DNA of 64,000 nucleotides, taken from NCBI GenBank assembly GCA_963731735.1, contig CAVSWO010000002.1, positions 529 through 64,528 of the forward strand, in the 5' to 3' direction. The position numbers and the translations under genes were made by a program. Origin of the DNA: Candidatus Kerfeldbacteria bacterium. GTDB taxonomy: Bacteria > Patescibacteriota > Patescibacteriia > SBBC01 > CAIJZX01. Shown here piece after piece: positions 1-64,000 of the stretch; position 1 is the stretch's first letter; each line of letters opens with the position of its first letter. Below the pieces are notes generated by a model. The model searched no databases. It had not been told where the DNA came from and saw only the letters and a program-made list of their open reading frames with translations.

Positions 1-190
1 ATTCATCTTGATCAAACTTCTTTATAACCTTTGACCAATCAGCGGGTATTAATTCCGCATCGTTGTTTAATAGCATTATGTATCGACCCTTTGAACGTTG
101 AATACCAACATTTGATCCGCCTGAATAACCATGATTCTTTGTTAACAAACATACTGAACTTTCGGAAAAAGTGATTTTATATCTTCCATT
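1..190 (-). pseudogene. Fragment of a family-2 glycosyltransferase (middle region with G-S-N-V-G / KGRYIMLLNNDAEL motifs). It runs off the window start, and its upstream part is cut by an in-frame stop near 190.
   Basis: Manual minus-strand translation of 1-190 gives ...GYSGGSNVGIQRSKGRYIMLLNNDAELIPADWSKVIKKFDQDE. Region is ~35% GC versus ~57% for the window. Confidence 0.4.
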
Positions 191-345
191 CCTTTTTCTG
201 TCGATGCGTTGTCAACAACAATAATTTCAAAAGAATATATGTTTGAAGAATATATTGAATATAGGCACCGTTGAAGTAAAATAAAATTATTATAATTAAC
301 AATAACAAGGCTTACTAACAATTCTGCAGATTGTAGTGAGTTACT

Positions 346-660
346 TTACTCACGCAATGCTAATTTTCGAGTCAACTCCTCCAAGCGTCTATCAGTGCGA
401 CGTACAATAACGTAATTTCGAAACGTTGCTCCAAAAAGTATTAAAATCCCACCAGCCGTCAACAAATCAAACACCCTTGTAAAATGAAGTTTTTCGATGA
501 CGTAGCTTGTTGGCCCCGGTAATAATACAACCGCCGCTAGCCCGACCCATATAATCTGCCAAAAAGAAAACTCCCAAATGGAAAACTCTCGTGCCTATAG
601 TGTAAGAAAGAAAAGTAAGTCATCCATAACACAAAAAGCAATGCAATAATTTGAATCGCG
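346..660 (-). pseudogene. DUF2304-like small three-TM membrane protein (the usual partner of DPM1-like GT2), disrupted by a +1 frameshift.
   Basis: From the ATG at 660 the frame gives MNAIQIIALLFVLWMTYFSFLHYRHESFPFGSFLFGRLYGSG then stops. The next frame continues LAAVVLLPGPTSYVIEKLHFTRVFDLLTAGGILILFGATFRNYVIVRRTDRRLEELTRKLALRE. AT-rich. Confidence 0.4.
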
Positions 661-661
661 T

Positions 662-1321
662 TCATAGAATTCTCCAGGCTAACATATTAATAATTATTCT
701 TATACCATCAATAATGGTCGTGCCTTTATAATTGTCATGGTAGATGGTGGCAACTGGAACCTGAGAAAATGGTACTTTGTGTTTACCAGCATTCACAATC
801 ATTTCTGTTTCAACTGAGTATCGCGCCGAGAGCCAATTAATTTTATCGAATGCCGAAAGCGACAAAGCACGATAACCAGATTGAGTGTCCTCAACTTGTA
901 TTCGAAACAATAGTTGCATGGCTTTTGTTAAAAAAATATTCCCTAATCTAGCAACCAATGGCATCCTTCCGTGAAACTTTCTAATACCAAAAACTATTGC
1001 TGCCCTTCTTTCTTCAATAGGTTTCAACAAGCTTGGAATCTCGTTAGGATCGTGCTGTCCATCCGCATCAATAAATATTGCTGTATCAAAGCCCTGTTGT
1101 GTAGCCCAAACTACGCCCGTTTTTAACGCAGCGCCTTTTCCTAGATTGATAATATGTCGTAGAATATGGACTCGTGAATTTATAGGTAAAGCATCGTGTA
1201 AAGGTATTCGTGAACCATCGTCAATGATAACCACCTGATCAACATACTTCAACGAACCTTCAATTACTGATGGAAGGTGCTTGTTTTCGTTCAGGGCTGG
1301 AATAATAGCTACAGTTTTCAT
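662..1321 (-). CDS. Family-2 glycosyltransferase, dolichyl/polyprenyl-phosphate sugar transferase (DPM1-like).
   Basis: Protein MKTVAIIPALNE...IIDDGS...FIDADGQHDP has GT2 DxD motifs. Start taken at the internal MKT of the track ORF 662..1348, giving a 4-bp overlap with the next gene. Confidence 0.8.
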   Translation of the reverse strand: MKTVAIIPALNENKHLPSVIEGSLKYVDQVVIIDDGSRIPLHDALPINSRVHILRHIINLGKGAALKTGVVWATQQGFDTAIFIDADGQHDPNEIPSLLKPIEERRAAIVFGIRKFHGRMPLVARLGNIFLTKAMQLLFRIQVEDTQSGYRALSLSAFDKINWLSARYSVETEMIVNAGKHKVPFSQVPVATIYHDNYKGTTIIDGIRIIINMLAWRIL

Positions 1322-2244
1322 GCCAGGTAGTTTTCTGCCCACTCCCACGTCTGTACCAACCCTTGATCAAGTCTGACTTCCGGTGTCCATTTCAACTGCT
1401 TCTTCGCCTTTTTCCAGTCCAACGCACTTTTCATCACCTCTCCCGGTAAAGCCAATCGGTGCTTTACCTTTGCTTTCATTTTCGCCGCCTTCATTATTGC
1501 TACAGCTAACGCGTTGACTGATGTCTGTCGACCGGTTCCGATATTAACCTGTCCGTTCACGTTGCTGCGCATAGCGGCTAGATTTGCATTGACCACATCC
1601 GCCACATAGACATAATCCCGCGTCTGCCGCCCGTGACCATTAACCCACAATGGTTGGCCGCGTAAGAGTTGTTGGGCAAAGATTGCCACCACACCGGCTT
1701 CACCTTTCGGGTCTTGTCGTGGACCGTAGACGTTCGCGTACCGGAGGCTAAGAGATGAGAGTTTTTTCACTTGCTCGTAGAATTCAAGGTATTTGTCGAT
1801 CGCCAGTTTGGCAATGCCATAGGGAGCCTCAGGGCGTTCCTGGGCGCTTTCTGGGGTAGGAATTGGCTGGTAATCACCATAAATTGCCCCACCGGTAGAA
1901 GAAAAGATAAAACGCTTTACCTTGGCATCCACACAAGCCTCTAATAAGTTCAGTGTCCCTAGGACATTGACTTTGGCATCAAAGATTGGGTCCTCAATTG
2001 AAGTGCGAACATTTTTTTGTGCCGCAAGATGAAATACTATTTGCGGGCGAATTTTTTTGACAATTGTTGATAGCTTCAACGATCGAATATCAAGTTTGTG
2101 CAATTTGGCACTGGATTGAAGATTCTTTCGCTTGCCGGAAGACAAATCATCAATCACCTGGACTGCATGACCTTTTTGAATCAAAGCATCAACGAGATGT
2201 GACCCGATAAATCCTGCTCCCCCGGTGACGAGGATTCGACTCAT
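1318..2244 (-). CDS. NAD-dependent epimerase/dehydratase (UDP-sugar 4-epimerase-like, short-chain dehydrogenase/reductase (SDR) fold).
   Basis: N-terminal ILVTGGAGFIGSHL Rossmann motif, 308 aa, and the YxxxK region. Confidence 0.85.
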   Translation of the reverse strand: MSRILVTGGAGFIGSHLVDALIQKGHAVQVIDDLSSGKRKNLQSSAKLHKLDIRSLKLSTIVKKIRPQIVFHLAAQKNVRTSIEDPIFDAKVNVLGTLNLLEACVDAKVKRFIFSSTGGAIYGDYQPIPTPESAQERPEAPYGIAKLAIDKYLEFYEQVKKLSSLSLRYANVYGPRQDPKGEAGVVAIFAQQLLRGQPLWVNGHGRQTRDYVYVADVVNANLAAMRSNVNGQVNIGTGRQTSVNALAVAIMKAAKMKAKVKHRLALPGEVMKSALDWKKAKKQLKWTPEVRLDQGLVQTWEWAENYLA

Positions 2245-3278
2245 GCTTCGTTATCACTATACCCTAACGACCCTAAGCCGACTGATCGTAAGCCGCGCAT
2301 ATATTCAATCGTCCGTTTTAAGCCTTCATCCAGCGGCACGACCGGAAACCAGCCCAGTTTCTCGCGAGCTTGCCGGATGGCCGGGATCCCCTGCTTGGTG
2401 GAATACTCCAGCGGAAGTTCGTGACGGATATCCGGCCGAGAGCCGGCCAAGGAAGTAACTTGCTCAGCCACCTGCTGAAAGGTGTGCTCTTCCGGATTCC
2501 CTAAGTTGATTGGCCCGAGTTCATGCGATTGCATCATGCGGGTAATGCCCTCTATCGCGTCGGTAATGAACAGGAATGAGCTAATACTGGTCGGATCGCC
2601 GTGAATCTGGATAGGTTGGTTCTGCAGAGCCATCCGAATAAACTCCGGAATCATTCGACCGTCGTCCAGGCGCATCCGCGGACCGTAGGTATTAAAGAGA
2701 CGGACTATTTTCGCCTCCAATTTGAAACGTTGTCGGTAAGCCACCGTCAGCGCTTCGGCGAAGCGTTTGCCTTCCTGATACGGGGACTTGGGTCCGATCG
2801 GATCAACATAGCCCCAATAGTTTTCCGGGAAGGGCGTTTTTTCCACCGGCTCGCCGTAAATGCTGCCGGTCGACAGCAGTAAAAACTTAGCCCCGAATTT
2901 TTTGGCCATCTCGAGTCCATGGTGCGTCCCGCGAGCGTTGGCCAATAGAGTTTCAACGGTCAACTTGGCGTAATCTTTGGGAGACGACGGGGTGGCGAGA
3001 TGATAAATCTCCTGAATTCCCTGAAACGGCACCTGGAAAGCTTTGAGTTCCTTGAGTTGCTCAAGGTCAATCGGTTCGGTTACATCATGCCGCACGAATT
3101 CGAAATTTGGATTTGGCAGCAGGTGATGAATATTTTCTTCCTGGCCGGTGCTGAAATTATCAATGCAAATGACTTTATGTTTTTGGACCAGGGTGTCGCA
3201 CAGATGGGAACCTAAAAACCCGGCACCGCCGGTAACCACGACGTTCTTTTTTGAAAATGGCGCTTGATGGGTGGTCAT
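2241..3278 (-). CDS. NAD-dependent sugar dehydratase/decarboxylase, UDP-glucuronate decarboxylase (UXS)-like.
   Basis: VVVTGGAGFLGSHLCDTLV...VICIDNFSTG is typical of UXS / dTDP-glucose-dehydratase-like SDRs. 345 aa. Confidence 0.8.
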   Translation of the reverse strand: MTTHQAPFSKKNVVVTGGAGFLGSHLCDTLVQKHKVICIDNFSTGQEENIHHLLPNPNFEFVRHDVTEPIDLEQLKELKAFQVPFQGIQEIYHLATPSSPKDYAKLTVETLLANARGTHHGLEMAKKFGAKFLLLSTGSIYGEPVEKTPFPENYWGYVDPIGPKSPYQEGKRFAEALTVAYRQRFKLEAKIVRLFNTYGPRMRLDDGRMIPEFIRMALQNQPIQIHGDPTSISSFLFITDAIEGITRMMQSHELGPINLGNPEEHTFQQVAEQVTSLAGSRPDIRHELPLEYSTKQGIPAIRQAREKLGWFPVVPLDEGLKRTIEYMRGLRSVGLGSLGYSDNEA

Positions 3279-3985
3279 AGTTTGTTTGGATAATGTCCGC
3301 GGAGTTGATACCAGCGGATTCTAACAATGTCGAGTAAGGTATTCAGGTAATCCCAACCGGCAACTTTACTTTGGGAGTCGTTCAGCCAGCGCACCGGGAG
3401 TTCCAGCAGACGGAAGCCGAATCGACGGGCCAGCCAGAGCAGTTCGAAGTCGAAACCGAATCGGTTGAGTTGCTGGGCGGTAAAGATCGGTTGGGTGCGG
3501 GCCGCAAAGAGTTTAAACCCGCATTGACTATCGCGCACCCCCGGCACCAGCAAGCCTTGAATCAGGAAGTTGCCGAGCTGCCCGAGCAGAACTTTCCACC
3601 AGGCTTGCCGTCGCGCCACCTCGGCTCCGGTGATTCGACGTGAACCAAGGAGAATATCGGCCTGGCCGCGCTGATCCCAGAATCGGCCAAGCTCTTCAAT
3701 CGGCGTCGAAAGATCGGCGTCAGTCAGCAGGCGCCAATCGCCGCGGGCGGCTAACATGCCGGTTCGAACCGCCGCACCTTTGCCGCGATTGTGCTGATGG
3801 TGAATCAGACGAATTTCCAGGCCAGCCGAACGGACGCGTTCAGCGGTGGCATCCGTCGACCCGTCATCAACCACGACGATCTCAGCGGTCCAGGGCTGGG
3901 TTTCAAGGTACGACCGAATTCGGCGCAAACTTTGGGGTAGCCGTTCGGCTTCGTTATAGGCGGGAATGACGATTGATAAATCCAT
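3275..3985 (-). CDS. Family-2 glycosyltransferase.
   Basis: MDLSIVIPAYNEAERL...VVDDGSTD...DADLS motifs. 236 aa. Confidence 0.85.
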   Translation of the reverse strand: MDLSIVIPAYNEAERLPQSLRRIRSYLETQPWTAEIVVVDDGSTDATAERVRSAGLEIRLIHHQHNRGKGAAVRTGMLAARGDWRLLTDADLSTPIEELGRFWDQRGQADILLGSRRITGAEVARRQAWWKVLLGQLGNFLIQGLLVPGVRDSQCGFKLFAARTQPIFTAQQLNRFGFDFELLWLARRFGFRLLELPVRWLNDSQSKVAGWDYLNTLLDIVRIRWYQLRGHYPNKL

Positions 3986-4049
3986 GGACAGCTGAGCTTC
4001 GCCAATAATACAGCACCGCTCGAGACTATACTATACTGAAAAACCGCGC

Positions 4050-4517
4050 CTAACGCAAATCTTCAGGTTCAAGTCCCCCGCCGGTCACGCCCCCGAAGGT
4101 CCAGAACTTATTGGCAAAGAAATTCCAGAAGACCACGATCGTCACGGCCATGAAAAAGGCCACCAAGTCATGCAGGCCGAGTTGATGGTGGAGGAGATAG
4201 ATGATGGATTCAGACAATCCGAGGCCAATCAAGTTGACCGTAAAAAACTTCGCGTACTGGCGAGCATAGGCCCGGTGTTGGTCGCGGAACGTCCAGGATT
4301 TGTTGAGGATGAAGCTGACCGTCACCGCCACCACAAACGCCCCGGCGTTGGCGATCAACGGATCCCAACCGACCCACCGCGTCAGCAGCAGGTAAAAACT
4401 GACGCTGGTCAAGGTATTGATCACCCCGACCATCGCGAACTTAATAAACTGTCGCAAACCCGGACGGCGATGAATAAACGGATGTGATCGGACGCGATGG
4501 ACCAGGCGCTGCACCAT
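4050..4517 (-). CDS. GtrA-family membrane protein (flippase-associated).
   Basis: FIKFAMVGVINTLTSVSFYLLL...NKSWTFR is the GtrA signature. Start chosen at the internal MVQRL so it does not overlap the upstream gene. Confidence 0.7.
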   Translation of the reverse strand: MVQRLVHRVRSHPFIHRRPGLRQFIKFAMVGVINTLTSVSFYLLLTRWVGWDPLIANAGAFVVAVTVSFILNKSWTFRDQHRAYARQYAKFFTVNLIGLGLSESIIYLLHHQLGLHDLVAFFMAVTIVVFWNFFANKFWTFGGVTGGGLEPEDLR

Positions 4518-4518
4518 A

Positions 4519-6889
4519 CTAGCGTAAACCTCCGAGACTTGAGCCACGACCGTCGGTAAACAGATCGTACTGTTTATACAAGTGTCCATCCAGCGTCCAA
4601 TACTGCGCGAAGGTTGCTCCAGTCTTCCCAACCGCCACCAGTTCATCGTACCCGTCCTGATCAACATCTAACCCAAAGATGTCCATTTCGCCGTGGTAGC
4701 GACCGGTATACAAGCGCCAACTGGCCTTGACGACGCCGTGGAGGGTGGTCAAAAAGACCGGCGCGTTCCCGCCGCCTTCGCGCGGCGTGACGATTATTTC
4801 TTGATTACCGTCCCCATCCAGATCGCCGGTCGTGACCGCAAAACCGCCCGTCCATTTGCTCCCTAGCGGTGAGAAAACGCTGATGCGTTGATGTTGCCAG
4901 TTATAAACGCGAACTTCATGGCCGTGGCTCATGGTCACAATTAATTCATCCACCCCATCGCCGTCAATATCCCCGCTGGCCAGTTCCAGGCCGCCCCGAT
5001 AGTGCGCGTAGAGCGTCTGGCTGTCGGTCAGCCGGCCCTGATCATCATACCAGCGGAGCTGGGCGTCTTCGGATCGGGTGGCCACCGCCAGTTGCCCTTG
5101 ACCCGGTCGACGCAGCACGGCCGCGTCAATACTGCCGCGATAGTTCGAACCAAATGGCACCAGGTTGTGGATTTGTTGCCCTTGGGTCGATAAAATTTTC
5201 ACCGAAGTGCCGAAGTATTGTCCGGTCGCGATGATCCGAATGGTCCCATCGTTATCCAATGGCCCGGCCGCCACCTGGACAACGGCTGATTGCAACTGCG
5301 CCGGCCAAGCGCGGAAAAAGGCTGGGTCGGGCCGGTAGAAGCGGATGCCCGGGTCGGCGCTGGTTTGCCCAATGATAATCACGGGTCGTCGATAGCGCCA
5401 TGTGAATGTCCGGGCCGCCGAGGTTTGCCCGCGCGCGTCAACCGTTTGGACGGCCACCTGATAGACGCCTTCGGAATCAAGGGTCGGCGTCAGGCTGGTG
5501 GCGACTTGCTGGACCGCTGTTCCGAGGGCACCAATTTTACCCCACTGCACCAAGTAGGTGGCGCCCGTCGGACCGCTCCAGGTAAACCTGGGTTGGGCGT
5601 ACGGGTACGATTCATTTTGCTGGAGCAGCCGCGTTGTCGGAGCGGGCGAATACCCGACGAAAGAATTCGGCGGCGACGGAGCGCTGGCGCTGCAGCCGGC
5701 CGCCGCCAAGGCCGCATCCACCTGAATTAGGCCGTACCCATATTGACTGTCCCAGCCGCTGCTGCCGAGATCACGAGCGGTGGATTCCAGATACCCGATG
5801 ACCGAGCCGCTGGCGGCTCCACAGGCTTCCAGCAGAGCCGCCGCCGCGCTTACCTGAGCAGTGGCTTGCGAGGTTCCCGAGTACAGAGCCGTCCCGAAGG
5901 CGGTACAGGCGGAGGTGGTGCAGGTTTGCTGCGGAATGCCGTCCATGTAGCCATCACTATTTTGATCGACCAATAAATTCCCACCCGGGGCCATCAAATC
6001 GAGTTGGGACCCCACGTCCGAATACGGCGCCCGGGTATTGTCATACTGGGTGGCGCCGACCGCCACCACTTCGCGATAGGCGGCCGGATAGTCAATTGCT
6101 CCCCCGCCCCCATTCCCGGCCGCCGCCATGATCAAGATGCCTTTGGCGGCGGCGGCCTGCAGGGCGGCCTGCAGGACCGGATCGTCATCGTTACCACCCA
6201 GGCTCAAGTTGATAATATCAGCTCCATGCGCAGCCGCGTAATTGACCGCGGCGGCGATGGTCGTAGTGGTGCCGTTGCCCGCGCTGTTGAGGACTTTGAG
6301 CGGCATAATGGTAGTTTCAAATGCCAGGCCGGCGGCCGCCAGGCTATTGTTGGTAGATTCTGCAATCGTGCCGGTAATATGCGTACCGTGCCCGTTGTCA
6401 TCATTCGGATGGGCGTCCGAATTCACAAAATCCCAACCGTTCCGGTCATCAACATAGCCGTCACCGTCATCATCAATTCCGTTCCCGCGCGATCTCACCA
6501 CGATTGACCCAAAAATGTGTCTGCGCTAAATCAGGCGCTTGCACAAAGCTCCCGGAATTTTCGAACGCCACGCCGGTATCAAGGACGGCCACGACGATAC
6601 TCGGATCACCGCCGTATTTTGGACTGATCGTATCAGCCTCCCAGGCACTGCTCGAACCGACCGCTGAAAAATTCCATTGCAAACTATAATCCGGATCATT
6701 CGGTGTAAACGAAGCATGGTAATACCGTTCCGGCTGTGGAGCCTGGGTAGCAGCGTCGAGGGTAACCAAGCGGCCATCTGGCAAGCGGGCAATGCCGGGC
6801 AGGCCAATCACCGGTTCGGGTGCCGCCGCCTGCGCGACACTGACGGTCAGCCATACGGCGGTGGCGGCAACCAGGATTCTCCAGACCAT
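4519..6889 (-). CDS. Secreted S8-family subtilisin-like serine peptidase with FG-GAP/VCBS-like beta-propeller repeats at the C-terminus. The reading frame is broken by an apparent 1-nt frameshift around 6473-6501.
   Basis: ORF 6473..6889 carries the signal peptide and VAVLDTGV (catalytic Asp). ORF 4519..6501 carries DDNGHGTH (catalytic His), a GTS-type Ser region and repeated GD/DGDG modules. The two ORFs overlap in a CGCGCG run. Confidence 0.7.
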
Positions 6890-6891
6890 AT

Positions 6892-8043
6892 TTACAAGCC
6901 TCCCAGCTGGACGGTCACCGACCGGGTTTGTCCGTCTCGAAGGACGGTCAAAGTCAGGCTGTCACCCGGATGGTGTGCCAGCAACCAACTGAACGGATCG
7001 CCCGTCGGCGTTTGGCCGTCAACTTGGGTAATCACATCGCCGGCTTGGATAGCAGCCCCGGCCGCCGGGCTGCCATCAGTCACGGCCGGACTCGCGTCTG
7101 TGCCGCCGACTAACCAACCACTGGCGGTTGGATCACCGTCGACAATCGCTAACTGCCGGTCAAGCGTCCGGAGTCCGAGTTGCGGGCGCTCAATCACATG
7201 CTGTTGGAGCAGGGGTTTCAAAACTGGATCAATCACCGCCGTCGGCCAAACGCGTTGATCATCTCCAAGTAACCCAACCACTTGCCCGCTCCGATCAATC
7301 ACCGGCGATCCGACCGGCCAGGCCACTGTGGTCGCCAGTTGGTACCACCAATTCAGCTGATCGCTGGATTGCCAGGTATCCTGGTCCAGGCCGACGATCC
7401 GAGCCGGCAGCAACCTGGGTTGCCGAGGCTGGGATTGGATCACCCAAACATTCGGATCGGCCACCGCGGCTCTGGGGGTCAGCACTTTGGCCGAGGTCGT
7501 ACTCGAGGAAGCAATATTGAAAAAACGAAACGGCGTGCCGAGATCATCAACCGTAGTTTGCACCACCTGCGGTTGACCGGTCGGCGGGACAATCACCAGC
7601 GGAGTATCGGCCGGCAAATCACGCTTGAGTCCGACGTACCAGCCGTTACTGCTCAGCGGGACGACGCTCAGTAAGCCATCGCCGGCCGTGTATACGCTGC
7701 CGGCTTCTTTGGCAACCGCCAGCATACCAATCTGATCGGCAAAACCGCGCACCGTTGACGGAGCGGTCACCGGAGCGGCACTGCTATTGCGGATAACGGT
7801 GGTGGTCGTGCCGGCTGGCCACCAATTCGCCAGCCAGGAATCCGGGTAGCGTTGAATGATCGCGCCCAGCGCCACCAAGATCATCCCGCTGGTTACCAAA
7901 CCGATGGCCACCACCAAGAGCACGAACCTGCCCCAGGGCGTTCGCGGCGGCCGCACAAACGGCTGATCAGACCAGACCTGTTTCAGCTGTTGATCGGTCT
8001 TGAGTCGTTCTTTGGGAGCGGTCGGAGCGGGTTTGACTACCAT
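6892..8043 (-). CDS. Membrane-anchored HtrA/DegP-like trypsin-fold protein with a C-terminal PDZ domain; the catalytic motif may be degenerate.
   Basis: Single N-terminal TM, a GSPVIDRSGQVVGLL region resembling GNSGGP...GxVVGI, and a C-terminal AIQAGDVITQVDG...LTLTVLRDG PDZ-like segment. Confidence 0.5.
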   Translation of the reverse strand: MVVKPAPTAPKERLKTDQQLKQVWSDQPFVRPPRTPWGRFVLLVVAIGLVTSGMILVALGAIIQRYPDSWLANWWPAGTTTTVIRNSSAAPVTAPSTVRGFADQIGMLAVAKEAGSVYTAGDGLLSVVPLSSNGWYVGLKRDLPADTPLVIVPPTGQPQVVQTTVDDLGTPFRFFNIASSSTTSAKVLTPRAAVADPNVWVIQSQPRQPRLLPARIVGLDQDTWQSSDQLNWWYQLATTVAWPVGSPVIDRSGQVVGLLGDDQRVWPTAVIDPVLKPLLQQHVIERPQLGLRTLDRQLAIVDGDPTASGWLVGGTDASPAVTDGSPAAGAAIQAGDVITQVDGQTPTGDPFSWLLAHHPGDSLTLTVLRDGQTRSVTVQLGGL

Positions 8044-8047
8044 ATAT

Positions 8048-8884
8048 TTATACCCAGCGGGCGGTGATCAACACGGCCATGATTATCGAAAGTCCGACCG
8101 TCAAATATCGGCGGCCGCGGCCGGGTTCCCAGGTTTGTAACCAAATATGCCGGAGCGTCTGGGCCCAGAGGGTGACCAAGGTGGCGGCCAGAATCCCGCC
8201 CACGAATACGACTGTCGGCAGCCACCAGGTCGCCAGCATGATCTCAAAACCCAAAATCACCGCCAACCACAGATGGCGACGGCTGACATGCCAAGGAACG
8301 CCCGAGGTTTGCCAAATAATGACCGACATCGCGCCGGTCAGCAACGCCCCGCTGATGGCCAGCCACCACCAAGGCCAGATAAAAAATATTCCAATCCCAA
8401 AGCTCAAGAAGGTGATCCAGCCGAAGAAGACCGTCAGCGCCGCGACCACATTAATCAGCCGGCCGGCCAAGACGTCATCCGGATCCCGACGGATTGTTAG
8501 GACGGCCGCAAAAAAAATGCCCGAGGCGGCCAAAATAACGTATTGCCAAATCGCCAGGCTGATAACGCTGACCGCCGCTCCCGACGACAATAAAAATAGC
8601 AGGCTGATAATCGCTAACCAGCCCGGACGCTTGCCCGGCCACTGCCGCCAAATCAGCAACGGAAATATGATGCTCAAAAATCCGGTTACCCAAAGGCCAA
8701 ATCGTGGAAGACTGATCATCAGATACAACGCGATCATCCACAGCATCCCGGCCCACGGCCAAAATCGAACCAAAGAGGTTTGGAATGAACGGGCTGACGA
8801 CAAAACTGCCATAGCCCTAGTATACCACAAATCACCCCGATCCACGGCACCATTGATAGTCTTGTAGAGAAGCAGGCAGCGCAC
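8048..8884 (-). CDS. Polytopic Trp-rich integral membrane protein, function unknown.
   Basis: 278-aa ORF with at least 7 hydrophobic segments, co-oriented with its neighbours. The overlapping plus-strand ORF 8064..8867 is low-complexity and Arg/Pro-rich. Confidence 0.5.
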   Translation of the reverse strand: MRCLLLYKTINGAVDRGDLWYTRAMAVLSSARSFQTSLVRFWPWAGMLWMIALYLMISLPRFGLWVTGFLSIIFPLLIWRQWPGKRPGWLAIISLLFLLSSGAAVSVISLAIWQYVILAASGIFFAAVLTIRRDPDDVLAGRLINVVAALTVFFGWITFLSFGIGIFFIWPWWWLAISGALLTGAMSVIIWQTSGVPWHVSRRHLWLAVILGFEIMLATWWLPTVVFVGGILAATLVTLWAQTLRHIWLQTWEPGRGRRYLTVGLSIIMAVLITARWV

Positions 8885-9091
8885 GGTTCAATTGGCTCAA
8901 CTGGCAAGGAATACCTGGTGAGGGCGTTTTCTTTGCCAACGAGTCCTGGGAGACAATTTCAAACCGTGATGCACCGCCCCTCTACAAAAACACCACTCTG
9001 GGGACAGGGCTCGAATTGTAACGAGCTACGAGTGGAGTATCGTTCCGGCCCGAAAGACTGCGGGCGTAAGAAAATATTCAGTTGTACCTGT

Positions 9092-9119
9092 AGTATACCG
9101 CGATAATTCGGGGTGTCAA
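9092..9119 (-). promoter_or_regulatory. Sigma-70-type promoter TTGACA-N16-TATACT, about 200 nt upstream of the membrane-protein gene.
   Basis: The minus strand reads cTTGACAccccgaattatcgcggTATACTa. Confidence 0.5.
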
Positions 9120-9143
9120 GACCGAATGTGGACAGCTTGAGCC

Positions 9144-10022
9144 TTATTGTTCTAGCCGAATATGGGCGCCCCGCTGGGTCACAATTTTATGGTTTTTTAG
9201 GGCCCGAATCAGACCCGTCAGCCGCCGCAAAGGCAGCGGTCCAAATTGCTGCAGATCTTGATGAAGGCGCGGAAGTGTTTGATGCGGATGTGCCAGCAGC
9301 CGTGCCACAATTCTGCCCCGCCAAAACCGGTCTGAATCCTTGAACCTGGCCTGGCTGGAAATGTTCGGCAGTTTGGTCTGGCGGATGGCCGGATACGCCC
9401 GGCAATCGGCTTGGAGCGGACACCGTTCGCACCTTGGACGACGCTGAACACAGATCGTCGCCCCCAGATCCATCAGAGCATGCTGCCAGGTATCCGGTGC
9501 CCGCCTCGGCACCAGCTGATCAACCACGGTTTGGAGTTTTTTTTGCGTCGGCGCGCCGGCTACGCCAAACTCCACCCGACCGATTACGCGCCGAACATTC
9601 GTATCAATCAACCCGACCGGTTGACGAAAGGCGAAGGCCAGTAAAGCCTTGGCCGTGTACTCCCCGATGCCCGGCAAGGCCCGTAGCTGATCGTAGGTCT
9701 GGGGAAATTCGCGATTGTTCGTTTGGCTCAGCACTTTGGCCGCTTCGCGCAGGTGCAGGGCCCGACGATTGTAGCCGAGTCCGGACCAGGCTCGCAAAAC
9801 CTTGACCAGGGGCGCTCGAGCCAAGCTCTGAACATCCGGAAATTGTTTGAGCCAAGCGCGATACTTCGGGATGACCCGGTCAACTTGTGTTTGCTGAAGC
9901 ATCACTTCCGAAATCCAAATCGCGTACGGATCGCGAGTGGTTCTCCATGGTAAATCCCGCCGATGACGTGCGTACCAACCTAACAGACGTTTTTGGATGC
10001 GGCGAGTTCGCGGCTTGACCAT
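9144..10022 (-). CDS. mutY: A/G-specific adenine DNA glycosylase MutY.
   Basis: HhH-GPD motifs (LPGIGEYTAKALLAFAF), a 4Cys cluster (CVQRRPRCERCPLQADC) and an N-terminal LLGWYARHRRDLPWR. Start taken at the internal MVKPRTRR. Confidence 0.85.
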   Translation of the reverse strand: MVKPRTRRIQKRLLGWYARHRRDLPWRTTRDPYAIWISEVMLQQTQVDRVIPKYRAWLKQFPDVQSLARAPLVKVLRAWSGLGYNRRALHLREAAKVLSQTNNREFPQTYDQLRALPGIGEYTAKALLAFAFRQPVGLIDTNVRRVIGRVEFGVAGAPTQKKLQTVVDQLVPRRAPDTWQHALMDLGATICVQRRPRCERCPLQADCRAYPAIRQTKLPNISSQARFKDSDRFWRGRIVARLLAHPHQTLPRLHQDLQQFGPLPLRRLTGLIRALKNHKIVTQRGAHIRLEQ

Positions 10023-10102
10023 CGGCCTAGTATACCGTAGCCGGCAGCCGGGACAAAACCAAAACCCGCCGGGAATACCAGCGGGCATTGGGTCTAAGAT
10101 CC

Positions 10103-10300
10103 TTAGAACTGGCGCGGACCGCCACCGAAGTTCTTTCGGGGCTTGTGTTCGCGGCAGTACACCGGACGTGCGGGGGTTCCGTCGTCGTTCATCGCGGGCT
10201 GAAACGGCAGCTCGTTGATCGCGGTGCCACATTCGGCACACTTGAGATTGAGCGAGCTGACATCAACCATCGGACGAGGACCGCCCTGTTGAAACGCCAT
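10103..10300 (-). CDS. Small zinc-ribbon protein (CxxC...CxxH).
   Basis: 65-aa ORF with CAECGTAINELPF...VYCREH. An SD-like gaaagg lies upstream. Confidence 0.4.
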   Translation of the reverse strand: MAFQQGGPRPMVDVSSLNLKCAECGTAINELPFQPAMNDDGTPARPVYCREHKPRKNFGGGPRQF

Positions 10301-10564
10301 TGCGTCTACCTTTCACTATTTGTAAACTCAGACTCTTCTTTTGGGCCTATATCCCGAGTCTGCGGGATTCGACGAAGATTTGAGGCGTTTGTCCGGTATA
10401 GGGGCAAACCTAGCTCGTTCTTGCCCAATGGATAGCAAGATACACGAATATGGTTACAATGTCAACCCTGAGCCCAAGCCGGGTGAGTTCTCTGCCAAAG
10501 AAAAAACGCCCCTGCTTTCGCAAAGGCGTTGGTTCAAGAAAGAGCTTACTGCCATTGATCGTAG

Positions 10565-10894
10565 CTACTTGATCGGTGCGGGTACGGGCGTCCAGGTCGC
10601 ATCTTTCATAACCATCGCCACACCGCTGCGGAGTACGATGCGGTTGCTGGACAGTACCACGGCCACATCCACGATCTTGATGTCAGGCGGCAGATGGCCA
10701 CTCCGTACCCAGCCGTTCATGGTCAGGTCGTAGATATCACCATTGTTGAACAGCACCGCGGTTCCGCCACCCATCATCACCATCGAACTGTGACTTGAAG
10801 CGGCTTCCACAGGGGTGGCAGTCCTTTCGATCAGACCGAAACCGATGGGAACGGCCACCATCAAACCGAAAGCGAAGACCAGAAGTTTCTTCAT
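10565..10894 (-). CDS. Small secreted protein, hypothetical.
   Basis: MKKLLVFAFGLMVAVPIGFG signal peptide, with a GGAG SD 7 nt upstream of the ATG. Confidence 0.55.
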   Translation of the reverse strand: MKKLLVFAFGLMVAVPIGFGLIERTATPVEAASSHSSMVMMGGGTAVLFNNGDIYDLTMNGWVRSGHLPPDIKIVDVAVVLSSNRIVLRSGVAMVMKDATWTPVPAPIK

Positions 10895-11165
10895 GATGTT
10901 CTCCTTGTCGAAAGTTATGCGACGTTTCGAAGGTACTGCTTCCAAAGAGCAACCAAGTATCCAGACAGCACAATCAGCCTATCCCACGTTTTTCGGGGAC
11001 AGCCATATGCCATCTAGCCACTGCCTAGACCCTACCAAAAATCCGTCAGTTGTCAACCCCGCGCCACAACCAACGAAGAATTGACTAAAAAAGCCAACGT
11101 ATTGCGTATCCTTGTAAATTACGACCAAAAAAGATTCCCCAGAGTTGCGGTGCGGGGTCAAGTCT

Positions 11166-11194
11166 TTTGACCAACCGCCGGTTGCCCGCTACAA
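11166..11194 (+). promoter_or_regulatory. Promoter TTGACC-N17-TACAAT. The -10 ends 8 nt before the ATG, so the kinase mRNA is likely leaderless.
   Basis: TTGACCaaccgccggttgcccgcTACAAT followed by actcccATG. Confidence 0.55.
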
Positions 11195-11201
11195 TACTCC
11201 C

Positions 11202-11852
11202 ATGTTCATCGGGGTGGTTGGTTGTATGGGGGTCGGGAAATCGAGACTGACCGAGGCTCTGGCTCAGCGGCTTGGGTATCGGGCGTTCTACGAACCGGTC
11301 AAGGAAAATCCGTATTTGGATGATTTTTATGCCGACCCAAAACGCTGGGCGGTGTTGATGCAGTTCTTTATGCTGACCCGGCGGTTTCATCAGCACCTAG
11401 AAGTCCGGGAATTACAAGACAAAGATATCGGGATCGTTCAGGATCAGATAATTTTTGGCGATGTCCTATACGCCACCCTCAATCACCATCAAGGTAATAT
11501 TGATAGGCGTGATTTTGAAAATTATAAAACCCATTTTGAGGCGCTGCGTCCCCTGTTGACTTTGCCGGACGTGATCATCCACCTTGAAACATCGGTCGAT
11601 CAAGTGCTCGACCGGATTCGCGAACGCGGCCGTGCCAGCGAGCAGGCCATCAGCCGAGACTATCTCCAGGCGCTGACCGATCTGTTTGATAGCTGGGTCA
11701 GTTCAGTCGAAGACCAGACAACCGTCCTGCGATTGGATTGGACGAAGTATCAACCGGTTGATGAAGTGGTGCGAACAATCGAAGACCGCTTGCAGGTGCA
11801 GTTACCGATTCCGGTTACGACCCCGCCGAATGCTTCCCCAGCCCCGGCTTGA
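11202..11852 (+). CDS. Deoxynucleoside kinase (dAK/dGK family).
   Basis: P-loop GVVGCMGVGKS, YEPV, and the overall dNK motif order. 216 aa. Confidence 0.8.
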   Translation: MFIGVVGCMGVGKSRLTEALAQRLGYRAFYEPVKENPYLDDFYADPKRWAVLMQFFMLTRRFHQHLEVRELQDKDIGIVQDQIIFGDVLYATLNHHQGNIDRRDFENYKTHFEALRPLLTLPDVIIHLETSVDQVLDRIRERGRASEQAISRDYLQALTDLFDSWVSSVEDQTTVLRLDWTKYQPVDEVVRTIEDRLQVQLPIPVTTPPNASPAPA

Positions 11853-12363
11853 ATCGGATTGGGTTGTTTCGGTCATGTGCCCAGTTGATTGGGTTGAGAC
11901 GAATGTACTCACGAACACGCATTACATCCGATATAGATCTGAGTACGCGTTCATGAAAGGAACGTTGCCAGAGGGAGGCCCCCTGAGTGTTTCTCAGGAT
12001 ATTCACTCGAGCAGCTGCAAAGGTTTTGAATCCCCGAACAATTTCCGTCAATGGATTTTGTTTCACCTGATCGGCCCGCAGGTGGGGGTTTAAACCCCCA
12101 CCTGCGATAGAGGATGGCGCCTGAATAACAATTATTCCATGTACATGGTTTGGCATCAGGACCCAAGCATCGAGCGAACAATGATAGTGCTTTGGCAGAT
12201 CAAGCCAAACGCTCTGCACGGCCAGACCAAACTGGTTGATCAACATTCGTTGATTTTTTATCGATCCAAATAGTAGACGCTTATCTCTCGTGCAGAGAGT
12301 AACGAAATAATATCCTGGTTGTGTATAATCGTAGCCGGGTAAACGCAAAATAGGCCCTCGCAA
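11815..12363 (-). mobile_element. REP-associated tyrosine transposase (RAYT, IS200/IS605-like HUH Y1 transposase).
   Basis: LPGYDYTQPGYYFVTLCT, the HUH motif PNHVHGII and the catalytic Tyr region RVREYIRLNP. Lower GC than its surroundings. Confidence 0.75.
12077..12106. repeat. 30-bp perfect palindrome CGCAGGTGGGGGTTTAAACCCCCACCTGCG (PmeI site at the centre) embedded in the RAYT coding frame.
   Basis: Read directly; it encodes IAGGGLNPHLRA on the minus strand. Confidence 0.9.
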
Positions 12364-12416
12364 GCCACGTGCTCACCATACCAGGTTCCCAGAAGTTTAC
12401 AAGATTTCGATTTCCC

Positions 12417-13484
12417 TTACCGCTTCCCCAGCGCCTGCTTGAGATAATCGACGGTTGGAATTGGGGCCGGATTGAGCCCGCGCAGGGCGGAAAGATACCA
12501 ACTCACGTAACCCCCAAAGGTTAAGAGATCAATCGCCTTCTCCATGGTGTTTTGACCGTGCGGACGGAAGGTCGAAACGCTTAAGCCATTATTTTTCAAA
12601 ATTTTGGCAGTCAACAGCAACCGTCGTTGATTCCGCGGATGATAGGTAGCATCCAGCACCAGCAGAGCATGCATTTGACGAGTCAGGCGCCGATTGCGCA
12701 ACCCTTCGAGCAAATGATGGTTCAAATCCGGAATCAGAAACCAACTGGCCGGGGTTTTGGCATTTTCGTTAATTTGATTGTGCCAGGTATGCAGATTTCC
12801 GGCTGTCCATTCCGCCCCGATCAGCAATGGCCACTTCTTAGCAAACTTCTGGGCGAGTTGCTTGGCCAGATTATCATGACGCGAACGCGAAAAATGATAT
12901 TGCGCGGTTGCGGATCGCGCGCGTTTGATCCACGTCTCAACTTCCCGATCAGGATTCTTGATCCACTGCATTTTCCAGGCCAAGGCCACCAAGGCCATCA
13001 AATTATATCCCACCCCGAGCCGCGGTTGGCCGGATGGGTTGGCACTGGGAACAAATTGCCAGCTGGGAAGCTGGTCCGAGGCGGCCGCCTTCGCGAGCTG
13101 GCCTCCGCTCGTGATCACCACCACCCGCGCTTTACGACGAAGCGCGGCTTTCAGGCAGGTCAGGGTTTCTTCCGTGCTGCCAGAATAACTCGAGGCAATC
13201 ACCAGGGTCTGCCGATCAACCCAAGCCGGAAGTGTATAGTCGGCGATGATCGCGACCGGAACCGGAATTCGATCAGCCCAAACCGAACGAAGAATATCTG
13301 CTCCCAGATGTGATCCCCCCATTCCGCACACCGCGACTTTGGTAATTTTTCGAAAGTCCGCTGGCAGGGTAACCGGTTTGGCCTGGTGCCAGCCGTCGTG
13401 AAGTTGCTCTGAAAATAAATCAAGCGCCGCGCCGACTTTGCCAGGATCGCGTTTGAGCAACGGAAAAGTGTCGAGGGTAGGCAT
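12417..13484 (-). CDS. Bifunctional phosphoglucose/phosphomannose isomerase (SIS-domain PGI/PMI).
   Basis: VAVCGMGGSHLGADIL and SYSGSTEETL SIS motifs. Start taken at MPTLDTF. Confidence 0.8.
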   Translation of the reverse strand: MPTLDTFPLLKRDPGKVGAALDLFSEQLHDGWHQAKPVTLPADFRKITKVAVCGMGGSHLGADILRSVWADRIPVPVAIIADYTLPAWVDRQTLVIASSYSGSTEETLTCLKAALRRKARVVVITSGGQLAKAAASDQLPSWQFVPSANPSGQPRLGVGYNLMALVALAWKMQWIKNPDREVETWIKRARSATAQYHFSRSRHDNLAKQLAQKFAKKWPLLIGAEWTAGNLHTWHNQINENAKTPASWFLIPDLNHHLLEGLRNRRLTRQMHALLVLDATYHPRNQRRLLLTAKILKNNGLSVSTFRPHGQNTMEKAIDLLTFGGYVSWYLSALRGLNPAPIPTVDYLKQALGKR

Positions 13485-13488
13485 AGAA

Positions 13489-14178
13489 TTAGCTGATTTT
13501 TGGTGGAACAAGATGGTGTTTGATCCAGGGCCAAATGGCGGCCACCACAATCAGGAGTACCAGGATTGGCAGCAGGACTGTCCCCCAACTCCAACCGGCC
13601 CAAATCTGCGTGAACCACCAGCGACGTGGGTACGTTAACCAAGCCGCGACCGGATCAATCTGACGTGGAACTACGCGGAGCTGATATCGCCCCGGGGTGC
13701 TTGAGGCCGTGTAGACGGCCGCGTAGTAATCACCGTCGGCCGGTAAACGTAACTCTTTGGCCACCAATTGTTTGGCGCCGCTTTGCGTCAGCCAGGAAAA
13801 TACTTTGGTCGGATTCATGCCCGGATAGATGGTGGCCAAGGTGTTCGCCGGTTGTTCAATCGGGAGCACCGGTCCGGCCGTGATCGAATCTGGAGAAAAC
13901 ACCACCAGCCGCGGGGCGAATTTCTCGGCCGTGGAATTTGGCACTTCCAAATAAATTCGAAGATGCTGATCGGCTTGGCCAGTCCAGTGATAGACTCGGC
14001 TATCGCCGTCGCCTTGCAGGACGCCGAAACGAACCTGTTCCTGTTTGGACAAGTCGAGTGGCAAAGCCGTTTGCCAAGCGTTATGTCCGCGATCGACCCG
14101 GACCACGGCGGCCTGGGTCGCCAATGGCCACGTCAGGCCCAAAATCGCGAAAGCGAGAATCCAAGGTCGAACAAGCAT
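13489..14178 (-). CDS. Secreted protein with a C-terminal membrane anchor, hypothetical.
   Basis: Signal peptide MLVRPWILAFAILGLTWPLATQA and a C-terminal hydrophobic stretch. Confidence 0.5.
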   Translation of the reverse strand: MLVRPWILAFAILGLTWPLATQAAVVRVDRGHNAWQTALPLDLSKQEQVRFGVLQGDGDSRVYHWTGQADQHLRIYLEVPNSTAEKFAPRLVVFSPDSITAGPVLPIEQPANTLATIYPGMNPTKVFSWLTQSGAKQLVAKELRLPADGDYYAAVYTASSTPGRYQLRVVPRQIDPVAAWLTYPRRWWFTQIWAGWSWGTVLLPILVLLIVVAAIWPWIKHHLVPPKIS

Positions 14179-14210
14179 AGTCCTAGTGTAACGCAGCTGG
14201 CATGTTTTGA

Positions 14211-14726
14211 CTATTCCGCCACCGGAGTCCCGGCCCCCAGAGCCGATGTCTCCTCCGGACTGAGTCCCTTGGTCAACAACCGACTGCCGAAGCAGGCCCG
14301 GGTATCGTAACGCCCATCCGACCGGGCATGCAGAAACAATAGGTAACGACCCTGGCCACTGGCAAAATGCAATTCCCCTTCCGTATATTTTTTTGTGTCC
14401 GCGCCGGTCTGATCGGCCAAGGCGGCGATCCGGGGACTTGGCGTGGTCAAGCGGCCGCGATACAGGCGATCCGGCGCAATGATAACATCCGCCCCCGTCG
14501 CAGCCGGCAGGACCGCAAAAACCGATCCGGTGAGGACCAGGTCAGCGGCCGTGAGTTGATCCTGAATATCGGCCGTCGCGCATGATTGTCCATTGACCGT
14601 CACCGAAGTTGATCGGCCCCATACCCACCAGCCCCCAGCCAGCAACACAAGTGCCAACCCCAGCACCCCCAGCGCGAAGCGTCCGTTGGTGGCCGGGGGG
14701 TTAGTGTGGCGATTTCGGATCGGCAT
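14211..14726 (-). CDS. Membrane-anchored hypothetical protein.
   Basis: One TM (FALGVLGLALVLLAGGWWVW); co-oriented with its neighbours. Confidence 0.45.
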   Translation of the reverse strand: MPIRNRHTNPPATNGRFALGVLGLALVLLAGGWWVWGRSTSVTVNGQSCATADIQDQLTAADLVLTGSVFAVLPAATGADVIIAPDRLYRGRLTTPSPRIAALADQTGADTKKYTEGELHFASGQGRYLLFLHARSDGRYDTRACFGSRLLTKGLSPEETSALGAGTPVAE

Positions 14727-16212
14727 ACCGTTCAACCATCCGACCAAGTTGCTTGGCCAGTCTGCGAGTCAGCTGGTGCTTCGGCACCCGCCACGACCAA
14801 TTACCACGAATCGTGCCCGGACGATTCAGGCGGGCGGACGATCCCAAACCTAAGACATCTTGGATGGACACCATCGCCACCCCGGCTTGACTCTTATAGA
14901 CCGCCTCAATGCAACGCCAGTTCAACCGGCTGGTCGAGCCAAAATAGTCCTTGATGCGTTGCCGCTGCTTGTGGGTGGCCTCATCGCGCCACCAGCCCAT
15001 GACCGTGTTGGTATCATGCGTCGAGGTGTAATAATGAAAATCCGGCTGAACCGCTGTCGGGTGATGAATATTGTTATGCATCCAAACCCAGCCGAATAGG
15101 AAGACTCGCATGCCGTTGAGTCCATATTGCTGTCGCAGGCGTTCGGCGTTGGGGCTATACAACCCCAGATCCTCCACCATGAACGGCAGCTTCGGCCAGC
15201 GGCGTTTGATGCGCTGGAGAATTGCGTTGCTCGGGGTATTGACCCAGTGTCCGCTGCGCCCGTCTTTGGCCCGAATCGGAATCCACCAGGTATGGTCATA
15301 GCCGCGGAAATGATCTATCCGTAAAATATCGTAATGCTTGAGTGATTCGCGGATGCGCTGCAGCCACCAAGCGAAGCCTTCGTGCTGATGGGTCGGCCAC
15401 CGATAAACCGGGTTGCCCCATTTTTGTCCGGTGCTCGAAAAAATATCGGGCGGCACGCCGGCCACATATTTCCGGGTGTGATCCTTGGAGATCATAAAGT
15501 GCCGACGGTGGCTCCAAACCTCAACGCTCTCAAGCGGCGGATAAAACGGCAAATCGCCCATGATTTGAATTCCCTGTTTGTGGGCGTAAGTTTTCAGATC
15601 TTGCCATTGCATAAAAAACACCCACTGCATATAGGCATAAAATTTTTGCCGGTGCAGAATTTTTGGCGTTACGACTTTCATGGCCCGGGCTGGGGTGTGA
15701 TAGGCTTTCGGCCATTCGTACCAGCGGTGGTTTCGAAACGTTTGTTTCAGGGCCGCGTACAAACTGTAATTGGCCAGCCATTCGCCCTCGGCCTTCACCC
15801 AACGTGCAAAGGCTCGTCGGTCGGTCGGTCGGCCTTTGGCTTCAAACCACTCAAAGGCCTCGAATAATTCGCTTCGTTTCTGGCGCGTTAATTTTTTGTG
15901 CTGGATTGGCTGGTGACCATAGCGTTGTTTGAGGACAGGGTGATGCGGTAACAAACCTCGGGCCACCATGTGTTCAAAACTGATCAGACGCCAGTTACCA
16001 GCCAAGCTCGAGAGCGACGCATACGGCGAACCGACGTGATCGGGTAAAGTGATCGGCAGGACTTGCCAAAAACGCTGTCCGGCCGCCGCCAGCCAATCAA
16101 CAAAGTCATAGGCCACCGGTCCCAGATCGCCAATCCCGGACCGACCAGGCAGCGAGCGGATGGCGCAAAAGACACCGGCTGAACGTTTCATTTTGGGGTG
16201 GGATTTAGACAT
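14701..16212 (-). CDS. malQ: 4-alpha-glucanotransferase (amylomaltase, GH77), copy 1.
   Basis: GVFCAIRSLPGRSGIGDLGP...YASLSSLAGN is the GH77 N-terminus; DHFRGY catalytic region. 503 aa. Confidence 0.9.
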   Translation of the reverse strand: MSKSHPKMKRSAGVFCAIRSLPGRSGIGDLGPVAYDFVDWLAAAGQRFWQVLPITLPDHVGSPYASLSSLAGNWRLISFEHMVARGLLPHHPVLKQRYGHQPIQHKKLTRQKRSELFEAFEWFEAKGRPTDRRAFARWVKAEGEWLANYSLYAALKQTFRNHRWYEWPKAYHTPARAMKVVTPKILHRQKFYAYMQWVFFMQWQDLKTYAHKQGIQIMGDLPFYPPLESVEVWSHRRHFMISKDHTRKYVAGVPPDIFSSTGQKWGNPVYRWPTHQHEGFAWWLQRIRESLKHYDILRIDHFRGYDHTWWIPIRAKDGRSGHWVNTPSNAILQRIKRRWPKLPFMVEDLGLYSPNAERLRQQYGLNGMRVFLFGWVWMHNNIHHPTAVQPDFHYYTSTHDTNTVMGWWRDEATHKQRQRIKDYFGSTSRLNWRCIEAVYKSQAGVAMVSIQDVLGLGSSARLNRPGTIRGNWSWRVPKHQLTRRLAKQLGRMVERYADPKSPH

Positions 16213-17701
16213 CGGTCGTCGTCAGTTTTCGTAAACGTCGAGCGAGGGCTGGTGTACAGGCCTTGACCGGTAATCGCCAGGACCAATTCCGTTCAATCGT
16301 GCCGGGCAGATTCATCCGGTCGCGCGTCCCGCGACCGAGCAGGTCTTGGATTTGGATCATGGCCGCGAAACCGCGGCTGCGGTAGACCGCCTCAATCAGC
16401 GCCCAGTGCATACTCCGATGCGGCGGTAAGAAGGCCTTGACCCGCTGCCGTTCGGCCGCGGTGGCTTCATCACGCCACCAGCCCATGATGGTGTTGGAGT
16501 CGTGGGTCGAGGTATAAAAGTAATAATCAGCGGTGACCCGCGCCGGTTGATGTATGTTCGTCTGCGGCCAACGCCAGCCAAATTGGAAGACGCGCATCCC
16601 GCGTAATTTGTAAGCGGCGCGAATCAAGTCGGTTTTTTTTGAGTAGAGTCCCAGATCTTCGACCAGGAACGGACGGGCTGGCCAGCGGCGGACTAAACCC
16701 GCTAGCAGGGTTTTCCAGGGCGTCCTGACCCAATGGCCGGCCCGGCCATCAGTCGCTTTGGCTGGGATCCACCAGGTGTGTTCATAGCCGCGAAAATGGT
16801 CGATGCGGAGCACATCGTATAATCGCAGCGCTTGTCGGATGCGGCCATACCACCAGGCAAAGTCAGTCCGACGATGGGCTGGCCAATCAAAAACCGGATA
16901 GCCCCATTTTTGACCGAGGTCGGTAAATAATCCCGGCGGGACCCCGGCCACAAAAATTGGACGGCCGCGGTAATCAACTTTGAATAATTCCGGATGGGCC
17001 CATACGTCGACACTGTCGTGCCGGACGTAAAACGGCAGGTCACCGATCACCCGTAAACCCTGACGGTTGGCGTAGCGTTTCAGTTCCCCCCACTGCTGGA
17101 AAAATATCCACTGCATATAGGCGAAGAAGTCTTGGCGCCGGCGCAATTCGACCGACAACGAGCGTTGGGCGGAAACCGGATTTTGATAGCGCGGCGGCCA
17201 ATCGCCCCACTGGCGCCCTTGGTGGGCTTCTTCTAAGACCGCGTAGGTGGTGTATGGCGCCAACCAGCCGCGTTCGGCCTGACGCCAGCGTTCAAAGGCG
17301 CGGTGTTGGGCCGAAGTTCCGCCGGCTTGGAAATATTCGAACGAACGCTCCAGCAGTTTTTTCTTGGTTCGCTCGACGGCATCGTGATGAATGCGAGTAC
17401 TTTGGAGCCGGCCCGGCCGCCAAGCGGACCGCGGTAACAATTGCTTTCGGACCAGGAGTTCCGGACTAATTAATTTCCAGTCCCCGGCTCGGCTGGACGA
17501 CGAGGCGTACGGCGAACCGAAGGCATCCGGTAGCGTCAGCGGTAAAATTTGCCAGTAGCTTTGCCCGGCGGCGGCTAGCCAGTCAACAAATTGATAGGCG
17601 GATGGACCAAAGTCACCAATCCCGCCGCGGCTTGGCAACGAGCTGACCGCGCAAAATATCCCGGCTCGGCGCCGTCGGTTTGAACGTCGGATCTTAGGCA
17701 T
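16205..17701 (-). CDS. malQ: 4-alpha-glucanotransferase (GH77), copy 2, a diverged tandem paralog.
   Basis: GIFCAVSSLPSRGGIGDFGP... and DHFRGYEHTWWIP. 498 aa. Confidence 0.9.
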   Translation of the reverse strand: MPKIRRSNRRRRAGIFCAVSSLPSRGGIGDFGPSAYQFVDWLAAAGQSYWQILPLTLPDAFGSPYASSSSRAGDWKLISPELLVRKQLLPRSAWRPGRLQSTRIHHDAVERTKKKLLERSFEYFQAGGTSAQHRAFERWRQAERGWLAPYTTYAVLEEAHQGRQWGDWPPRYQNPVSAQRSLSVELRRRQDFFAYMQWIFFQQWGELKRYANRQGLRVIGDLPFYVRHDSVDVWAHPELFKVDYRGRPIFVAGVPPGLFTDLGQKWGYPVFDWPAHRRTDFAWWYGRIRQALRLYDVLRIDHFRGYEHTWWIPAKATDGRAGHWVRTPWKTLLAGLVRRWPARPFLVEDLGLYSKKTDLIRAAYKLRGMRVFQFGWRWPQTNIHQPARVTADYYFYTSTHDSNTIMGWWRDEATAAERQRVKAFLPPHRSMHWALIEAVYRSRGFAAMIQIQDLLGRGTRDRMNLPGTIERNWSWRLPVKACTPALARRLRKLTTTDV

Positions 17702-18473
17702 TGGCGATCGTGGTCAGATACTGGCAAAAGGGACATTCAGGTCCCGGTTCAGGTAGCGGTCCGGCCAGCAGCGTAATCGCTTGGTGAATCACCTCAGGCA
17801 CCCGGGCCGGATTTGTTTTGAGTGTTTTGACGGTTACCTGCATCGGAAAACCTTGATCAAGCCGATCCCCAAAGTCCGGAAAGAAATAGATCAGGTGGCC
17901 GATCCCGCTGACCGGTTTCCGGTTCTGTTCAAGCAACCAACTATAACTATCCAACTGAAACTGGTAGGCCGGAATCAGCGGTCGCGTGGTTGGGTCCGAG
18001 GAAGCGGTTTTATGGTCAACGGGCGTATAGGTTCCGTCCTCGCGAACCAAGCATTCATCCAACTTTCCATAAAATCCGTACTGATCATTTATGCTGGCGA
18101 AATATTTTTCCTGAAACGGACGTTCCAGCCGGCCGACCACCTGCCCTTCAATCAGTGGCGGTAGAGTTCCCAGCTGACGATATTGATCGAAGTAGTGTTT
18201 AATCACGATATCAAAACGATTGGCCAAACGCGAAACAATACCTTCCGGCTGGCGGATGCCCTGGTTATACTGTCGCCAAAAACAGCGCGGACAGCGTCGC
18301 ATATTTTCCAGGCCGGTGGCCGATAGCCAGCGTTTCTTTTTACCGGGCGTCCAGCGACGGCCGGGGGTGGCGGCTGGTGACGGCGGTTTAGCGGCTGGCT
18401 GCCTCGTCCGTTTCTGACGGGTTGGAAACAGTGATCCTTGACGACTGGATGAACTTCGTGAAGCGCGCGGCAT
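17694..18473 (-). CDS. PD-(D/E)XK nuclease-superfamily protein (Cas4/RecB-like) with 4 Cys and a Lys/Arg/Ser-rich N-terminus.
   Basis: CPRCFW near the N-terminus, GKLDECLV...VDHKTA (D...DxK) and a C-terminal CPFCQY. Start taken at the internal MPRASRSSS; the upstream extension is low-complexity. Confidence 0.5.
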   Translation of the reverse strand: MPRASRSSSSRQGSLFPTRQKRTRQPAAKPPSPAATPGRRWTPGKKKRWLSATGLENMRRCPRCFWRQYNQGIRQPEGIVSRLANRFDIVIKHYFDQYRQLGTLPPLIEGQVVGRLERPFQEKYFASINDQYGFYGKLDECLVREDGTYTPVDHKTASSDPTTRPLIPAYQFQLDSYSWLLEQNRKPVSGIGHLIYFFPDFGDRLDQGFPMQVTVKTLKTNPARVPEVIHQAITLLAGPLPEPGPECPFCQYLTTIANA

Positions 18474-18478
18474 AATAC

Positions 18479-19012
18479 TTAGCGTTGAACGATCCGTCCG
18501 ACAATCACGCCAATCAAGATCGCGGCGCCGCCCAGAAAAAACATCTTGGCCGCGCTGACCCAGCGGTTGACATGAAATCGTCGCCCGCTTTCGTAGCCCA
18601 GCAGAAACAGGGACACCAGCGAGGCCCCAATCGACCACCAAAAAGCCGTCTGCACACTCAACCACAAATAGGGTGCTAAGGGTACGAGACCCAAAATAAA
18701 GTACGAAAAGAACATAATCGTGCCGGCTCGCACGGCCATGCCGACCGGCGCTTCACTCCGGGTCAGGTATTCTTCGGCCGAATTTTCCGAGAGAAAATCA
18801 CCGACCGCCATTGATAAGGCTTCCACAAAGATTAAAATAATCCCGGCCACCACAATATCGGCTTTGGCTACCCCGGCGACCGCCACGCCGGACAATAAAC
18901 CCACCGTTGAAACCAAGCTGTCTTCGCTGCCAAATATAAAGCTTTTGACGTACAGGGCGTTCGAATACTGTTGGCTATGACCGTTAGGCGTGGGGTCGGT
19001 GATCGCTGACAT
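18479..19012 (-). CDS. VIT1/CCC1-family (vacuolar iron transporter-like) membrane protein.
   Basis: FGSEDSLVSTVGLLSGVA matches the VIT signature. 177 aa. Confidence 0.75.
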   Translation of the reverse strand: MSAITDPTPNGHSQQYSNALYVKSFIFGSEDSLVSTVGLLSGVAVAGVAKADIVVAGIILIFVEALSMAVGDFLSENSAEEYLTRSEAPVGMAVRAGTIMFFSYFILGLVPLAPYLWLSVQTAFWWSIGASLVSLFLLGYESGRRFHVNRWVSAAKMFFLGGAAILIGVIVGRIVQR

Positions 19013-19301
19013 GATTTAAGAAATTTGGCTCATCAAAGACCGGGCGAAAATACAGTAAGTCGTAATTGTGCTGGGTCAGGACTTCCGTTATACCATCCCG
19101 CAAGTGCCGCGGAATGGCCGTAATATACCCGCGCACAAGCGAATCTTCATCAACCTCTGATTTTCCGAGCTTATGGGCTTGGGATTCGGTTGAAGCTTTA
19201 ACCAAATCGGCGGACACGTATTTTTTATAGTTCATCGGGGTGTCGCCGATTAGGGCGTGCAGTTTTTCACGCATATCAGGCGACCAAAACATGGCAATCA
19301 T
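18984..19301 (-). CDS. Hypothetical protein.
   Basis: 105-aa ORF, co-oriented with its neighbours; no recognisable motif. Confidence 0.3.
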   Translation of the reverse strand: MIAMFWSPDMREKLHALIGDTPMNYKKYVSADLVKASTESQAHKLGKSEVDEDSLVRGYITAIPRHLRDGITEVLTQHNYDLLYFRPVFDEPNFLNHVSDHRPHA

Positions 19302-19978
19302 TGCGGTTGGGATTCAATTGTCGCTTGCTGTATCACGTCTCCAACCGCAATTGACTGGACGACGTCCTGACCGGCAGTCACCCGGCCAAAGATCGTATAC
19401 GCCTTGGGTAAATCGCGATCAGCCAGCATGATAAAAAATTGGGATCCGTTGGTGTTCGGTCCGGCGTTCGCCATCGCCACGGTGCCGGTGGTGTAGTCGC
19501 CGGTCACCGGTTCATCCGGAAATTGATAGCCCGGTCCGCCGGTTCCCCACCGCTCCGAACTGATCGAGGCATCCTTGGTTTGCGGATCGCCAGCCTGAAT
19601 CACAAAACCCGGTTCCACCCGGTGCCAAATAATCCCGTCGTAAAATTTCTGCTGGACCAGGTAAATAAAGTTACTGACGGCCAGCGGCGCCTGGTCGGGC
19701 AGGAGTTCGATGACGATATCGCCTTTGGTGGTGGTCAGGCGGACTTGTTTATGCTGAATTTCCTGGTCGGGTAGTTTACCCGGAAATGTATATCCCATAG
19801 TGCTTTTGGCTTGGTTAATATTGATCGGGTTGGGTGCTTGGGTATTAGTGGTATTTGTCAGGTTGGTGTTGGCCGGGGCCGGTAATCGAAAATTGGTCAG
19901 CCCCAAAATGACCGCCGCGACGATGATTACGCCGGCTCCAATTAGTTGGACTTGGCTGTCTTTGATCGGATTTTTCAT
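19298..19978 (-). CDS. Peptidyl-prolyl cis-trans isomerase, cyclophilin type, with an N-terminal TM and a Thr/Asn-rich linker.
   Basis: FHRVEPGFVIQAGDP...GTVAMANAGPNTNGSQFFI cyclophilin motifs. Confidence 0.85.
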   Translation of the reverse strand: MKNPIKDSQVQLIGAGVIIVAAVILGLTNFRLPAPANTNLTNTTNTQAPNPININQAKSTMGYTFPGKLPDQEIQHKQVRLTTTKGDIVIELLPDQAPLAVSNFIYLVQQKFYDGIIWHRVEPGFVIQAGDPQTKDASISSERWGTGGPGYQFPDEPVTGDYTTGTVAMANAGPNTNGSQFFIMLADRDLPKAYTIFGRVTAGQDVVQSIAVGDVIQQATIESQPQ

Positions 19979-21153
19979 CAGGCATTCGGTGCTTGGGCGT
20001 GCTGGGCAGACAGCCAGGCTAACGGATCATACCAAGCGGATAAATCAGACTCGTGACTGACGTAACCGCGGATATCTGTGCTTTTGCCTTTAAGCAGGCC
20101 AAAGTGTAAATGCATCCGTTCGCTGTCCGTTTCGGCCGTCCCGCCGGAACCCAAGACCGCCAGTTGTTCGGCCTGGCGGACGCTGGCGCCGGCTGGTTTA
20201 CGAACGGAAGCTAGCCGGATATGGCCGTACACGGCCGTGACGGTTTCATGATTGACCGTGTACTCGACCAACATGACGCCGCCATACCCGCTGGCCGTAC
20301 GGGCGGAACGAATCAGACCATCGGCAATCGCGTAGACCGGGACGTCGGTCCCCTGTTCGGCGGCTGTAGTTTCCGCATCAACCGCCGTGTGGTACCCGGT
20401 GAACCGCTCGGGCTGAATCGGCGAATTGGTCGGGGTAATATATTGGCCGAAAGTTTTTTTCGTGACCCGCCCGACAAAATTATCCATCGGGTAGACAACG
20501 GAACTGGTCGGGCCGGTCGAACCAAACTGCACGGATTTGACAAAGGCCTGAAATACGCTGTCCGACACGTCCGGCGCTTTGGCGAATGAATAAAAAATGG
20601 CCGGGTCCGCGTCCGAGGCGCGCAGGTCAATCACCGTATGCTGCTGCGTCCGCCAGGTCGGCTGATCGGTCAGGTCCGGGGCTGAGGATTTCTGTTGAAT
20701 TACCAGCGTCTTGGCCGGGTGATCATTGATCGTGCTGGTGGACTGCGAAATAACCTGAACCGTGTCTGGGGTTTGGAAATCGCTGGCCTGATAATACGTA
20801 ATAAAGAACTTCGAGTTCGTCAAACTCTCCCCAGCCGCGGTTGGATCATAGACATTAATGGCTCGACTGCCAGACCGGTATTCCACCACCCATCCCGAGG
20901 GAATCGAGGCCGAAAAATTAAAATTTGGATCGCGATCCTGGATATCATTGGTGGAAAATAGCGACGTATCGGTAATCGGCTGGAGATTGGTATTTTGCTG
21001 GTTGCCGTCGGTCACCTGGTCTGATTGATTTGTCACGTTTGCCAGATCGTTCAAGGTCGGGGCCACGGTTTTCCGATGCCCGACCAGCGCCCACCCGACC
21101 GCTAATACCAGGCCAATGGCCACGCCAATTACGAGATATTTCCAAGTCCGCAT
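19978..21153 (-). CDS. Membrane-anchored M23-family metallopeptidase.
   Basis: C-terminal YGHI...MHLHFGL (HxxxD / HxH) M23 motifs. Start taken at MRTWKYLVIGVAIG (TM). Confidence 0.8.
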   Translation of the reverse strand: MRTWKYLVIGVAIGLVLAVGWALVGHRKTVAPTLNDLANVTNQSDQVTDGNQQNTNLQPITDTSLFSTNDIQDRDPNFNFSASIPSGWVVEYRSGSRAINVYDPTAAGESLTNSKFFITYYQASDFQTPDTVQVISQSTSTINDHPAKTLVIQQKSSAPDLTDQPTWRTQQHTVIDLRASDADPAIFYSFAKAPDVSDSVFQAFVKSVQFGSTGPTSSVVYPMDNFVGRVTKKTFGQYITPTNSPIQPERFTGYHTAVDAETTAAEQGTDVPVYAIADGLIRSARTASGYGGVMLVEYTVNHETVTAVYGHIRLASVRKPAGASVRQAEQLAVLGSGGTAETDSERMHLHFGLLKGKSTDIRGYVSHESDLSAWYDPLAWLSAQHAQAPNA

Positions 21154-21273
21154 GCCTGTAGCATACACAATTTTAGCAATTTCATCCACGCCGATTGATT
21201 GACACTCAATTCCGACCGTGGTAAAGCAATCGCAACGTTGTGTTCCTTCCAACTCGTTGTCCTGGAGGTTCGT

Positions 21274-22779
21274 ATGGACTGCCGTCTTCGTCATCAGTTG
21301 CAACCGCTGCAACCCCTGGCGCTGTCCCCAAACTTGTCGGTGGGTCAGGTGGTAGCTCAGCTCCGTCATTGCGCCATCGGCGCCCGTCACCTCGGTGAGG
21401 TAGCCGACACGCTCACGCATTTTGTGCAAACCGGTCAACCGCCACTCTTGATTACCGATCATCGGCTCAATACGCCGCTCGGCTTGCTGCTCCGGAATTG
21501 GGTCAAAGCCGGTTGGGCCCGCGGTTTGGTCTCGCCGGATGCGCTGATCCGGGATCGCTACCGCTCCACCCCGACAGCCGTTGTGATTGGCTTGTTGCCG
21601 GAGCGGATTGAATGCGAGGTGCTCAAGCGCTGCACCCGAACGATCTTCATCAACCCATACGGGTACGCCGCGCCCGGCCAGATCCGAGACGGAAGCTTTC
21701 CGGACGTGGTCTTTTCCGACCCGACCTTTGTCTTACCGGTCTTGTCGGCCGTCTTGGATGAACGCCTGCGACACGATCCGATGAGCGTTTCCGAATTACT
21801 GCTACAGCTACAGCAGTTTGGAAAACTCGGTCAGGACGTAGCCGAAGGCGCCGAAACACTGCGGGTGATGGTCGAGGATCCCGAACTGACCGCGATCCTC
21901 ACGCTGTCTGGCATCATGACCGTCGCGAAAATGGGTCCGCTGATTTGTGACCTGATCGACCGCGGCATGGTTCAGGCCATCGTCAGCACCGGCGCACTCA
22001 TGGCGCACGGACTGGTTGAAGGCCAAGGACTGCAGCACTACCAGCACGACCCGCGATTTGATGACGCGCAGTTGGCCGCCGCCAAACTCAACCGGATTAC
22101 CGATTCGCTCGAGCCGGAAGAGAATTTGGACGAGACGGAAGCTATGATCCACCAGGTCATGCAAGCCTACGGTTCCAAGCTCGTTTCCAGTCCGGTTGAA
22201 CTCAACCACCGCATCGGTCAATACTTGACCGAACGGTATCCCGACCATCGAGCGATTCTGAAGTCTGCTTATCAGCGCGGCGTTCCAGTCCTGGTGCCGG
22301 CTCTGGTCGATTCCGAGCTCGGCAACGATATCTACGTCCGGAATCTCGAACGGGTCAAGCAGGGTTTACCGCGGCGAATCTTCGATCCATCGATTGATTC
22401 GGCCGGATTGGTCGAACTGGCCAGTCGAGCCACCCGGCTGGGAATTTTCACCATCGGGGGCGGCGTCCCTCGGAACTACGCCCAGAATGTCGCGCCCTTG
22501 ATCGAGATCATCAACGATCGGTTGATCGATAAAGTTCCGCTCTCCAAGTTTTCGATGGGTTGTCGGATTTGTCCCGACCCACAGCATCTCGGACACTTGA
22601 GCGGCTGCACCTATCACGAGGGCATGTCGTGGCGGAAGATGGAACTGGACGGCCGTTTCAGTGAGATCATGGCTGACGCGACCATGGTCTTTCCGTTCTA
22701 CGTCCAGTATCTTCTCGACCGGGCCCAAGTCCCGGCCAACAAACGCAATCATGTCTGCGAACTGCAGTTCGCGGATTAA
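21274..22779 (+). CDS. Deoxyhypusine-synthase-like family protein carrying an extra N-terminal domain of about 190 aa.
   Basis: The C-terminal ~320 aa are DHS-like (GGGVPRNYAQNVAPLIEI and others). GGAGG SD before the ATG at 21274. Confidence 0.75.
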   Translation: MDCRLRHQLQPLQPLALSPNLSVGQVVAQLRHCAIGARHLGEVADTLTHFVQTGQPPLLITDHRLNTPLGLLLRNWVKAGWARGLVSPDALIRDRYRSTPTAVVIGLLPERIECEVLKRCTRTIFINPYGYAAPGQIRDGSFPDVVFSDPTFVLPVLSAVLDERLRHDPMSVSELLLQLQQFGKLGQDVAEGAETLRVMVEDPELTAILTLSGIMTVAKMGPLICDLIDRGMVQAIVSTGALMAHGLVEGQGLQHYQHDPRFDDAQLAAAKLNRITDSLEPEENLDETEAMIHQVMQAYGSKLVSSPVELNHRIGQYLTERYPDHRAILKSAYQRGVPVLVPALVDSELGNDIYVRNLERVKQGLPRRIFDPSIDSAGLVELASRATRLGIFTIGGGVPRNYAQNVAPLIEIINDRLIDKVPLSKFSMGCRICPDPQHLGHLSGCTYHEGMSWRKMELDGRFSEIMADATMVFPFYVQYLLDRAQVPANKRNHVCELQFAD

Positions 22780-22787
22780 CCTTCACA

Positions 22788-22816
22788 CCCAGTGCCAACG
22801 GCGCTGGGTTTTTCTA
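22788..22816 (+). terminator. Rho-independent terminator after the DHS-like gene.
   Basis: cccagtgcc-aac-ggcgctggg followed by ttttt. Confidence 0.7.
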
Positions 22817-22821
22817 TCAAG

Positions 22822-22850
22822 TTGACCCGAAGGAAACTTTTCCCTATACT
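22822..22850 (+). promoter_or_regulatory. Promoter TTGACC-N17-TATACT for tRNA-Gln.
   Basis: TTGACCcgaaggaaacttttcccTATACT, 11 nt upstream of the tRNA 5' end. Confidence 0.7.
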
Positions 22851-22861
22851 CGTTCCGTCCT

Positions 22862-22935
22862 TCCGGGATCGTCTAATGGTAGGACGCCAGGTTCTGGCCC
22901 TGGTAATTGGGGTTCGAATCCCTGTCCCGGAGCCA
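22862..22935 (+). tRNA. tRNA-Gln (anticodon CUG), with an encoded CCA.
   Basis: Manual cloverleaf: acceptor TCCGGGA/TCCCGGA, anticodon stem CCAGG/CCTGG with loop TTCTGGC, T-loop GGGGTTCGAATCCC, 3' GCCA. Confidence 0.85.
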
Positions 22936-23100
22936 TAGCGAAAGCGGCCGTCCGAGTGACGGACGTCTTCGCAATCGGGAGTCGGCAGGGATTCGAACGG
23001 GCAGAAGCGACCGAGCAAAGCTCGGGAGCGTCGATGAGCCGCCAGTGGCGGGTCGGCGCTGCCCAGGACAACGAGCCCCGCGAAAGCGGGGTGAGGCGGA

Positions 23101-23119
23101 AATCCCTGTCCCGGAGCCA
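23101..23119 (+). repeat. 19-nt perfect direct repeat of the tRNA-Gln 3' end (AATCCCTGTCCCGGAGCCA), 165 nt downstream of the tRNA.
   Basis: Read directly. The intervening 22936-23100 is GC-rich with hairpins and an inverted GGATTCGAAC motif. Confidence 0.9.
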
Positions 23120-23163
23120 ATTTTGTGTACTACGAAAAGCTGGCCACCACGTTATCCCATAGG

Positions 23164-24738
23164 TCACCGGTCTGGGCTGTTTTTTTCGGACTGATCGGAT
23201 GAACTTGGCGAAGTCAAGTCAAGTTTGGCCGGTGGCGGTGGCGCGGCTTGCTGACTCTGACCGTCCACCTGGACTTCCAGATGGACCGTCGTTTTCAGCA
23301 GTTCAGATAACTTTTCCTCCAAGCCATGGCGGTTTTTCGGATCAGTCAGTCGCGCCCGATGCAGCTCAAACGGAACCCCGAGATGAATCACCCCCGGGCC
23401 GACTGATGCAATCCAGGCTTGCTGTAATGACAATCGCAGGCTCGGCTGGTCGGGTGTGAGCACGGCTTGGGCTTTGGCCCAGGCTTGCTTGACGGCCGCT
23501 AGGTCGAGCGATTTGGTTGTCGGTTTGGCGGCCTGGGGTTTTTTTGTTGGTTTGGCGTCAGCCTTCGATGCTTTTGGTCCGGCCGTCGCGCTTGGCGGAG
23601 ACGTCGGGCGATCGGGAGGCGGAATCGGTGCGGTTCGTTCTTCGACCGGTAAGCCGATGGCCGCGAAGGCCAGCTCAAGCGGCACTTCCAACATGGCCCC
23701 ACGATATAAACGTCGTTCGGCCTCGGTCAACTGCCCAACCATTTCGGTCGCCTGCGACGTGCTAATTTGTTTGCCCATTGATAAAAGTTCGGTGACCGTA
23801 TCCTGGGTATAGGTTTGCACCGCTGAGTCAATCAGACTCGGATCAACTGTCGCCAGCAGCACTGCCCGACTCATGGTAATTAATTCATGCACTAGCACCG
23901 GAATATCTCCGCCCTCATCACAATATGCATGAAAGGCCCGGATTGCCTCAGCCGCCTGGCGATTAACCAGTGATTGCATAATTTGGGTAGTCAATTGTTC
24001 GTTCGAACGGGGCAGGATCAAGTCCGCCATTTCGCCCGTGACCGTCGTATCCTGGAACGCAAACAGTTGCCCGAGCATACTTTCGGCGTCGCGCAACGAA
24101 CCGCCGGCAAACCGCGCGATGCGCTCGGCTACTCCATCTTCCAACTTGCGTTTTTCCAGCTTGGCAATTTTCTGCAGCCGCTCGGCGATTTCCGTAACCG
24201 TCAGTTTTTTAAAATCGAATCGCTGCGTTCGGGAAATAATCGTCTCGGGAACCCGGTGAATTTCGGTGGTTGCCAAGATGAACATGGCGTGGGCTGGCGG
24301 TTCTTCCAGCAGTTTCAGCAGCGCGTTGAAGGCCGCCAGGGACAGCATGTGCACTTCGTCGATAATAAAAACTTTCATTTTTCCGTAGGACGGGGACGAA
24401 CGCGCGCTTTGAATAATATTTTCGCGGACGTTATCAACGCCGGTTTGCGAGGCGGCGTCAATTTCCACGATATCTAAATTTCGTCCCTCGAGCATCCCCC
24501 GGCAAGCCGCACAGGTATTGCATGGTTCACCATCGGCCTTCCGTTCCGGACAATTTACCGCCCGCGCCAACAAGCGCGCCACCGTGGTTTTCCCGATCCC
24601 GCGCGGTCCGGTAAACAAATAGGCATGCGCTAGCCGATCATGCGCCAGCGCATTCACCAAGGTAATCCGAATATGCTGCTGATTGACGAGTTCAGCGAAG
24701 GTGGTGGGTCGGTATTTTCGGTAAAGGGTTTCGGCCAT
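23164..24738 (-). CDS. dnaX: DNA polymerase III subunit gamma/tau.
   Basis: MAETLYRKYRP...AYLFTGPRGIGKTT... AAA+ clamp-loader motifs. 524 aa. Confidence 0.9.
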   Translation of the reverse strand: MAETLYRKYRPTTFAELVNQQHIRITLVNALAHDRLAHAYLFTGPRGIGKTTVARLLARAVNCPERKADGEPCNTCAACRGMLEGRNLDIVEIDAASQTGVDNVRENIIQSARSSPSYGKMKVFIIDEVHMLSLAAFNALLKLLEEPPAHAMFILATTEIHRVPETIISRTQRFDFKKLTVTEIAERLQKIAKLEKRKLEDGVAERIARFAGGSLRDAESMLGQLFAFQDTTVTGEMADLILPRSNEQLTTQIMQSLVNRQAAEAIRAFHAYCDEGGDIPVLVHELITMSRAVLLATVDPSLIDSAVQTYTQDTVTELLSMGKQISTSQATEMVGQLTEAERRLYRGAMLEVPLELAFAAIGLPVEERTAPIPPPDRPTSPPSATAGPKASKADAKPTKKPQAAKPTTKSLDLAAVKQAWAKAQAVLTPDQPSLRLSLQQAWIASVGPGVIHLGVPFELHRARLTDPKNRHGLEEKLSELLKTTVHLEVQVDGQSQQAAPPPPAKLDLTSPSSSDQSEKNSPDR

Positions 24739-24807
24739 ACAAAAACCAAGTCAGTGGACTGAGTGTACCGTAGTCACCCGCTCGGAGCAAGCCGGCCGAG
24801 CCGAACC

Positions 24808-25449
24808 TTAGCCTTCCGGCGATTCTTGAGCCTGCTCGGATTTTTTGATGATATTTTCAACCGCCGCCCAGCGGGTATCGCCGTCTTTCGGCACCAGCAC
24901 AACTACCTCATCGCCGTTTTCACCTTTAAAATAGGTGACCGAAGCCAGTAAGACTTTATAGGGCTTGCCGCCCGCCAGCACCTTATACTCACCGGTTTCC
25001 GAATCACGAACCAATTCGCCAATCAAACGCTGACGCTCAACCGGTCCAATTTGTTTATAGATAAATGACCCGTCGCGGGTGATAGTTAACTTGAGAACGT
25101 CGCCTTCAACTAATTTCGATTTTGACGCGTAGTTGGCCGGAACGGAATATTGTTTCCCATCCGGGCCGACCATATTCTGACCGTCAAAAACACCTTCAAT
25201 CACCCGCGCCCCTTCCGGATCGGCACTGGTGCTGAGTTGGGCCGCTTTCTGGCGAACCGTTGGACCGGCGGGCATCCCGGCCTGCCCGGCTAGGGCGCGG
25301 CGCAAAGCGGACAAACTATCTTCTACCTGTTCGATATAACGTAAAATCACATCCGGTTCAAGCTGATTAGCCGTCGGAGGCGTTGGTTCAGCGGTCGGAG
25401 TATCAGTCGGTGCTTCGGGTTGTACTATTGGTTGTTGGTCTTCTTCCAT
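24808..25449 (-). CDS. Hypothetical protein (Pro/Thr/Glu-rich N-terminus, folded C-terminal domain).
   Basis: 213-aa ORF upstream of dnaX; no motif recognised. Confidence 0.45.
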   Translation of the reverse strand: MEEDQQPIVQPEAPTDTPTAEPTPPTANQLEPDVILRYIEQVEDSLSALRRALAGQAGMPAGPTVRQKAAQLSTSADPEGARVIEGVFDGQNMVGPDGKQYSVPANYASKSKLVEGDVLKLTITRDGSFIYKQIGPVERQRLIGELVRDSETGEYKVLAGGKPYKVLLASVTYFKGENGDEVVVLVPKDGDTRWAAVENIIKKSEQAQESPEG

Positions 25450-25607
25450 GCGAATGTTTTTTCAATTTTTCTTTTTGGCTTTTCCAGCCCAAGCAGAATA
25501 CCAAATTTTCGCCGCTCTGCCAAACCCCCAGGTCACTCACCGCCTATACACAGGCTCTCCACATTGGAAAAGCAAAGAAAAAGGGACGACCGTAGCCGTC
25601 CCGAACT

Positions 25608-26114
25608 TCAGCTTGATGCGCGCATGTTGTGCAATCCCTCGTGCAGGACCACCCGCTCAAGCGGATCATCCGGATCATTGATCAGCTGGCGTTGCCCAAT
25701 CAGGGTGAAGGGTCGTGAGGTGTCCCAGCCGCGTTGCCGGAGAAAGTCCAGCACTCGGCGATCAGTCCCCAGTAGCGGCAAATCGAAAACGTTTTCGACC
25801 GAAACCCGACCTAGCACCCCGTCGGATGAAGCCGGCAACAAATCCCCGTCATCAACGCCCACGAAGTAGTACAGCACCAGTTCCCAATTGATGATGCACC
25901 GGGCGAACTCTACCAGTTCACGGTCAGCAATGCCTGATTCTTCTTTGACTTCCCGGTAGGCGCCAGCCGACGGAGATTCACCCGGCTTGATCTGGCCGCC
26001 GAGTCCGGTCCAGCGCCGGGCGAATTTCTTCATCTGCGGACTTCGCTCCAGCAGTACCAGATGGGTGGCCGGCTGGTGGCGTTGAAAAAACACGATCGTA
26101 TAGGCCGATTCCAT
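25608..26114 (-). CDS. NUDIX hydrolase.
   Basis: Nudix box GGQIKPGESPSAGAYREVKEESG. Confidence 0.8.
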   Translation of the reverse strand: MESAYTIVFFQRHQPATHLVLLERSPQMKKFARRWTGLGGQIKPGESPSAGAYREVKEESGIADRELVEFARCIINWELVLYYFVGVDDGDLLPASSDGVLGRVSVENVFDLPLLGTDRRVLDFLRQRGWDTSRPFTLIGQRQLINDPDDPLERVVLHEGLHNMRASS

Positions 26115-26181
26115 GATTTCCTCCAGTTCTCAAAGGTGCAACCTCCAATGGTCGCCACCTTAGCAAGGGCCGCCCAGCCGG

Positions 26182-26706
26182 TCAAACGCGATAGCGGTAG
26201 ACCACCACCCGGCCCTCGGGTTTCTCCCGGGCTTCCGGTGTCCATCCGGCAATTGAAAAGACTGCCGAAATAATTCGCGTTCCCGGCCGGAGTTCGCGTT
26301 TGAACTTCGGACCCAATTTTTTCATAGCCTCGGGCGTCAAAAAGCAAAATACCACATCGGCTGCCGACAAGTCTTGGTGAAAAAAATCCTGCAGCCGGAT
26401 CGACGCGCGCGTCCGGAGTCCGGCCGCCGCGATTCGCATCCAGGCCGCCAACCAAACTGGCAATGACAGCTCATACCCGATCGCCCGCAGGTTCGGGAAG
26501 CGCTTGGCCGCGGTGAGCAGAATCCGTCCGTCACCGGCCCCTAAATCCACAATCGTTTCGCCGTCCTTGAGCGCGGCCATGGTTAGCATCCGTTCCACGT
26601 CTCGACTGCGGGTTGGAACATACGGTGCCGCCCGCCAGGCACCCCAAGCGGTCGTGATCGCAGACACAACGACCACCAGTAATACGACCAGCCAGATCAG
26701 ACTCAT
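26182..26706 (-). CDS. Class I SAM-dependent methyltransferase with an N-terminal TM helix.
   Basis: IVDLGAGDGRILLTAA motif I. Confidence 0.7.
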   Translation of the reverse strand: MSLIWLVVLLVVVVSAITTAWGAWRAAPYVPTRSRDVERMLTMAALKDGETIVDLGAGDGRILLTAAKRFPNLRAIGYELSLPVWLAAWMRIAAAGLRTRASIRLQDFFHQDLSAADVVFCFLTPEAMKKLGPKFKRELRPGTRIISAVFSIAGWTPEAREKPEGRVVVYRYRV

Positions 26707-29246
26707 GTGCCGCGCGGTTCAGTCATCGGCATCGGAGCCGCCGCCACAGCTCCAAGCTGCGTGCGGGATAAAATTTCTTGTTCGACATAGGCTCGATCTT
26801 TGCCGTACCGTAATCGGGCGTATTCCCGAATCGCTTCAGCCATCCGCGGGTGGCCCGGTTGCGGCGGATAGGTTTGTAAATGAAATGGCGGCGCTTGGGT
26901 ATTATTAATCAGTAACCGGATGTAGGCGGTGTAGCGTTCTTGATTGACCAGGTCGAAAGCCGAGAAGGTCGGCTCAAATTGTTTGGCTAATATTTCGGCA
27001 TCCTCGACACCAACCCGGAAGGCGATCATCGTGCCGACGTTCCCGAGTACCGCTTCTTGCACTTTAGCATCACCAGCTTGGACCAGCTGTCCCATGTATT
27101 GATGGGCCATGGTCAGGTTCAGCCGGTATTTTCGCGCTTCGGATAAAATGGTGGCGATCGAGTCGGTGATAAAATTCTGAAACTCATCCAGGTAGAGATA
27201 GAAGTCCGGCCGCTGGTCTTCCGGCACGTTGGTCCGGGCCAAGGCCGCCATTTGTAACTTCGACACAATAATCAGGCCCAGCAAGTTGGCATTGACTTCG
27301 CCGACTTTGCCTTTGGCCAAATTGACCAGCAGAATTTTTCGGCCATCCATAATCTCCCGGAAGTTAAATCCCGAGCGCGGTTGACCGATGATATTCCGCA
27401 TCATGGCATTTTCCACGAACCGCCCGACTTTCGAAATCAAGTAGCCCAGCATTTCGGATTTATGGAAATCGGAGGTCTTGGCCATTTCCTTTTCCCAGAA
27501 AGCCCGGACGACTGGGTCTTTAACCTTGGCGACCTTGGCTTGCTGAAAAGCTTTATCCGTGAACATCCGCGGAATATCGGCAATCGTACCCGGATGCTCT
27601 TCGTCTTCCATTAGGGTCAGCATGGCATTGCGCATATTGTGTTCGAACATCGGTCCGACCATCTCGGGCGGAAAGAGTTTCATGAAAATCGCAATCATTT
27701 CCTGAACCGCGAAATCTCGCTCCTCCGGCGTTTTCGCTTCGAGCATATTCAAGCCCACCGGCCGTTCGGTATCACCCGGCTCAAACATAATCACATCGTG
27801 CATCCGTTCTTTCGGAATCCCCTCCAAAATATCTTCCACCAGGCTGCCATGCGGATCGACCACGCAGACGCCTTGACCGGACGCAATGTCCTGTTTAGCC
27901 ATCTCGGCCATCAGCACCGATTTTCCGGAACCGGTGGTGCCGACGATGTAGACATGGCGCCGGCGATCTTCCGCCGCCAAGCGAATTTGGTGATCTTCGC
28001 CACGATACAGATTGTGTCCCAGTAAAATGCCCTGGACCGGTAAATCTGCCGGCGCCCCGGCGCGTTTGGCCGCCAGCCATTCAATATTCGGGGCCGGCGT
28101 GTCCGGCAACGGAAAGTGGTATAAGCTGTTGACTTCCTCACTATTGAGAATCATGCCGTTCTGCGGGCGGAAGTGCCGATAGATGAAATCGTGAATCATC
28201 TGGCCGCCGTGAGCAATCGCGCGCGGCTTGAAACCGTTGCCCGAGTCGATGGCCGTAAACTGACTGAAGGCGTTGATAATATTTTCCAGGTGTATCCGCA
28301 CGTTGCGTTCATTCGGTGAAGCGGTCACGATCCGGATGTTGACGTCAAAGCCCGGCTTGCCGGCCTTGTCTTCCAGCGAACGCACCAAGGATTGTTCCAT
28401 CGGCGTTAATTGATGAGCCCCGCCGTATGCGTAGTCTGACTGTTTGGGCGTGGATTTGAGCGAAGCCGTCAGGAATCCGGTCATTGAGCTCCCCGATGTT
28501 TTGGCCGGTTGGCCAGCCTGCATCCGGTGGGCCAGCGCTTTGCCGGCCCGTTGCCAACCGGCCGACTTGGGACGTATCAAGAGTTGGATAGCCGCCCCTT
28601 CGTCTGGCTGCACTTTGCTCATAACATTCGCAATCGCGTAGAGCGGATCGCTTTCAAGTTGCTTGTAGGTCCGAATCGGATAAGCGGCTGGTTTCGTCAG
28701 CCGCATGGAGGTAGCTAAAATATGCGTTTGCGAGGCAAACAGATTATAGTCTACGACTTCCTCAATCTGGGCGTGCGGATACTGAGCTTGAATCTGGAGT
28801 TCAACCAATTGCCGCAGATCGCGCGGGACGCCCAGGTAAAAATGAATTCGCCCGTCGTGCGCGACCAGCTCCAAAGCCAGGTGTCGCGGCGTGCTAAACC
28901 AGAATTGATGCCAAGCTCGCGCCAGCGGGTTGCCGGCTTGATTCGGCCGCAGATTCCCGAGGGTGATAAACAGCGTTTCAAATCCTGCTAAGACTTCTTG
29001 CCACTCCTTATGCTCCAATTCTTTTCGCCAGGATTCTTTGGGTAAGCGCACTTTCAGCACCAAATATTCCAGGGCGGACGGAATCAACCGTTGCCGCTGT
29101 AACCACCAGCGCAATCCAAATACCACCCCAAGCACACCGAGTACTAACCCTAACCCAACCCACAGCCACGTCAATTGCGTAGCGGCTTGATGGGCCGCGC
29201 CAGTCAGCACGTTGGTATCTGGATTAAGACCCTGGGCGAGTAGCAT
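26703..29246 (-). CDS. VirD4/TraG/TraD-like type-IV coupling-protein-family P-loop ATPase (membrane-anchored).
   Basis: N-terminal TMs and Walker A VYIVGTTGSGKS. 847 aa with conjugative-coupling-protein-like architecture. The family call rests on pattern, not on alignment. Confidence 0.55.
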   Translation of the reverse strand: MLLAQGLNPDTNVLTGAAHQAATQLTWLWVGLGLVLGVLGVVFGLRWWLQRQRLIPSALEYLVLKVRLPKESWRKELEHKEWQEVLAGFETLFITLGNLRPNQAGNPLARAWHQFWFSTPRHLALELVAHDGRIHFYLGVPRDLRQLVELQIQAQYPHAQIEEVVDYNLFASQTHILATSMRLTKPAAYPIRTYKQLESDPLYAIANVMSKVQPDEGAAIQLLIRPKSAGWQRAGKALAHRMQAGQPAKTSGSSMTGFLTASLKSTPKQSDYAYGGAHQLTPMEQSLVRSLEDKAGKPGFDVNIRIVTASPNERNVRIHLENIINAFSQFTAIDSGNGFKPRAIAHGGQMIHDFIYRHFRPQNGMILNSEEVNSLYHFPLPDTPAPNIEWLAAKRAGAPADLPVQGILLGHNLYRGEDHQIRLAAEDRRRHVYIVGTTGSGKSVLMAEMAKQDIASGQGVCVVDPHGSLVEDILEGIPKERMHDVIMFEPGDTERPVGLNMLEAKTPEERDFAVQEMIAIFMKLFPPEMVGPMFEHNMRNAMLTLMEDEEHPGTIADIPRMFTDKAFQQAKVAKVKDPVVRAFWEKEMAKTSDFHKSEMLGYLISKVGRFVENAMMRNIIGQPRSGFNFREIMDGRKILLVNLAKGKVGEVNANLLGLIIVSKLQMAALARTNVPEDQRPDFYLYLDEFQNFITDSIATILSEARKYRLNLTMAHQYMGQLVQAGDAKVQEAVLGNVGTMIAFRVGVEDAEILAKQFEPTFSAFDLVNQERYTAYIRLLINNTQAPPFHLQTYPPQPGHPRMAEAIREYARLRYGKDRAYVEQEILSRTQLGAVAAAPMPMTEPRGT

Positions 29247-29736
29247 GCGGATCGTGGGGCTGGCGCAAGGCCAGCAGTTTGTCGGTTTTAATTTTGGCTT
29301 CTTGCTCGAGGAAGAATTGGTTGACGCCCGGAATGATCTTCAGCCAGTTAACAATCAGGTCAAGAATTTTCTTGGTTTGAACTTTGGTCTGTTCCAAAAG
29401 GCCAGCCACTTTTTCAGCCGTGGCTTCGCCCAGACTGCGAAATTGCGCTTGGGTGGCTGGATCAAGTTTTTGATAGGTATCTTCCAGCCCATCCGAAAGT
29501 ACCTGTTCAACTTCTTTCACGAATAAACTTTCCGGGGCGGTTGGCGCCTCGGGCGTGGCCGCCGGCACCGGGGGTGGAACAGTCGGCGTGTTTGGTTCGT
29601 GTTCTAAAAACTCCGGTTTCCATTCCGGTTGTTCGGCTGTTTCCCGAGACTGCTCCGGCGCCGGCGGCATTTCCGGCGCGGGCATTGGTGGGTGCTCCGG
29701 TTTGGCGGGTCGTAGCGGTGATTCGGGCATGCGCAA
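29224..29736 (-). CDS. Pro/Glu-rich hypothetical protein with a C-terminal helical domain.
   Basis: 170-aa ORF immediately upstream of and overlapping the VirD4-like gene; the N-terminus is low-complexity. Confidence 0.35.
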   Translation of the reverse strand: MRMPESPLRPAKPEHPPMPAPEMPPAPEQSRETAEQPEWKPEFLEHEPNTPTVPPPVPAATPEAPTAPESLFVKEVEQVLSDGLEDTYQKLDPATQAQFRSLGEATAEKVAGLLEQTKVQTKKILDLIVNWLKIIPGVNQFFLEQEAKIKTDKLLALRQPHDPHATRPGS

Positions 29737-29782
29737 ATTATACCATATTTCACGCCTCGGAGCCGGGTTTCAGCCAGAGGGG

Positions 29783-29811
29783 TTGACAAATCTGAATACC
29801 TGTGCTAGTAT
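29783..29811 (+). promoter_or_regulatory. Promoter TTGACA-N17-TAGTAT.
   Basis: TTGACAaatctgaatacctgtgcTAGTAT upstream of the lipoprotein pair. Confidence 0.6.
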
Positions 29812-29884
29812 CACGGGTCTTTTTGAGGAGCTTCTGATCCAGATTCCCGTTCCCCAGCGGAACACTCAGTCATAGGAGGAAGTC

Positions 29885-30253
29885 ATGAAAACGTTCGTTC
29901 ATTCCATCGTGATGGTGGTGGTTTCGATCACCCTCATCGTCAGTACCGTCGGGTGTGTCGGGCAGCAACTGCTCGGACCGCCCGAGAAATGCGCCGTCTA
30001 CTTCATCAACAATCTGCCGGACCGGATCATCCTGTACTCCCCGGACAACAAGATCACCGAACTCGGACCGAACGGTATGTATCATCTGATGCTGCCCACG
30101 TCGGTCGAATCGTCCTTCCGGTGGACGTATCCGGACGGTCGCGGCGGACGAACCATCAGGTTTACGCCTGATGCCGAACTGGGCGATGCCGTCGGACCGA
30201 ATGGGTTCAAAACGGACACCATCGTCTACGCCTCTGGCGCAGTCATCCGATAG
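29885..30253 (+). CDS. Lipoprotein, hypothetical.
   Basis: Strong SD AGGAGGAAGTCATG, then a signal peptide with the lipobox-like STVGC. Confidence 0.7.
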   Translation: MKTFVHSIVMVVVSITLIVSTVGCVGQQLLGPPEKCAVYFINNLPDRIILYSPDNKITELGPNGMYHLMLPTSVESSFRWTYPDGRGGRTIRFTPDAELGDAVGPNGFKTDTIVYASGAVIR

Positions 30254-30263
30254 GAGGTTCGCG

Positions 30264-30722
30264 ATGCGTTTCATGCAAGTCAGTTTGGCCAGCATGCTGC
30301 TCGTGGCCCTGACCGGTTGCGCCGCCAATTGGCAGTCGATGGGAATCGGACTTTCCGGTTCTCCGAATCCGCCGTACGTGCACGCCGATCTGCCGATCGC
30401 GCAGGCGCTGCAGGTGTTTTCGACGCCTCGACTTGAGGTGCGCGACTGCAACGGCGGTTGGCCGACGGTCAACCAGCGCTGGTTTCTCAGCGGTACCCAG
30501 GGTGCGCAAACGTTTCGTCTGGTTCCCGGCGGTCGAGTTATCTCGGCCGAAGCCAACTACGACGGGCGGAAGATCCGACTGGGTAATGGTCACTGGGAGT
30601 TTTCAGTTCGTAACTTCCGAGACGGTGGCAACCGCTTACTGATTGTCCTGCTGACGATCCAGGAACCGGGCTACGCGCCGCGGTATTACGAGCTCGACTG
30701 TCTGGTATTCAATGGATACTAG
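30264..30722 (+). CDS. Lipoprotein, hypothetical.
   Basis: SD AGGAGGTTCGCGATG and the lipobox LTGCAAN. Start taken inside track ORF 30171..30722. Confidence 0.7.
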   Translation: MRFMQVSLASMLLVALTGCAANWQSMGIGLSGSPNPPYVHADLPIAQALQVFSTPRLEVRDCNGGWPTVNQRWFLSGTQGAQTFRLVPGGRVISAEANYDGRKIRLGNGHWEFSVRNFRDGGNRLLIVLLTIQEPGYAPRYYELDCLVFNGY

Positions 30723-30757
30723 GTGGTCACCATCACTTCCGCTTCGGCGGATACATC

Positions 30758-30796
30758 AGAGGCGACACGAAGTCTGTGTCGCCTCTTTCTTTTATT
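30758..30796 (+). terminator. Rho-independent terminator.
   Basis: agaggcgacac-gaagtct-gtgtcgcctct followed by ttcttttatt. Confidence 0.8.
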
Positions 30797-30804
30797 CATA
30801 AAAG

Positions 30805-30833
30805 TTGACAAAGAGTCAAAAACGTGCTAAAAT
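30805..30833 (+). promoter_or_regulatory. Consensus promoter TTGACA-N17-TAAAAT.
   Basis: TTGACAaagagtcaaaaacgtgcTAAAAT. Confidence 0.7.
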
Positions 30834-30873
30834 AGCATTACAAAAGTAAAAAATAAAAACACATTTCATCCGT

Positions 30874-31602
30874 ATGGCGCTGAAAGAAATCCAAACAGCG
30901 GCTGTTCGCTTGGTACACGTGACTGATCCGAATGATCGGGATGTCGCGACGCTCCAGCAACGCTTTGCACTCCATCCTCATGACGCTGAGGCGATTTTAT
31001 CCGTGCATGAAGCGAATTCGATCCGACCGTATCGGGATTATGTCCACGCCGGTTGGCTGTGGCCGAACTATGATCGGGATTACAAGGACATCACCTTGGA
31101 TGAAGTCAGCGTTATCACCGGTCCGGCTACTCTGATTCTGGTTGACCGATCGAAAGCCGATTGGATGCAGGCCTTTATTGATCGCCGAATGCAACCGGAC
31201 CAGGTCGATTGGCAGGCTACGCCCCTGACGCTGCTCGGCGAACTGCTGATCCAACGCGCCCGCGAAACTGAACGCGAAGCAGAAATTTTCAGCCAGCAAG
31301 TCGCCACCTCAATCGGCGACCGTGACGCGGTGCTCTACGGCCAGGCCCTACTCGGATTATCAGACAGCCTGGAGCAGTTGGCTGACCATGCCGCAGCTCA
31401 AGGCGAGCAGGATGGTTTGGAGCTGTTACGGATTGCGGCGCATCGATTGAATCACCGGGGCCAACAACTCCTGGCGCTCCGCCGCCAAGCGGTTCGCCAG
31501 CCGCAGGCCAGTCCCTTCGTCCTGCCTAAAGTTGTCCACGGCTATGCGGTCGCTTCGGTTATCACCGCCCTGCTGGTCTTGGGTTTTATGATTGGACGCT
31601 AA
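30874..31602 (+). CDS. CorA-N-terminal-domain-like protein with a single C-terminal TM and no GMN motif.
   Basis: LVHVTDPNDRDVATLQQRFALHPHDAEAIL resembles the CorA cytoplasmic hPLxxED segment, and the protein ends with one TM. Confidence 0.45.
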   Translation: MALKEIQTAAVRLVHVTDPNDRDVATLQQRFALHPHDAEAILSVHEANSIRPYRDYVHAGWLWPNYDRDYKDITLDEVSVITGPATLILVDRSKADWMQAFIDRRMQPDQVDWQATPLTLLGELLIQRARETEREAEIFSQQVATSIGDRDAVLYGQALLGLSDSLEQLADHAAAQGEQDGLELLRIAAHRLNHRGQQLLALRRQAVRQPQASPFVLPKVVHGYAVASVITALLVLGFMIGR

Positions 31603-31603
31603 C

Positions 31604-31738
31604 ATGAAAAAGACGCAAACCAAACTCACTGAACCAACGCTGGCCTTAAAAATTTCGGTCGGCTTCTTATTGGCCACCGGCATCGCCAGTTTACTTTTAG
31701 CAGCAATCGGGACGGTCTTAGTCTGGATCCGCGCCTAA
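31604..31738 (+). CDS. 44-aa single-TM peptide.
   Basis: Manual read: MKKTQTKLTEPTLALKISVGFLLATGIASLLLAAIGTVLVWIRA. The ATG lies 2 nt after the upstream stop. Confidence 0.35.
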   Translation: MKKTQTKLTEPTLALKISVGFLLATGIASLLLAAIGTVLVWIRA

Positions 31739-31747
31739 ACTTTCGTT

Positions 31748-32782
31748 ATGCAACTCCTCGTCGACCAACTCACCACACCCTCCGGACTGCTGCTGCTGTT
31801 CGGCTTCGCCGCCATCTTCATGTTTTTCGGCGTCGTCTTGCTGCGTGAATCAAACCGGGAAAAAATTCGCGGTTCGATATTGCATCTCTACTCCCAGGAC
31901 CTGACCGCCCTGGCCCGTCAAAATAAACTTGATCCGGTCATCGGTCGCGAACATGAAATCAATCGGGTGATTCAAATACTTTCGCGCCGAACGAAAAACA
32001 ATGCAGTCTTAGTCGGAAACTCCGGGGTCGGAAAAACCGCCATCGCCGAAGGCTTGGCGATCAAAATTGTGCATGGCGAAGTGCCGGGTCCGATTCGCAA
32101 CAAGCGGATTTTGTCGCTCGACTTATCCGGCTTAGTGGCCGGTACCAAGTACCGTGGTGAATTTGAAAAACGTCTGAAGGCGATCATGGATGAAGTCATC
32201 GCTTCGCAACGGGAAATTATTTTGTTTATCGATGAGTTACACACCTTAGCGGAAGCCGGCGAAGCCAGCGGCGCGATTGACGCGGCCGATATTTTGAAAC
32301 CGGCCTTGGCCCGCGGCGAACTGCAAGCCATCGGCGCGACCACCGAACAAGAATATCAAGATTACATTATGCAAGACGTGACGCTTGAACGCCGCTTCCA
32401 ACCGGTCATGGTGAATGAACCGGATGAAACCGAGACGCTGGAAATTTTGAAAGGTTTGCGCAGTCGCTACGAACAACATCATCATGTAAAAATTGATGAC
32501 GCGGCATTATCGGCGGCGGTTACCACCGCGGACAAATTGTTACCCGACCGTCACTTCCCGGATAAAGCGATTGACGCCATGGATGAAGCCTCGGCTAAAG
32601 TTCGCTTGGCCGCTATTCAAACTGGAAATCACCAAGAAGTTCCGCACGTCACCGCCAACGACGTGACAGGCGTGCTCGAAGAATGGGCCCGTGACCTTGC
32701 CTGCTTTGCGCAGGATCACGAGCCGAAAGGTCGAGCTCCGGCCGAGGGATCGGTTCACTCCCCCGCCCCCGGAGATAACTAA
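31748..32782 (+). CDS. Membrane-anchored AAA+ ATPase equivalent to the ClpA/B/C D1 module only (no N-domain, no D2).
   Basis: N-terminal TM, then [53 protein letters not shown] (Clp D1 hallmark) and Walker B ILFIDELH. 344 aa. Confidence 0.75.
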
Positions 32783-32845
32783 GGTGAACTATTCGTCCGT
32801 TATCCTCCGGAGACGGACGAAAAATCACAAATAAAAAATAAAAAT

Positions 32846-33037
32846 ATGGAACAATCTATGAATCCGGCGGTTCCGATGGATCCGCCCCAGCCGACGCCGA
32901 CTGAACCTTCGACTCCGACGATGAAACACGACCACTGGTTTGTCCAGATGGTCGGCGGCTTAACCATTGCCAACACGATTGTGTCGGCTCTAGCCATCTT
33001 CTGGGTCTTTATGGAATTCGGCCTGCCAACGGCCTAA
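32846..33037 (+). CDS. Small membrane protein, hypothetical.
   Basis: 63 aa, Pro-rich N-terminus then a TM helix; followed by a terminator. Confidence 0.35.
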   Translation: MEQSMNPAVPMDPPQPTPTEPSTPTMKHDHWFVQMVGGLTIANTIVSALAIFWVFMEFGLPTA

Positions 33038-33056
33038 CGCACCTTGTCCTTCAACG

Positions 33057-33087
33057 GCCCCCGGGGTCCAATCTCGGGGGCTTTTTC
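33057..33087 (+). terminator. Rho-independent terminator.
   Basis: gcccccg-gggtccaatct-cgggggc followed by ttttt. Confidence 0.75.
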
Positions 33088-33098
33088 TGTTCGAAATA

Positions 33099-33107
33099 TG
33101 CTACAAT
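33099..33107 (+). promoter_or_regulatory. Extended -10 element TGcTACAAT. It ends 6 nt before the cysS ATG, so the mRNA is leaderless or nearly so.
   Basis: atatgcTACAATaggcccATG. Confidence 0.55.
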
Positions 33108-33113
33108 AGGCCC

Positions 33114-34493
33114 ATGCTGAAGCTCTATAATACGTTGACGCGTAAACTCGAAGCCTTCAAACCGCGCCAGGGGAAGCTGGTTGGGATGTATACCTGCGGA
33201 CCGACCGTATATAACACCGCTCATCTCGGCAATCTTCGGACCTATATTTTTGAAGATATTTTACGTCGAACGCTAGAATTTGATGGGTACACCGTCAAGC
33301 ATGTCATGAATGTGACCGATGTCGGGCATTTAACCAGCGACGCGGATACCGGCGAAGATAAAATTGAGGCCCAGGCCAAAAAAGATCACCAGTCTGCGCA
33401 CGATATCGCGGCCGTGCACGCCAAAGAATTTTTTCTCGATTTAACTCGGCTGAATATTTTGAAGCCGACGACGGTACTCTATGCCACCAAAACCATTGAT
33501 CTGCAAATCGCCTTGGTCGCGCAACTGGAAAAACAAGGGTATACTTACGTGACACCCGACGGCGTCTATTTCGATACCGCAAAGTTTTCACGGTATGGTC
33601 AACTCAGCGGCCAACGGGCTCAGGATAAAAAAGCTGGCGCCCGGGTGGAAATCAATCCCGATAAACACCACCCAAGCGATTTCGCGCTTTGGAAATTTTC
33701 CAAACCCGAAGATCACCGGCAAATGGAGTGGGACAGTCCCTGGGGTCGCGGTTTCCCGGGCTGGCACCTGGAGTGCTCCGCCATGTCGATGCACGAACTC
33801 GGTCCGCAATTCGATATCCACTGCGGCGGCGTTGATCATATTCCGGTCCACCATGAAAACGAAATTGCTCAAAGCGAAGCGGCGACTGGAAAACATCCGT
33901 TCGTGAAATACTGGCTGCACGGTGAATTTATGCAGCTGCCGGACAAGCGGATGGGGAAATCCGAGGGCAACGCGATTACCCTGCAGAACGTGATTGATAA
34001 AGGGATTGATCCTTTAGCGTTCCGGTATCTCGCACTCCAAACCCATTACCGCCAAAAAATGAATTTTAGTTGGGAGGCGTTGGAAGCGGCGGCTCAGGGC
34101 CTCAAAGATTTACAGGTACGCGTTTCCGACCTGGGCTCGGAAGCGAAAATTGGTTGCGCCGAATTTGAACAAGAATTTCAATCCTCCATCAATGATGATC
34201 TCAATACCGCCAAAGCACTGGCAGTCGTTCAAGAAACACTGAAATCGGAATATCCAAATCCCGCAAAACGGCAAAGCTTGAACATCATGGATCAGATTCT
34301 TGGGCTGGGTTTCCAGACACTTCAAAAACCAGAATTTACAATTCCGGCTGAGACACAAAACCTGCTTGATCAACGCGAGCAGGCCCGCCAGCAGGGTGAC
34401 TTTGTGATGGCGGATAAGCTCCGCGCACAAATCTTGAAAGCCGGGTACGCCATCGAGGATACCGAGCAGGGTCCGCGCTTGCGGAAAAAGTAA
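33114..34493 (+). CDS. cysS: Cysteine--tRNA ligase.
   Basis: HIGH-type motif (HLGNLRTY), KMSKS-type motif (KMGKSEGN) and zinc-binding Cys residues. 459 aa. Confidence 0.9.
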   Translation: MLKLYNTLTRKLEAFKPRQGKLVGMYTCGPTVYNTAHLGNLRTYIFEDILRRTLEFDGYTVKHVMNVTDVGHLTSDADTGEDKIEAQAKKDHQSAHDIAAVHAKEFFLDLTRLNILKPTTVLYATKTIDLQIALVAQLEKQGYTYVTPDGVYFDTAKFSRYGQLSGQRAQDKKAGARVEINPDKHHPSDFALWKFSKPEDHRQMEWDSPWGRGFPGWHLECSAMSMHELGPQFDIHCGGVDHIPVHHENEIAQSEAATGKHPFVKYWLHGEFMQLPDKRMGKSEGNAITLQNVIDKGIDPLAFRYLALQTHYRQKMNFSWEALEAAAQGLKDLQVRVSDLGSEAKIGCAEFEQEFQSSINDDLNTAKALAVVQETLKSEYPNPAKRQSLNIMDQILGLGFQTLQKPEFTIPAETQNLLDQREQARQQGDFVMADKLRAQILKAGYAIEDTEQGPRLRKK

Positions 34494-34518
34494 AAACCAC
34501 GTACAGTAGCCCAGCTTT

Positions 34519-34695
34519 ATGTCTGCAAACTTTTGGCATTCATTGCCACGGCCAATCCTGGCGCTCGCACCGATGGAAGGGTCGAGCCGGTCGGCCGTAG
34601 GCCGAGCACATAAACTGCTTCATGTGCGACCGGCGAGACGGGCGCGGCGATGCTTCGCAGGAGCCGACGCGCCCCGGAAGGATTCATTGTCATGA
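34519..34695 (+). CDS. 58-aa ORF whose first 21 residues copy the Dus N-terminus (MSANFWHSLPRPILALAPMEGS...), upstream copy A.
   Basis: Manual translation. Its stop TGA overlaps the next ATG (ATGA). Confidence 0.4.
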   Translation: MSANFWHSLPRPILALAPMEGSSRSAVGRAHKLLHVRPARRARRCFAGADAPRKDSLS

Positions 34696-34874
34696 GTAAA
34701 GATTTTTGGAAAAAGTTACCAAAGCCAATACTAGCTTTAGCCCCGATGGAAGGGTCACGGCGGCCGATAGAGCGAGTGAACTGCTTCACTCGCGTGCCGC
34801 CGCGACGGGTGACGCTATGTTCCAAGGGAACGAGCGGCACCCGGGCCCCTGGAATTGGAGCGAGCATTTCATGA
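34692..34874 (+). CDS. 60-aa ORF with the Dus-like N-terminus (MSKDFWKKLPKPILALAPMEGS...), copy B.
   Basis: SD-like GGAAGGA upstream and an ATGA overlap with the dus start. Its N-terminal codons differ from copy A mostly at synonymous sites. Confidence 0.45.
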   Translation: MSKDFWKKLPKPILALAPMEGSRRPIERVNCFTRVPPRRVTLCSKGTSGTRAPGIGASIS

Positions 34875-35891
34875 ACAATTTTTGGAAATCACTCCCACGG
34901 CCAATCCTGGCGCTTGCTCCAATGGAAGGGGTCAACGACACCGCTTTCCGGCAACTGTGTAAACAGCACGGCGCGGATTTGGTGTATACCGAATTCGTCG
35001 CGGCCGACGCGATTGTGCACGAAGCCAAACGTACCATGGGTCGCTTGCGATATGACCCGGCAGAACAGCCGGTGATTGCGCAAATCTTTGGGCGTAATCC
35101 TGAATCGTTTCGGGCGGCCGCCAAAGCGATTGACCAGATGGGTTTTGCCGGCTTGGATATTAATTTCGGCTGCCCGGCTCGTAAGGTAGTGCATCGCGGA
35201 GAAGGCGTGGCCCTGCTGCGCGAACCGGCATACGCGCGCCAGCTGATCGAAATCGCGCTCGAGAGTGTGACGATTCCGGTTTCGATCAAAATCCGGACCA
35301 GTATTCGGGCCGAACGGAAAGAAGTTCAAGACGGCGCCGAAAACCACACCGCCCTGGATTTTATTGAGGCCGTCGGAGATTTACCGATCGCAGCAGTAAT
35401 GATTCACGGCCGCGCTTTCGAGCAAGGTCATCAAGGCGATGTCGACACCGCCATGATCAAAGCCGTCAAACAACACTTCAACGGTCTGGTCTTAGCCAAC
35501 GGCGGGATATTCACTCCGGAACGGGTGGTCAGTATGCTGCAGGAAACCGGTGCCGACGGCGTCGGCATCGCGCGCGGGACCTGGGGCAGTCCCTGGATTT
35601 TTTCCCAAGCCCGGCAGTTGCTTACGACCGCGCGATTATGATCCGGTTTCCTGGGAGACGATCAAGCAGACCATGCTTGAGCATGCCCGGCTGAATTTTG
35701 AACTCAAGGGCGAGCATGGACTGGTCGAATTACGGAAACATCTGGCCAAGTATATTACCGGCTGGCACGGCGCCCGCCATTTCCGAGCCCAGGCAGTTCA
35801 GGTCAAAACACTCAACGATGTCGACCAACTCGTACAAGACATTGAAGCGCGCCGTGAAGTAGCGGCAAAACAAAAAACGGATTACAGATGA
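34871..35891 (+). CDS. tRNA-dihydrouridine synthase (Dus family), with a 1-nt frameshift in a CGCGCG run near 35629-35634.
   Basis: MNNFWKSLPRPILALAPMEGVNDTAFRQLC... is a Dus TIM-barrel. The C-terminal helical domain (DYDPVSWETIKQTMLEHAR...) continues in the +1 frame as ORF 35550..35891. Confidence 0.75.
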
Positions 35892-35952
35892 TCGGACTCT
35901 GCCCGTCCTGAGTTACTCCCCTGGCTCACACCTGCTGCCGCGGCAGTTGGTG

Positions 35953-36549
35953 TTAAATTTCGTATTTATACTTTTTCTTCTCGGCCGCGCCGCCCTTTAT
36001 GAGAATCATGGCCACAATCGGCGCGATGATCCAGAAGAAGCGTCCGTTTTCCGAAACAAAGAGATTGCGCGTTAGTGGGGCTAAGCTAGTCGCCGCCGTG
36101 TCCGGCAGAAAAGATAAGGTGATAGAAATCAATAGACCGACGTGCAGAAAACTGAAGATCAAGGTTTGCCACCATGCGCCCTGGTTGTCCGACGAGGCCA
36201 CGGTCGATAACAAAGCCGAGCGCGACATCAGGAAGAACAGCGCGATAAAGACCACCACGAACATTGAAATACGAAAGACGAAAAACTGGTCAACGCCGAT
36301 ATCGGCCGAATAGTTACCAATATACGGAGCGGTGTTCACTACCGCTAAGGCCATATAGACCGAAACCAAGATGACCAACACCCGATCCCGACCGAGTGAT
36401 AAACCGTACAGCAGCGCGGCGATGATAAAGAACAGGATGATAAACAGATCCCAGGTCGGTTTTGACCAATCAATTGAAGCCACGTAATGTTGAGCGTCGG
36501 TGGCCTTTTGCGTCAGATCAACGGCCGCTAACGCGGTAACGGATTCCAT
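35953..36549 (-). CDS. Integral membrane protein, hypothetical.
   Basis: 198 aa with several TM helices. Confidence 0.5.
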   Translation of the reverse strand: MESVTALAAVDLTQKATDAQHYVASIDWSKPTWDLFIILFFIIAALLYGLSLGRDRVLVILVSVYMALAVVNTAPYIGNYSADIGVDQFFVFRISMFVVVFIALFFLMSRSALLSTVASSDNQGAWWQTLIFSFLHVGLLISITLSFLPDTAATSLAPLTRNLFVSENGRFFWIIAPIVAMILIKGGAAEKKKYKYEI

Positions 36550-36601
36550 GTGTGTGTTTCTTTACACACCTAGTATAGCACAAATTTCTTCGGTCGGCAA
36601 C

Positions 36602-37702
36602 CTAGAGGCCGGCGGATTGCAATTCTTTCAGCAGTTTTTTCTGCTGGCCCGAAAGTTTACTCGGAATTTCCACCATCACGGTTACGAAATGGCTCCCCCG
36701 TCCGGTGCCGCGGATATTGACAAGCCCTTGATTCTTCAGGGAAAAAACTTTGCCGCTTTGGGTGCCGGCCGGAATTTTCAGGGTCTGGGTGGAGTCTAAG
36801 CCCGGGACTTCGACCGTGCCGCCCAGGGCAGCTTGCGTAATCGAAATGGTAATCGTTGAGAGGAGATCCGACCCACGGCGTTTGAAAACCGGATCGGGAG
36901 CCACGCGGACACGCAGATAGAGATCACCCGGCGGTGTACCGCGTCGGCCGGCTTCGCCTTTCCCGCTCAAGCGAATCTGCTGACCTGAATCTATGCCCGC
37001 CGGAATTTTGACCGTCAACCGGTCCATCAGCGACCGTCGACCCTCGCCATGACAAACCTTGCACGGTTTTTCGATAATCGTACCCTCGCCTTTACAGGTT
37101 GGGCAGACTTGGACCGTTTGCACGGTGCCCAAGAATGTTTGTTGGGCGCGTTGCACTTGGCCGCTGCCTTGGCAGGTGGCGCAGGTTTGGCGGTGACTGC
37201 CAGGTTCGGCACCTGCTCCTTTGCAGTGCTGACAAACGACCTGGTGCTTGAGTTCAATCGTTTGACTCCCGCCAAAAGCGGCCGTCCGAAAATCAATTGA
37301 TAATTCGGCTTCAATTTCCCGGCCGCGGGCTGGTTGCCGTTGCCCACGACTCGATCGACCGAATCCGAACAGATCGCCAAAAATGTCACCCATATCACCG
37401 AAGTCAACATTCCCGGTAAATCCGCCGCCGGCCGCGTTCCCCCAGGCCGACTGGCCGCCGAACCCGCCGAAGCCACCTTGGCGCTGGGCTTGTTCGGAGG
37501 TGGTACCAAATTGGTCGTACTGTTGACGCTTCGTTTGGTTACCTAAAACTTGATAGGCCTCGTTGACCTGCTTAAACTTCTCGGCGTCGCCGCCGGCTTT
37601 GTCGGGGTGCAGTTCATGAGCCTTCTTGCGAAATGCCTTCTTGATCTCATCCGCGCTGGCGGTGCGGGCAACTCCGAGAATCGAATAATAATCCTGAGCC
37701 AT
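36602..37702 (-). CDS. dnaJ: Molecular chaperone DnaJ.
   Basis: J-domain with HPD (HELHPDK), a G/F region and four CxxCxGxG zinc-finger repeats. Confidence 0.9.
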   Translation of the reverse strand: MAQDYYSILGVARTASADEIKKAFRKKAHELHPDKAGGDAEKFKQVNEAYQVLGNQTKRQQYDQFGTTSEQAQRQGGFGGFGGQSAWGNAAGGGFTGNVDFGDMGDIFGDLFGFGRSSRGQRQPARGREIEAELSIDFRTAAFGGSQTIELKHQVVCQHCKGAGAEPGSHRQTCATCQGSGQVQRAQQTFLGTVQTVQVCPTCKGEGTIIEKPCKVCHGEGRRSLMDRLTVKIPAGIDSGQQIRLSGKGEAGRRGTPPGDLYLRVRVAPDPVFKRRGSDLLSTITISITQAALGGTVEVPGLDSTQTLKIPAGTQSGKVFSLKNQGLVNIRGTGRGSHFVTVMVEIPSKLSGQQKKLLKELQSAGL

Positions 37703-37724
37703 ACTGCCGGCTACTCTACCATAA

Positions 37725-37751
37725 TTAGCACTCTCAATGCAAGAGTGCTAA
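37725..37751. promoter_or_regulatory. CIRCE operator (HrcA binding site) upstream of dnaJ.
   Basis: TTAGCACTC-tcaatgcaa-GAGTGCTAA, a perfect 9-N9-9 inverted repeat. Confidence 0.85.
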
Positions 37752-37829
37752 GCGGTCTCGGCCGGCCAATGGCTAGCTCCCCCGCTGTCTCCCAGCCCAG
37801 CCCAGGGCCGAGCCGATCTGTCCGGCCGA

Positions 37830-38945
37830 TTACTTGCCCCACTCCAATTTTTCAGCCGGGGCAGTATCATGGACCACGTGCAAAATACGGAGATGGCGAT
37901 ACAACCAGACCAACAGCCAACCAATCCAGGTGGCCGCGAATTGAAAGACGCCGGTTAGGATTTTCAAGATGAAAAACAGACCGAGGGCCAGCAACCACGG
38001 AACTACCGAAACATATTTTTTCACATACCGGTCGTATTGGCGGTTGACCAGTTCCGTCAGAAAAGAATGAATGGTCTGGGTATCACCGATATTTTGATTA
38101 AATTGATCGCTCAAAGCCTGCCGGATATTATCCGCAACTTGGGCCCGGGCCTGAACCAACTCTTGCTCCAGTTCAGATTCAAATTGCTGTCGCGATTCGT
38201 TCGGATCAATGGTGATATCGCTCGAAAACCCTTCGATCCCGCCCAGCCGATCATTGAGCGCCTGCTGTTTGTCGAGGCTGCTGGTTAACTGATCAAATTG
38301 GATGTCGTCAAGCAATTGATGGGCGGGCGGAATTTCTGTTTCGACTAGTTTGCTGAGCGTATAGTCCGGCTGGTAGCCGTCGATGAAATTTGGCAGGAAG
38401 CGTTCGATGACCGTCACGGCTTGGTCTGACAAATGCTGGCCCAACTCTTCGGGCGTGGAACTGGTTCCGCGGAGTTGCTGGTAATACAGTGTCGATACAC
38501 TCAACATCAAGAGCGTGACCATCAGCGGTAACGCCCAGCCAGCCGTCAAATGCGGTTTGACCAACAGCCGACTATGCGCGTCGCTGACAAAACGCTCCAG
38601 TGACCACCACAGCACCAGCCAGGTAAAGACCAGCACCCCAAGCGTCAGCCAAGTTAGCGGAAAAAATATCAGCAGCGGCAGGGCTGCCAGCAGCGCTCCC
38701 ACCAATCGGATCCAGCGCGCGCTGGCCACAAATCCGCTGGTCGTTAAGCCGCCCAGCCATAATCCAAAAGCGAAAAACCCGAAGATAATGAAGAACAGTA
38801 AATTCGGCAGGCTGGCGGTGGTGAAAGCCAGGTGGCCCTGGAGCGTTTGACTGACCACATACCACCAGCCGGCCGCGGCCGCCATACTCGGCGCCCAAAA
38901 CCACAGCAGTTTCGGGTTCCAGGGATTTTGTACCTCCGCCAGCAT
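37830..38945 (-). CDS. Polytopic membrane protein, hypothetical.
   Basis: 371 aa; N-terminal half TM-rich, C-terminal half soluble. Confidence 0.5.
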   Translation of the reverse strand: MLAEVQNPWNPKLLWFWAPSMAAAAGWWYVVSQTLQGHLAFTTASLPNLLFFIIFGFFAFGLWLGGLTTSGFVASARWIRLVGALLAALPLLIFFPLTWLTLGVLVFTWLVLWWSLERFVSDAHSRLLVKPHLTAGWALPLMVTLLMLSVSTLYYQQLRGTSSTPEELGQHLSDQAVTVIERFLPNFIDGYQPDYTLSKLVETEIPPAHQLLDDIQFDQLTSSLDKQQALNDRLGGIEGFSSDITIDPNESRQQFESELEQELVQARAQVADNIRQALSDQFNQNIGDTQTIHSFLTELVNRQYDRYVKKYVSVVPWLLALGLFFILKILTGVFQFAATWIGWLLVWLYRHLRILHVVHDTAPAEKLEWGK

Positions 38946-38950
38946 CGGTG

Positions 38951-39232
38951 TTAGGCCTGAAATCCGAAATCGTTGGCCGGTGCGGCGGTGGCTTCCAACG
39001 GTCCGAATTGATGCTCGTATTTTTTCAGATTCTCTTCGAGCGCCTTCAGGAACCGTTTGGCATGGCTCGGGCTGGTGATCACTCGGCTAACCAGCTGTCC
39101 ATGCGGCGGCAGAACGTGCAAAAAGTCAAAGACGACTTCTTCCTTGGTGTGTGAGATCTGCACCATGTTGGTGTACTGGCCTTTTAGTACATCATCGCTG
39201 GCTTTGATTTGAATTTGTTGTGGTGAAGCCAT
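38951..39232 (-). CDS. DUF3467-like small protein.
   Basis: GQYTNMVQISHTKEEVVFDF resembles the DUF3467 core motif. Start taken at MASPQQ. Confidence 0.5.
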   Translation of the reverse strand: MASPQQIQIKASDDVLKGQYTNMVQISHTKEEVVFDFLHVLPPHGQLVSRVITSPSHAKRFLKALEENLKKYEHQFGPLEATAAPANDFGFQA

Positions 39233-39376
39233 AGAGATTTTGATTAACGAACGCGGGTAGTATAGCACCGCAATCCTCGCCTGCACAGCCGGTCTGTCCG
39301 CCGACACGATTCAAGAAAATTCTATCGATACAAAAACCGCCCGAGAAATTCGGGCGGTTTAAGCGTTCGAATGGTG

Positions 39377-41500
39377 TTATGGAGCCAGCTCGCCAGCCGG
39401 TAATTTGCTTGGGCCTCCGCCGCCGCCAGATCCACTGGTGCAAAGGACTGGCTTAGTCAGCAGTAAATCTTCATAGGGCTGTCCTTTGGTATCATAGTAG
39501 AAGATCTTGTACCCATCACCGGTTGATGGCGTATAGCTGAAGGCCGGCAGGCACAGGGTAGTATTTATCGGAGTTGGCGCCACGTCACTCTCGGCCGTAT
39601 ATCCTCCCTGGAAATTCAGTTTGAGGTACGGCACATGGACGGGCGTGGTAATTGAACTGTCAACTACCGGCTGCACCATCAGCGGTTCAATTGTTCCGGA
39701 AGTGGTGGTCGAGGCGGAAACGGATTGGCTCGGGAAATGTATACTCCCTAACTGGTAGGTCCGCGCAAAGTTAAAGTTGAAGGTGCCTTCAAAAGATCCG
39801 GGATTGCCATCCGCGACGGTTGCGTTCGTAAAGTGAGTTACGTGGAGACCACGGTTGTAGCTCTGGGTGCAGCTGGTCTTAAGCGCGCGGTTGGTCAAGA
39901 ATATATCAGTGTACGGTTCGCCGTTTTGGTCGAAGTAGAAGGTGGTGTCACCTTCGCCCGTCGTGCCATTCAGGCTGTAGCTCGGGGTACAGGCCGTCAC
40001 ATTAAACGTCTGAGACGGTACGTTTGGATCAGCGCTGACCCAAAGATGCCCGGCTAAGTGCATGATCGTTTGAGGCACAATCACGGAACCCTCGATGTTT
40101 CCGGCTGTCGCATGAATGCCAAATGGTCCAATCGGGTTATAGGCACTGTTGTAATACGGTCCGGTTCCGTCAGCACTTAACCCGTACAGCAGGGTCTGAT
40201 CTTGGTACAGGTCGAAGTGACCCAGGCTGAAGTTTGATGGATCGGAGGCAATCACTTGTGACATGAGATGCAGGTCGGTAAAACTTGAAACCCGCAACAT
40301 GCGTTCACGTTTGGTCACGCAATCTTCGGTCACGACTGGCTGGGTTAAGAAGACATCGGAATAAGCGTTACCCCGGGTGTCAAAGAAGTAGCGGGCCGGT
40401 ACTTCGCTTTGGGTGACATCAACGGATGGCATACACAGCGTGGCTTGCTGTGATTCCCCCTGGTAGGGCGCGCCAGTGATTCGTATCAGCGCTTCGGGAG
40501 TCGTGTAATTGTCACCGAAGGTGAATTCCGGCATCAAGGTCAGCGGGGTGTCGCTTGGATAATCAACCACTTGGCTGCCATACGAAAAACCGTTGGCGAA
40601 GTTGTACAATCCAAGGTTAGCATTGCCGACTTGGAGGATATTCAGCGAGTGCGATAGTGTGCTCGGCAAAAACGAACCTTCCGTATTCGTGACGCTGGAA
40701 AATTTCAGTGACCGGTTTTTTATATCATCACAAGATTCGGACGTAGTTCGATTGGTTAGTTTACTGTCAGTGTAGGTTGAGCCATCGCTGCCAATATACA
40801 AACGAGATTCCGAGCTCTGGCCGATACACAGCGTCAAATAATCCGGACCCGAAGTTGCGTCCCGCATGTAACTAATAGTCACCATTTGGGCTGGAAATCC
40901 GAGCGGAGGATCTTCAATGGAAAATGGTGTAGCTTGTGCAGACGCCTCGGGTATTAAATATTTTTCAATCGGAGAACGATGACTGGGTGCCATGGCGGTG
41001 TTGCCCGGAGTCAACTCTATATAGACTGGGTAGGCACTGACCGGTACCTGTGCACTGGCTTCAGGTATCAACCATTGAGCGATTGTTGAACGACCGCTGG
41101 TCTCTTGATTGAGCGGGGGAAGCATGGAGACGGGTTGTGATTCAACATTTGGCGTAGCCTGAGACTCTCCCGCCGCCGAAGTTTGTGAATAAAACGTGTA
41201 CTGGCTATTGCCGACTTTGGCTTTGTAATACAGCGAAGCAAAAGCCTGATTTTGGTCCATCATCGAAACCGCATTAGAAATCACCGTGACTTTTAAGGGC
41301 TTATTTTTCGTTCCACCGCCTCCATTCCCGGAATCAAGCAATTTGGGAAAGGCCAACATCGCAAACCCCATAGCCAGCGCGCTCATGCCGATGGCCGTAC
41401 CTAAAAAAATACGGGTGGCGCTTAAGGCGATCCCCGTTGAGGTGGTTTGCTGGGTTGCTGACGAGACCTGATTCTTATCGGTATCGATGGTCAGTCGCAT
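39377..41500 (-). CDS. Large membrane-anchored or secreted surface protein with four Cys-bracketed internal repeats.
   Basis: N-terminal TM, duplicated YLIPEASAQ, and four modules of the form TLC...(Y/F)(Y/F)(F/Y)D..G.(A/P)Y.D.(F/L)LT......C. Gly-rich C-terminus. Confidence 0.6.
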   Translation of the reverse strand: MRLTIDTDKNQVSSATQQTTSTGIALSATRIFLGTAIGMSALAMGFAMLAFPKLLDSGNGGGGTKNKPLKVTVISNAVSMMDQNQAFASLYYKAKVGNSQYTFYSQTSAAGESQATPNVESQPVSMLPPLNQETSGRSTIAQWLIPEASAQVPVSAYPVYIELTPGNTAMAPSHRSPIEKYLIPEASAQATPFSIEDPPLGFPAQMVTISYMRDATSGPDYLTLCIGQSSESRLYIGSDGSTYTDSKLTNRTTSESCDDIKNRSLKFSSVTNTEGSFLPSTLSHSLNILQVGNANLGLYNFANGFSYGSQVVDYPSDTPLTLMPEFTFGDNYTTPEALIRITGAPYQGESQQATLCMPSVDVTQSEVPARYFFDTRGNAYSDVFLTQPVVTEDCVTKRERMLRVSSFTDLHLMSQVIASDPSNFSLGHFDLYQDQTLLYGLSADGTGPYYNSAYNPIGPFGIHATAGNIEGSVIVPQTIMHLAGHLWVSADPNVPSQTFNVTACTPSYSLNGTTGEGDTTFYFDQNGEPYTDIFLTNRALKTSCTQSYNRGLHVTHFTNATVADGNPGSFEGTFNFNFARTYQLGSIHFPSQSVSASTTTSGTIEPLMVQPVVDSSITTPVHVPYLKLNFQGGYTAESDVAPTPINTTLCLPAFSYTPSTGDGYKIFYYDTKGQPYEDLLLTKPVLCTSGSGGGGGPSKLPAGELAP

Positions 41501-41580
41501 AAATGTATTTTATTGATTATTTCTTCTCTTCGACATCTAGTATAGCAAAAAATACACCGTTTGTCAATTTGCTCCTCGCC

Positions 41581-41910
41581 CTACCGATTATCGCCTGAAC
41601 CGTGGATTTGATTCCGTTCCAACCGCGACAGCAGTTTGTCTAAATTGGTCTGGGCGACGGCGTCCAGTTCCAGTCCCAGCTCGGTGGCTAACTGCGCCAA
41701 GTACCACAGCACATCACCCATTTCTTTTTGAATCTCTTGGCGAGTAACTTCGTCGATCTGGCCGCCTTTGTCCCGTAGGATCTTTTTAATTTTTTCAGCC
41801 ACCTCGCCGGCTTCGCCGACCAGGCCTAAGGTCGGGTAGACAAAGTTTTGACCGGCGTCAGGATATTTGGCGGTGGTTCGACTTGATTGTTGATAGCTTG
41901 AAAATTCCAT
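41581..41910 (-). CDS. MazG-like nucleotide pyrophosphohydrolase (small all-alpha NTP-PPase).
   Basis: YPTLGLVGEAGEVAEKIKK...EMGDVLWYLAQLA. Confidence 0.75.
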   Translation of the reverse strand: MEFSSYQQSSRTTAKYPDAGQNFVYPTLGLVGEAGEVAEKIKKILRDKGGQIDEVTRQEIQKEMGDVLWYLAQLATELGLELDAVAQTNLDKLLSRLERNQIHGSGDNR

Positions 41911-41951
41911 GATTAAGAAATCAATGACAAGATTAGGTTGAGTATAGCATA

Positions 41952-42623
41952 TCAGGGTTCATAGTCTTTGGGCGCCGACGGCTGGTTACCCGGCATTCGT
42001 TCGATCGACAGCATCAGACCGTCCACTAGAATTTTTCCCAACACCACCGCCCACAGCGCGAACCAACCAAGGCTGACATGAACTACCAGCATCAGAAAAA
42101 CCGCCAATTCAACCACTGACGCGTGGATCAAGCTGGCCCGGAATATATCATGCGATACGATAAACCCACGACGTTGATTGAGCTCGCCCGCGACCCCGAT
42201 GATCAGGAGACTCACATTCATAAGGCCAAATGTCAGCAAGCCGGGGTCGGTGGAGGTTTCGGTAAACCATCGGACATGCCGAGCCCAGGTCGCGTCGGTC
42301 AAAAAGCTGAGCGCGACAGCTCCGCCGGTCCAGGCTAAGACCATTGAGCTGATCAGCCAGAGTGAGCCGAGGCTCAAAACCACCGCCCACAATACGTGGG
42401 CCGTGGCCGGGATATCCCAAGTAGCCAATTCAACTTCAACCGCCTGGTTTTCCCGGGCGTGAACTAAACCCCGTTTCAAAAGCGCCACACTTGTTATGAG
42501 GACGCCTTCCCACCAATATGCCAACCAGAGTGTTCCGACATCCCAATTTCCGGTCTGCACAAACACCAGTGGCAAGGCGTTGACGGCCAGCCAGAACCAC
42601 CGAGTTGGAGACTGCAGCGGCAT
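41952..42623 (-). CDS. Integral membrane protein, hypothetical.
   Basis: 223 aa with 5-6 TM segments. Confidence 0.5.
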   Translation of the reverse strand: MPLQSPTRWFWLAVNALPLVFVQTGNWDVGTLWLAYWWEGVLITSVALLKRGLVHARENQAVEVELATWDIPATAHVLWAVVLSLGSLWLISSMVLAWTGGAVALSFLTDATWARHVRWFTETSTDPGLLTFGLMNVSLLIIGVAGELNQRRGFIVSHDIFRASLIHASVVELAVFLMLVVHVSLGWFALWAVVLGKILVDGLMLSIERMPGNQPSAPKDYEP

Positions 42624-42718
42624 GATAGGTTCAGCCTAGCAGTCTGCCGCGCTTTTGCCTAGCCGATTATTTGCAGGCGCTTTTTGGGCGCATATATCCA
42701 AGTTTATCGCGGCTGGAC

Positions 42719-42746
42719 TTGACAATATTTCCTACCGGTGTATACT
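42719..42746 (+). promoter_or_regulatory. Strong promoter TTGACA-N16-TATACT with no protein gene downstream.
   Basis: cTTGACAatatttcctaccggtgTATACTgg. Confidence 0.6.
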
Positions 42747-42752
42747 GGCGGT

Positions 42753-43362
42753 TGTCTTTACAGGCCATCTTTGCGTCGCCCATGGGGTGCCGGGAGGGAT
42801 AGTCGCTCATCGAAGCGAGCAATTATCGAAGCGGTTGCGCTTCTCTCTCGGCCCCCGGGCGGCCGTCGAACGACATCCCCGCGGGGCGGGGCGCTGGGAC
42901 CTGCGCGGTCTCGACCTGAATTCCAACTTCGAGTTGGAATGAAGCCAGGGATCTGCGCGCCAGAGCCTGCCATCAGGTTCCAGCCCCCGCCGTGGTGGAT
43001 GCTTCCGTTCACGCACGCGAGCCGAACGCAGGACGACAAGAGTCCTGAAAACTGCTCGCGCGAACCGGCGAGGGTTCGGGGCTTCCGTGCGCCCCACCCT
43101 CGTCCGGTCTAAGACTTCTTCCTCGATCCTTCAGCTTTCAGCTTCGCCTTCCCGGTCTGCTTCCGGCAGACCACCGTGATTCACGGCGCAACCGAGACAG
43201 CGCCGCCACCATCAACGGAAGAAAGGAGGTGACCAATGAAAGGCCGCTCTCCGCTCTCGGGTAACCGGTAGCGCGCGGCGAATACGCTCTCACATTCGGG
43301 CCACCGCCCAATCACAATTTGACGAGCCTCCCCCGTTTCCTCGGAACCGGGGGAGTTTTTTC
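42753..43362 (+). ncRNA. Candidate structured non-coding RNA or long leader: ~610 nt, ~68% GC, no credible ORF, bounded by a promoter and a terminator.
   Basis: Many perfect hairpins (ccaac-ttcga-gttgg, ggtctgc-ttccg-gcagacc, cgaaccggcgagggttcg). Only Arg/Pro-rich overlapping ORFs. An 11-codon ORF with a perfect SD lies at 43236..43271. Confidence 0.4.
43328..43362 (+). terminator. Rho-independent terminator.
   Basis: ctcccccg-tttcctcggaac-cgggggag followed by ttttttc. Confidence 0.8.
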
Positions 43363-43365
43363 TAT

Positions 43366-43394
43366 TTGACGAATGGAGCGGCTTCCGTTAGAGT
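43366..43394 (+). promoter_or_regulatory. Promoter TTGACG-N17-TAGAGT.
   Basis: TTGACGaatggagcggcttccgtTAGAGT, then a GGAGG SD and the ATG at 43428. Confidence 0.6.
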
Positions 43395-43427
43395 GCCGTT
43401 GCTCTTTTCCTTCGACCCGGAGGTTGC

Positions 43428-43775
43428 ATGACCGTTATTCGGAAGTTCGGCCCAACCCGTTTTCGTGAGTACGAAGTCGTGGCGGGCGACGAAGTCATGA
43501 CCATCAGCCAGAGCGGCGTTTCATTCAAGCTGGCCTACTTGCCGGAACTGCCTTTCACACGGTATTACGTCTGGTTCAGCTACATCAAGAGTGCCAGGGA
43601 AAACGAGTATATGCTCTCGTGCCATTACCGGTTGCGGGATGGCAAGGATCGACCGAACATGATCCAAATCATCGGCTCGTTTGCAAGCCTGACCGATGCC
43701 CAGGATTTCCTGCGCGGCGTGGCCCCGCTGCTGCCCGAGCTGCCGGCCGACCAACTCCCGAACAACCAGTCCTAG
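43428..43775 (+). CDS. Hypothetical protein.
   Basis: 115 aa with its own promoter and SD. Confidence 0.55.
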   Translation: MTVIRKFGPTRFREYEVVAGDEVMTISQSGVSFKLAYLPELPFTRYYVWFSYIKSARENEYMLSCHYRLRDGKDRPNMIQIIGSFASLTDAQDFLRGVAPLLPELPADQLPNNQS

Positions 43776-43781
43776 CCCCGG

Positions 43782-44372
43782 CTAGGACTTTTTTTCTGCC
43801 GGCAGAACGGCTGCCAATTTTTCTACCGTCGTGAAGACGTGGGTTTGAAACCCGAGTGAGCCGGCGAACGAAGACACCTCTGCCGAATGATCAATCAGCA
43901 AACAATCCGACGGTTGGTAGGCGCCTTTCTGTAACAGCAACTTATAAAATTCCTGATCATGTTTGGTCAGACCGAGATCGCAGGAAAATAACAAGGTGTC
44001 AAAAAATTCCGGCAAATTATAGGCGGTCCGGATGGCATTTTTCTTATCCGGCGAACAATCGGTGGCCAAGCCCAAGGCGACTTGCCCGTGAAGCATGTTG
44101 ATCAACCCCCAGACTTCCCGATTCGGATCAACGTGGAGAAAATATTTTTTTCCCGCCACTACCGCCTGGTTTCCAAACAATCGTTCAACCATCGCCCAAA
44201 AATCTTCCGGCGGCAAACTCCCGGTCATGTAGGCGTAACTATGCTGCTCGAGTTCTGCGCTAATCGCTTGGTGATCTGTCTGTCCGGCGACTTGGCCGAT
44301 CGCCTGCATCAAACCGGTGAAGGTTCGCCGGTCGAGCACGCCGTGATAATCGAAATATATGATCTTGGCCAT
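43782..44372 (-). CDS. HAD-superfamily hydrolase.
   Basis: Motif I IIYFDYHGVLD, with downstream ATDCSP and D-rich motifs. Confidence 0.65.
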   Translation of the reverse strand: MAKIIYFDYHGVLDRRTFTGLMQAIGQVAGQTDHQAISAELEQHSYAYMTGSLPPEDFWAMVERLFGNQAVVAGKKYFLHVDPNREVWGLINMLHGQVALGLATDCSPDKKNAIRTAYNLPEFFDTLLFSCDLGLTKHDQEFYKLLLQKGAYQPSDCLLIDHSAEVSSFAGSLGFQTHVFTTVEKLAAVLPAEKKS

Positions 44373-44472
44373 GGCGATAGTTTAGCACCGCGTTGACATT
44401 TGGGCGAGGTATGCTAGCGTCAAGTCAAGCAGCTCATTCGCAGCCTATCTCTTGGCCAAAACACGAGGAGCC

Positions 44473-44793
44473 ATGATCGAGCACGTCAAGCTGTTTGACT
44501 ACGCGCACGACGGAGCCTGTTTCCTGCACACCCGTGAAGGTTCAACGCTCTGGATTGCGCATCGCAATTTCCAGTTCCGTTTATTCACGCGCTTGAACCT
44601 CCGGATCCGGCCCAACGACCGGGTCAGTCTGACCTATCACGCCGGCGCCATCCAGCTGATCGTCGGGCAGCAATCGGCCGACCAATGTCGGACCATCGCC
44701 CTGGCCGAAGCCGAACTGACGCCGCGTTTGGCGAGCTGGATCGACCGAGCCAATCTCTACCTGGGATCGTCCCAGCCCCCGGTGCTACCGTAA
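44473..44793 (+). CDS. Hypothetical protein.
   Basis: ORF 44452..44793; start taken at MIEHVKL. Confidence 0.4.
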   Translation: MIEHVKLFDYAHDGACFLHTREGSTLWIAHRNFQFRLFTRLNLRIRPNDRVSLTYHAGAIQLIVGQQSADQCRTIALAEAELTPRLASWIDRANLYLGSSQPPVLP

Positions 44794-44796
44794 GCA

Positions 44797-44830
44797 CCGG
44801 GGTATTTTTATAAAAAAACGGAGCTCATGA
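44797..44830 (-). terminator. Terminator hairpin (cggagctcgtcatgagctccg plus a T tract on the minus strand).
   Basis: Read directly. Confidence 0.6.
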
Positions 44831-45055
44831 CGAGCTCCGAGACTTCTGAAAGAACGGCCAGCCGGTCTGCGCGAGAATTTCCCCGTAGATGGCCAACCCG
44901 ATGACAATCGCCACTCCGTTCCAGGTCAGGACTTGGCCGAACATCAGCAGGAAGATGATGGCAACAACTTCGAGCGTGCCGCCGATGGCCAAGTACTGGT
45001 TGGGCGGAAAATTTCCCTGCGCCTCCAAATCACGATAGGTCCGCGATCCTAACAT
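44825..45055 (-). CDS. Small two-TM membrane protein.
   Basis: Strong SD AGGAGGAGATAATG; 76 aa. Confidence 0.5.
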   Translation of the reverse strand: MLGSRTYRDLEAQGNFPPNQYLAIGGTLEVVAIIFLLMFGQVLTWNGVAIVIGLAIYGEILAQTGWPFFQKSRSSS

Positions 45056-45084
45056 TATCTCCTCCTAGGTGTGTGGGTAGTGGG

Positions 45085-45122
45085 AGTATACCACAATCCC
45101 CCCCCCAACCTCCGCGCGGCCG
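45085..45122. repeat. Copy R1 of a 20-bp GC-rich motif family (...CCCAACCTCCGCGCGGCCGG), fused to an extended -10 element GTATACCACA on the opposite strand.
   Basis: Read directly; compare R2-R5. Confidence 0.8.
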
Positions 45123-45394
45123 GCGCGGTACATTAAATTTCGTGAGAGTCAAGAATTATTCGACGGAAATATTAGTTCAAGTCTACTATCACAAAAACAC
45201 TCGCAGAAGTAAGAAAACTCCCGAGACGGCAGAGCCAAGTAGGAGTACTGAAGGGACGCCGACCAGACGGCGCAGTTCCAATGAAATCGATTGTTTGGTT
45301 TTGAAGGCAAACCGGTATTGACAAAAAACGGTTTTTTTGCTAGCCTGCTTGGTCAGTTAAATGACGTCAAAATCTAAACAATCTGGAGGATACG

Positions 45395-45598
45395 ATGTTC
45401 ATTCCTGTGCTTCTCCTCGCCCTGGCTACCGGTAGTGGCATTGCGCTGGGATATGGAACGCATAGCGCCGCCATCGGCTGGGCCGCTTCTTTCGGCCTCC
45501 TGATGCTCGCCGTGAGCATTATTCAGATCATGCACTACTTGGATGCCATCCTGGATTCCCAGCAGGCCATCCGCGAACTCATCAGGAATCGGATGTAG
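45395..45598 (+). CDS. Small two-TM membrane protein.
   Basis: SD GGAGGATACGATG; 67 aa; terminator downstream. Confidence 0.5.
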   Translation: MFIPVLLLALATGSGIALGYGTHSAAIGWAASFGLLMLAVSIIQIMHYLDAILDSQQAIRELIRNRM

Positions 45599-45625
45599 AA
45601 CCTTCCGACCAGGCCAACAAACTTT

Positions 45626-45656
45626 GGGAGCCCCCTCGGGGACTCCCTCTTTTTTA
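45626..45656 (+). terminator. Rho-independent terminator.
   Basis: gggagccccctcggggactccc followed by tctttttt. Confidence 0.7.
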
Positions 45657-45704
45657 CAACCTTCTTAAAAACTTTGGTCGAGGCTCCACCTGCTTTGTCT
45701 AGGC

Positions 45705-45733
45705 TTGACTAGTCACAAATAAACCGCTATCCT
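45705..45733 (+). promoter_or_regulatory. Promoter TTGACT-N17-TATCCT.
   Basis: TTGACTagtcacaaataaaccgcTATCCT. Confidence 0.5.
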
Positions 45734-45821
45734 GTGCAAGCTCTCTTCCGACTGGATGGGAGTCTTGTTCATCACTTGTCTCGGAGATACTTGCCGGGAC
45801 GCTTCTCCAGGGGGCTTTACC

Positions 45822-46610
45822 ATGAAGCGTTGCAAACTGCTGGGGGCATTTTCCATCCTGCTGATGCTGACCCTGCCCCTCTCGGCCTTCGCGGCCACGC
45901 TGACCGTCACGCCGAGCGCACCGCTCGGCTGGGGTCCGCAGAACGTGACCGGTGGCGGCACCGTCGCCATCACCACCACCTACCCGCGGACGACCGACGG
46001 TTCGCTTCAGTTCACGGGTTCCAGCGGCAGCTCCAAGGCCGACTACGAGCTCGACAACCTCAATCCCGGCGGCTTCGGGCTAGTCAAGGACATCACGTCC
46101 GTCGGCTACGAATTCTACCGGAACAGCTCGAGCAGCAACCCGGCGGTTCAGGCTCCGGCCATGCGGCTCGGCGTCTACGATCCGGTTTCGGGTGCCGCTT
46201 CGCTGCTGATCTACGAACCGGTTTACAACGGCTACCCGTCGTCGGTTCCGACCGACAGCTGGGTGACGATCGACGGTCTCAATGGGAACTGGTGGATGCG
46301 TGCTTTCGGCTCGCCCTCCTGCTCGTACGAGATCTACGACATCACCCTGGCCGAGTGGGCGACCAATTCGAACAACGGCAATCCGTTGCAGCCGTACAAC
46401 GGTTGCACACCGAACCCGGTCGGTCCGAACGCCTGGGTCTACGCCATCAACGTGGGTATCGGTTCCGGCTGGAACGGCGCCTTCGACGGCGCGGTCGACA
46501 ACGTTACCCTCGGGTTCAATGGCCTGTCGGTGACCTACAACTTCGAACCGGATCTGCCGACCCCGGATTCCAAGACCTCTTGGGGTCGGCTCAAGACCAT
46601 CTACCGCTAA
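45822..46610 (+). CDS. Secreted Gly/Ser/Asn/Thr-rich protein, hypothetical.
   Basis: Signal peptide MKRCKLLGAFSILLMLTLPLSAFA; 262 aa. The alternate-frame ORF 45734..46615 is Arg-rich junk produced by high GC. Confidence 0.6.
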   Translation: MKRCKLLGAFSILLMLTLPLSAFAATLTVTPSAPLGWGPQNVTGGGTVAITTTYPRTTDGSLQFTGSSGSSKADYELDNLNPGGFGLVKDITSVGYEFYRNSSSSNPAVQAPAMRLGVYDPVSGAASLLIYEPVYNGYPSSVPTDSWVTIDGLNGNWWMRAFGSPSCSYEIYDITLAEWATNSNNGNPLQPYNGCTPNPVGPNAWVYAINVGIGSGWNGAFDGAVDNVTLGFNGLSVTYNFEPDLPTPDSKTSWGRLKTIYR

Positions 46611-46631
46611 CCTAGCTGCACCTTCAACACC

Positions 46632-46660
46632 CCGGCCGTTGCGCGAAGCGCAACGGCCGG
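46632..46660 (+). terminator. Long GC hairpin (ccggccgttgcgc-gaa-gcgcaacggccgg) with a weak U tract.
   Basis: Read directly. Confidence 0.5.
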
Positions 46661-46666
46661 TCTTCT

Positions 46667-46692
46667 AATCCCCCAACCTTCGCCCGGACTGG
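46667..46692. repeat. Copy R2 of the motif (AATCCCCCAACCTTCGCCCGGACTGG), between convergent gene ends.
   Basis: Read directly. Confidence 0.8.
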
Positions 46693-46716
46693 GTCAGACC
46701 GCAGGCTGGAGTTGGA

Positions 46717-47136
46717 CTAATTTCCTTGTATCGCCTTTACAATTTCGTCGATGACTCCCTCCGAAACTTTCCGCTCTGTCCCCCGTTCATAATGACTACC
46801 GAAAGCCTTGTCCTCAAACAGTTCACCGGCGAACGTAACCGGTTTGTTATATCTCGGCCGAACGTGCCAATGCACGTGCGGATTCGGAGGATCGTTCCGA
46901 TAGGCGTGATTCATTAAGCAGGTCCAGTTGAACATCGTTGCACCGAATGCTTTCTTGCATGCGGATTCGAGTTGTTTCACCACCTGCGAAAAATCATTCC
47001 ATTGATCCGCAGTCAGGTTGGACATGGATCCAACTGGCTCCTTGCATACCACGATGCAACGACCGAGATAGGTTTGGTCGTCATTTTTTAGTAAGACTTT
47101 CCAATGCGGAGTTTCGAAGATCAGGTACTGCTTCAT
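46717..47136 (-). CDS. HIT-family (histidine triad) hydrolase.
   Basis: HVHWHVRPRY histidine-triad motif; 139 aa. The -10 lies 7 nt from the ATG, so the mRNA is leaderless. Confidence 0.8.
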   Translation of the reverse strand: MKQYLIFETPHWKVLLKNDDQTYLGRCIVVCKEPVGSMSNLTADQWNDFSQVVKQLESACKKAFGATMFNWTCLMNHAYRNDPPNPHVHWHVRPRYNKPVTFAGELFEDKAFGSHYERGTERKVSEGVIDEIVKAIQGN

Positions 47137-47144
47137 GGTATTGA

Positions 47145-47178
47145 GTATACCACACCCCCAACCTTCGCCCGGCCGGGG
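47145..47178. repeat. Copy R3 (GTATACCACACCCCCAACCTTCGCCCGGCCGGGG).
   Basis: Read directly. Confidence 0.8.
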
Positions 47179-47201
47179 TCACTGTGAAGGCGCGGTTAGA
47201 A

Positions 47202-47969
47202 TCATCGAATACTACGAATCCACTTTTTCAATAGTTCTTTTATTTCAGCCAAATGTCGCGGATCGATAAATGTGTGGGGTGCGCCAGCGATTGTATGAAT
47301 TTCTTTTGAACCAGGGATGGCATCAAAAAACATTTTTTGGTGCTCAGGCGGCGTAGCGTCATCAAGTTCACCAGCCAAAAGAAACACGGGCATGGTCAAT
47401 TTCCCTGCCTCGGGGAGTAAATCATATTTTAGCCGATCGGCTAGGTGAGACCATTTCAGGCGTTTGATCACGCCCGGCATTGTTCTACTCGGCCTCACGC
47501 GCCAGCCAGTAGCTTCCCAATCGCGCAAATCCTCAGGTGTATGCGTGTCAAGAGAAAGCCTGCCTGAAACGACTGTCGAGATTGGCGCCAAAGCCATAAC
47601 TTCCCGTGGAAATTTTTCGGCATAGAGTGCCACGCAAATTCCTCCAAGGCTATGCCCAGCTAATGCGAATGGCTCACGATACCATTTCTGCGTTTTTGCC
47701 CACGCGATCACCGTTTCCAAGTCCTCATAGTAACTCGTAATCGTCGCGTCCTCATAGTTCCCCTCGCTCTCCCCGAACGTATCTCGCGCGTCAAAAAGCA
47801 CGACCGTATACCCTGACTCTTTCCAAGCGTCGGCCAGTGTTTTAATGTGCTGTTGTTCCTTATTGCCTCCTAACCCATGCATCACAAATGCCAGCCCTTT
47901 CTGATTCGGTACTTCCTCAACCAACACCGCAATTTTTTCGCCCTTACTATTTTGGATGAGGGTTTTCAT
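47202..47969 (-). CDS. Alpha/beta-fold hydrolase.
   Basis: GHSLGG nucleophile elbow; 255 aa; leaderless promoter context. Confidence 0.8.
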   Translation of the reverse strand: MKTLIQNSKGEKIAVLVEEVPNQKGLAFVMHGLGGNKEQQHIKTLADAWKESGYTVVLFDARDTFGESEGNYEDATITSYYEDLETVIAWAKTQKWYREPFALAGHSLGGICVALYAEKFPREVMALAPISTVVSGRLSLDTHTPEDLRDWEATGWRVRPSRTMPGVIKRLKWSHLADRLKYDLLPEAGKLTMPVFLLAGELDDATPPEHQKMFFDAIPGSKEIHTIAGAPHTFIDPRHLAEIKELLKKWIRSIR

Positions 47970-47976
47970 GACTCAA

Positions 47977-48014
47977 GTATACCACAATCCCACCCAACCT
48001 CCGCCCGGCCGGCG
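47977..48014. repeat. Copy R4 (GTATACCACAATCCCACCCAACCTCCGCCCGGCCGGCG).
   Basis: Read directly. Confidence 0.8.
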
Positions 48015-48089
48015 TTAACTTGCGGGTGGGGGCTGGGCTTGACGCTGCAATGCTCTGGGCGTACCCTAATCGCAGGTGGCACAGAATCT

Positions 48090-48497
48090 ATGCCGCCTGT
48101 TCGTACAAGCCATAAATTAGCCGCCAGACGAAAAGCACTCCGGCACTCAATGACCGAACCGGAGATATTTTTATGGTCTCATCTGAAGAATCGTAAATTG
48201 CTTGGTTATAAGTTCAGGCGTCAACACAGTATCGGTCAATATATTCTCGATTTTTATTGTCATGAATTGTATCTAGCGGTTGAAGTTGATGGTTCGCAAC
48301 ATTTTGAACCGGCGGCTCAACGATACGACCGTCTACGCACAGAATATCTCGAGTCATTGAAGGTACAAGTTGTTCGGTACACGAACAGTGATGTGCTGAA
48401 TAATCTCGATAGGGTCTTGGAAAATCTCATGCAGGTGATTCGGCGGCGGCGAGTTCGACCTCCCCGGCGCTCGACTTCTCGCGCCACCCCTCCCTAA
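48090..48497 (+). CDS. DUF559 endonuclease-domain protein (Vsr-like fold).
   Basis: TEPEIFLWSHLKNRKLLGYKFRRQHSIGQYILDFYCHELYLAVEVDGSQH is the DUF559 signature. Confidence 0.7.
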   Translation: MPPVRTSHKLAARRKALRHSMTEPEIFLWSHLKNRKLLGYKFRRQHSIGQYILDFYCHELYLAVEVDGSQHFEPAAQRYDRLRTEYLESLKVQVVRYTNSDVLNNLDRVLENLMQVIRRRRVRPPRRSTSRATPP

Positions 48498-48616
48498 TCG
48501 GGAGGGGAAATTGTGGTCGCCGCCTCAACCCGCTCCCCTCCTTCTGCTCCCCGGGATACGGGGAGCGTTCCGCGTTAGCGGAACAGAGGGGCCGAGGAGG
48601 GGCCACCGAACGTAAT

Positions 48617-48642
48617 GCCCCCCCAACCTTCGCCCGGCCAGC
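48617..48642. repeat. Copy R5 (ATGCCCCCCCAACCTTCGCCCGGCCAG).
   Basis: Read directly. Confidence 0.8.
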
Positions 48643-48694
48643 ATAGTTTGTGACATTACAAAACGGCCCGGCTTTCGCCGGGCCGCATGATTAC

Positions 48695-50665
48695 TTATTT
48701 ACTTTCCTCTTTTCCGGCGGAGCCGGATCCGGCTTCGCCGGGCTTTTCATCCACGACTTCCCCTTCAACGGGGCCTTGTCCTGAGGCCGAACCGGAGTCG
48801 GCCGAAGGACCTCCTTGTCCACCCTGCGCCTGTTGCATGGCTGGACCAATCTTCTGAATCGCTTCGGACAGCGCCTTGGTGGCGTTTTCGATCGCCAGTT
48901 TATCGGTACCGTCTTTGACCTTTTTGAGGTCATTCATCTTGCCTTCAATATCGGCGCGCATTTCGCCCGGGACTTTGTCGCCGGCGTCTTTGAGCGCTTT
49001 TTCGGCGGTGAAGACCAGCTGTTCAGCCGCGTTCTTGGTATCAATCAATTCCTTCTTCTTGGCGTCTTCGGCCGCATGAATTTCGGCGTCCTTACGGAGT
49101 TTCTCGACTTCCGCCTTATCGAGGCCGGTTGAACCTTGAATCGTGATTGACTGCTCCTTGCCGCTGGTTTTGTCCTTGGCTTTGACGTTCAGGATGCCGT
49201 TGGCGTCAATATCGAAGGTAACTTCGATCTGCGGCGTGCCGCGCGGCGCCGGCGGAATGCCGTCCAGGATGAAGCGGCCGAGGGTTTTGTTGTCCGGTGC
49301 CATCGGGCGCTCGCCTTGCAGGACGTGAATCTCGACTTGCGGCTGGTTGTCCGCGGCGGTCGAGAAGACCTGCGACTTCGAGGTTGGAATAGTCGTATTA
49401 CGCTCGATCAGCGGGGTCATGACTTGGCCGAGGGTTTCCAGGCCGAGGGTCAACGGGGTGACGTCGAGCAGTAAGACATCTTTGACTTCACCTTGGAGTA
49501 CGCCGGCTTGGACGGCCGCCCCGAGAGCCACCACTTCGTCCGGATTGACGCTGGCGTTCGGTTCCTTGCCGAAGAATTCCTTGACGGTTTTGATCACCAG
49601 CGGCATCCGGGTCATCCCGCCGACGAGAATCACTTCGTTAATGTCGGACGGTTGGAGCCCGGCGTCGCTTAAGGCTTTCTTGGTCGGTTCGAGGGTCTTT
49701 TGGACCAGGTCGCCAACCAGGTTTTCCAGCTGGGCTCGGCTGAAGGTTTTGACTAAGTGCAGCGGACCGGCATCACCTTGGGTAATAAACGGCAAGTTGA
49801 TTTCCGTTTCCTGCGAGCTCGAGAGTTCCTGCTTGGCTTTTTCCGCGGCTTCTTTCAGGCGCTGGAGCGCCAGGTGGTCTTTCGACAAATCAATCCCCTC
49901 CTGTTTGCGGAACTCTTCAATCAGCCAGTGAATGACTAACTGGTCGAAGTCGTCGCCGCCGAGGTGCGTATCGCCATTCGTCGATTTGACTTCAACCGTG
50001 TCGGCTGAAACTTCCAATATCGAGATGTCGAAGGTTCCGCCACCCAGGTCATAGACCGCGATTTTTTCATCTTTCTTTTTGTTGAAGCCGTAGGCCAAGG
50101 CCGCGGCAGTCGGTTCGTTGATGATGCGTTTGACGTCAAATCCGGCGATCCGGCCGGCATCCTTGGTGGCTTGGCGCTGGGCATCGTCAAAATAGGCCGG
50201 CACGGTAATCACCGCTTCGGTAATTTTTTCACCCAAGCGAGCTTCGGCGTCGGCTTTGAGTTTGCCGAGGACCATGGCCGAAATTTCCTGCGGCGTGTAG
50301 TCTTTATCGCCCATGGTGACTTTGACGCCTTCGCCGGCGTGCTTGATTTCGAACGGCATGATTTTCAGGTCGCGCTGGACTTCCTCGTCGTCCCAACGGC
50401 GGCCGATCAGGCGCTTGATTGAAAACAGCGTGTTCTTCGGGTTGACCACCGCTTGGCGCTTGGCCACCTGGCCGACCAACCGTTCGTTGGTTTTTGACAG
50501 GGCCACCATCGACGGCGTGGTCCGGCTGCCTTCGGCGTTTTCAATAATTTTTGGTTCGCCACCTTCGACGACCGCCATGGCCGAGTTGGTGGTTCCGAGA
50601 TCGATTCCGAGAATTTTTGGCATAATGATGAGAGAGTTATTTAGCGATGTTGATGAAGGAGCCAC
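48695..50665 (-). CDS. dnaK: Molecular chaperone DnaK (Hsp70).
   Basis: [22 protein letters not shown] and other Hsp70 signatures. 656 aa. Confidence 0.95.
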
Positions 50666-50976
50666 GGCTGATCCTGATCCAGCTGTTCATGGATGCTGAG
50701 CAAGTCGTCGTCGCCGATCGGTTGATCCTGTTCCAGCATGACCACCTCTTCGGCCGACAAATCGGTTACCAGGCCTTGGGCCGTCAGACCGTTTGGATTG
50801 ACGGTCAGAATCGAGAGCAGGGCCGTACCGCAGACGCCACAATCGATGTGCGCCAGCAATTGCTGATCCTGTTCGCCCAGAATCCGCAGGCGTTGCCAAT
50901 CATAGATATTGGCGCAGCTTGGGCAGCGAACGCTCAGCCGCAGCATGTTATGGTTAAAGTTGGATGGAAGAGCCAT
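50641..50976 (-). CDS. Small CxxC...CxxC zinc-ribbon protein inside the heat-shock operon.
   Basis: RCPSCAN...CGVCGT; 111 aa; overlaps the dnaK start by 25 nt. Confidence 0.4.
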
Positions 50977-51092
50977 AGGTGTTCCTCGAGTGGACCCGGG
51001 AGATTCCCCTGTGCGTAGCCAGAGCCATGCTTGGAAAAATACTTCCCGGACCCGCTTGAGGCCGCGTCGCCGGCCGGCGACGCGGCTACCCG

Positions 51093-51497
51093 TTAGTCGA
51101 CTTTGACGTCGATTTTTTTGGGTTTGGCGGCTTCGGTCTTGGGAACGCTGATTTTCAACAGGCCGTCTTTATAGGCCGCCGCGGCCCGTTCGCCGGCTAC
51201 CGATTTCGGCAGGGCTACGCTGCGGAAAAATTGGCCGTAGCGGACTTCTTTGCGGAAGTACTGCTTATCGTCGACTTCCGACTTGTGCTTGGTTTCGCCG
51301 GAGATCTTCAGGATATTGTCCTCGATCTCGATCGATACATCTTTTGGATCAATGTTCGGCAACGGGGTTTCGACAATCACGTTGTCATTATCCTCGTAGA
51401 CGTCCAGGGCCGGGGTCATGACCCGGGTCGGCAGGTCGCCCCAGGACCGTTCGAAGTCATCGAAGAGATCCATCGGTGTCCATTTGATAAGTGCCAT
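51093..51497 (-). CDS. Hsp20 / alpha-crystallin family small heat-shock protein.
   Basis: ACD-domain pattern (DVYEDNDNVIVETPLPNIDPKDVSIEIEDNILKISGE). Confidence 0.85.
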   Translation of the reverse strand: MALIKWTPMDLFDDFERSWGDLPTRVMTPALDVYEDNDNVIVETPLPNIDPKDVSIEIEDNILKISGETKHKSEVDDKQYFRKEVRYGQFFRSVALPKSVAGERAAAAYKDGLLKISVPKTEAAKPKKIDVKVD

Positions 51498-51540
51498 GCG
51501 TTTGTCTCCTTATTACTTAATACGATTGGAAGCCCGGTTA

Positions 51541-52005
51541 TTATTCAGCCACCGTGACTTGGGCTGGTTCCAGCACGCGATCATCGGCCAGCCAGCCGAG
51601 TTTGACCGTGGCCACGATTGCGCCGCTCGGCTGCCCCTCAGCTTTGACCTTCGAAACGGCATGGTGCCGGTTTGGGTCGAAGGTCTCGCCGGGCTGCGGA
51701 TCAATCGCGGTCAGGCCAACGTTGGTTAAAATGTCAGCGAATTGTTTGGCAATATGGTGAAAACCTTTGACCCATTCCTGCTGTTGCTGGTCGGCTGGGA
51801 CATGATCCCAGGCCCGCTTGAGGTTGTCATAGACCGGCAGGAACTGCATGACCGCGGCGGCTTGGGAAAATTTGGCCAACTCAGACTTTTCCTTGTCCGT
51901 CTGCTTTTTGAGATTCAGGTAATCGGCTTTGGCGCGTTTCCAGCCGTCCAAGTGCGCTTGGACTTGCTGCTGGAGGTGTTCGATCTCGGCTTGTTGATCA
52001 GTCAT
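51541..52005 (-). CDS. grpE: Nucleotide exchange factor GrpE.
   Basis: The N-terminal coiled coil is followed by a C-terminal domain with the GrpE pattern (FDPNRHHAV). Confidence 0.85.
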   Translation of the reverse strand: MTDQQAEIEHLQQQVQAHLDGWKRAKADYLNLKKQTDKEKSELAKFSQAAAVMQFLPVYDNLKRAWDHVPADQQQQEWVKGFHHIAKQFADILTNVGLTAIDPQPGETFDPNRHHAVSKVKAEGQPSGAIVATVKLGWLADDRVLEPAQVTVAE

Positions 52006-52007
52006 AG

Positions 52008-52718
52008 TTAGACGGTTTGTAGCAATGATTGGGTAAAGCGGACCAGGGCGACATTATTCGGATAGTCTTGGCGCATCGGGCCGATGATGCCGAACAATCC
52101 TTCGCGTTTTGACCGCAGACGATAGCGGGCGATGATGGTACCGCAGATGGCGCTAAACGGATTTTCCTTGCCGATCCAGACGGTGACGTCCTGGCCAACT
52201 TTCGGATAGATCCGCCCGACCACGTCATCAAGATGGTCAATCACCTGGGTGAGATTTTGCATTAGATCAATATGCTCGAATTCCGGATGTTGAAAGAGAT
52301 TGGAAACCCCGGTGTAAAACGTGTCGTTTTTGTCAAAGGCGACCAGCACCGATTCTTCCGCCATTTCGGCCATGGCCTTGGCCAGGTGGCGCAGGAGTTC
52401 ATCCGGATGCGCGCCGTATTGGTCGATCAGTTGCTTGAGAGCGGTTTGCTGGGTTTTTGGCAGTGGCCGATCCGGCAGATCACGATCCAGATACCAGCGC
52501 CAGGCGCTTTCGGTCGGCACTCGGCCGGCGGATGTGTGCGGTTGCTGCAGCATGCCCGCTTCAGTCAGCGCCGCCATGTCATTCCGGACCGTGGCGGGTG
52601 AGACATCCAGGCCGGGTTGGTCCACCAATTGCCCAGAACTGACCGGCTTAGCCGTCATAACGTACTGGTTGATGATGGTGCCCAGCAGGGCTTCTTGGCG
52701 TGGGGTAATTGGAGGCAT
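52008..52718 (-). CDS. hrcA: Heat-inducible transcription repressor HrcA.
   Basis: MPPITPRQEALLGTIINQYV... wHTH N-terminus. Start taken downstream of CIRCE. Confidence 0.85.
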   Translation of the reverse strand: MPPITPRQEALLGTIINQYVMTAKPVSSGQLVDQPGLDVSPATVRNDMAALTEAGMLQQPHTSAGRVPTESAWRWYLDRDLPDRPLPKTQQTALKQLIDQYGAHPDELLRHLAKAMAEMAEESVLVAFDKNDTFYTGVSNLFQHPEFEHIDLMQNLTQVIDHLDDVVGRIYPKVGQDVTVWIGKENPFSAICGTIIARYRLRSKREGLFGIIGPMRQDYPNNVALVRFTQSLLQTV

Positions 52719-52759
52719 ACGGGCGGTTTCCAGTCCGGCGCCAGCGGCACCAACCTGGA

Positions 52760-52786
52760 TTAGCAGTCTACCATAGAGAGTGCTAA
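52760..52786. promoter_or_regulatory. CIRCE operator upstream of hrcA, overlapping a TATACT -10 element.
   Basis: TTAGCAGTC-taccataga-GAGTGCTAA. Confidence 0.8.
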
Positions 52787-52872
52787 TTTGAGTATACCCC
52801 CGCTCTTTTTTCGCGTCAAATCCCCTAGCCTGCGCCGGCTGGGGAAAGAAAAACCCCACCAAGGGTGAGGTT

Positions 52873-53385
52873 TTAGGGTTCCTGGTCCTCGCGGGGAGGC
52901 CAGTATTGGTGAATCGTGTGATATAGAATGAGCACAGATTCCGGGTAGGACAGCAGCTTGTAGTGAATCGGCACCCAGTAGGAATACTGGTTGTCGGTAT
53001 ATTGGATCAGCCCGGCCGCCGGTGAACTCGGCAACCGTCCCTGACAGACCATCCAGGAAGGCACCTCCTCCCCAAACAGCTGCGCCGCCCGGGCGTTGAT
53101 TTCTTCAGCCAGTCGGTCGAAGGCATCGGCCTCATCCAGTTTCGGCGATAGACAATGGTCGTCCGCGTACAGTTCGCCGTGCCGGCAGATTTCGGCCGTC
53201 ACGAAATACAGAATCTTCAAGCGGTGTGCCGACCGACTCAGGATGTGTTGGATGCCTTCATGACTGTGTCCAGCCATGACCAGGACGCCATCCCAGAGGG
53301 CGTCATAGACGTACCGGATTAAGGCTCGCTCAGAAGGGCGGCAAGCCAGGCGTGGCAGATCACGCTTCCATGACGTGAATTTCAT
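52873..53385 (-). CDS. Hypothetical protein.
   Basis: The C-terminal 171 aa of track ORF 52873..53811. The upstream part of that ORF overlaps the pgeF-like gene in another frame. Confidence 0.4.
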   Translation of the reverse strand: MKFTSWKRDLPRLACRPSERALIRYVYDALWDGVLVMAGHSHEGIQHILSRSAHRLKILYFVTAEICRHGELYADDHCLSPKLDEADAFDRLAEEINARAAQLFGEEVPSWMVCQGRLPSSPAAGLIQYTDNQYSYWVPIHYKLLSYPESVLILYHTIHQYWPPREDQEP

Positions 53386-53419
53386 GTGACTACGCTCCTC
53401 CCGGAGGGTGTGGGAGTGA

Positions 53420-54115
53420 CTACGTCCGGAGTTTGATCCAGCCGACCTGGACTTCCGGGGAAGCGGGACGGTCCCGCCGGTACGAGAACAATTCGGGCGT
53501 TTCGTAAGTACACCGCAGATCGAGATCAATCCGTTCACGGTGCACGCCCCGATCAAGCAACTGCTTGATGGCGATCTGGCGTAAATCCAAGTAGGCGCGA
53601 TCACCGATGACCTGGATTGCCTCCGGCCAAGCCTCGAACGGAACGGCTTGGGCTGGTTCGACCGGGTAATGGCGCTGACAGATTGCGGGGCTGATGCCGA
53701 CCTGCAAATCGCTCGGCCGCGAACCGAAGGCACTGGCCAAGCTGACCACCATTTGTTCCGGCATCCGTTCAGCCAGACCTTTGCGGCCGGCGTGGCCGAG
53801 CCCGATGGCATGGGTAGCGGGATCGTAGAAATACAGCAGCAAACAATCGGCCGCCGTCATGGCCAGCGTGATGCCAGTCTGTTCCGTGACCAGTCCGTCG
53901 ACCCCATCGAGAAACTTTCCGCCGTCCACCATTCCAACCAGGGCGACGGTCGAATTGTGGGCCAAACCGGCCTGGACGAGTTGATTGGCTGGCAAGCCCT
54001 GGGCCTGCAAATACTGCTGGCGATTCTCCCAACCGCTGGAACGCGACATGCTGCCGTCGGCCTTGGCGGAAAAACCGTAATCCAACGTCTCAGTTGGCAA
54101 GGTACGAAAACGCAT
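53420..54115 (-). CDS. pgeF: YfiH/PgeF (DUF152) laccase-domain purine nucleoside phosphorylase / peptidoglycan editing factor.
   Basis: TADCLLLYFYDP...IGLGHAGRKGL...CTYETPELFSYRRD family motifs. Confidence 0.75.
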   Translation of the reverse strand: MRFRTLPTETLDYGFSAKADGSMSRSSGWENRQQYLQAQGLPANQLVQAGLAHNSTVALVGMVDGGKFLDGVDGLVTEQTGITLAMTAADCLLLYFYDPATHAIGLGHAGRKGLAERMPEQMVVSLASAFGSRPSDLQVGISPAICQRHYPVEPAQAVPFEAWPEAIQVIGDRAYLDLRQIAIKQLLDRGVHRERIDLDLRCTYETPELFSYRRDRPASPEVQVGWIKLRT

Positions 54116-54265
54116 GGGATTCCTCCGCGGTAGGGTTGTCTGATCGTGCATGCTTGGTCGGAGTATATGATGAATTTTTGCCAGCAGTCAACTAGTTGAT
54201 TGACAGGGCGGGGACCTTAGGCTACAGTCAGCCTGCCCTTTCTCATTTGTTTCCCTTCACCCAGG

Positions 54266-54522
54266 AGCTGTCAATGCACCTCCGTATTTCTGCCCGACAG
54301 GTCCGTGAATTTATTCTGGGCCTGTTGGGGTTTGGTCTGCTGGCGCTGCTCTACTGGCTCACCAAGGACACCTTGGTAACACAGCTGATCATGCTGATTG
54401 CCATCGCGGTCTTCCTGGGCATGCTCTTGTTCATTGTCGTCAGTGCAATCTTCATCGTCATGACTTTCCTGTTTGAGAAGTGGCGGCACTTCAGGGAAGG
54501 AAAAACTTCCCTTTCCGACTGA
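54266..54522 (+). CDS. Small membrane protein.
   Basis: SD AGGAG, start MHLRISAR, two TM helices; a TTGACA-N17-TACAGT promoter lies at ~54206. Confidence 0.45.
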
Positions 54523-54567
54523 ACGAGATAGACGCCCTCGGCGATCAAAACGAACGACCTAGAACCC

Positions 54568-55701
54568 CTAGGTCGTCTTTTTTTGAATCTGCTGATAGAC
54601 CGCTTCAATCTGATCGGTAACGGTCGGCCAGGCATACTTTTTGGCGGTCGCCATTCCGGCCTGTCCCATGCTGGCCCGCCGGGCTGGATCTTTGGCCAAA
54701 TCGGTCAGCGCCCGGGCCAGGTGGCGCGCGTTTTTGGCGGGCACCAGTAAGCCCTGCTTGCCGGGTTCGACGATCCAACGATAGCCGTCGATATCGGAGG
54801 CCACCACCGGTGTGCCACAGGCCATAGCTTCAAGCAAGACGATGCCAAAACTTTCATTGCCGGTCGCCGGCGAACAATAAATGTCGGCCGTTCGATAGTA
54901 GCGCGGTAATTCATCCGGCGAGACGTATCCGGCGAATTCGACCCGATGCCGCAGGGTCAGCGGCACATACGCATCGTAGTATTTTTGCATCCAGCCGGTC
55001 CCGACCACAATGATCCGGTAGCTATCCCCTAACTCGGCCTCCAACCACGGCAAGGCCAGCAACAAAAACTTGGCGCCTTTGCGGGGGTCCATCCGCCCGA
55101 CGAATAAAATATTGGTTTTGCCGTCTTGATACTGCTCCAGCGGCGGCACCTGCGGCGAGAATCGCTGCGTATCAATGCCATTGGGAATAATCGTCATCGG
55201 TACCTGCGGGAAGTAATGGTGCACGAATTCTTCGGCCGCCGGCGAGACCGCGATGTGAGCCTGGATTTTCCTGATGGCGTCCGCGAACACCGGACGAAAA
55301 ATACGCGGCACATATTCGCCGGCGCTGCCGTTGAACTGTCGGGCGCTGTGATAGGTTCCGACCTTGGGGGTGCGCATGGATTTACTGGCGATCAGCGGCA
55401 AGCCGGGGTCGAGCGGACTTTGAACATGAACGACATCAAATTGTTCTTCGGTTTCAACCCGCTGCAATAATTTGCCAAGTTTCCATCCCAAGGTTAAGGA
55501 AATGTTGGCGCCGTTACTCATCAATGGCACCTGAAAGCCATGGCGCAAGACGCGCAATCCACGATCATCCGGCTGTTTGGTGCCGCCGGTGATGACCGTC
55601 ACCTGATGACCACGCCGTTGCAACTCCTGGCCCAGATGCCAAACATGCTCGGTCACTCCGCCGAGGACCGGATAATAGGCTTGGGTTACGAGGGCGATGT
55701 T
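54568..55701 (-). CDS. Family-4 (GT4) glycosyltransferase.
   Basis: GT-B GT4 pattern (EAMACGTPVVASDIDG). Confidence 0.8.
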   Translation of the reverse strand, partial: NIALVTQAYYPVLGGVTEHVWHLGQELQRRGHQVTVITGGTKQPDDRGLRVLRHGFQVPLMSNGANISLTLGWKLGKLLQRVETEEQFDVVHVQSPLDPGLPLIASKSMRTPKVGTYHSARQFNGSAGEYVPRIFRPVFADAIRKIQAHIAVSPAAEEFVHHYFPQVPMTIIPNGIDTQRFSPQVPPLEQYQDGKTNILFVGRMDPRKGAKFLLLALPWLEAELGDSYRIIVVGTGWMQKYYDAYVPLTLRHRVEFAGYVSPDELPRYYRTADIYCSPATGNESFGIVLLEAMACGTPVVASDIDGYRWIVEPGKQGLLVPAKNARHLARALTDLAKDPARRASMGQAGMATAKKYAWPTVTDQIEAVYQQIQKKTT

Positions 55702-55825
55702 CATCCCGTTGAAGGTTATCGGTGCTGAGTTAGCAAGCAAAACATGGTGGCGGAATCCATTCTAGCACAAATAGCCAACCGGTACTCGTGACGCTCGCAC
55801 CGGACGGCTGGTCGGCTGCTTTGGG

Positions 55826-56377
55826 TTAGAACGTCAAGTCGAATCGGTCGCCGCTGTCGCCGAATATTACTTGCAGGTCGGTGGCCGCGGTTGGCAGACT
55901 AAATTTCATGTAACCGCGATCGCCACTGACCGTATTGCTCGCGACTTTCAAACTGCTGAGGTTAGCGTTGCCGGCGCTTGAGTGCAGGACGACTAAGCCC
56001 GACAAGCCGTTCTGCACGGCCAAGACTTGATTGCTTTCGACCGCGTCAAAATAGACGACCACAAACGATTGGCCGTCGGCTGCGTCTTTGCCTTCAAACG
56101 AGGTGAGTTTTGATGCGCTCGAAAAGTGCAAGGGAACATCGGCCACGGTCACCGTTTCATCAAGCGTATGGTCACCCTTGAATTCTGTCTGCAGGGCGAG
56201 GTTGGTTGGTGCGGCATTGGTGTTGGTGGTCGCGTTTGTATTTTGGTTGGTATTCTCAGTGTTACTCTTGCCCGATACATAGCTCGAAACGGTGTCCTGA
56301 TTAAAATACCAAACCACCCCGGCCGCGATCAGGACCACGAGTAGGACTCCGAGGAGGATCAACATTCGACGATTCAT
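55826..56377 (-). CDS. Secreted or membrane-anchored hypothetical protein.
   Basis: N-terminal TM MNRRMLILLGVLLVVLIAAGVVWYF followed by an Asn/Thr-rich linker. Confidence 0.5.
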   Translation of the reverse strand: MNRRMLILLGVLLVVLIAAGVVWYFNQDTVSSYVSGKSNTENTNQNTNATTNTNAAPTNLALQTEFKGDHTLDETVTVADVPLHFSSASKLTSFEGKDAADGQSFVVVYFDAVESNQVLAVQNGLSGLVVLHSSAGNANLSSLKVASNTVSGDRGYMKFSLPTAATDLQVIFGDSGDRFDLTF

Positions 56378-56502
56378 AGCTGTGGATAGTATAGCAAATT
56401 CTCTGACAGTTGGTAATCCGGCGCCCTTGACTTCGGGCAGGTCTGTGATAACCTCCAGTCCGCCATTCCGCCGTTCATTTGACCTTTTCAGGGAGGAATT
56501 CG

Positions 56503-57120
56503 ATGGTTACCTCACCGGCTGTACCCGCCTATCCAGCGATTGGACGTCAGGAGTTCATGGAGTATTTGGAAAGCTTTTTCAGCCCCCGCCAGATGATCAA
56601 GGTCCGGGCGGCCTACGAATTTTCCAAAGCTGGCCACAAGGGTCAGCAGCGGGATGATGGAACTCGGTACTTCGAACACCTAAAGGCAGTCACCTGGATC
56701 GTCATTCATGAGCTCGGTTTCGTGCACCTGGCCACCACCATCACGGCCCTGCTCCACGACATCGTCGAGGATCAACATATCCTAACGCCCGAAAGCATCG
56801 AAATGTTTTTCGGGCTCGAAGCGGCGGTCAACGTCAACCTGTTGACCAAGCATGACGGCGATTCGACCGCCGAGTATCTGTCTCGCATGAAGCGTTCCGG
56901 TCGCTGGCGCGTGATGGTTGTCAAATTGGCCGATCGGCTGCAAAACCTTCGCTCACTCAACGCCTGCAAACCGAGCAAACGCGCTCGGACTATACAGGAA
57001 ACAATTGAACTTTATGGTCCGTTGGCCGAACACCTAACGGACATTGCGCCGCGCAAGTATCGACCGCTGGCGCTAAGTATCCAGCGACTTCTCGAGGATG
57101 AACTCGAGCAACTCCGTTAA
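56503..57120 (+). CDS. HD-domain phosphohydrolase (SpoT/RelA-type HD, small alarmone hydrolase-like).
   Basis: H...HD motif (LLHDIVED) with Rel/Spo HD-domain spacing. SD GGAGGAATTCGATG. Confidence 0.65.
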   Translation: MVTSPAVPAYPAIGRQEFMEYLESFFSPRQMIKVRAAYEFSKAGHKGQQRDDGTRYFEHLKAVTWIVIHELGFVHLATTITALLHDIVEDQHILTPESIEMFFGLEAAVNVNLLTKHDGDSTAEYLSRMKRSGRWRVMVVKLADRLQNLRSLNACKPSKRARTIQETIELYGPLAEHLTDIAPRKYRPLALSIQRLLEDELEQLR

Positions 57121-57129
57121 AACATTCCC

Positions 57130-57158
57130 CCATTGCCATGCAGTGGGGGTTTTCTTTG
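57130..57158 (+). terminator. Rho-independent terminator.
   Basis: ccccattgccatgcagtggggg followed by ttttcttt. Confidence 0.75.
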
Positions 57159-57211
57159 GTACTCCACTCCGGACGATCTTCGAACTTGGTATCTGACGAA
57201 AACGGAGTATT

Positions 57212-57979
57212 TCAGGCTGCCAGATCTTTACCAGGGCCATTCATCTTAAGGTGCTTGGAGTTTGCTTCCTTTACTTCCCTGTCGTACTTATCACACAACT
57301 CCTCGAATTCTCGAAAGTGGCCATTGTCTTTTCTTAGGGCTTGCAGCGTAAGTGTACTATTCGGGTATTGATCTTTAACAGTGTTGGAAACCAGTGACCT
57401 GAGAAGTGATCCTCCAAGAAACAGACTACGCTCTGGCTCCGGTAGCAATATCATTGAGTTAAAGAAAACAGCATCTACAACTGCCAGTTCCACTCCTAAG
57501 TTAACGGTTCGTGGGTTTGAATGGGCGTCACCAGATCCATACCTTAGGTGGTGCAAGTATTTTCCACTATTATCGCCAAACCAGTGGGCAACCCCGGTGA
57601 TTTCAGGTTCTCCAAAAACCGAATTATATTGTTGTGCCTCGACTAAAAGCTTCTGAATATTATAGCCAAACTCGTTCTTTGCTTCTGTAAATGCAGTTTC
57701 GGACTTACGTTTCACAGTAATAAAAAATTTCAATGATTTTTCCAGTACTTCGATCATCATTTTGTACATTGTGGGAGCTGTGGCATTGGGCTCTGTGTAA
57801 GCAAGAAGCCTTAGTGCAATATAATCTGAATCACACTGCATCCTAAGCGGCGCTGCAAATCCAAACCAGTTCTCTTCGTGTGGCTGCTGTTTTATACTTC
57901 TTGTCATGTAATCAATGCGGCCGTCTTGTTTGAACTCAGCCCTGACCAAGAGAATCAAGTTATAATCGACTAATGTCAT
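57212..57979 (-). CDS. AT-rich (~42% GC) hypothetical protein with an Rx6H (HEPN-like) motif; a candidate horizontally acquired gene.
   Basis: 255 aa; start taken at the internal MTLVDYNLILLV; motif HHLRYGSGDAHSNPRT. Sits beside tRNA-Glu and the 3'-end repeat. Confidence 0.4.
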   Translation of the reverse strand: MTLVDYNLILLVRAEFKQDGRIDYMTRSIKQQPHEENWFGFAAPLRMQCDSDYIALRLLAYTEPNATAPTMYKMMIEVLEKSLKFFITVKRKSETAFTEAKNEFGYNIQKLLVEAQQYNSVFGEPEITGVAHWFGDNSGKYLHHLRYGSGDAHSNPRTVNLGVELAVVDAVFFNSMILLPEPERSLFLGGSLLRSLVSNTVKDQYPNSTLTLQALRKDNGHFREFEELCDKYDREVKEANSKHLKMNGPGKDLAA

Positions 57980-57997
57980 TATGTGTAGGTATTGGTA

Positions 57998-58017
57998 CCG
58001 CCAAGGGGATTCCTTCT
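57998..58017 (-). repeat. 20-nt perfect direct repeat of the tRNA-Glu 3' end (GAATCCCCTTGGCGGTACCA in tRNA orientation), 153 nt downstream of the tRNA.
   Basis: Read directly: plus-strand TGGTACCGCCAAGGGGATTC occurs at 57998 and at 58171. Confidence 0.9.
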
Positions 58018-58170
58018 CCTCCACGACTCGCGACCCGACGGGTTCCCGCTCGTCGCTCCCCCGAAGCCGGGGTTCCTCTCCGAGTGCCACCGGCACTCGT
58101 TTCGGATACCCTTCGAATCCAGGTCTCAATCGCCAGGATGCCCGACCGCGAGGGTCGGCCACTCTGGCGA

Positions 58171-58248
58171 TGGTACCGCCAAGGGGATTCGAACCCCTGT
58201 TACCAGGATGAGAACCTGGCGTCCTAGACCGGACTAGACGATGGCGGC
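58171..58248 (-). tRNA. tRNA-Glu (anticodon CUC), with an encoded CCA.
   Basis: Minus strand GCCGCCATCGTCTAGTCCGGTCTAGGACGCCAGGTTCTCATCCTGGTAACAGGGGTTCGAATCCCCTTGGCGGTACCA; anticodon loop TTCTCAT. Confidence 0.85.
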
Positions 58249-58258
58249 AAGCAGCAGC

Positions 58259-58287
58259 ACTCTACAGGAAAAAATCCATAAAATCAA
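58259..58287 (-). promoter_or_regulatory. Promoter TTGATT-N17-TAGAGT for tRNA-Glu.
   Basis: Minus strand TTGATTttatggattttttcctgTAGAGT, 10 nt before the tRNA 5' end. Confidence 0.6.
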
Positions 58288-58417
58288 GACTGATAAGTTT
58301 ATCTGATTATGCTCGATTCCTGCTAAAACAAAACAGCTGTGACGCTTGACGTTGAGTCTTCGATCGTGAGACTCGACGCGCGGTCGACAGCCATTTTGGT
58401 TTCGTGATGTTTCGAAA

Positions 58418-58639
58418 TTAGAGCAGCCGGTTCGTCCGTTCCGTGTTCAAGAAAACACCAGCCATCACGCTCAGCATACCCATCAACAGATGGAAGACTG
58501 GGTCGCCGAAAAGCTGCTGGGTACCGATTTGGTTGATGAAACCGTACTGGACCCAGAACGCCATAAGACCGTTAACGAGACCGAACCAGAAGAAGGCTTT
58601 GGCCAAGACGGACATATCAAATTTCCACATTGCGTTCAC
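58418..58639 (-). CDS. Small membrane protein.
   Basis: 73 aa with two TM helices. Confidence 0.4.
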   Translation of the reverse strand: MNAMWKFDMSVLAKAFFWFGLVNGLMAFWVQYGFINQIGTQQLFGDPVFHLLMGMLSVMAGVFLNTERTNRLL

Positions 58640-58717
58640 CTCCTTTCGGTTTTTGGCCGAACGTATTCGGCTGGGGATAATTGCTCGTATTAGTATACCA
58701 CACTGATGCCGGACTGT

Positions 58718-59749
58718 TTACGCAAGTGCTTGCTGACCAACGGCCACGGCCTGCTCAACAAAACGGTTCGAATACCCCCATTCGTTATCATACCAGGCGC
58801 CGACTTTGACCAGATCATTATCGATCACCTTGGTCAGCGGTAAATCGACAATCGCCGAATGCGGGTTACCTTTGAAGTCCGAGGACACGAGCGGTTCGGT
58901 GTTGACCGCTAAAATGCCGCGCATGTCCGGACGCGCGGCCCAACGGGAAAAGGCTTCATTCACGGCTTCGATGGTGGTGGTCTTATTCGTCAGGAAAGTG
59001 AAATCCGTATAGGAGACGACCAGGCTCGGAACCCGGAGCGCGTACCCGTCAAACTTACCCTGTAAATCCGTCAAGACTTCGGTGGTCGAAATGGCCGCCC
59101 CGGAAGTGGTCGGAACAATATTCATGGCGGCCGCCCGCGCCCGGCGCAAATCCGGATGCAGCGGCGGAACCGGACCATCCACTAAATTCTGTTCGGCGGT
59201 GTAGGAATGAATGGTTGTCATGCCGGCTTTTTTGACCCCGAACTCATGCATCATCACGCGCGTCACCGGTGAAACGCAGTTGGTGGTACAGGAAGCGTTG
59301 GAAATAACCGCGTCGCCATGGTTGTCGCTTTCGTTCACGCCGAGCAGGTAGGTTTTGATGTCGCCGCCTTTGGTTGGCGCCGAAACGATCACCCGTTTGG
59401 TACCTGATTCGAGGTGAACCTTAGCCGCGCCGTCTTTGGTAAAGCGACCGGTGCATTCCATCACCACGTCAACCTGTAATTCCTTCCAAGGTAACTTGGC
59501 CGGATCCTTTTCCGATAAAAATTTGATGCGGTGGCCGGCGACTTCCAGCGCGTCCCCGAGAACCTTGACCGACTTCGTGTAGGGACCGTAGGCGGTGTCG
59601 TAGCGTAACAAGTGAGCCATGACTTCCAGGCTGCCAAGATCGTTGATGGCCACGATTTCAAGCTCCGGTTTTTCAATCGCGATTTTGAGTGCATTGCGAC
59701 CAATCCGGCCGAAACCGTTGAAGGCAATGCGAATAGGACGAGTCGGCAT
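58718..59749 (-). CDS. gap: Type I glyceraldehyde-3-phosphate dehydrogenase.
   Basis: NGFGRIGR, ASCTTNC, and an N-terminal Rossmann fold. 343 aa. Confidence 0.9.
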   Translation of the reverse strand: MPTRPIRIAFNGFGRIGRNALKIAIEKPELEIVAINDLGSLEVMAHLLRYDTAYGPYTKSVKVLGDALEVAGHRIKFLSEKDPAKLPWKELQVDVVMECTGRFTKDGAAKVHLESGTKRVIVSAPTKGGDIKTYLLGVNESDNHGDAVISNASCTTNCVSPVTRVMMHEFGVKKAGMTTIHSYTAEQNLVDGPVPPLHPDLRRARAAAMNIVPTTSGAAISTTEVLTDLQGKFDGYALRVPSLVVSYTDFTFLTNKTTTIEAVNEAFSRWAARPDMRGILAVNTEPLVSSDFKGNPHSAIVDLPLTKVIDNDLVKVGAWYDNEWGYSNRFVEQAVAVGQQALA

Positions 59750-59751
59750 GG

Positions 59752-60537
59752 TTACGCGTGTGAGTCGATAATAGCTGACGCCATTGTAACAAATTCTTCG
59801 GCCTTGAGGCTAGCGGTACCAACCAAGGCGCCGTCATAGCCGTCCGGAGAAATATAGCGGGTAATATTTTTCGCATCCACGCTGCCGCCATAGAGAATAC
59901 TAAAGTGCCGATCAACTACCGGTTCATCATACAAATCAACCAGCACCTGATGAATTACCTGGCGCATGTGTTCGGCGATGGCCGGGTCGGCCGGTTGGCC
60001 GGTGCCAATCGCCCAAATCGGTTCGTAGGCGATTGCCATCCGGTGTCCTCGCCCGGGCGGCGGCAGACTGCGAAAGGCGGCCTGGAGTTGCTGCCGGACG
60101 ACCGCTTCGTGCTGATGGTCGGCCCGCTGGGCGGCTGTCTCGCCGACGCACAAAATCGGCTGCAATTCATGGCCGAGTGCCGCCACCATTTTCCGGGAGA
60201 CCATCGCGTCGGTTTCGCCCAGCAACTGTCGCCGTTCGGAATGGCCGACAATCACGTAGGTCGCCCCCAGCCCTCGCAAGTCCTGGGGTGACACCTCGCC
60301 GGTAAAGGCGCCGCGTCGATCCCAAAACGTATCCTGGGCGCCGAGCTGGACCGTTGAGCCCGCTAGGATTCTCCCTACCTCCGGCAGACTGATGTAACTT
60401 GGACACAGCACTAACCGCACACCGCTGGTCAGATTGGCGGATTGCTGAACGATGGCCGCAGCCACAGCTGCCGCCTGACTGGGCGAAAGCTGCATCTTCC
60501 AATTGGCGGCCAGAATCGGCCAGTGTGAACTAGCCAT
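59752..60537 (-). CDS. tpiA: Triosephosphate isomerase.
   Basis: AANWKM, VGHSERR, YEPIWAIGTG. Confidence 0.9.
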   Translation of the reverse strand: MASSHWPILAANWKMQLSPSQAAAVAAAIVQQSANLTSGVRLVLCPSYISLPEVGRILAGSTVQLGAQDTFWDRRGAFTGEVSPQDLRGLGATYVIVGHSERRQLLGETDAMVSRKMVAALGHELQPILCVGETAAQRADHQHEAVVRQQLQAAFRSLPPPGRGHRMAIAYEPIWAIGTGQPADPAIAEHMRQVIHQVLVDLYDEPVVDRHFSILYGGSVDAKNITRYISPDGYDGALVGTASLKAEEFVTMASAIIDSHA

Positions 60538-61123
60538 CGGCAGGCGCGGATGTTTCCTGATCAGGCGTTTCAGCCTGGACGTCGATGGGCTGCGGATTCA
60601 AGAGCTGATCGAGGTTTTCATTTTGGTTGAGCTCCTGGTAATCCGGCAGTTCTTGAATCCCGTTCAAACCGAGATACCGAACAAAGTCGGCGGTGACCTG
60701 ATAGGAGGTCTGCAGTTTATCTTTGTGATGTTTGGCTTCAATCAAACCCTTGATCATCAGGTTGCGTAAAATCAAGGCGCAGTTGACGCCGCGAATCGTG
60801 TCTAACTGAATTTTCGAAATCGGACCGCGGTAGGCCACAATCGTCAACGTCTCCAGGGCCGGCCGGGTCAGTTCACCGGCCTGCTCTTCCTTCAAGAAAT
60901 CGGTGATCAGTTTGCTGTTCAGCGGGTTGGTCACCAGCTGCACGGTCGTGCTGTGTTTGAGCAGATTAATCCCCTGTTCGTCCTGGTTATATTTTTCTGT
61001 TAAGCCGGCCACGGCGGATTCGATCTGATCGGGTTTAACGCCGCAAAGTTCAGCCAGTCGTTTGATGGTCAACGGTTTGGTTGAAGCAAATAGGAGACTT
61101 TCGATTTTTCCGGACAGTTCCAT
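60530..61123 (-). CDS. scpB: Segregation and condensation protein B.
   Basis: LLFASTKPLTIKRL...tandem wHTH; 197 aa; follows scpA. Confidence 0.8.
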   Translation of the reverse strand: MELSGKIESLLFASTKPLTIKRLAELCGVKPDQIESAVAGLTEKYNQDEQGINLLKHSTTVQLVTNPLNSKLITDFLKEEQAGELTRPALETLTIVAYRGPISKIQLDTIRGVNCALILRNLMIKGLIEAKHHKDKLQTSYQVTADFVRYLGLNGIQELPDYQELNQNENLDQLLNPQPIDVQAETPDQETSAPADG

Positions 61124-61127
61124 AGGC

Positions 61128-61835
61128 TTAGGTTATCGACTCAATGATTATAGCTTGAATATCCACATCGCCGAAGCGATCGGCTTGATTGACCGTGGCG
61201 TGGCGCTGTTTGACCAGTTCCAGAACCGCCAAAAAGGTCACGATCGCCTCAGTCTTGCTTTTGGCCTCGGCCAGCAGGCTGTGCAGCGTGGCCTGGCGCC
61301 GGTCGAGCAACAGCGATTTCACTTGCTCAATTTTTTGCCGGATGTTCATCGTCCGGACCATCACCCGTTGCGGCAGCTTGACGATCGGCTCCAGTTCCAT
61401 CAACACCCCGGCGAACAAATCACGCATGGTGTCCAACGTCAGGTGCTGCGGCGGATTAAAAATCGGTTCGATCGTGGCGTATCCATCGCGCGGATAGCCA
61501 ACCCGATGCCGGTTCCAAAGTTTCGTAACTTTTTTGGACGCCTCGATGAAGGCTTGGTACATCTTGAGCTGGCGTTCCAATTCCAAGCCGGTCTCATCCT
61601 CCGGAGCATCGCCGGGCACCATTAGGCGTGACTTGATGACCAACAGCTTGGCCGCCACGACCAAAAAATCCGCCAGCTCATCGGCTGGTAATTCTTCCAA
61701 ACCTTGAAGCTCGGCAATATATTGTTCGGTCACCGTGGCCAGGGAAATCTGGCTGATATCCATCTCCTGCCGTTCAATCAGTTGGAGCAGCAGGTCGAGC
61801 GGGCCGTTGAAGGTGTGGCTTTGAACGTGTCGCAT
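61128..61835 (-). CDS. scpA: Segregation and condensation protein A.
   Basis: FNGPLDLLLQLIERQEMDI is the ScpA N-terminus. Confidence 0.85.
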   Translation of the reverse strand: MRHVQSHTFNGPLDLLLQLIERQEMDISQISLATVTEQYIAELQGLEELPADELADFLVVAAKLLVIKSRLMVPGDAPEDETGLELERQLKMYQAFIEASKKVTKLWNRHRVGYPRDGYATIEPIFNPPQHLTLDTMRDLFAGVLMELEPIVKLPQRVMVRTMNIRQKIEQVKSLLLDRRQATLHSLLAEAKSKTEAIVTFLAVLELVKQRHATVNQADRFGDVDIQAIIIESIT

Positions 61836-61841
61836 GAAATC

Positions 61842-62345
61842 CTAGCGGCGTTTGGCGCGGGTGGTTTTTGTTTTGGCCGGGGCGGCTTCGGAAACGTTGC
61901 CGACCGTCGGCTCTTCAAGTTGTACGTAGTCTTTGATCTTCATCCGGATTGAATCGGTGAACGAACCGGCGCCGAATAACGCGTCACGGAGTTTCAGCAA
62001 ACCGCGGTCCATGACCACGCTGACCCGGTGGAGTTTCCCGAACGGACTCAGGGCACCCGGTTTGACCTTAAACTGTTTGACCATCTCCCCTTCTTTGGCC
62101 AGCCGGACCGTTTTGGCTTTCAATAATTTCTTGATGGCCGGGAGATTCAATCGGCGATTGGCGGCCAGGATGACCAAGTGATAATCACGATCGGCTTTAA
62201 TTAACAATGTTTTAACGATCGCGTTGGCCTTGACCTTCGTGGTTTGGGAAAGATCATAGACGGTAAAGACCGTCTTGTGTTCCAGCGGTTCAAATTTGAG
62301 CTTGGTTTTTTTGAGATAGGTGGTAACTTTGGCGGGAATAGGCAT
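61842..62345 (-). CDS. YbaK/ProX-like aminoacyl-tRNA deacylase domain protein.
   Basis: VKTLLIKADRDYHLVILAANRRLNLPAIKKLL...SPFG pattern. Start at MPIPAKV; the upstream part of the track ORF is low-complexity. Confidence 0.65.
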   Translation of the reverse strand: MPIPAKVTTYLKKTKLKFEPLEHKTVFTVYDLSQTTKVKANAIVKTLLIKADRDYHLVILAANRRLNLPAIKKLLKAKTVRLAKEGEMVKQFKVKPGALSPFGKLHRVSVVMDRGLLKLRDALFGAGSFTDSIRMKIKDYVQLEEPTVGNVSEAAPAKTKTTRAKRR

Positions 62346-62356
62346 CGTGATGATGA

Positions 62357-62659
62357 TTAGTGAAAGGTAAGGCGTTGTTGTTGGCCGAGGGCGCGGCGGG
62401 CGGTCGCCCGGCCGAGCGGCGTCAGTTGGACTTCCTGGATAAACCACTTCTTGGGCGTCCGGCGTCCGTAGCCGATCAGCAGGCCCTTGTCGATCAGCCG
62501 CTCGAGCGAGCGCGTTAGGCTGTCGGTGGTTTCCTTGGTGGCGCTCCGGCGGTAAAAGCTTTGAAAGACCGAACGCGGGATGTGCGCTCGCGCGCGCCCG
62601 TAGCATTCCCGCAGAATAAAGCGTTGGAGAGCCGACAGACGCATGGACATCGACATCAA
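62357..62659 (-). CDS. Small winged-helix DNA-binding protein, hypothetical.
   Basis: 100 aa, 4-nt overlap with the aspS stop; LERLIDKGLLIGYGRRTPKKWF is wHTH-like. Confidence 0.45.
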   Translation of the reverse strand: MMSMSMRLSALQRFILRECYGRARAHIPRSVFQSFYRRSATKETTDSLTRSLERLIDKGLLIGYGRRTPKKWFIQEVQLTPLGRATARRALGQQQRLTFH

Positions 62660-64000
62660 TCCGGCGATTCCGATCGAATTTGGACGTGGGCCTCGCGCAG
62701 GGTAGCCGGCGGTAAGTCGCTGGGGGCGCCCATCATCAGATCCCGGGCATCACCGGTTTTTGGAAAGGCAATCACTTCACGGATGTTCGGTTCGTTGGCC
62801 AGTACCATCACCAGTCGGTCGATCCCCGGCGCCATGCCGCCGTGCGGCGGGGCGCCGTAGCGAAAAGCTTTCAGCATGTGCCCGAACCGGGCCTCAATTT
62901 CTTGGTCGCTCAAGCCGAGCACCTGAAAAACTTTTTGCTGGAGCTCGGGTTGGTGGATCCGGATCGACCCCGATGAAATTTCAAATCCGTTCAGCACCAG
63001 GTCATAGGACCAGGCGCGGACCGCCAACGGGTCATCCGCCAACTTGGCCACATCATCGGGGTGCGGCATACAGAACGGGTGGTGGAGTGATTGGATTTTC
63101 CCTTGACTGTTTTTTTCAAACATCGGGAAATCAACGATCCAGGCGAAGGCTAATTCATTCGGGTCGTTTGGATCGCGGCGGAGATCCGGCTTATCCGTTT
63201 GATACTTTTTGATCGCCTCCGCGTAGGTCAACCGCGGAAACGGATCAGCGCTCAATTTTTTTTCGGGCGTAACCGTCGCCACCAGCTCGCGCATCAGCCG
63301 TTCGTTCAATTCCAGGACGGCGGCCTGGTCAACAAATGACATTTCTAAATCGAGTTGGGTAAATTCCGGCTGGCGGTCACCGCGTTGGTCTTCATCTCGG
63401 AAACAGCGGGCGATTTGGAAATAGCGTTCAATCCCGGCCACCATTAAGAGCTGTTTAAATTGCTGCGGACTCTGCGGCAAGGTATAAAACTTTCCGGCGT
63501 GTAAGCGTGAGGGAACAATGTATTCGCGGGCACCTTCGGGCGTGCCCTTGGTCACGTACGGAGTTTCGACTTCGATGAAACCTTCCTGGTCGAGCCAAGT
63601 TCGAATAAACTGGACGACCCGGTGACGGAGCCGGAGATTGGCCTGCATCCGTTGACTGCGTAAATCCAGATACCGATGGGTCAAGCGGGTTTCTTCACTG
63701 ATCTGCCGCGTATCATCAAGCGGAAACGGCGGTGTTTCGGCGGTCGACAGAATCGTCAACCGCTTGGCCTGAATTTCGATCGCGCCGGTGGGCATTTTCT
63801 GATTGACGTTTTTCGGCGAGCGTTCGGCTACCTGGCCCTCGACCGCAATCACAAATTCATCGCGCAGCTGCTTGGCTTGCTCGTATTCCTGACATTCGCC
63901 GGGCGCGAAGACAACCTGAACTTGGCCGGTCCGGTCGCGGAGGTGGACAAAAATAATCTTGCCCATGTCGCGGCGGACGTGGACCCAGCCCTGGAGCATC
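62656..64000 (-). CDS. aspS: Aspartate--tRNA ligase; the N-terminus lies beyond the window end.
   Basis: Class II aaRS motifs (FRDEDQRGDRQPEFTQLDLEMSF, GGMAPGIDRLVM); the anticodon-binding OB fold sits at the window edge. Confidence 0.9.
   Translation of the reverse strand, partial: MLQGWVHVRRDMGKIIFVHLRDRTGQVQVVFAPGECQEYEQAKQLRDEFVIAVEGQVAERSPKNVNQKMPTGAIEIQAKRLTILSTAETPPFPLDDTRQISEETRLTHRYLDLRSQRMQANLRLRHRVVQFIRTWLDQEGFIEVETPYVTKGTPEGAREYIVPSRLHAGKFYTLPQSPQQFKQLLMVAGIERYFQIARCFRDEDQRGDRQPEFTQLDLEMSFVDQAAVLELNERLMRELVATVTPEKKLSADPFPRLTYAEAIKKYQTDKPDLRRDPNDPNELAFAWIVDFPMFEKNSQGKIQSLHHPFCMPHPDDVAKLADDPLAVRAWSYDLVLNGFEISSGSIRIHQPELQQKVFQVLGLSDQEIEARFGHMLKAFRYGAPPHGGMAPGIDRLVMVLANEPNIREVIAFPKTGDARDLMMGAPSDLPPATLREAHVQIRSESPD

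Follow-up and report, generated by a model that had tools for sequence, protein, structure and literature searches.

The 5′ end of dus, the gene encoding tRNA-dihydrouridine synthase, appears to hold a tandem pair of insertion units of different subtypes, each carrying a small structured repeat, E, in the window analysed here (the whole stretch of 64,000 nucleotides). The best reading, to which a probability of about 0.6 may be assigned, is that the insertion of E into dus is tolerated through a termination-reinitiation relay, by which ribosomes would pass from one copy of the gene's 5′ end to the next. The repeat itself is uncatalogued, a conserved, covarying element of ~95 nt that is tied to the tRNA genes of the Candidate Phyla Radiation (CPR).

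Organization of the dus 5′ region

Codons 1–21 of dus are present in three in-phase copies, with starts at 34519, 34692 and 34871, and the two stop/start junctions (at 34692 and 34871) both read ATGA, in the contexts TGTCATGAGT and TTTCATGAAC. The three ATGA-linked reading frames sharing the dus 5′ end had been described in a first-pass annotation, and all of them were recovered at the same positions. A repeat search returned a 54-nt family of three copies, with spacings of 173 and 176 nt, in which copies B and C are 70% and 85% identical to copy A, respectively. The features of the region, in window coordinates, are as follows:

34479–34507, + strand: putative dus promoter, with the -35 TTGCGG (34479–34484), a 17-nt spacer and the -10 TACAGT (34502–34507)
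34519–34581, + strand: copy A, dus codons 1–21, MSANFWHSLPRPILALAPMEG, contiguous with the native cysS–dus spacer
34519–34695, + strand: mini-ORF A, 58 aa, running through E_A, its TGA overlapping the ATG of copy B
34579–34678, + strand: element E copy A (E_A), subtype A (covariance model R1, 82.8 bits, E-value 1.7e-13)
34679–34691, + strand: spacer A, AGGATTCATTGTC, ending 3′ in TTCATTGTC, a match to the native leader of dus in L031 and L035
34692–34754, + strand: copy B, dus codons 1–21, MSKDFWKKLPKPILALAPMEG, AT-rich (GC 0.40, GC3 0.38)
34692–34874, + strand: mini-ORF B, 60 aa, running through E_B, its TGA overlapping the dus ATG
34752–34846, + strand: element E copy B (E_B), subtype B (covariance model R1, 85.6 bits, E-value 5.2e-14)
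34847–34870, + strand: spacer B, CCCTGGAATTGGAGCGAGCATTTC, homologous to the L027 spacer
34871–35641, + strand: dus, first reading frame, opening with copy C (Pfam PF01207, profile positions 2–229, E-value 5.9e-60)
35550–35891, + strand: C-terminal part of dus, +1 frame (Pfam PF01207, profile positions 241–306)

Each unit is made up of a dus copy, from about -10 to Gly21, followed by E and a short spacer. The 5′ flank of copy A matches the same flank in an E-less relative (L005), and spacer B pairs in part with codons 15–21 of copy C (inverted repeat I1). The two tails have folding energies of -52.7 and -60.3 kcal/mol, and their z-scores relative to shuffled sequences are -2.0 and -3.7. The layout is no assembly artefact, given that it recurs in three independent assemblies of one relative (L002, L003, and L004) and in four further genomes. 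The dus gene of the window is split by an apparent frameshift near 35620–35640, while those of the relatives encode 325–346 aa in a single frame, and the system may therefore already be decaying here.

Structure and distribution of the element E

The tails of the mini-ORFs are two diverged copies of E, a structured repeat of ~95–105 nt, and are not dus-specific leaders. The homology of the tails had been recognized, and it stands in the sense that they represent two subtypes of one element (58% identical), rather than diverged copies of a dus leader. E_A is 91% identical to the E of the L002 dus locus, while the nearest relatives of E_B are found in the L032 dus locus (83%) and a tRNA-Pro locus, L007 (78%). 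On the basis of this comparison (58% mutual identity versus 91% and 83% elsewhere), a local tandem duplication of the units was rejected. An origin of the tail by decay of dus codons 22–52, with only one shared 9-mer, GCCGACGCG, was dropped, as the tail is shared with tRNA loci.

From 5′ to 3′, E_A consists of GGGUCGAG, helix P1, an extra hairpin, helix P2 (apex AAACUGCUUCA), CGAGACGGG, helix P3, and CCCCGGA. The apical sequence of the element, UGAACUGCUUCA, is nearly invariant. The covarying hairpin reported earlier in the tails is real, and corresponds to P2 of this larger conserved structure, with GCACAU...AUGUGC versus GCGAGUG...CACUCGC around (A/G)AACUGCUUC. In the 24-copy set of the covariance model, compensatory changes are observed in 17 of the 24 base pairs, and 95.5% of the cells are paired; none of 500 shuffles reached the observed values, and slid controls gave 0.05–0.07 versus the observed 0.536. 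A search for extra covariation indicative of pseudoknots returned nothing convincing.

Covariance model R1 recovered 24 copies of E, all in Patescibacteria-type MAGs. The element is absent from Rfam (no relevant family in scans of 2.2 kb and of 131 nt at an E-value <= 10) and from the literature searched on the invariant loop sequence and on CPR repeat elements, which yielded unrelated matches only. ARAGORN found neither a tRNA nor a tmRNA in the region. The tail pattern had three matches in viral contigs, none confirmed by the covariance model, and neither tail had a BLAST match in phage or plasmid collections.

Outside the dus loci, all 17 copies (among the 24 found) lie in or beside tRNA genes, as do all 13 true matches of a tail-derived pattern in the species-representative genomes. 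Within the tRNA genes, the sites are located in the D-loop, the anticodon loop, the variable region and the T-arm. E is found directly after GG in every copy, and in sense orientation in all but one (L009:778-884), which lies upstream of a promoter and antisense to the neighbouring tRNA. An intact tRNA is usually close by. In six loci (L007, L009, L010, L011, L012, and L013), it follows a short 5′ fragment of the same gene, and in five loci it immediately precedes an interrupted, decaying copy; interrupted, decayed copies beside an intact one are found in L006, L014, L017, and L022, for example. In L014, only positions of about 8–46 are retained, part of the interior of L022:745 is deleted, the acceptor stem of L006 is mismatched, and L021 is without T54-T55, while L022 presents serial fragments of one tRNA at a hot spot. 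A self-splicing or otherwise excised tRNA intron was rejected, as the interrupted tRNAs (L014, L022:745, L006, and L021) are not intact.

The element is presumably mobile. Several dispersed copies are found per genome, as in MITEs, with two in the window, four on one Kerfeldbacteria contig (in the 8-kb loci L021 and L022) and three on another contig (in the loci L009 and L012), and its presence among relatives is patchy. Nothing that would account for its movement was found, be it an enzyme, inverted repeats at the termini or a consistent duplication of the target: the ends, GGGUCGAG and GCCCNGGA, are not complementary, the duplicated host segment varies from ~11 to ~73 nt rather than having a fixed length, and the intron-like interrupted cases have no duplication beyond GG. 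An all-against-all comparison of the ORFs of the 8-kb loci revealed no recurrent protein family near E, such as a transposase, and no integrase nearby.

E in the dus loci of relatives

The first-pass annotation had proposed looking for the same arrangement upstream of dus in related genomes, and E was found after Gly21, the same codon in every case, in six of 13 related cysS–dus loci. These loci contain seven dus-associated units in six genomes (E_A and E_B of the window, L002, L026, L027, L031, and L032). The clade that carries E at this codon is one of Kerfeldbacteria-like genomes, in which the element is patchy even among close relatives, and E-less dus alleles exist. A related-locus search with a single Dus protein in the species genomes returned none.

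One matter for annotation is that the called dus products of many relatives begin at an internal MEG methionine, with or without E, as seen in the protein search. As a sign of E, this start is in part a red herring, given that six of the ten loci checked (L001, L005, L033, L034, L035, and L037) are plain gene-caller choices without the element. In L036, also without E, the called product starts later, at MAFRTL.

Divergence and apparent selection among the copies

Over 17 alignable codons, copies A and B differ by 14 nt and 3 aa, B and C by 14 nt and 2 aa, and A and C by 7 nt and 1 aa, and most of the differences are therefore synonymous, as had been noted from the sequence. The dN/dS ratio, an analysis suggested at that stage, is about 0.08 for the upstream copies, with a dS of about 1.8, and the peptide PILALAPMEG is unchanged except for one L-to-I replacement, which points to apparent purifying selection on the upstream peptide. 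The synonymous divergence had been taken as evidence of selection on the translation of the mini-ORFs. The upstream peptide does appear to be under purifying selection, but the divergence alone is no proof of selection on the mini-peptides, as the copies may instead have been joined from different alleles. The GC3 of copy B (0.38) is below that of its neighbours (0.56–0.62), and the leader of copy B is similar to one from another lineage. The two units of the window would most likely have come together through allelic recombination or a second insertion event, rather than by local duplication.

Subtypes A and B do not use the same frame of the conserved RNA motif for their tail peptides, and the tail peptide itself is therefore not conserved. 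An origin from a diversity-generating retroelement (TR/VR) was rejected because the differences are not confined to adenines, with seven of the 16 differences between B and C, counted by eye, being at non-A positions of B.

The proposed ATGA relay and the putative dus promoter

The translation of the mini-ORFs with ATGA coupling, as first suggested, gains support from the six genomes, in which the upstream frame is open through E, with its TGA overlapping the next ATG, in six of the seven dus units. In five of these (the two of the window, L002, L026, and L027), frame 0 is open up to the overlap, and the tails, of 110, 116, 113, 155, and 140 nt, respectively, are all 2 mod 3 in length, differing only by multiples of three. 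In L031, with a tail of 112 nt, the relay is kept via an extra 6-codon ORF and two successive ATGA overlaps. L032 has three stops in the mini-ORF frame, which ends after 24 codons, and no relay, and the relay is therefore not obligatory. Frame 0 is open in 6/7 dus-associated E copies versus 2/13 tRNA-associated ones (Fisher p about 0.004), and the second codon starts with A in 7/7 downstream copies versus 5/13 first or solo copies (p about 0.01), although these statistics overstate independence, because some of the instances share ancestry.

In the eight related loci inspected, the motif TTGCGN-17-TA(G/C/A/T)(A/T)GT precedes the first or only dus ATG by 8–13 nt. In the window, the -35 lies inside the last cysS codons and the -10 ends 11 nt before the first ATG, and a -10 of the same type (TAGAGT) is found 10 nt before the tRNA-Glu gene. 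A generic promoter scan did not call the dus promoter, because its -35 matches only three of six positions, and the promoter is putative, being derived from this conservation. Given that the conserved motif ends 8–13 nt before the first ATG, the dus mRNA is probably near-leaderless.

Overlaps of the ATGA type are known to mediate termination-reinitiation (PMC6728339). In the relay proposed here, ribosomes would start at the 5′-terminal AUG and read first the dus fragment, then E through its open frame. Termination at the UGA of AUGA would be followed by reinitiation at the next AUG, with the cycle being repeated until dus itself is reached, the real ATG of which would now be internal, without a consistent Shine-Dalgarno sequence. 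The relay seems to be a selected function, to judge from the conservation of the frame and the ATGA. Against this, it provides no reason for the conserved upstream peptide, PILALAPMEG in particular, despite the saturated synonymous change.

Alternative explanations

A broader proposal, unlikely as it stands, is that E represents a new class of mobile structured RNA or DNA element in Patescibacteria. Its transcription- or RNA-linked insertion would occur directly after GG (typically between GG and U) in highly expressed genes, and host sequence would be copied from about the transcription start to the insertion point, regenerating an intact gene downstream. Such an element may have a catalytic (ribozyme-like) or recombination-guiding activity of its own, and the conserved upstream gene fragment would be a homology arm for its spread by recombination.

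It is quite unlikely that E is a cis-regulatory RNA of the host (a riboswitch, attenuator or protein-binding leader) which controls dus and the tRNA operons, with the mini-ORFs being leader peptides that report on or modulate the fold, a view close to that of the first-pass annotation. In its favour, conservation of the fold is strong and includes invariant nucleotides in the loop and junctions, dus and the tRNAs are both part of tRNA biology, and E is always found 5′ of an intact gene or within a tRNA operon, in sense. Other observations oppose regulation: the copy at L009:778-884 is antisense to the neighbouring tRNA and upstream of the promoter, fragments of the host gene precede E, which also sits inside decayed tRNA copies, only 6/13 dus loci have the element, with patchy presence among close relatives, two subtypes are stacked in one locus, and the frame of the tail peptide differs between them.

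Very unlikely is the removal or skipping of E, the spacer and the downstream 5′ copy, so that Dus would be made with the upstream N-terminus, whether by RNA excision between identical ...AUGGARGG sites, by bypassing from Gly21 to the matching downstream codon, or by frequent DNA deletion between the direct repeats. The upstream copies do evolve like functional N-termini (dN/dS about 0.08, dS about 1.8), direct repeats ending in the same Gly codon bound the insert, a strong hairpin starts exactly at the Gly21 codon, and close relatives have E-less alleles. The conservation of the frame and the ATGA would, however, be needless if the insert were skipped, and the distance of 173–218 nt is far above known bypassing, which spans 50 nt in T4 gene 60. 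The truncated or decayed tRNA copies interrupted by E are contrary to splicing, and no ribozyme model, group I included, gave a match.

In a further, highly improbable explanation, the mini-proteins of 58–73 aa, composed of the N-terminal strand of Dus and an Arg-rich tail, would be functional in themselves, acting for example as a decoy, a regulator or an RNA binder. The ORFs open in 6/7 units and the apparent purifying selection on the first 21 residues encoded by the upstream copies are in its favour. The tails, of 36 to 51 residues, are unrelated between the subtypes, because their frames differ with respect to the conserved RNA motif; a Pfam search gave no match, and the L032 ORF is cut after 24 codons. 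The regulatory uORF or decoy-peptide role raised in the first-pass annotation finds no specific support. A homologue search for mini-ORF A gave no candidate, an outcome which reflects the limit of the word index.

Scarcely credible is functionless debris of recent local tandem duplication or slippage, with frames that are open by chance in GC-rich sequence. Such sequence is indeed often stop-free (17/39 frames of the tRNA-associated copies are open), but the slippage-generated expansion once envisaged fails on tails whose other copies lie in or beside tRNA genes, and the reading is already contradicted by units that are only 58–70% identical and have closer relatives in other genomes, by five tail lengths differing only by multiples of 3 with a conserved ATGA, and by the covarying structure.

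Significance

The genomes of the Candidate Phyla Radiation are small, and the general view is that they contain little mobile DNA. The dus loci would represent a natural experiment, in which a near-leaderless gene is kept working after an insertion at its 5′ end by chained stop/start overlaps. E would represent a novel kind of mobile element in bacteria, should it prove to move by an RNA-linked mechanism or to be catalytic.

Comparison with known systems

E resembles the Rickettsia palindromic elements (RPEs) and other small, non-autonomous repeats of bacteria (REP/BIME, Correia/CREE, ERIC, and MITEs), a class of roughly 100–150 nt, in being strongly structured, present in multiple copies and without a protein of its own. 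In-frame insertions of RPEs are known from coding genes as well as from tmRNA, and E, like repeats of this type, can sit inside genes and be translated through. Unlike RPE, REP, ERIC, and MITEs, it has no terminal inverted repeats or recurrent neighbouring protein family, such as a transposase. In contrast with RPE-type repeats, it strongly prefers tRNA genes, right after GG, with a host 5′ fragment and an intact copy, and in dus it is bridged by stop/start overlaps, rather than retained in frame within the protein.

The integrative elements that target tRNA genes, with a tRNA segment in attP, also leave an intact gene and a partial duplicate, and serial fragments like those of L022. Such elements span kilobases, carry an integrase gene and give rise to a duplicate of the 3′ part of the tRNA, whereas E is about 95 nt, has no integrase nearby and is accompanied by a duplicate of the 5′ part.

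Translational bypass elements are known from T4 gene 60 and, as the mobile "byps", from the mitochondria of Magnusiomyces. As in these elements, an insert in a coding region is tolerated at the level of translation, with matching Gly codons at its edges and a hairpin at the take-off site. The dus inserts differ in their distance of 173–218 nt and in having no stop after the take-off codon, and their conserved open frame and ATGA point to reinitiation, not hopping.

Group I introns are at least 200 nt long. E, at about 95 nt, is shorter, matches no group I model of Rfam, and occupies sites other than 35/36. In the Patescibacteria, group I introns occur in tRNA genes, at 35/36 (Nakagawa et al. 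2026, PMC13011429), and E shares with them the phylum, the host genes and the sense orientation.

The closest parallel to the relay proposed for dus is found in termination-reinitiation coupling and bacterial uORFs (Huber et al. 2019, PMC6728339), in which the upstream stop likewise overlaps the next start, and the downstream start has no consistent Shine-Dalgarno sequence. Unlike those cases, the upstream ORFs here are not genes, but remnants of the same gene fused to a repeat and arranged in series, with two steps in the window and two in L031, the latter via the 6-codon ORF.

Three copies of the dus start

The first-pass annotation had described three in-phase dus starts (codons 1-21) linked by ATGA overlaps, and this arrangement is present in the window as a real and unusual feature, with ATGA at both ORF boundaries:

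34519-34695, mini-ORF A, 58 aa, opening with copy A
34692-34874, mini-ORF B, 60 aa, opening with copy B
34871 onwards, dus itself, opening with copy C

The three ORFs have the N-terminus M..(N/D)FW..LP.PILALAPMEG in common, and a repeat search recovered a 54-nt family of three copies, spaced 173 and 176 nt apart, in which copies B and C are 70% and 85% identical to copy A, and most of the differences are synonymous. The tails of the mini-ORFs fold at -52.7 and -60.3 kcal/mol (z = -2.0 and -3.7). The gene order is cysS, dus, a 198-aa protein with no Pfam match, and dnaJ on the opposite strand, and the nearest Dus homologues carry the names Candidatus Kerfeldbacteria or Patescibacteria.

A structured repeat element in the tails

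Neither tail matches Rfam. A related cysS-dus locus, L002 (Dus 76% identical), has one extra dus 5' copy, and the tail after it, which likewise ends in ATGA, shares 91% identity with tail A. A pattern built from the motifs common to these three tails was scanned across one genome per species, and 13 of its 20 matches are true copies of a structured element of approximately 95-105 nt, referred to here as E; the other seven are chance matches in coding DNA. Seven true copies come from Patescibacteria MAGs, and the remaining six are spread over five MAGs that carry the label "uncultured Gammaproteobacteria". This label is suspected to be wrong because the tRNA locus L006 and its Kerfeldbacteria counterpart L022 share a tRNA-Arg/tRNA-Pro linkage and the same foreign tRNA-Pro 3' fragment.

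A covariance model (R1; 93 positions, 24 pairs) recovers 24 copies of E among the loci examined, and exactly two in the window, E_A (34579-34678) and E_B (34752-34846). The element consists of GGGUCGAG, helix P1 (with tandem G.A/A.G or else G-C/C-G), hairpin P2 with the nearly invariant apex UGAACUGCUUCA, CGAGACGGG, hairpin P3 with a conserved UG bulge, and a terminal GCCC-NGG(A). In the E alignment, 95.5% of the cells are paired, with compensatory changes in 17 of the 24 pairs, and none of 500 shuffles reaches the observed values; the covariation score of 0.536 falls to 0.05-0.07 when the partners are slid. The covarying hairpin reported earlier is real, and corresponds to P2. While the count of G-U against A-C pairs (11 vs 6) leaves the folding strand unsettled by itself, the sense orientation of E relative to its host genes suggests that it folds as RNA. 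The ends of E have no terminal inverted repeats, its neighbourhoods contain no recurrent protein family, and searches of phage, plasmid and viral-contig collections yielded no copy.

A 116-aa antisense ORF (34517-34867, minus strand) with no Pfam match spans both window copies, and is most likely an artefact of the GC-rich repeat sequence. In L002, a 158-aa minus-strand ORF (1689-2165) is called in the enlarged cysS-dus gap, upstream of the dus copy and E.

Association with tRNA genes

All 13 genome matches lie in or adjoin tRNA genes, which rules against the proposed dus-specific leader, given that the tails belong to a repeat otherwise found at these genes. In six loci (L007 and L009-L013), a tRNA 5' fragment of 11-48 nt, which begins 0-9 nt upstream of the mature 5' end, is followed by E, a variable spacer of 16-66 nt, and the complete tRNA; the fragment in L013 is identical to the gene at 38/38 positions. 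In L006, L014, L017 and L022 (two copies), the tRNA is present intact and then again as a decayed second copy, which E interrupts within the D-loop, variable region or T-arm, while the interrupted tRNA-Thr of L021 lacks an intact counterpart within 8 kb. The dinucleotide GG immediately precedes E in every copy, and in three clean cases the host sequence picks up one base past the T after GG. Relative to the host gene, the element is in sense everywhere but at L009:778-884, a weak exception.

Two E copies in L022:640-1350 (Kerfeldbacteria JACPSJ010000001.1) are interleaved with three tRNA-Arg 3' ends (CGAATCCCTCAGGGCGC) and a fourth, diverged one (GGATTCGAATCCTGCCGAGCGC), in what looks like serial insertion or a recombination hot spot, and a third E copy (2123-2221) adjoins tRNA-Pro. 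The tRNA-Pro 3' fragments that follow E (L006:3636-3700, minus strand; L022:2222-2250), with an encoded CCA (GTTCGAGTCTCGGTACCCCGACCA), are nearly identical in the two MAGs and differ from the resident tRNA-Pro of each genome, which suggests that they travel with E. In E-bearing MAGs, some tRNAs are also flanked by a complementary leader and trailer of 9-17 nt, such as GTAAAACTTTGG...CCAAAAGTTTTAC (L013:1375-1480; L007:5474-5600; L024, minus strand, about 2400-2510), which would lengthen the acceptor stem of the precursor tRNA. Downstream of both tRNA-Gln and tRNA-Glu in the window (22936-22995 and 58111-58170, minus strand), a long GC-rich hairpin comes first and then a short stretch of the tRNA's own T-arm in inverted orientation (GGCAGGGATTCG and CCTGGATTCGAAG).

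The element in dus

The survey covered 13 cysS-dus loci of this clade:

E after Gly21 of dus: window (two units), L002, L026, L027, L031, L032
E absent from dus: L001, L005, L033-L037

The upstream Gly21 codon beside E is always GGG, as opposed to GGT, GGC or GGA in E-less genes, which fits an E that begins with GUC just after GG. There is also a resemblance between the dus site, ATGGARGG|NGTCA, and the 5' terminus of E, GGGTC(G/A). The duplicated host segment has its left edge between the -10 box and the start of the gene, a position equally compatible with transcription-linked insertion and with selection for the shortest duplication that restores the gene.

The two window copies share only 58% identity: E_A falls with the E of L002, and E_B with that of L032 and with a tRNA-Pro-associated copy in L007. 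Copy B is closest to the functional downstream copy of L002 (11/45 nt different, by hand count), its GC3 is 0.38 (0.56-0.62 in its neighbours), and the sequence just before it, TTCATTGTC, is the leader native to dus in L031 and L035. Given these different subtypes, and the composition and leader of copy B, the array is formed by two stacked units of different origin, and the slippage origin initially considered is rejected. Its source may be either a second insertion into a then-functional copy B or recombination between two E-bearing alleles.

The window dus is split by a frameshift near 35620-35641, at a site with no homopolymer: frame 1 (34871-35638) matches positions 2-229 of the Pfam Dus profile, and the +1 frame (35550-35891) matches positions 241-306. 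The dus of relatives is a single ORF of 325-346 aa, and the window gene is either an assembly error or a decaying pseudogene. The Dus downstream of E in L002 is intact (346 aa), and the arrangement is therefore compatible with a functional gene. Between dus and a membrane protein of about 195 aa, L001, L002 and L005 have a DUF5666-like gene (221-245 aa, minus strand), which is missing from the window (35892-35952).

A proposed translational relay and peptide conservation

In eight related loci, with or without E, the motif TTGCGN-17 nt-TA(G/C/A/T)(A/T)GT stops 8-13 nt short of the dus ATG (the first one where there are several). In the window, TACAGT lies at 34502-34507, 11 nt before the first dus ATG, and a -10-like hexamer of the same type, TAGAGT, lies 10 nt before the 5' end of tRNA-Glu (58249-58268, minus strand). 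If this putative motif is the promoter, the dus mRNA leader would be roughly 0-6 nt. The occurrence of such a hexamer at both genes suggests that very short leaders are the rule in this organism.

Initiation on such a near-leaderless mRNA would depend on the 5'-terminal AUG, and the insertion of E would make the real dus start internal. As the spacers after E contain no consistent Shine-Dalgarno sequence or promoter-like motif, we infer that a relay would then be needed, with the ATGA overlaps passing ribosomes on by termination-reinitiation, an established coupling mechanism (PMC6728339).

The distances from the junction to the next ATG (110 nt in unit A and 116 nt in unit B of the window, 113 in L002, 140 in L027, 155 in L026) are all 2 mod 3, and in these five units the mini-ORF frame is open up to the TGA of ATGA. 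In L031, the mini-ORF terminates at an ATGA from which a 6-codon ORF starts, and the TGA of this short ORF in turn overlaps the dus ATG. The same frame is open in only 2 of 13 tRNA-associated copies (Fisher p about 0.004 vs dus units), and the second codon begins with A, as the ATGA overlap requires of a downstream copy, in 7/7 downstream copies vs 5/13 first or solo copies (p about 0.01), although both p-values are optimistic, given that some instances share ancestry. Indels separating dus-E units of common ancestry are all multiples of three. The invariant motif is read as AAA CUG CUU CAU in subtype A vs GUG AAC UGC UUC in subtype B, and it is the openness of the tail frame, not the tail peptide, that is conserved. 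The coupling of the mini-ORFs originally proposed is supported by this conservation of frame and ATGA across the dus-E units. The sole exception is L032, a dus locus with a broken relay, where the frame has three stops. An AT-rich spacer (ACATAAATAATCAAACAAC; L032:1127-1152) lies directly 5' of its dus ATG with the geometry of a native -10 box, and may be a newly evolved promoter.

The upstream copies have dN of about 0.14 and dS of about 1.9, equal to those of downstream or solo copies, and PILALAPMEG is unchanged save one L-to-I, despite about 6.5 nt differences per 30 nt. This may reflect element-level selection for a homology arm matching functional dus genes, or repeated loss and regain. 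The peptide would also be conserved if the insert were removed or bypassed, or if the mini-protein itself had a function, but both have a low probability given the conserved frame and ATGA, the decay of the tRNA copies and the differing tail peptides.

Comparison with known systems

Neither Rfam nor the literature searched describes the element, and there is a modest chance that it represents something categorically new. Together, E and the dus array combine features of known kinds, that is, small, structured, non-autonomous repeats and ATGA coupling.

Follow-up and report, generated by a model that had tools for sequence, protein, structure and literature searches.

A candidate large structured RNA with a predicted masked ribosome-binding site and an 11-codon mini-ORF between dnaK and dnaJ of a Kerfeldbacteria bacterium

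A segment of about 610 nt between the dnaK and dnaJ genes of a Candidatus Kerfeldbacteria bacterium, in the 64,000-nt stretch of contig CAVSWO010000002.1 that was analyzed as a whole (hereafter the window), appears to specify a large, elaborately folded RNA that fits no known family. We regard it as a credible candidate for an undescribed class, though an unproven one that is modeled from a single sequence. Among the readings that we weighed, we give a probability of roughly 40% to a structured RNA that stands alone, has a regulatory role, and contains a gated mini-ORF; it would be of the dual-function type by analogy to RNAIII. The features on which this reading draws are collected in Table 1.

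The segment opens with a sigma-70-type promoter that matches the consensus at 11 of 12 positions, a score reached by just four sites when both strands of the 64-kb window were scanned; each of the remaining three precedes an ORF start, at a distance of 39, 41, or 208 nt. Its -10 hexamer, TATACT, is the organism's usual one: it recurs before many genes, is found 11 nt upstream of tRNA-Gln, and often stands only 6 to 10 nt ahead of an ATG, a spacing that implies leaderless mRNAs. From this promoter we infer a transcription start site at about 42753-42754. The intrinsic terminator at the other end has a stem of 8 bp (43328-43335 with 43348-43355) extended inward by 3 bp and a U6 tract directly behind it (43356-43361), and is one-directional, the minus strand having no T-run after the hairpin. 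Promoter and terminator thus predicted flank the structured block within a few nucleotides. Both signals had been named in the preliminary description, as a consensus promoter and a strong terminator, and both were confirmed by these measurements.

Table 1. Predicted features of the candidate RNA and its downstream neighbor (positions in the window)
Feature	Positions	Strand	Remarks
Sigma-70-type promoter, TTGACA-16 nt-TATACT	42719-42746	+	11/12 consensus matches
Predicted transcript, ~610 nt	42753-43361	+	non-coding except for the mini-ORF; from signals, fold, and absent periodicity
5' domain, 362 nt, four arms	42754-43115	+	closed by 42754-42766 pairing with 43106-43115
Arm A, Y-shaped three-way element	42775-42863	+	-55.9 kcal/mol, z = -6.0, 0/200 shuffles as good
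Arm B, 150-nt irregular hairpin	42864-43013	+	-81.3 kcal/mol, z = -5.8
Arms C and D, two hairpins	43014-43105	+	-50.8 kcal/mol, z = -5.5
Arm C	43014-43062	+	predicted fold
Arm D	43067-43104	+	predicted fold
CU-rich linker UUCUUCCUCGAUCCUUCAG, largely unpaired	43116-43134	+	mean unpaired probability 0.76
3' domain	43135-43242	+	-45.3 kcal/mol, z = -3.7
Extended Shine-Dalgarno GAAAGGAGGTGA	43221-43232	+	two copies in the window
Putative mini-ORF MKGRSPLSGNR, 11 codons and stop	43236-43271	+	ATG 43236 to TAG 43271
Two 3' hairpins	43243-43327	+	first with GUAA (GNRA) tetraloop, 43261-43264
Intrinsic terminator, GC-rich hairpin and U6	43328-43361	+	-20.7 kcal/mol
Orphan 115-aa gene	43428-43775	+	66 nt past the terminator

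The base composition of the segment is raised, to a lesser degree than originally stated. Its GC content over 42753-43362 is 63.0%, with a maximum of 66% for a sub-window of 300 nt, in place of the ~68% first given. The earlier impression of a segment far more GC-rich than the genome holds as to rank, in the top 1.1% of 610-nt windows, and is overstated as to distance, since the mean of those windows (54.8%, sd 4.1) lies only ~2 sd below. The neighboring genes have a likewise raised GC3 (0.77 and 0.82), and part of the GC excess may come from a foreign island rather than from RNA structure.

The segment bears none of the coding signature of the surrounding genes. GC at codon positions 1, 2, and 3 is flat across it (0.61/0.64/0.63), whereas in every real gene of the window GC2 falls far under GC1 and GC3, and it shows a three-base periodicity of 0.2 where the median of the window is 6.1, within the lowest 1.6% of windows. 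The ORFs present on the two strands would encode 124, 96, 93, 57, and 44 aa; those of 124, 96, and 93 aa are Arg/Pro-rich, and the long ORFs are a chance product of 63% GC. When concatenated translations of four or five of these ORFs from both strands were searched against 1.84 billion protein representatives (E ≤ 0.001), there were 0 matches. The original judgment that no credible ORF is present is therefore upheld by the flat GC1/2/3, the periodicity, and the Arg/Pro-rich character of the ORFs. A further possibility raised at that time, a decayed protein-coding gene that had kept its expression signals, could appeal to stretches without a stop of up to 129 codons; the flat periodicity and the lack of any protein match dispose of it, ORFs of this kind being expected at 63% GC, and we regard it as effectively excluded.

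The predicted folding of the segment stands far beyond genomic background and is organized in discrete domains, as judged from single-sequence prediction. The plus strand has a minimum free energy (MFE) of -298.7 kcal/mol (z = -12.1 against dinucleotide shuffles). Because native genomic sequence often beats its own shuffles, we calibrated this excess with control windows. The native energy lies about 54 kcal/mol below the shuffle mean (-53 to -56 kcal/mol), compared with -10.4 ± 9.8 kcal/mol in 35 control windows across the 64 kb, the lowest of which (-33.3 kcal/mol) contains a tRNA; the RNA is thus 4.5 sd beyond these controls, other GC-rich windows included. Six other GC-rich windows gave z from +0.2 to -2.2. 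When MFE was regressed on GC across the window, the RNA was the most extreme on the plus strand, yet at only z = -2.6. Four sub-domains folded alone gave z values from -3.7 to -6.0, and 0 of 200 shuffles was as good in each case. Perfect hairpins with a stem of at least 6 bp number 8, where 1.9 (sd 1.4) is the average for 610 nt; this places the segment in the top 0.2% of windows and substantiates the dense perfect hairpins reported at the outset. These hairpins all differ from one another; they form no repeat family, and there is no second copy in the window.

The minus strand folds to -301.9 kcal/mol (z = -8.05, dinucleotide shuffles), and in absolute terms the two strands are about equal. 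G·U pairs are present in many of the predicted helices, which fits the plus strand as the RNA.

The domain anatomy described here is a prediction, taken from the helix list and the pair and unpaired probabilities of a single sequence. Within the four-armed 5' domain, arm B would end in a perfect 9-bp tip (42920-42940) and contain a 16-nt internal loop (42959-42974), while the loop of arm D, UUCCGUGC (43083-43090), is predicted to be entirely unpaired. On the far side of the CU-rich linker, the 3' domain is held by a helix in which CUUUCA...UCGCCUUC (43135-43151) pairs with GGAGGUGA...UGAAAG (43225-43242). In the model, this helix masks the Shine-Dalgarno (SD) core and the UG of the AUG start codon with a pair probability near 1; correspondingly, the SD core is predicted to be unpaired with a probability of about 0. 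The CU-rich linker and loops, unlike the SD and AUG, are open in the predicted fold.

The masked site is an exceptionally strong one. Its predicted duplex with the 16S tail, at -20.2 kcal/mol, is the strongest of the 34 gene starts scored in the window, so that the 11-codon ORF with a perfect SD noted in the preliminary description is borne out. In the majority of the scored starts the duplex energy is above -7 kcal/mol and an SD is lacking, and several starts appear to be leaderless; GGAGG is under-represented in general but does stand before several genes, some of which are small. The second copy of GAAAGGAGGTGA serves a gene for a 70-73-aa membrane protein (58418-58639, minus strand). Because an identical 12-mer thus serves a genuine gene elsewhere in the window, it is credible that the ribosome-binding site of the mini-ORF is a native signal rather than an accident, masked as it is in the predicted fold.

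This strength also suggests a simpler reading, in which the transcript is the mRNA of a tiny peptide, of 11 aa or of 28 aa on read-through of the TAG at 43269, and the upstream 480 nt are a structured 5' UTR that tunes its synthesis. The SD is not only the strongest among the scored starts and shared with a real small gene but also correctly spaced from the ATG, and the in-frame extension beyond the TAG ends at a TGA (43320-43322) just ahead of the terminator. On the other hand, a stable predicted helix hides both the SD and the AUG, and about 80% of the transcript would be elaborate structure that a simple UTR does not need. The 11 residues show neither a hydrophobic nor a cysteine pattern and are, to our knowledge, fewer than in known free-standing bacterial peptides. 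We consider a peptide-encoding mRNA quite unlikely.

The accessible CU-rich elements were examined as possible sites of interaction. CTTCC occurs five times in the RNA, which is in the top 0.8% of windows. The longer GCUUCCG has four copies over 387 nt, three in the RNA and one 20 nt past the terminator, and two of the four are in hairpin loops; since 5% of windows hold some 7-mer at least four times (empirical P about 0.05), we downgraded this cluster as a meaningful motif. A role as a CsrA sponge was rejected, GGA showing no enrichment. Unconstrained prediction of RNA-RNA duplex targets returned no informative targets.

Comparison with known RNA families gave a uniformly negative result. A cmscan search of both strands with the 4227 families of Rfam 15, among them HEARO, T-box, riboswitch, and intron models, found no match in the RNA, and just two tRNAs elsewhere in the window. 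With permissive filters and E ≤ 10 over 42600-43450, the top matches scored 14-17 bits against gathering scores of 50-75, the best of them 16.9 bits against a gathering score of 50. No riboswitch aptamer of a known class was found by cmscan against Rfam 15 under strict or permissive settings, and ARAGORN detected no tmRNA in the window. Thus, the initial failure to recognize RNase P, tmRNA, or SRP motifs by eye is corroborated by Rfam 15 and ARAGORN, and the suggestion that the segment specifies a structured non-coding RNA of unfamiliar class survives, given the empty Rfam search on either strand, the exceptional predicted fold, and the non-coding character of the sequence. The searches likewise yielded no homologues that encode an intact protein here.

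A very divergent member of a known group (RNase P, tmRNA, SRP, 6S, OLE, ROOL, GOLLD, or a group I or II intron), or an element that acts as DNA (an oriT, an attC site, or an origin), is a further reading. Its size is like that of OLE or ROOL, both of about 600 nt, and dense hairpins could act in single-stranded DNA. Such divergence would have to leave all 4227 models empty even at E ≤ 10; as for a DNA-level element, the vicinity contains no relaxase, integrase, reverse transcriptase, IscB/TnpB, or defense gene, and the bracketing by promoter and terminator argues for an RNA product. We hold either form of this explanation to be very improbable.

The 115-aa gene downstream brings up the question of a leader, which the preliminary description had posed as a long riboswitch or an attenuator leader for the mini-ORF. 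The order of mini-ORF, terminator, and same-strand gene corresponds to an attenuator layout, and in this reading the RNA would be a long 5' leader in which a leader peptide, or a ligand or protein sensed by the 5' domain, controls read-through of the terminator. In the read-through transcript, GCGGCUUCCG (43378-43387) is predicted to pair with the SD region of the 115-aa gene, CGGAGGUUGC. The peptide, moreover, starts MKGR, a +x+ pattern, which is a feature of macrolide-dependent stalling peptides. We sought an antiterminator in folds with the mini-ORF left open and in constrained folds with a ribosome over all or half of it; none was found, and the terminator persisted in the MFE structure throughout. 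The sole strong competitor for the 5' arm of the terminator is a G-rich run ~450 nt upstream, which is locked in arm B. The attenuator proposal is therefore weakened, as there is no local antiterminator and the terminator persists regardless of ribosome occupancy.

Further observations count against a leader. The terminator is very strong (-20.7 kcal/mol and U6), no known aptamer was matched, and a 675-nt leader would be unusual where several mRNAs are apparently leaderless. Ahead of the 115-aa gene lie a TTGACG-17-TAGAGT site and a GGAGG SD of its own, and its short leader is not unusually structured; the promoter-like site and SD fit two separate units. Compared with attenuators of the trpL and ermCL type, the arrangement shares a short ORF, a good SD, hairpins, a terminator, and a same-strand gene; it differs in having no mutually exclusive antiterminator that we could find, no run of a regulatory amino acid in the peptide, and a promoter-like site of the downstream gene's own, and the leader would be about 5-10 times the typical length. 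The evidence favors the RNA and the 115-aa gene as two separate units, and control of that gene in cis appears unlikely. The AlphaFold model of the 115-aa protein (pLDDT 53) was too poor for a fold search.

The genomic setting of the RNA is a lineage-specific insertion of ~11 kb, composed of orphan genes, between dnaK and dnaJ. The two genes are separated here by 10,992 nt, whereas among relatives dnaJ was inside the fetched dnaK flank in 59 of 80 loci and lay 7-2532 nt downstream in the 11 loci measured; hrcA and dnaJ each retain their own CIRCE operator. Nearby genes encode MazG, a DUF6498-like membrane protein, a HAD-like hydrolase, an alpha/beta hydrolase, a DUF559 protein, and several orphans. 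No defense-system or phage-structural genes were matched in this context, and no reverse transcriptase, IscB/TnpB, recombinase, or relaxase is present nearby. In a search of 5.8 billion clusters, the proteins of 115 and 223 aa that flank the RNA matched nothing but themselves.

Homologues of the RNA were sought at several levels. The 80 DnaK-anchored GTDB loci (with labels that include Patescibacteria, Nitrospira/Nitrospirota, Dehalococcoidia, and mislabelled TPA MAGs) contained no nhmmer match, no match to a covariance model (CM) of the 3' domain, and no comparable GC-rich, hairpin-dense non-coding block. Two candidates among them, the gap after dnaK in L003 and a window dense in hairpins in L046, were explained by CIRCE and by coding genes that are small or AT-rich. 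An exact look-up retrieved the same organism alone, in a second assembly of 99.96% identity whose two differences both fall outside the RNA. There was no homologue in plasmids or phages by blastn; a metagenome scan with the 20-mer of SD and ATG, a poor pattern, returned 21 ordinary gene starts and no homologue of the RNA, and three viral scans returned nothing or one chance match. The host itself is isolated: its DnaK and its DnaJ each form a singleton at 90% identity in a set of 15 billion proteins, and the top matches to its DnaK from 185,579 species genomes share 61-77% identity with it. The RNA has no relative in searchable data because the host lineage is itself unsampled.

These circumstances lend some weight to the most deflationary reading, that of a functionless hairpin- and GC-rich spacer in a horizontally acquired island, whose promoter- and terminator-like sites are fortuitous or relics. 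The segment sits in the lineage-specific insertion among genes of foreign-looking GC3, it lacks homologues in the genomes, metagenomes, viruses, plasmids, and phages searched, and its GC-regressed folding z is modest. The GC richness and the hairpins could partly be a compositional legacy of the insertion. A spacer of this kind sits poorly, however, with a promoter of the host's own type that is as good as those of real genes, with expression signals that enclose the structured block so closely, with a folding excess that surpasses even GC-rich controls, and with hairpins that are all different rather than members of a repeat family. On balance, we find a functionless origin doubtful.

The preferred reading, a stand-alone regulatory RNA, finds its nearest functional parallel in RNAIII of Staphylococcus aureus, a 514-nt RNA that encodes delta-haemolysin; SR1 and SgrS are also dual-function RNAs. 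As predicted, the RNA described here resembles that type in being a long RNA of many hairpins with a promoter and terminator to itself, in enclosing a small ORF whose start region is held in structure, and in exposing C/U-rich elements that could pair with SD regions. The likeness is a functional analogy only, sequence and CM similarity being absent; the ORF here has 11 codons and lies near the 3' end, repetition of the CU-rich motif did not reach significance, and the host belongs to an unrelated, uncultured lineage. A different parallel is offered by the STAB-SD of the cryIIIA 5' UTR, which is near the 5' end and protects downstream mRNA. Here too a perfect extended SD (GAAAGGAGG...) occurs in an RNA that would be translated barely or not at all, and it could bind the 30S subunit without a real protein product; in contrast to STAB-SD, it lies about 130 nt from the 3' end and is predicted to be base-paired.

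In size, the candidate falls with OLE (about 610 nt), ROOL (about 580 nt), and GOLLD (about 800 nt), and raiA is also a large structured non-coding RNA. It shares with these classes a GC content high for its genome, a multi-domain predicted fold, and the lack of a long ORF, and it was found by the same logic of long GC-rich intergenic regions that revealed them (PMC11109978, PMC6429828). It matches none of their covariance models, and those classes rest on covariation across many genomes, whereas the present fold is drawn from a single sequence. None of them has a strong SD and mini-ORF such as are present here, and no associated protein comparable to OapA is encoded near the RNA. We tentatively entertain, as possible though less than probable, that it is the founder, from a deeply branching and all but unsampled lineage, of a new class of ~600-nt multi-domain RNAs with their own promoter, in which a four-armed body is joined to an anti-SD-gated ribosome-binding site and 11-codon ORF and which would sense or titrate ribosomes.

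We propose the following scheme for the stand-alone RNA. The independent unit would yield a highly structured, essentially non-coding transcript of ~610 nt that may act in trans as a regulatory or scaffold RNA, with the 362-nt 5' domain as its four-armed body. The accessible CU-rich elements (the linker at 43116-43134 and the loops at 43083-43090 and 43161-43164) are anti-Shine-Dalgarno-like and could pair with purine-rich ribosome-binding sites, which are present in only some genes, several of them small. One CU-rich strand is predicted to act in cis, pairing with the strong SD and the start codon of the RNA itself, and the mini-ORF would be translated only once that helix opens, through competition by the 30S subunit, a change in temperature, or a partner. 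Ribosome loading at the mini-ORF might then remodel or stabilize the 3' part of the RNA.

Large structured RNAs are rare in bacteria, and each new class (OLE, ROOL, GOLLD, and raiA) has brought unexpected biology. For now, the value of this single-sequence candidate is as a precise target, defined in its coordinates, strand, and domain model. If the proposed reading is true, an elaborate fold would be tied to a masked and exceptionally strong ribosome-binding site in a barely sampled lineage, and it would bear on how anti-SD pairing is used in an organism in which several mRNAs appear to be leaderless and most of the gene starts scored carry no SD.

The 38-nt hairpin of the intrinsic terminator that closes the predicted structured RNA (42753-43361, + strand) is flanked by a 9-nt direct repeat, ATTTGACGA, at 43317-43325 and 43364-43372; this arrangement gives the hairpin the look of an insertion between the two copies, which is only suggestive, as about 0.15 such 9-nt repeat pairs are expected by chance. 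A second motif, GCTTCCG, occurs four times in and just beyond the RNA, a cluster with an empirical P of only about 0.05. Two copies lie in predicted hairpin loops and one in the spacer of the putative promoter of the 115-aa gene 3' of the terminator; this last copy could pair with the Shine-Dalgarno (SD) sequence of that gene in a read-through transcript.

The 12-nt SD of the 11-codon mini-ORF near the 3' end of the RNA, GAAAGGAGGTGA, is shared with the gene for a predicted membrane protein of 70-73 aa. Among the 35 control windows of 610 nt folded against shuffles, the one with the largest folding excess starts at 58051 and takes in a tRNA-Glu and part of the region of this gene; folded by itself, 58249-58720 gives z = -2.9. 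Perfect hairpins are as dense at 48351-48960, where the DUF559 gene and dnaK converge, as anywhere else in the window, and the hairpins there are probably bidirectional terminators together with a copy of the 26-27-nt repeat CCCCCAACCTTCGCCCGGCCGGGG.

Five copies of CCCCCAACCTTCGCCCGGCCGGGG fall inside 3.5 kb of the island between dnaK and dnaJ, and 3/5 adjoin the extended -10 promoter TGTGGTATACT on the minus strand. The repeat may serve as a shared site of regulation, or its copies may form a small family of repeats. Throughout the window TATACT, the -10 hexamer, is located 6-10 nt 5' of ATG starts, in many cases in the form TGTGGTATACT; because this spacing is so short, several mRNAs appear leaderless. 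Most of the gene starts scored have no SD.

Coordinates of regulatory motifs, repeats and associated genes
Feature	Positions	Strand	Remarks
CIRCE operators (2)	37723-37751, 52760-52788		TTAGCACTC-N9-GAGTGCTAA; one 5' of dnaJ, one 5' of hrcA
Predicted membrane protein, 70-73 aa	58418-58700	minus	TGTGGTATACT promoter
GCTTCCG (4)	43001, 43081, 43159, 43381	+	span 387 nt
CCCCCAACCTTCGCCCGGCCGGGG (5)	45100-45125, 46668-46696, 47153-47181, 47989-48017, 48618-48646		
TATACT / TGTGGTATACT, examples	47981, 47149, 10034, 8824, 56393, 54167	minus	

The RNA is situated inside a block of 10,992 nt (37702-48695) whose genes are mostly orphans and which separates the heat-shock genes hrcA-grpE-dnaK from dnaJ. 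Among the relatives, dnaJ is found inside the fetched dnaK flank at 59 of 80 loci and, at the 11 loci measured, 7-2532 nt downstream of dnaK. GC3 reaches 0.77-0.82 in some island genes, vs about 0.60 elsewhere; neither an integrase nor boundary repeats were seen at the island. An 847-aa protein (26703-29246, minus strand) shows weak TraD/coupling-protein similarity, under curated cut-offs, a hint that the remnant of a conjugative element lies 14 kb away from the RNA. Since dnaJ and hrcA each have an upstream CIRCE operator, dnaJ is under HrcA control as a unit of its own.

What the first reader, a model, noticed from the sequence alone, without database searches (positions are those of the whole stretch)
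45085..48642. Five copies of a 20-bp GC-rich motif (CCCAACCTYCGCCCGGCCGG) punctuate a cassette-like run of single-gene units
The motif occurs at 45103, 46672, 47157, 47993 and 48622. Each copy lies in an intergenic gap that bounds one accessory-type gene: small membrane protein, secreted Gly/Asn-rich protein, HIT hydrolase, alpha/beta hydrolase, DUF559 endonuclease.

In three copies it is fused at fixed distance to an extended -10 element (TGTGGTATACT on the coding strand). These give leaderless or short-leader promoters with no recognisable -35, so the motif occupies roughly -20 to -45.

In the other two copies it sits between convergent gene ends and has no promoter role.

This resembles cassette boundaries (attC-like or REP-like) or a shared operator for a dedicated regulator. 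An intact RAYT transposase is present at 11815-12363 in the same window, but the motif is not palindromic like classical REPs.
Basis: seen in the sequence. Interest (0 to 1): 0.75.

Follow-up and report, generated by a model that had tools for sequence, protein, structure and literature searches.

The report
Private junction repeat between acquired genes
Five near-identical copies of a 20-28 bp GC-rich sequence sit at every boundary between small, compositionally foreign genes just downstream of dnaK in a Kerfeldbacteria-like (CPR) genome; three are joined to leaderless or short-leader promoters, the sequence was not found in any other searchable genome, and it is neither an integron attC site nor a REP element, so it is a real, modestly interesting, unresolved local repeat.

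Summary
The five copies are real: 45104, 46672, 47157, 47993 and 48622, all on the + strand, against 0.05 expected by chance. A sequence profile scores them at 24-28 bits and nothing else above 5 bits in the window or in four relatives' loci.

Scans of species-representative genomes, JGI metagenomes and IMG/VR gave only chance hits.

- TGTGGTATACT is this organism's general extended -10. It also occurs at 8819, 58692 and, with one mismatch, 36572, without the motif.
- The distance from the motif to it varies (2, 6 and 8 nt).
- One unit holds two genes.

No hairpin or covariation was found, so it is not attC or REP. The window holds no recombinase or regulator.

The repeats lie in the segment beside dnaK whose content differs in every relative. 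HIT, the hydrolase and DUF559 are codon-atypical, and the secreted protein is atypical in the opposite direction. HIT and the hydrolase share one layout: -10, 6-7 nt, ATG, ORF, stop, 25 nt, motif.

Best reading (about 0.4): a junction module, made of a GC-rich core with or without a promoter, copied as units accumulated by recombination. Rivals are pure promoter duplication with two relics, or an operator.

It could not be resolved without the whole 823-kb genome or read-level data.

The parts
45104..45123 (+). Motif copy 1 (CCCAACCTCCGCGCGGCCGG). It is preceded by a C9 run and 'AAT'. On the - strand it lies directly upstream of the promoter of the 76-aa gene.
   Evidence: 24.4 bits. The Logan contig L131 spans it without change.
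46672..46691 (+). Motif copy 2 (CCCAACCTTCGCCCGGACTG). It has no promoter and its distal end is degenerate. It lies between the terminator hairpin of the secreted-protein gene and the HIT stop codon. It is the left edge of the low-GC block.
   Evidence: (26.2 bits).
47157..47176 (+). Motif copy 3 (exact consensus). It lies between the hydrolase stop codon and the HIT promoter.
   Evidence: (28.2 bits). The Logan contig L124 ends at 47155, the left edge of this copy.
47993..48012 (+). Motif copy 4 (exact, C-type). It lies in the divergent intergenic region between the hydrolase (-) and DUF559 (+).
   Evidence: (26.0 bits).
48622..48641 (+). Motif copy 5 (CCCAACCTTCGCCCGGCCAG). It has no promoter. 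It lies between the DUF559 3' hairpin region and the dnaK terminator. It is the right edge of the low-GC block.
   Evidence: (27.9 bits).
45085..45095 (-). Extended -10 (TGTGGTATACT) of the 76-aa membrane-protein gene, with a 29-nt leader carrying GGAGGA.
47144..47154 (-). Extended -10 of HIT, 7 nt from the ATG (leaderless).
47976..47986 (-). Extended -10 of the alpha/beta hydrolase, 6 nt from the ATG (leaderless).
44825..45055 (-). 76-aa small membrane protein. Its composition is native (GC3 0.74) and it ends in a canonical terminator with no motif.
45395..45598 (+). 67-aa small membrane protein, the first gene of the unit between copies 1 and 2.
45822..46610 (+). Secreted Gly/Asn/Ser-rich protein (262 aa) with a signal peptide. 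GC3 is 0.84 (z +3.0). It has its own TTGACT-17-TATCCT promoter.
46717..47136 (-). HIT-family hydrolase. GC is 0.48 and codon z is -2.0.
47202..47969 (-). Alpha/beta hydrolase. GC is 0.49 and codon z is -2.7. The family is common in CPR, and the best non-self homologue is 69% identical.
48090..48497 (+). DUF559 (Vsr-like PD-(D/E)XK endonuclease). GC is 0.48, GC3 0.43 and codon z -2.4. It has its own TTGACG-17-TACCCT promoter at about 48038-48066. The gene and both flanks are homologous to the DUF559 unit beside dnaK in relative L126.
47177..47201 (-). 25-nt spacer between the hydrolase stop codon and copy 3.
   Evidence: the length equals that of the HIT spacer, and 14 of 25 positions are identical (P about 0.001).
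46692..46716 (-). 25-nt spacer between the HIT stop codon and copy 2.
48663..48686 (-). dnaK intrinsic terminator. Copy 5 lies 21 nt beyond it.

Best explanation
The motif is the conserved GC-rich core of a short junction module. It has been copied to every boundary of a small pile-up of separately acquired gene units in the variable segment just 3' of dnaK.

Read on the - strand, the module is CCGGCCGGGCGRAGGTTGGG, then a G-run, then optionally (ATT)GTGGTATACT.
- Where the next gene points away from the core (hydrolase, HIT, 76-aa gene), the module carries a native-type extended -10. This drives a leaderless or short-leader transcript.
- Where the next gene points towards the core (DUF559, and the secreted protein with the 67-aa gene), only the core and the G-run remain. 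Those genes use their own -35/-10 promoters.

I infer that units were added or exchanged by recombination in or next to the core. Each event left a copy of the core at the new junction, much as att-site duplication does in tandem island accretion or in cassette arrays. Whether a dedicated recombinase or short-homology recombination did this is unknown.

Shown: the repeat family, its positions, the variable locus, the composition breaks and the shared unit layout.
Inferred: promoter activity, from the sequence consensus only, and the recombination step.
For: 1. The family is tight and discrete. Five copies score 24-28 bits and the next best hit scores 5 bits. All copies face the same way, and there is one at each of five consecutive unit boundaries.
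2. Similarity runs beyond any plausible binding site, which indicates copying by descent.
   - Copies 1 and 4 share 8 of 8 nt to the left plus 16 of 17 in the core.
   - Copies 2 and 3 share the 25-nt flank at 14 of 25 (P about 0.001), with the stop codon exactly 25 nt away in both.
   - Flank relationships are mosaic: copy 3 has a left flank like copies 1 and 4 but a core and right flank like copy 2.
3. Composition breaks at the copies.
   - GC3 along the units is 0.74 | 0.72-0.84 | 0.56 | 0.49 | 0.43 | 0.69 (dnaK).
   - HIT, the hydrolase and DUF559 are three of the six most codon-atypical genes out of 54.
   - Copies 2 and 5 bound the low-GC block.
4. The segment next to dnaK has different content in each of four relatives at 83-86% DnaK identity, while hrcA-grpE-hsp20-dnaK on one side is conserved in all four and DUF3467-371aa-dnaJ on the other side is conserved in the two relatives whose loci reach it, L126 and L130. 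L126 also carries local direct repeats there, the 27-nt end of dnaK three times.
5. The -10 element is the organism's general promoter, and 6-7 nt to the ATG is its normal leaderless geometry. The motif-less gene at 8819 has the same layout.
6. An independent Logan assembly reproduces the copies exactly, so this is not an assembly artefact.
Against: - No integrase, recombinase or transposase lies within the 64 kb, apart from a sub-threshold RAYT-like ORF 33 kb away.
- The motif is absent from 185,579 species-representative genomes, from JGI metagenomes and from IMG/VR beyond chance single hits. An active, shared cassette system would be expected to leave copies elsewhere.
- No presence/absence variant of any unit was seen. 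L131 runs through copy 1, and Logan contig ends also occur inside genes, so the L124 end at copy 3 may be coincidence.
- Only two units (HIT and the hydrolase) show the full shared layout.
- Three 'cassettes' carrying the same promoter right at the junction is equally well explained by simple duplication of a promoter module.
- The other 760 kb of the genome could not be examined.
Confidence: 0.4

Rival explanations
1. Pure promoter-module duplication, a 'putative mobile promoter'. One about 35-45 bp promoter piece (GC-rich upstream half, G-run, extended -10) was copied in front of several newly acquired genes and activated them. Copies 2 and 5 are relics that lost the -10 half. The GC-rich core has no recombination role.
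For: - Three of five copies carry an identical 11-nt -10 in front of non-homologous genes.
- Copies 1 and 4 are about 90% identical over about 44 nt.
- The two promoterless copies are the ones with a degenerate distal end (GGACTG, GGCCAG), as expected for decay.
- Both keep 'ATT + G-run', which belongs to the promoter type (D4).
- The motif is private to this genome.
- The phenomenon is documented in PMC3488235.
Against: - Both relics would have to be truncated at exactly the same point, right after ATT.
- The model does not explain why relics sit at convergent gene ends, at the edges of the low-GC block.
- It does not explain why HIT and the hydrolase also share a 25-nt 3' spacer of equal length upstream of the core.
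- The copies are shorter than the 50-nt criterion of that paper.
Confidence: 0.25
2. A shared operator. The 20-mer is the binding site of a dedicated transcription factor, encoded elsewhere, that co-regulates the three - strand promoters. Copies 2 and 5 act as roadblocks or auxiliary sites.
For: - Seventeen of 20 positions are invariant while the immediate flanks differ.
- The distal half contains the dyad CCGGCCGG, which is intact in exactly the three promoter-linked copies.
- All copies are intergenic.
Against: - The distance to the -10 varies by 6 bp, more than half a helical turn.
- Two sites have no promoter.
- Pfam, NCBIfam and PADLOC found no DNA-binding protein among the nine small proteins of the cluster, and none among the other window ORFs that were scanned, apart from the heat-shock repressor HrcA. 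About two dozen further window ORFs were not scanned, and HrcA has its own CIRCE operators (I4).
- Identity is higher than is usual among operators and runs into the flanks, which points to recent copying.
- There is no comparable site in the relatives' loci.
Confidence: 0.15
3. An integron-type array lacking its integrase (CALIN). Each copy is the R' end of a miniature attC, and the units are integron cassettes.
For: - On the - strand every copy ends in GTTGGGG or GTTGGGT, which resembles GTTRRRY.
- Copies 2, 3 and 4 have an RYYYAAC-like heptamer (GTCCAAC, TTCTAAC, GCCCAGC) 46-47 nt upstream. The consensus is taken from PMC5027507.
- The units are single genes and the sites are co-oriented.
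Against: - There is no significant hairpin. Fold z-scores are -1.9 to +1.4.
- Pairing of the motif with its own flank is no better than with random GC-matched segments, P = 0.035-0.69.
- RNAalifold finds no flank helix, and its covariation term is +0.36.
- The element is at most 47 nt, against 57-141 bp for attC.
- Copies 1 and 5 lack the partner heptamer.
- There is no intI in the window.
- The cassettes carry their own promoters, and two are reversed.
Confidence: 0.03
4. A REP, REPIN or MITE-type repeat mobilised by the RAYT-like protein at 11815-12363.
For: A RAYT-like ORF is present (NCBIfam REP_Tyr_transpos, E = 4e-18). The repeats are short, GC-rich and intergenic.
Against: - The motif is not palindromic and forms no hairpin.
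- All copies cluster within 3.6 kb, and none flanks the RAYT-like gene.
- The RAYT hit is below the cut-off and split into two stretches.
- There are no terminal inverted repeats or target duplications.
Confidence: 0.02

Closest known systems
Tandem accretion of integrated islands / cis-mobilisable elements at an att site next to a conserved gene (from my own knowledge of the Streptococcus thermophilus ICESt1/CIME work; not checked in a paper here)
   Same: - Direct repeats of a short core, all in one orientation, separate successive blocks of foreign DNA at the 3' side of a housekeeping gene.
- The blocks themselves lack an integrase.
- Composition changes at the repeats.
   Different: - The units are only 0.5-1.5 kb, with one or two genes each.
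- No integrase was seen anywhere in the 64 kb.
- The core is not part of dnaK or of a tRNA.
- Three cores are fused to a promoter.
Integron cassette arrays / CALINs (attC features from PMC5027507)
   Same: - Single-gene units are separated by co-oriented sites.
- Sites within one chromosomal array can be near-identical.
- There is a GTTRRRY-like end.
- Distances from the ORF to the site are very short.
   Different: - There is no attC hairpin, no extrahelical-base architecture, and the element is under 57 bp.
- There is no IntI or attI.
- The units bring their own promoters.
- Gene orientation is mixed.
Putative mobile promoters (Matus-Garcia et al. 2012, PMC3488235)
   Same: Highly similar upstream sequence, including the -10, lies in front of non-homologous genes in one genome. 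The proposed role is activating newly acquired genes.
   Different: - The copies are shorter than the 50-100 nt at 80% or more identity that defines that class.
- Two of the five copies are not in a promoter position.
- All copies are clustered in one 3.6-kb locus.
REP / REPIN elements with RAYT transposases
   Same: They are short, GC-rich, intergenic repeats, and a RAYT-like gene is present in the same window.
   Different: The motif has no dyad symmetry, is not dispersed in the 64 kb, does not flank the RAYT gene, and occurs as direct copies only.
pdif modules of Acinetobacter plasmids (from my own knowledge; not checked here)
   Same: Small gene modules are bounded by copies of a 28-bp recombination site and moved in trans by host recombinases.
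   Different: - pdif sites are XerC/XerD sites with two 11-bp arms, and they alternate in orientation.
- The motif here has no such arms.
- It has no resemblance to dif.
- It keeps a single orientation.

Membership tests
Integron attC site | An imperfect hairpin formed by R'/R'' and L'/L'' pairing, with extrahelical bases and an unpaired central spacer (PMC5027507) | tested here: not met
   - Single-strand folds have z-scores of -1.9 to +1.4, and each copy gives a different structure.
- The motif-flank duplex is no better than with random GC-matched segments.
- RNAalifold finds no flank helix, with a covariation term of +0.36.
Integron attC site | Length of 57-141 bp | tested here: not met
   The conserved part is 20-30 nt. 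Even with the putative partner heptamer the element spans only 46-47 nt.
Integron attC site | RYYYAAC / GTTRRRY core pair | tested here: inconclusive
   GTTGGGG or GTTGGGT is present in all five copies. An RYYYAAC-like partner at 46-47 nt occurs in copies 2-4 only. This was noticed post hoc, and the G-rich arm pairs promiscuously.
Integron attC site | An integron integrase (IntI) and attI next to the array | tested here: not met
   Pfam and NCBIfam scans of 29 ORFs, which cover the whole variable cluster and its neighbours but not every ORF of the window, gave no tyrosine recombinase. dnaK sits where intI would be. The rest of the genome could not be examined.
REP / REPIN (RAYT-associated) | A palindromic unit able to form a hairpin | tested here: not met
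REP / REPIN (RAYT-associated) | Many dispersed copies, including copies flanking the RAYT gene | tested here: not met
   All five copies lie in 45.1-48.6 kb, with none near 11815-12363. Only 64 kb of about 823 kb could be checked.
Putative mobile promoter (PMC3488235) | Homologous sequence upstream of non-homologous CDSs | tested here: met
   Copies 1, 3 and 4 lie upstream of the 76-aa gene, HIT and the hydrolase.
Putative mobile promoter (PMC3488235) | An alignment of at least 50 nt at 80% identity or more | tested here: not met
   The longest shared stretch is about 44 nt, between copies 1 and 4. Copy 3 shares about 33 nt.
Transcription-factor operator | A constant position relative to the promoter elements | tested here: not met
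   The spacer to the -10 block is 8, 2 and 6 nt, and two copies have no promoter.
Transcription-factor operator | A cognate DNA-binding protein that binds the site | not testable with these tools
   No HTH or other regulator was found among the cluster proteins. Binding needs DAP-seq or EMSA.
att-site direct repeats of an integrated island or accretion | Direct repeats that bound compositionally atypical DNA beside a conserved gene | tested here: met
   Copies 2 and 5 bound the low-GC block 46692-48621, where the three genes have codon z of -2.0 to -2.7. dnaK lies immediately beyond copy 5.
att-site direct repeats of an integrated island or accretion | A recombinase, and presence/absence of the unit between strains with an empty site | tested here: inconclusive
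   No recombinase is in the window. The relatives differ in content at this locus but are too distant (DnaK 83-86%) and lack the motif. The same-strain Logan contigs show no variant.
MITE | Terminal inverted repeats and a target-site duplication | tested here: not met
   Only a weak inverted partner occurs next to copy 4 (I2: 71% over 28 nt). No such partner was found for the other copies.

The most novel reading that the evidence does not exclude
A hairpin-less gene-capture system in CPR bacteria. A junction element of about 45-65 bp combines a recombination core with a ready-made extended -10. Its layout is stop, 25 nt, CCGGCCGGGCGRAGGTTGGG, G-run, TGTGGTATACT, 6-7 nt, ATG. Single foreign genes would be inserted at the dnaK 3' hot spot and expressed at once as leaderless mRNAs, mobilised in trans by a recombinase encoded elsewhere in the 823-kb genome.
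Probability: 0.12. Interest if true: 0.8.

Novelty: new variant of a known kind. Interest (0 to 1): 0.42.

Why it matters
CPR/Patescibacteria have tiny genomes, and little is known about how they gain accessory genes and switch them on. This locus has foreign-looking single genes beside dnaK. Each gene is separated from the next by the same private sequence, and two are wired directly to a native leaderless promoter.

If the repeat marks the recombination junction, it would point to a compact capture-and-express mechanism unlike integrons. If it is only a duplicated promoter piece, it is still a clean small-scale example of promoter reuse activating acquired genes.

In either case the locus is a concrete target for read-level population analysis.

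Tried and rejected
- **Public collection scans for the motif.** The 18-mer against genome contigs gave 88 single hits in unrelated GC-rich taxa, including one inside an FtsK-like CDS of a Saccharibacteria MAG. A degenerate 20-mer against metagenome contigs gave 35 single hits. The viral-contig scan gave 6 hits. All are chance matches with no shared flanks.
- **Rfam on the whole window.** It found only two tRNAs.
- **Exact-protein look-ups.** They did not recover the source record. HIT (139 aa), DnaK (642 and 656 aa) and the secreted protein gave no place. One earlier look-up used a start that was wrong by one codon.
- **A motif-like site in relative L126** (CCCAACGACCCGGCCGG upstream of DUF559). 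A relaxed regex hit it, with 0 background hits in 1.7 Mb. The profile does not score it and it is inverted relative to copy 4, so I treat it as weak evidence.
- **The end of Logan contig L124 at the left edge of copy 3.** I considered it a sign of a structural variant. I downgraded it because L131 runs through copy 1 and ends inside a gene.
- **The 88-nt duplication after dnaK in L130.** It flanks a run of N and may be an artefact.
- **DUF559 as the agent.** The literature describes DUF559 proteins as Vsr-like mismatch endonucleases, not recombinases. YGCCGGCR-type sites do not fit all copies.
- **tRNA-derived att core, dif/Xer site, parS, iterons, and a replication origin suggested by the weak GC-skew minimum near 47 kb.** None has sequence or gene-context support.
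- **PADLOC.** No defence system was found.
- **An error of my own.** The DUF559 codon statistics were computed out of frame. They are corrected.

Full report
**Observation**

The pattern CCCAACCTYCGCCCGGCCGG, at up to 3 mismatches, matches five times: 45104, 46672, 47157, 47993 and 48622. All matches are on the + strand, against 0.05 expected from shuffles. A 13-mer core at 2 mismatches adds nothing credible elsewhere in the 64 kb.

An alignment shows 17 invariant positions, a C-run of 5-9 nt on the left, and no similarity common to all copies on the right. A sequence-only profile built from the five copies scores them at 24-28 bits. The next best hit scores 5 bits. This holds in the window, in the four relatives' loci, and with all filters off over the variable region. 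The family is therefore real, tight and local, with no decayed members nearby.

- TGTGGTATACT is not part of the motif. Exact copies at 8819 and 58692, and a one-mismatch copy at 36572, sit in front of other genes without the motif. The one at 8819 gives a leaderless start 6 nt downstream. It also shares the 'ATT + G-run' stretch seen in copies 1 and 4 (D4). Relatives use TGTG(G/C)TATACT as well. It is this lineage's general extended -10.
- The spacer between that block and the core is 8, 2 and 6 nt, not fixed.
- The -10 to ATG distances are 6 nt (hydrolase), 7 nt (HIT) and 29 nt with GGAGGA (76-aa gene), so the leaderless and short-leader inference stands.
- The unit between copies 1 and 2 holds two genes.

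**Source and context**

DnaK (48695-50623, - strand) is identical to a protein on an 822,872-bp NCBI/ENA contig. The next relatives, at 81-86% identity, are named Candidatus Kerfeldbacteria or Patescibacteria.

Two Logan contigs from run ERR11594398 reproduce the window. One covers 47155-49210 at 100% identity. The other covers 41463-46369 at 99.96%, and its two differences lie outside the motif. The repeats are therefore not an assembly artefact.

In four relatives, hrcA-grpE-hsp20-dnaK is conserved. On the other side, DUF3467-371aa-dnaJ is conserved in the two relatives whose loci reach it, L126 and L130, with MazG called only in L130. The segment immediately 3' of dnaK is different in each:
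- small membrane ORFs, DUF559, DJ-1 and SelR in L126;
- pilus genes in L127;
- an IS1595 transposase in L128 and L129;
- small ORFs in L130.

The five copies occupy the dnaK-proximal 3.6 kb of this variable segment.

**What it is not**

*Hairpin elements.* Single-strand folds of each copy with its flanks give z-scores of -1.9 to +1.4, and the structures differ. The motif pairs with its own flank no better than with random GC-matched 60-mers from the window (P = 0.035-0.69). RNAalifold finds only a 7-pair helix inside the motif, with a covariation penalty.

On the - strand the motif ends in GTTGGGG or GTTGGGT, and copies 2-4 have an RYYYAAC-like heptamer 46-47 nt upstream. That echoes the attC R boxes (PMC5027507). 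However, two copies lack the partner, the element is shorter than the 57-141 bp of attC sites, and the structure tests fail. I do not file it as attC.

*REP.* The motif is not palindromic, is not dispersed in the window, and does not flank the RAYT-like ORF. That ORF is itself below NCBIfam's cut-off.

*Other.* Rfam finds nothing. No recombinase, integrase or regulator appears among 29 scanned ORFs, apart from HrcA, and the PADLOC scan of the nine cluster proteins found no defence system.

**Distribution elsewhere**

Exact-pattern scans of 185,579 species-representative genomes, the JGI metagenome contigs and IMG/VR gave 88, 35 and 6 single hits. They lie in unrelated, mostly high-GC DNA with no shared flanks, which is the chance level. 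The source genome itself is evidently not in those collections, so its other 760 kb remain unexamined.

In L126, a relaxed pattern finds CCCAACGACCCGGCCGG in the DUF559/DJ-1 divergent promoter region, with no background hit in 1.7 Mb. The profile does not score it, and it is inverted relative to copy 4. I count it as weak.

**Internal structure of the family**

- Copies 1 and 4 form one subtype. They have CCTCCGC, an identical 8-nt left flank ACCACAAT, and 'CG' on the right.
- Copies 2 and 3 form another. They have CCTTCGC and a right flank starting GGTCA.
- Copy 5 is T-type with unique flanks.
- Copy 3 combines the promoter-type left flank with a core and right flank like copy 2, so the flanks are mosaic.
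- The stop codons of the hydrolase and of HIT both lie exactly 25 nt from the next copy. The two spacers are 14 of 25 identical (P about 0.001).

HIT and the hydrolase therefore share one layout on the - strand: core, G-run, extended -10, 6-7 nt, ATG, ORF, stop, 25 nt, core.

The two promoterless copies (2 and 5) are the ones with a degenerate distal end. Both keep TAAT plus the C-run and then diverge at the same point.

**Composition**

Against 48 reference genes in the window (GC3 0.62 +/- 0.07), the units read as follows (which corrects a frame error of mine):

| Unit | GC3 | Codon z |
|---|---|---|
| 76-aa gene | 0.74 | |
| 67-aa gene | 0.72 | |
| secreted protein | 0.84 (GC3 z +3.0) | |
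| HIT | 0.56 | -2.0 |
| hydrolase | 0.49 | -2.7 |
| DUF559 | 0.43 | -2.4 |
| dnaK | 0.69 | |

The three low-GC genes are three of the six most atypical genes out of 54. Copies 2 and 5 bound that block.

The hydrolase belongs to a family common across CPR, with a best non-self identity of 69%.

The DUF559 unit, including its promoter and a CCCCTCCCTAAnCGGGAGGGG hairpin, is homologous to the one beside dnaK in L126. Protein identity is only 58%, against 84% for DnaK, and the L126 gene has normal GC for its genome. DUF559 proteins are Vsr-like mismatch endonucleases that are often solitary and transferable (PMC12907096). I treat DUF559 as cargo, not as the agent.

**Interpretation**

Similarity that extends into the flanks, the mosaic subtypes and the near-identity of the cores all indicate that the copies arose from each other recently. 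Five independently maintained binding sites would not look like this.

Their placement is what recombination-generated junction repeats look like. There is one copy at each boundary, all in a single orientation, with composition breaks at the copies, inside a lineage-wide variable spot next to a conserved gene.

My best explanation, at about 0.4, is a junction module whose GC-rich core is duplicated when units are added or exchanged. Its promoter half serves the units that read away from it.

The main rival, at about 0.25, is plain duplication of a promoter module (the 'putative mobile promoter' idea, PMC3488235), with two relics. It needs no unknown recombinase and fits the private distribution. 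It does not explain the identical truncation point, the relics' positions at the edges of the low-GC block, or the shared 25-nt 3' spacer.

An operator (about 0.15) is disfavoured by the variable spacing, the promoterless sites and the lack of a regulator. Integron and REP readings are essentially excluded by the tests above.

**Limits**

- Only 64 of about 823 kb could be read.
- No same-species genomes were available.
- Promoter activity is inferred from consensus only.
- The recombination step is an inference.
- L124 ends exactly at the left edge of copy 3, where the homology between copies 2, 3 and 5 begins. That is suggestive of a graph fork, but it is not evidence by itself, because another contig ends inside a gene.

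**Verdict**

This is a genuine, private, clustered direct-repeat family at the junctions of a small accessory-gene pile-up beside dnaK in a CPR bacterium. It is partly fused to leaderless promoters. It is a new variant of known kinds (junction or att-type repeats and reused promoters), not a member of the attC or REP families. Interest is moderate at 0.42. It would rise sharply if read-level or strain data showed unit gain or loss at the core.

Noticed in passing
window 22862-23119 and 57993-58248: Both tRNA genes are followed by a GC-rich insert of about 165 nt and then an exact copy of the tRNA 3' end. For tRNA-Gln the 19-nt AATCCCTGTCCCGGAGCCA recurs at 22917 and 23101. For tRNA-Glu the 20-nt TGGTACCGCCAAGGGGATTC recurs at 58171 and 57993. 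tRNA-Gln also has an inverted partial copy at 22958-22998. These look like att-type footprints of small integrated or excised elements (D12, D14, I2).
   Followed up: partly
window 11815-12363, palindrome at 12079-12104: The RAYT-like ORF matches NCBIfam REP_Tyr_transpos below the cut-off (65.7 against 80 bits) and in two stretches. It contains a perfect palindrome, CAGGTGGGGGTTTAAACCCCCACCTG, which is single-copy in the window. Its codon usage is atypical (z -2.6). It may be a decaying or interrupted gene.
   Followed up: partly
L126 11869-12751: In the relative with 84% DnaK identity, the last 27 nt of dnaK (...EVVDEKK stop) recur twice downstream at 81-85% identity. In each case they form the C-terminus of a small membrane-protein ORF. 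This is either repeated insertion at the dnaK 3' end or small proteins that mimic the DnaK tail.
   Followed up: partly
window 37723-37751 and 52760-52788: CIRCE-type inverted repeats (TTAGCACTC-N9-GAGTGCTAA) lie upstream of dnaJ and of hrcA. The heat-shock genes flanking the variable segment therefore keep their classical HrcA operator (I4).
   Followed up: no
window 34528-34930: A 54-nt sequence occurs three times at a spacing of about 175 nt (70-85% identity), just upstream of and inside the 5' end of the Dus (dihydrouridine synthase) ORF. It may be a triplicated 5' segment (D2).
   Followed up: no
window 45095-45103 (C9) and 48615-48621 (C7): Homopolymeric C/G runs of 9 and 7 nt lie between the motif core and the -10 position. 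A run of 9 is long enough for slipped-strand length variation. The Logan contig shows the same length.
   Followed up: partly
window 48487-48600; L126 12840-12960: Short GC-rich hairpins lie downstream of DUF559 (CCCTCCCTAATCGGGAGGG, CTCCCCGGGATACGGGGAG, GTTCCGCGTTAGCGGAAC). The first is conserved in L126 but is unique within the window.
   Followed up: partly
window 1-2250: The first 2 kb are markedly AT-richer (GC 0.42). The two genes there have the most atypical codon usage in the window (z -3.8 and -2.2), so this is probably another acquired segment.
   Followed up: no
L130 11906-12193: An 88-nt stretch containing the dnaK terminator is repeated 200 nt downstream at 78% identity. The repeat flanks a run of N, so it may be a scaffolding artefact.
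   Followed up: partly
L128 12559-13356 and L129 2821-3618: In another relative an IS1595-family transposase sits about 0.7 kb downstream of dnaK. This is further evidence that the site accumulates insertions in this lineage.
   Followed up: no
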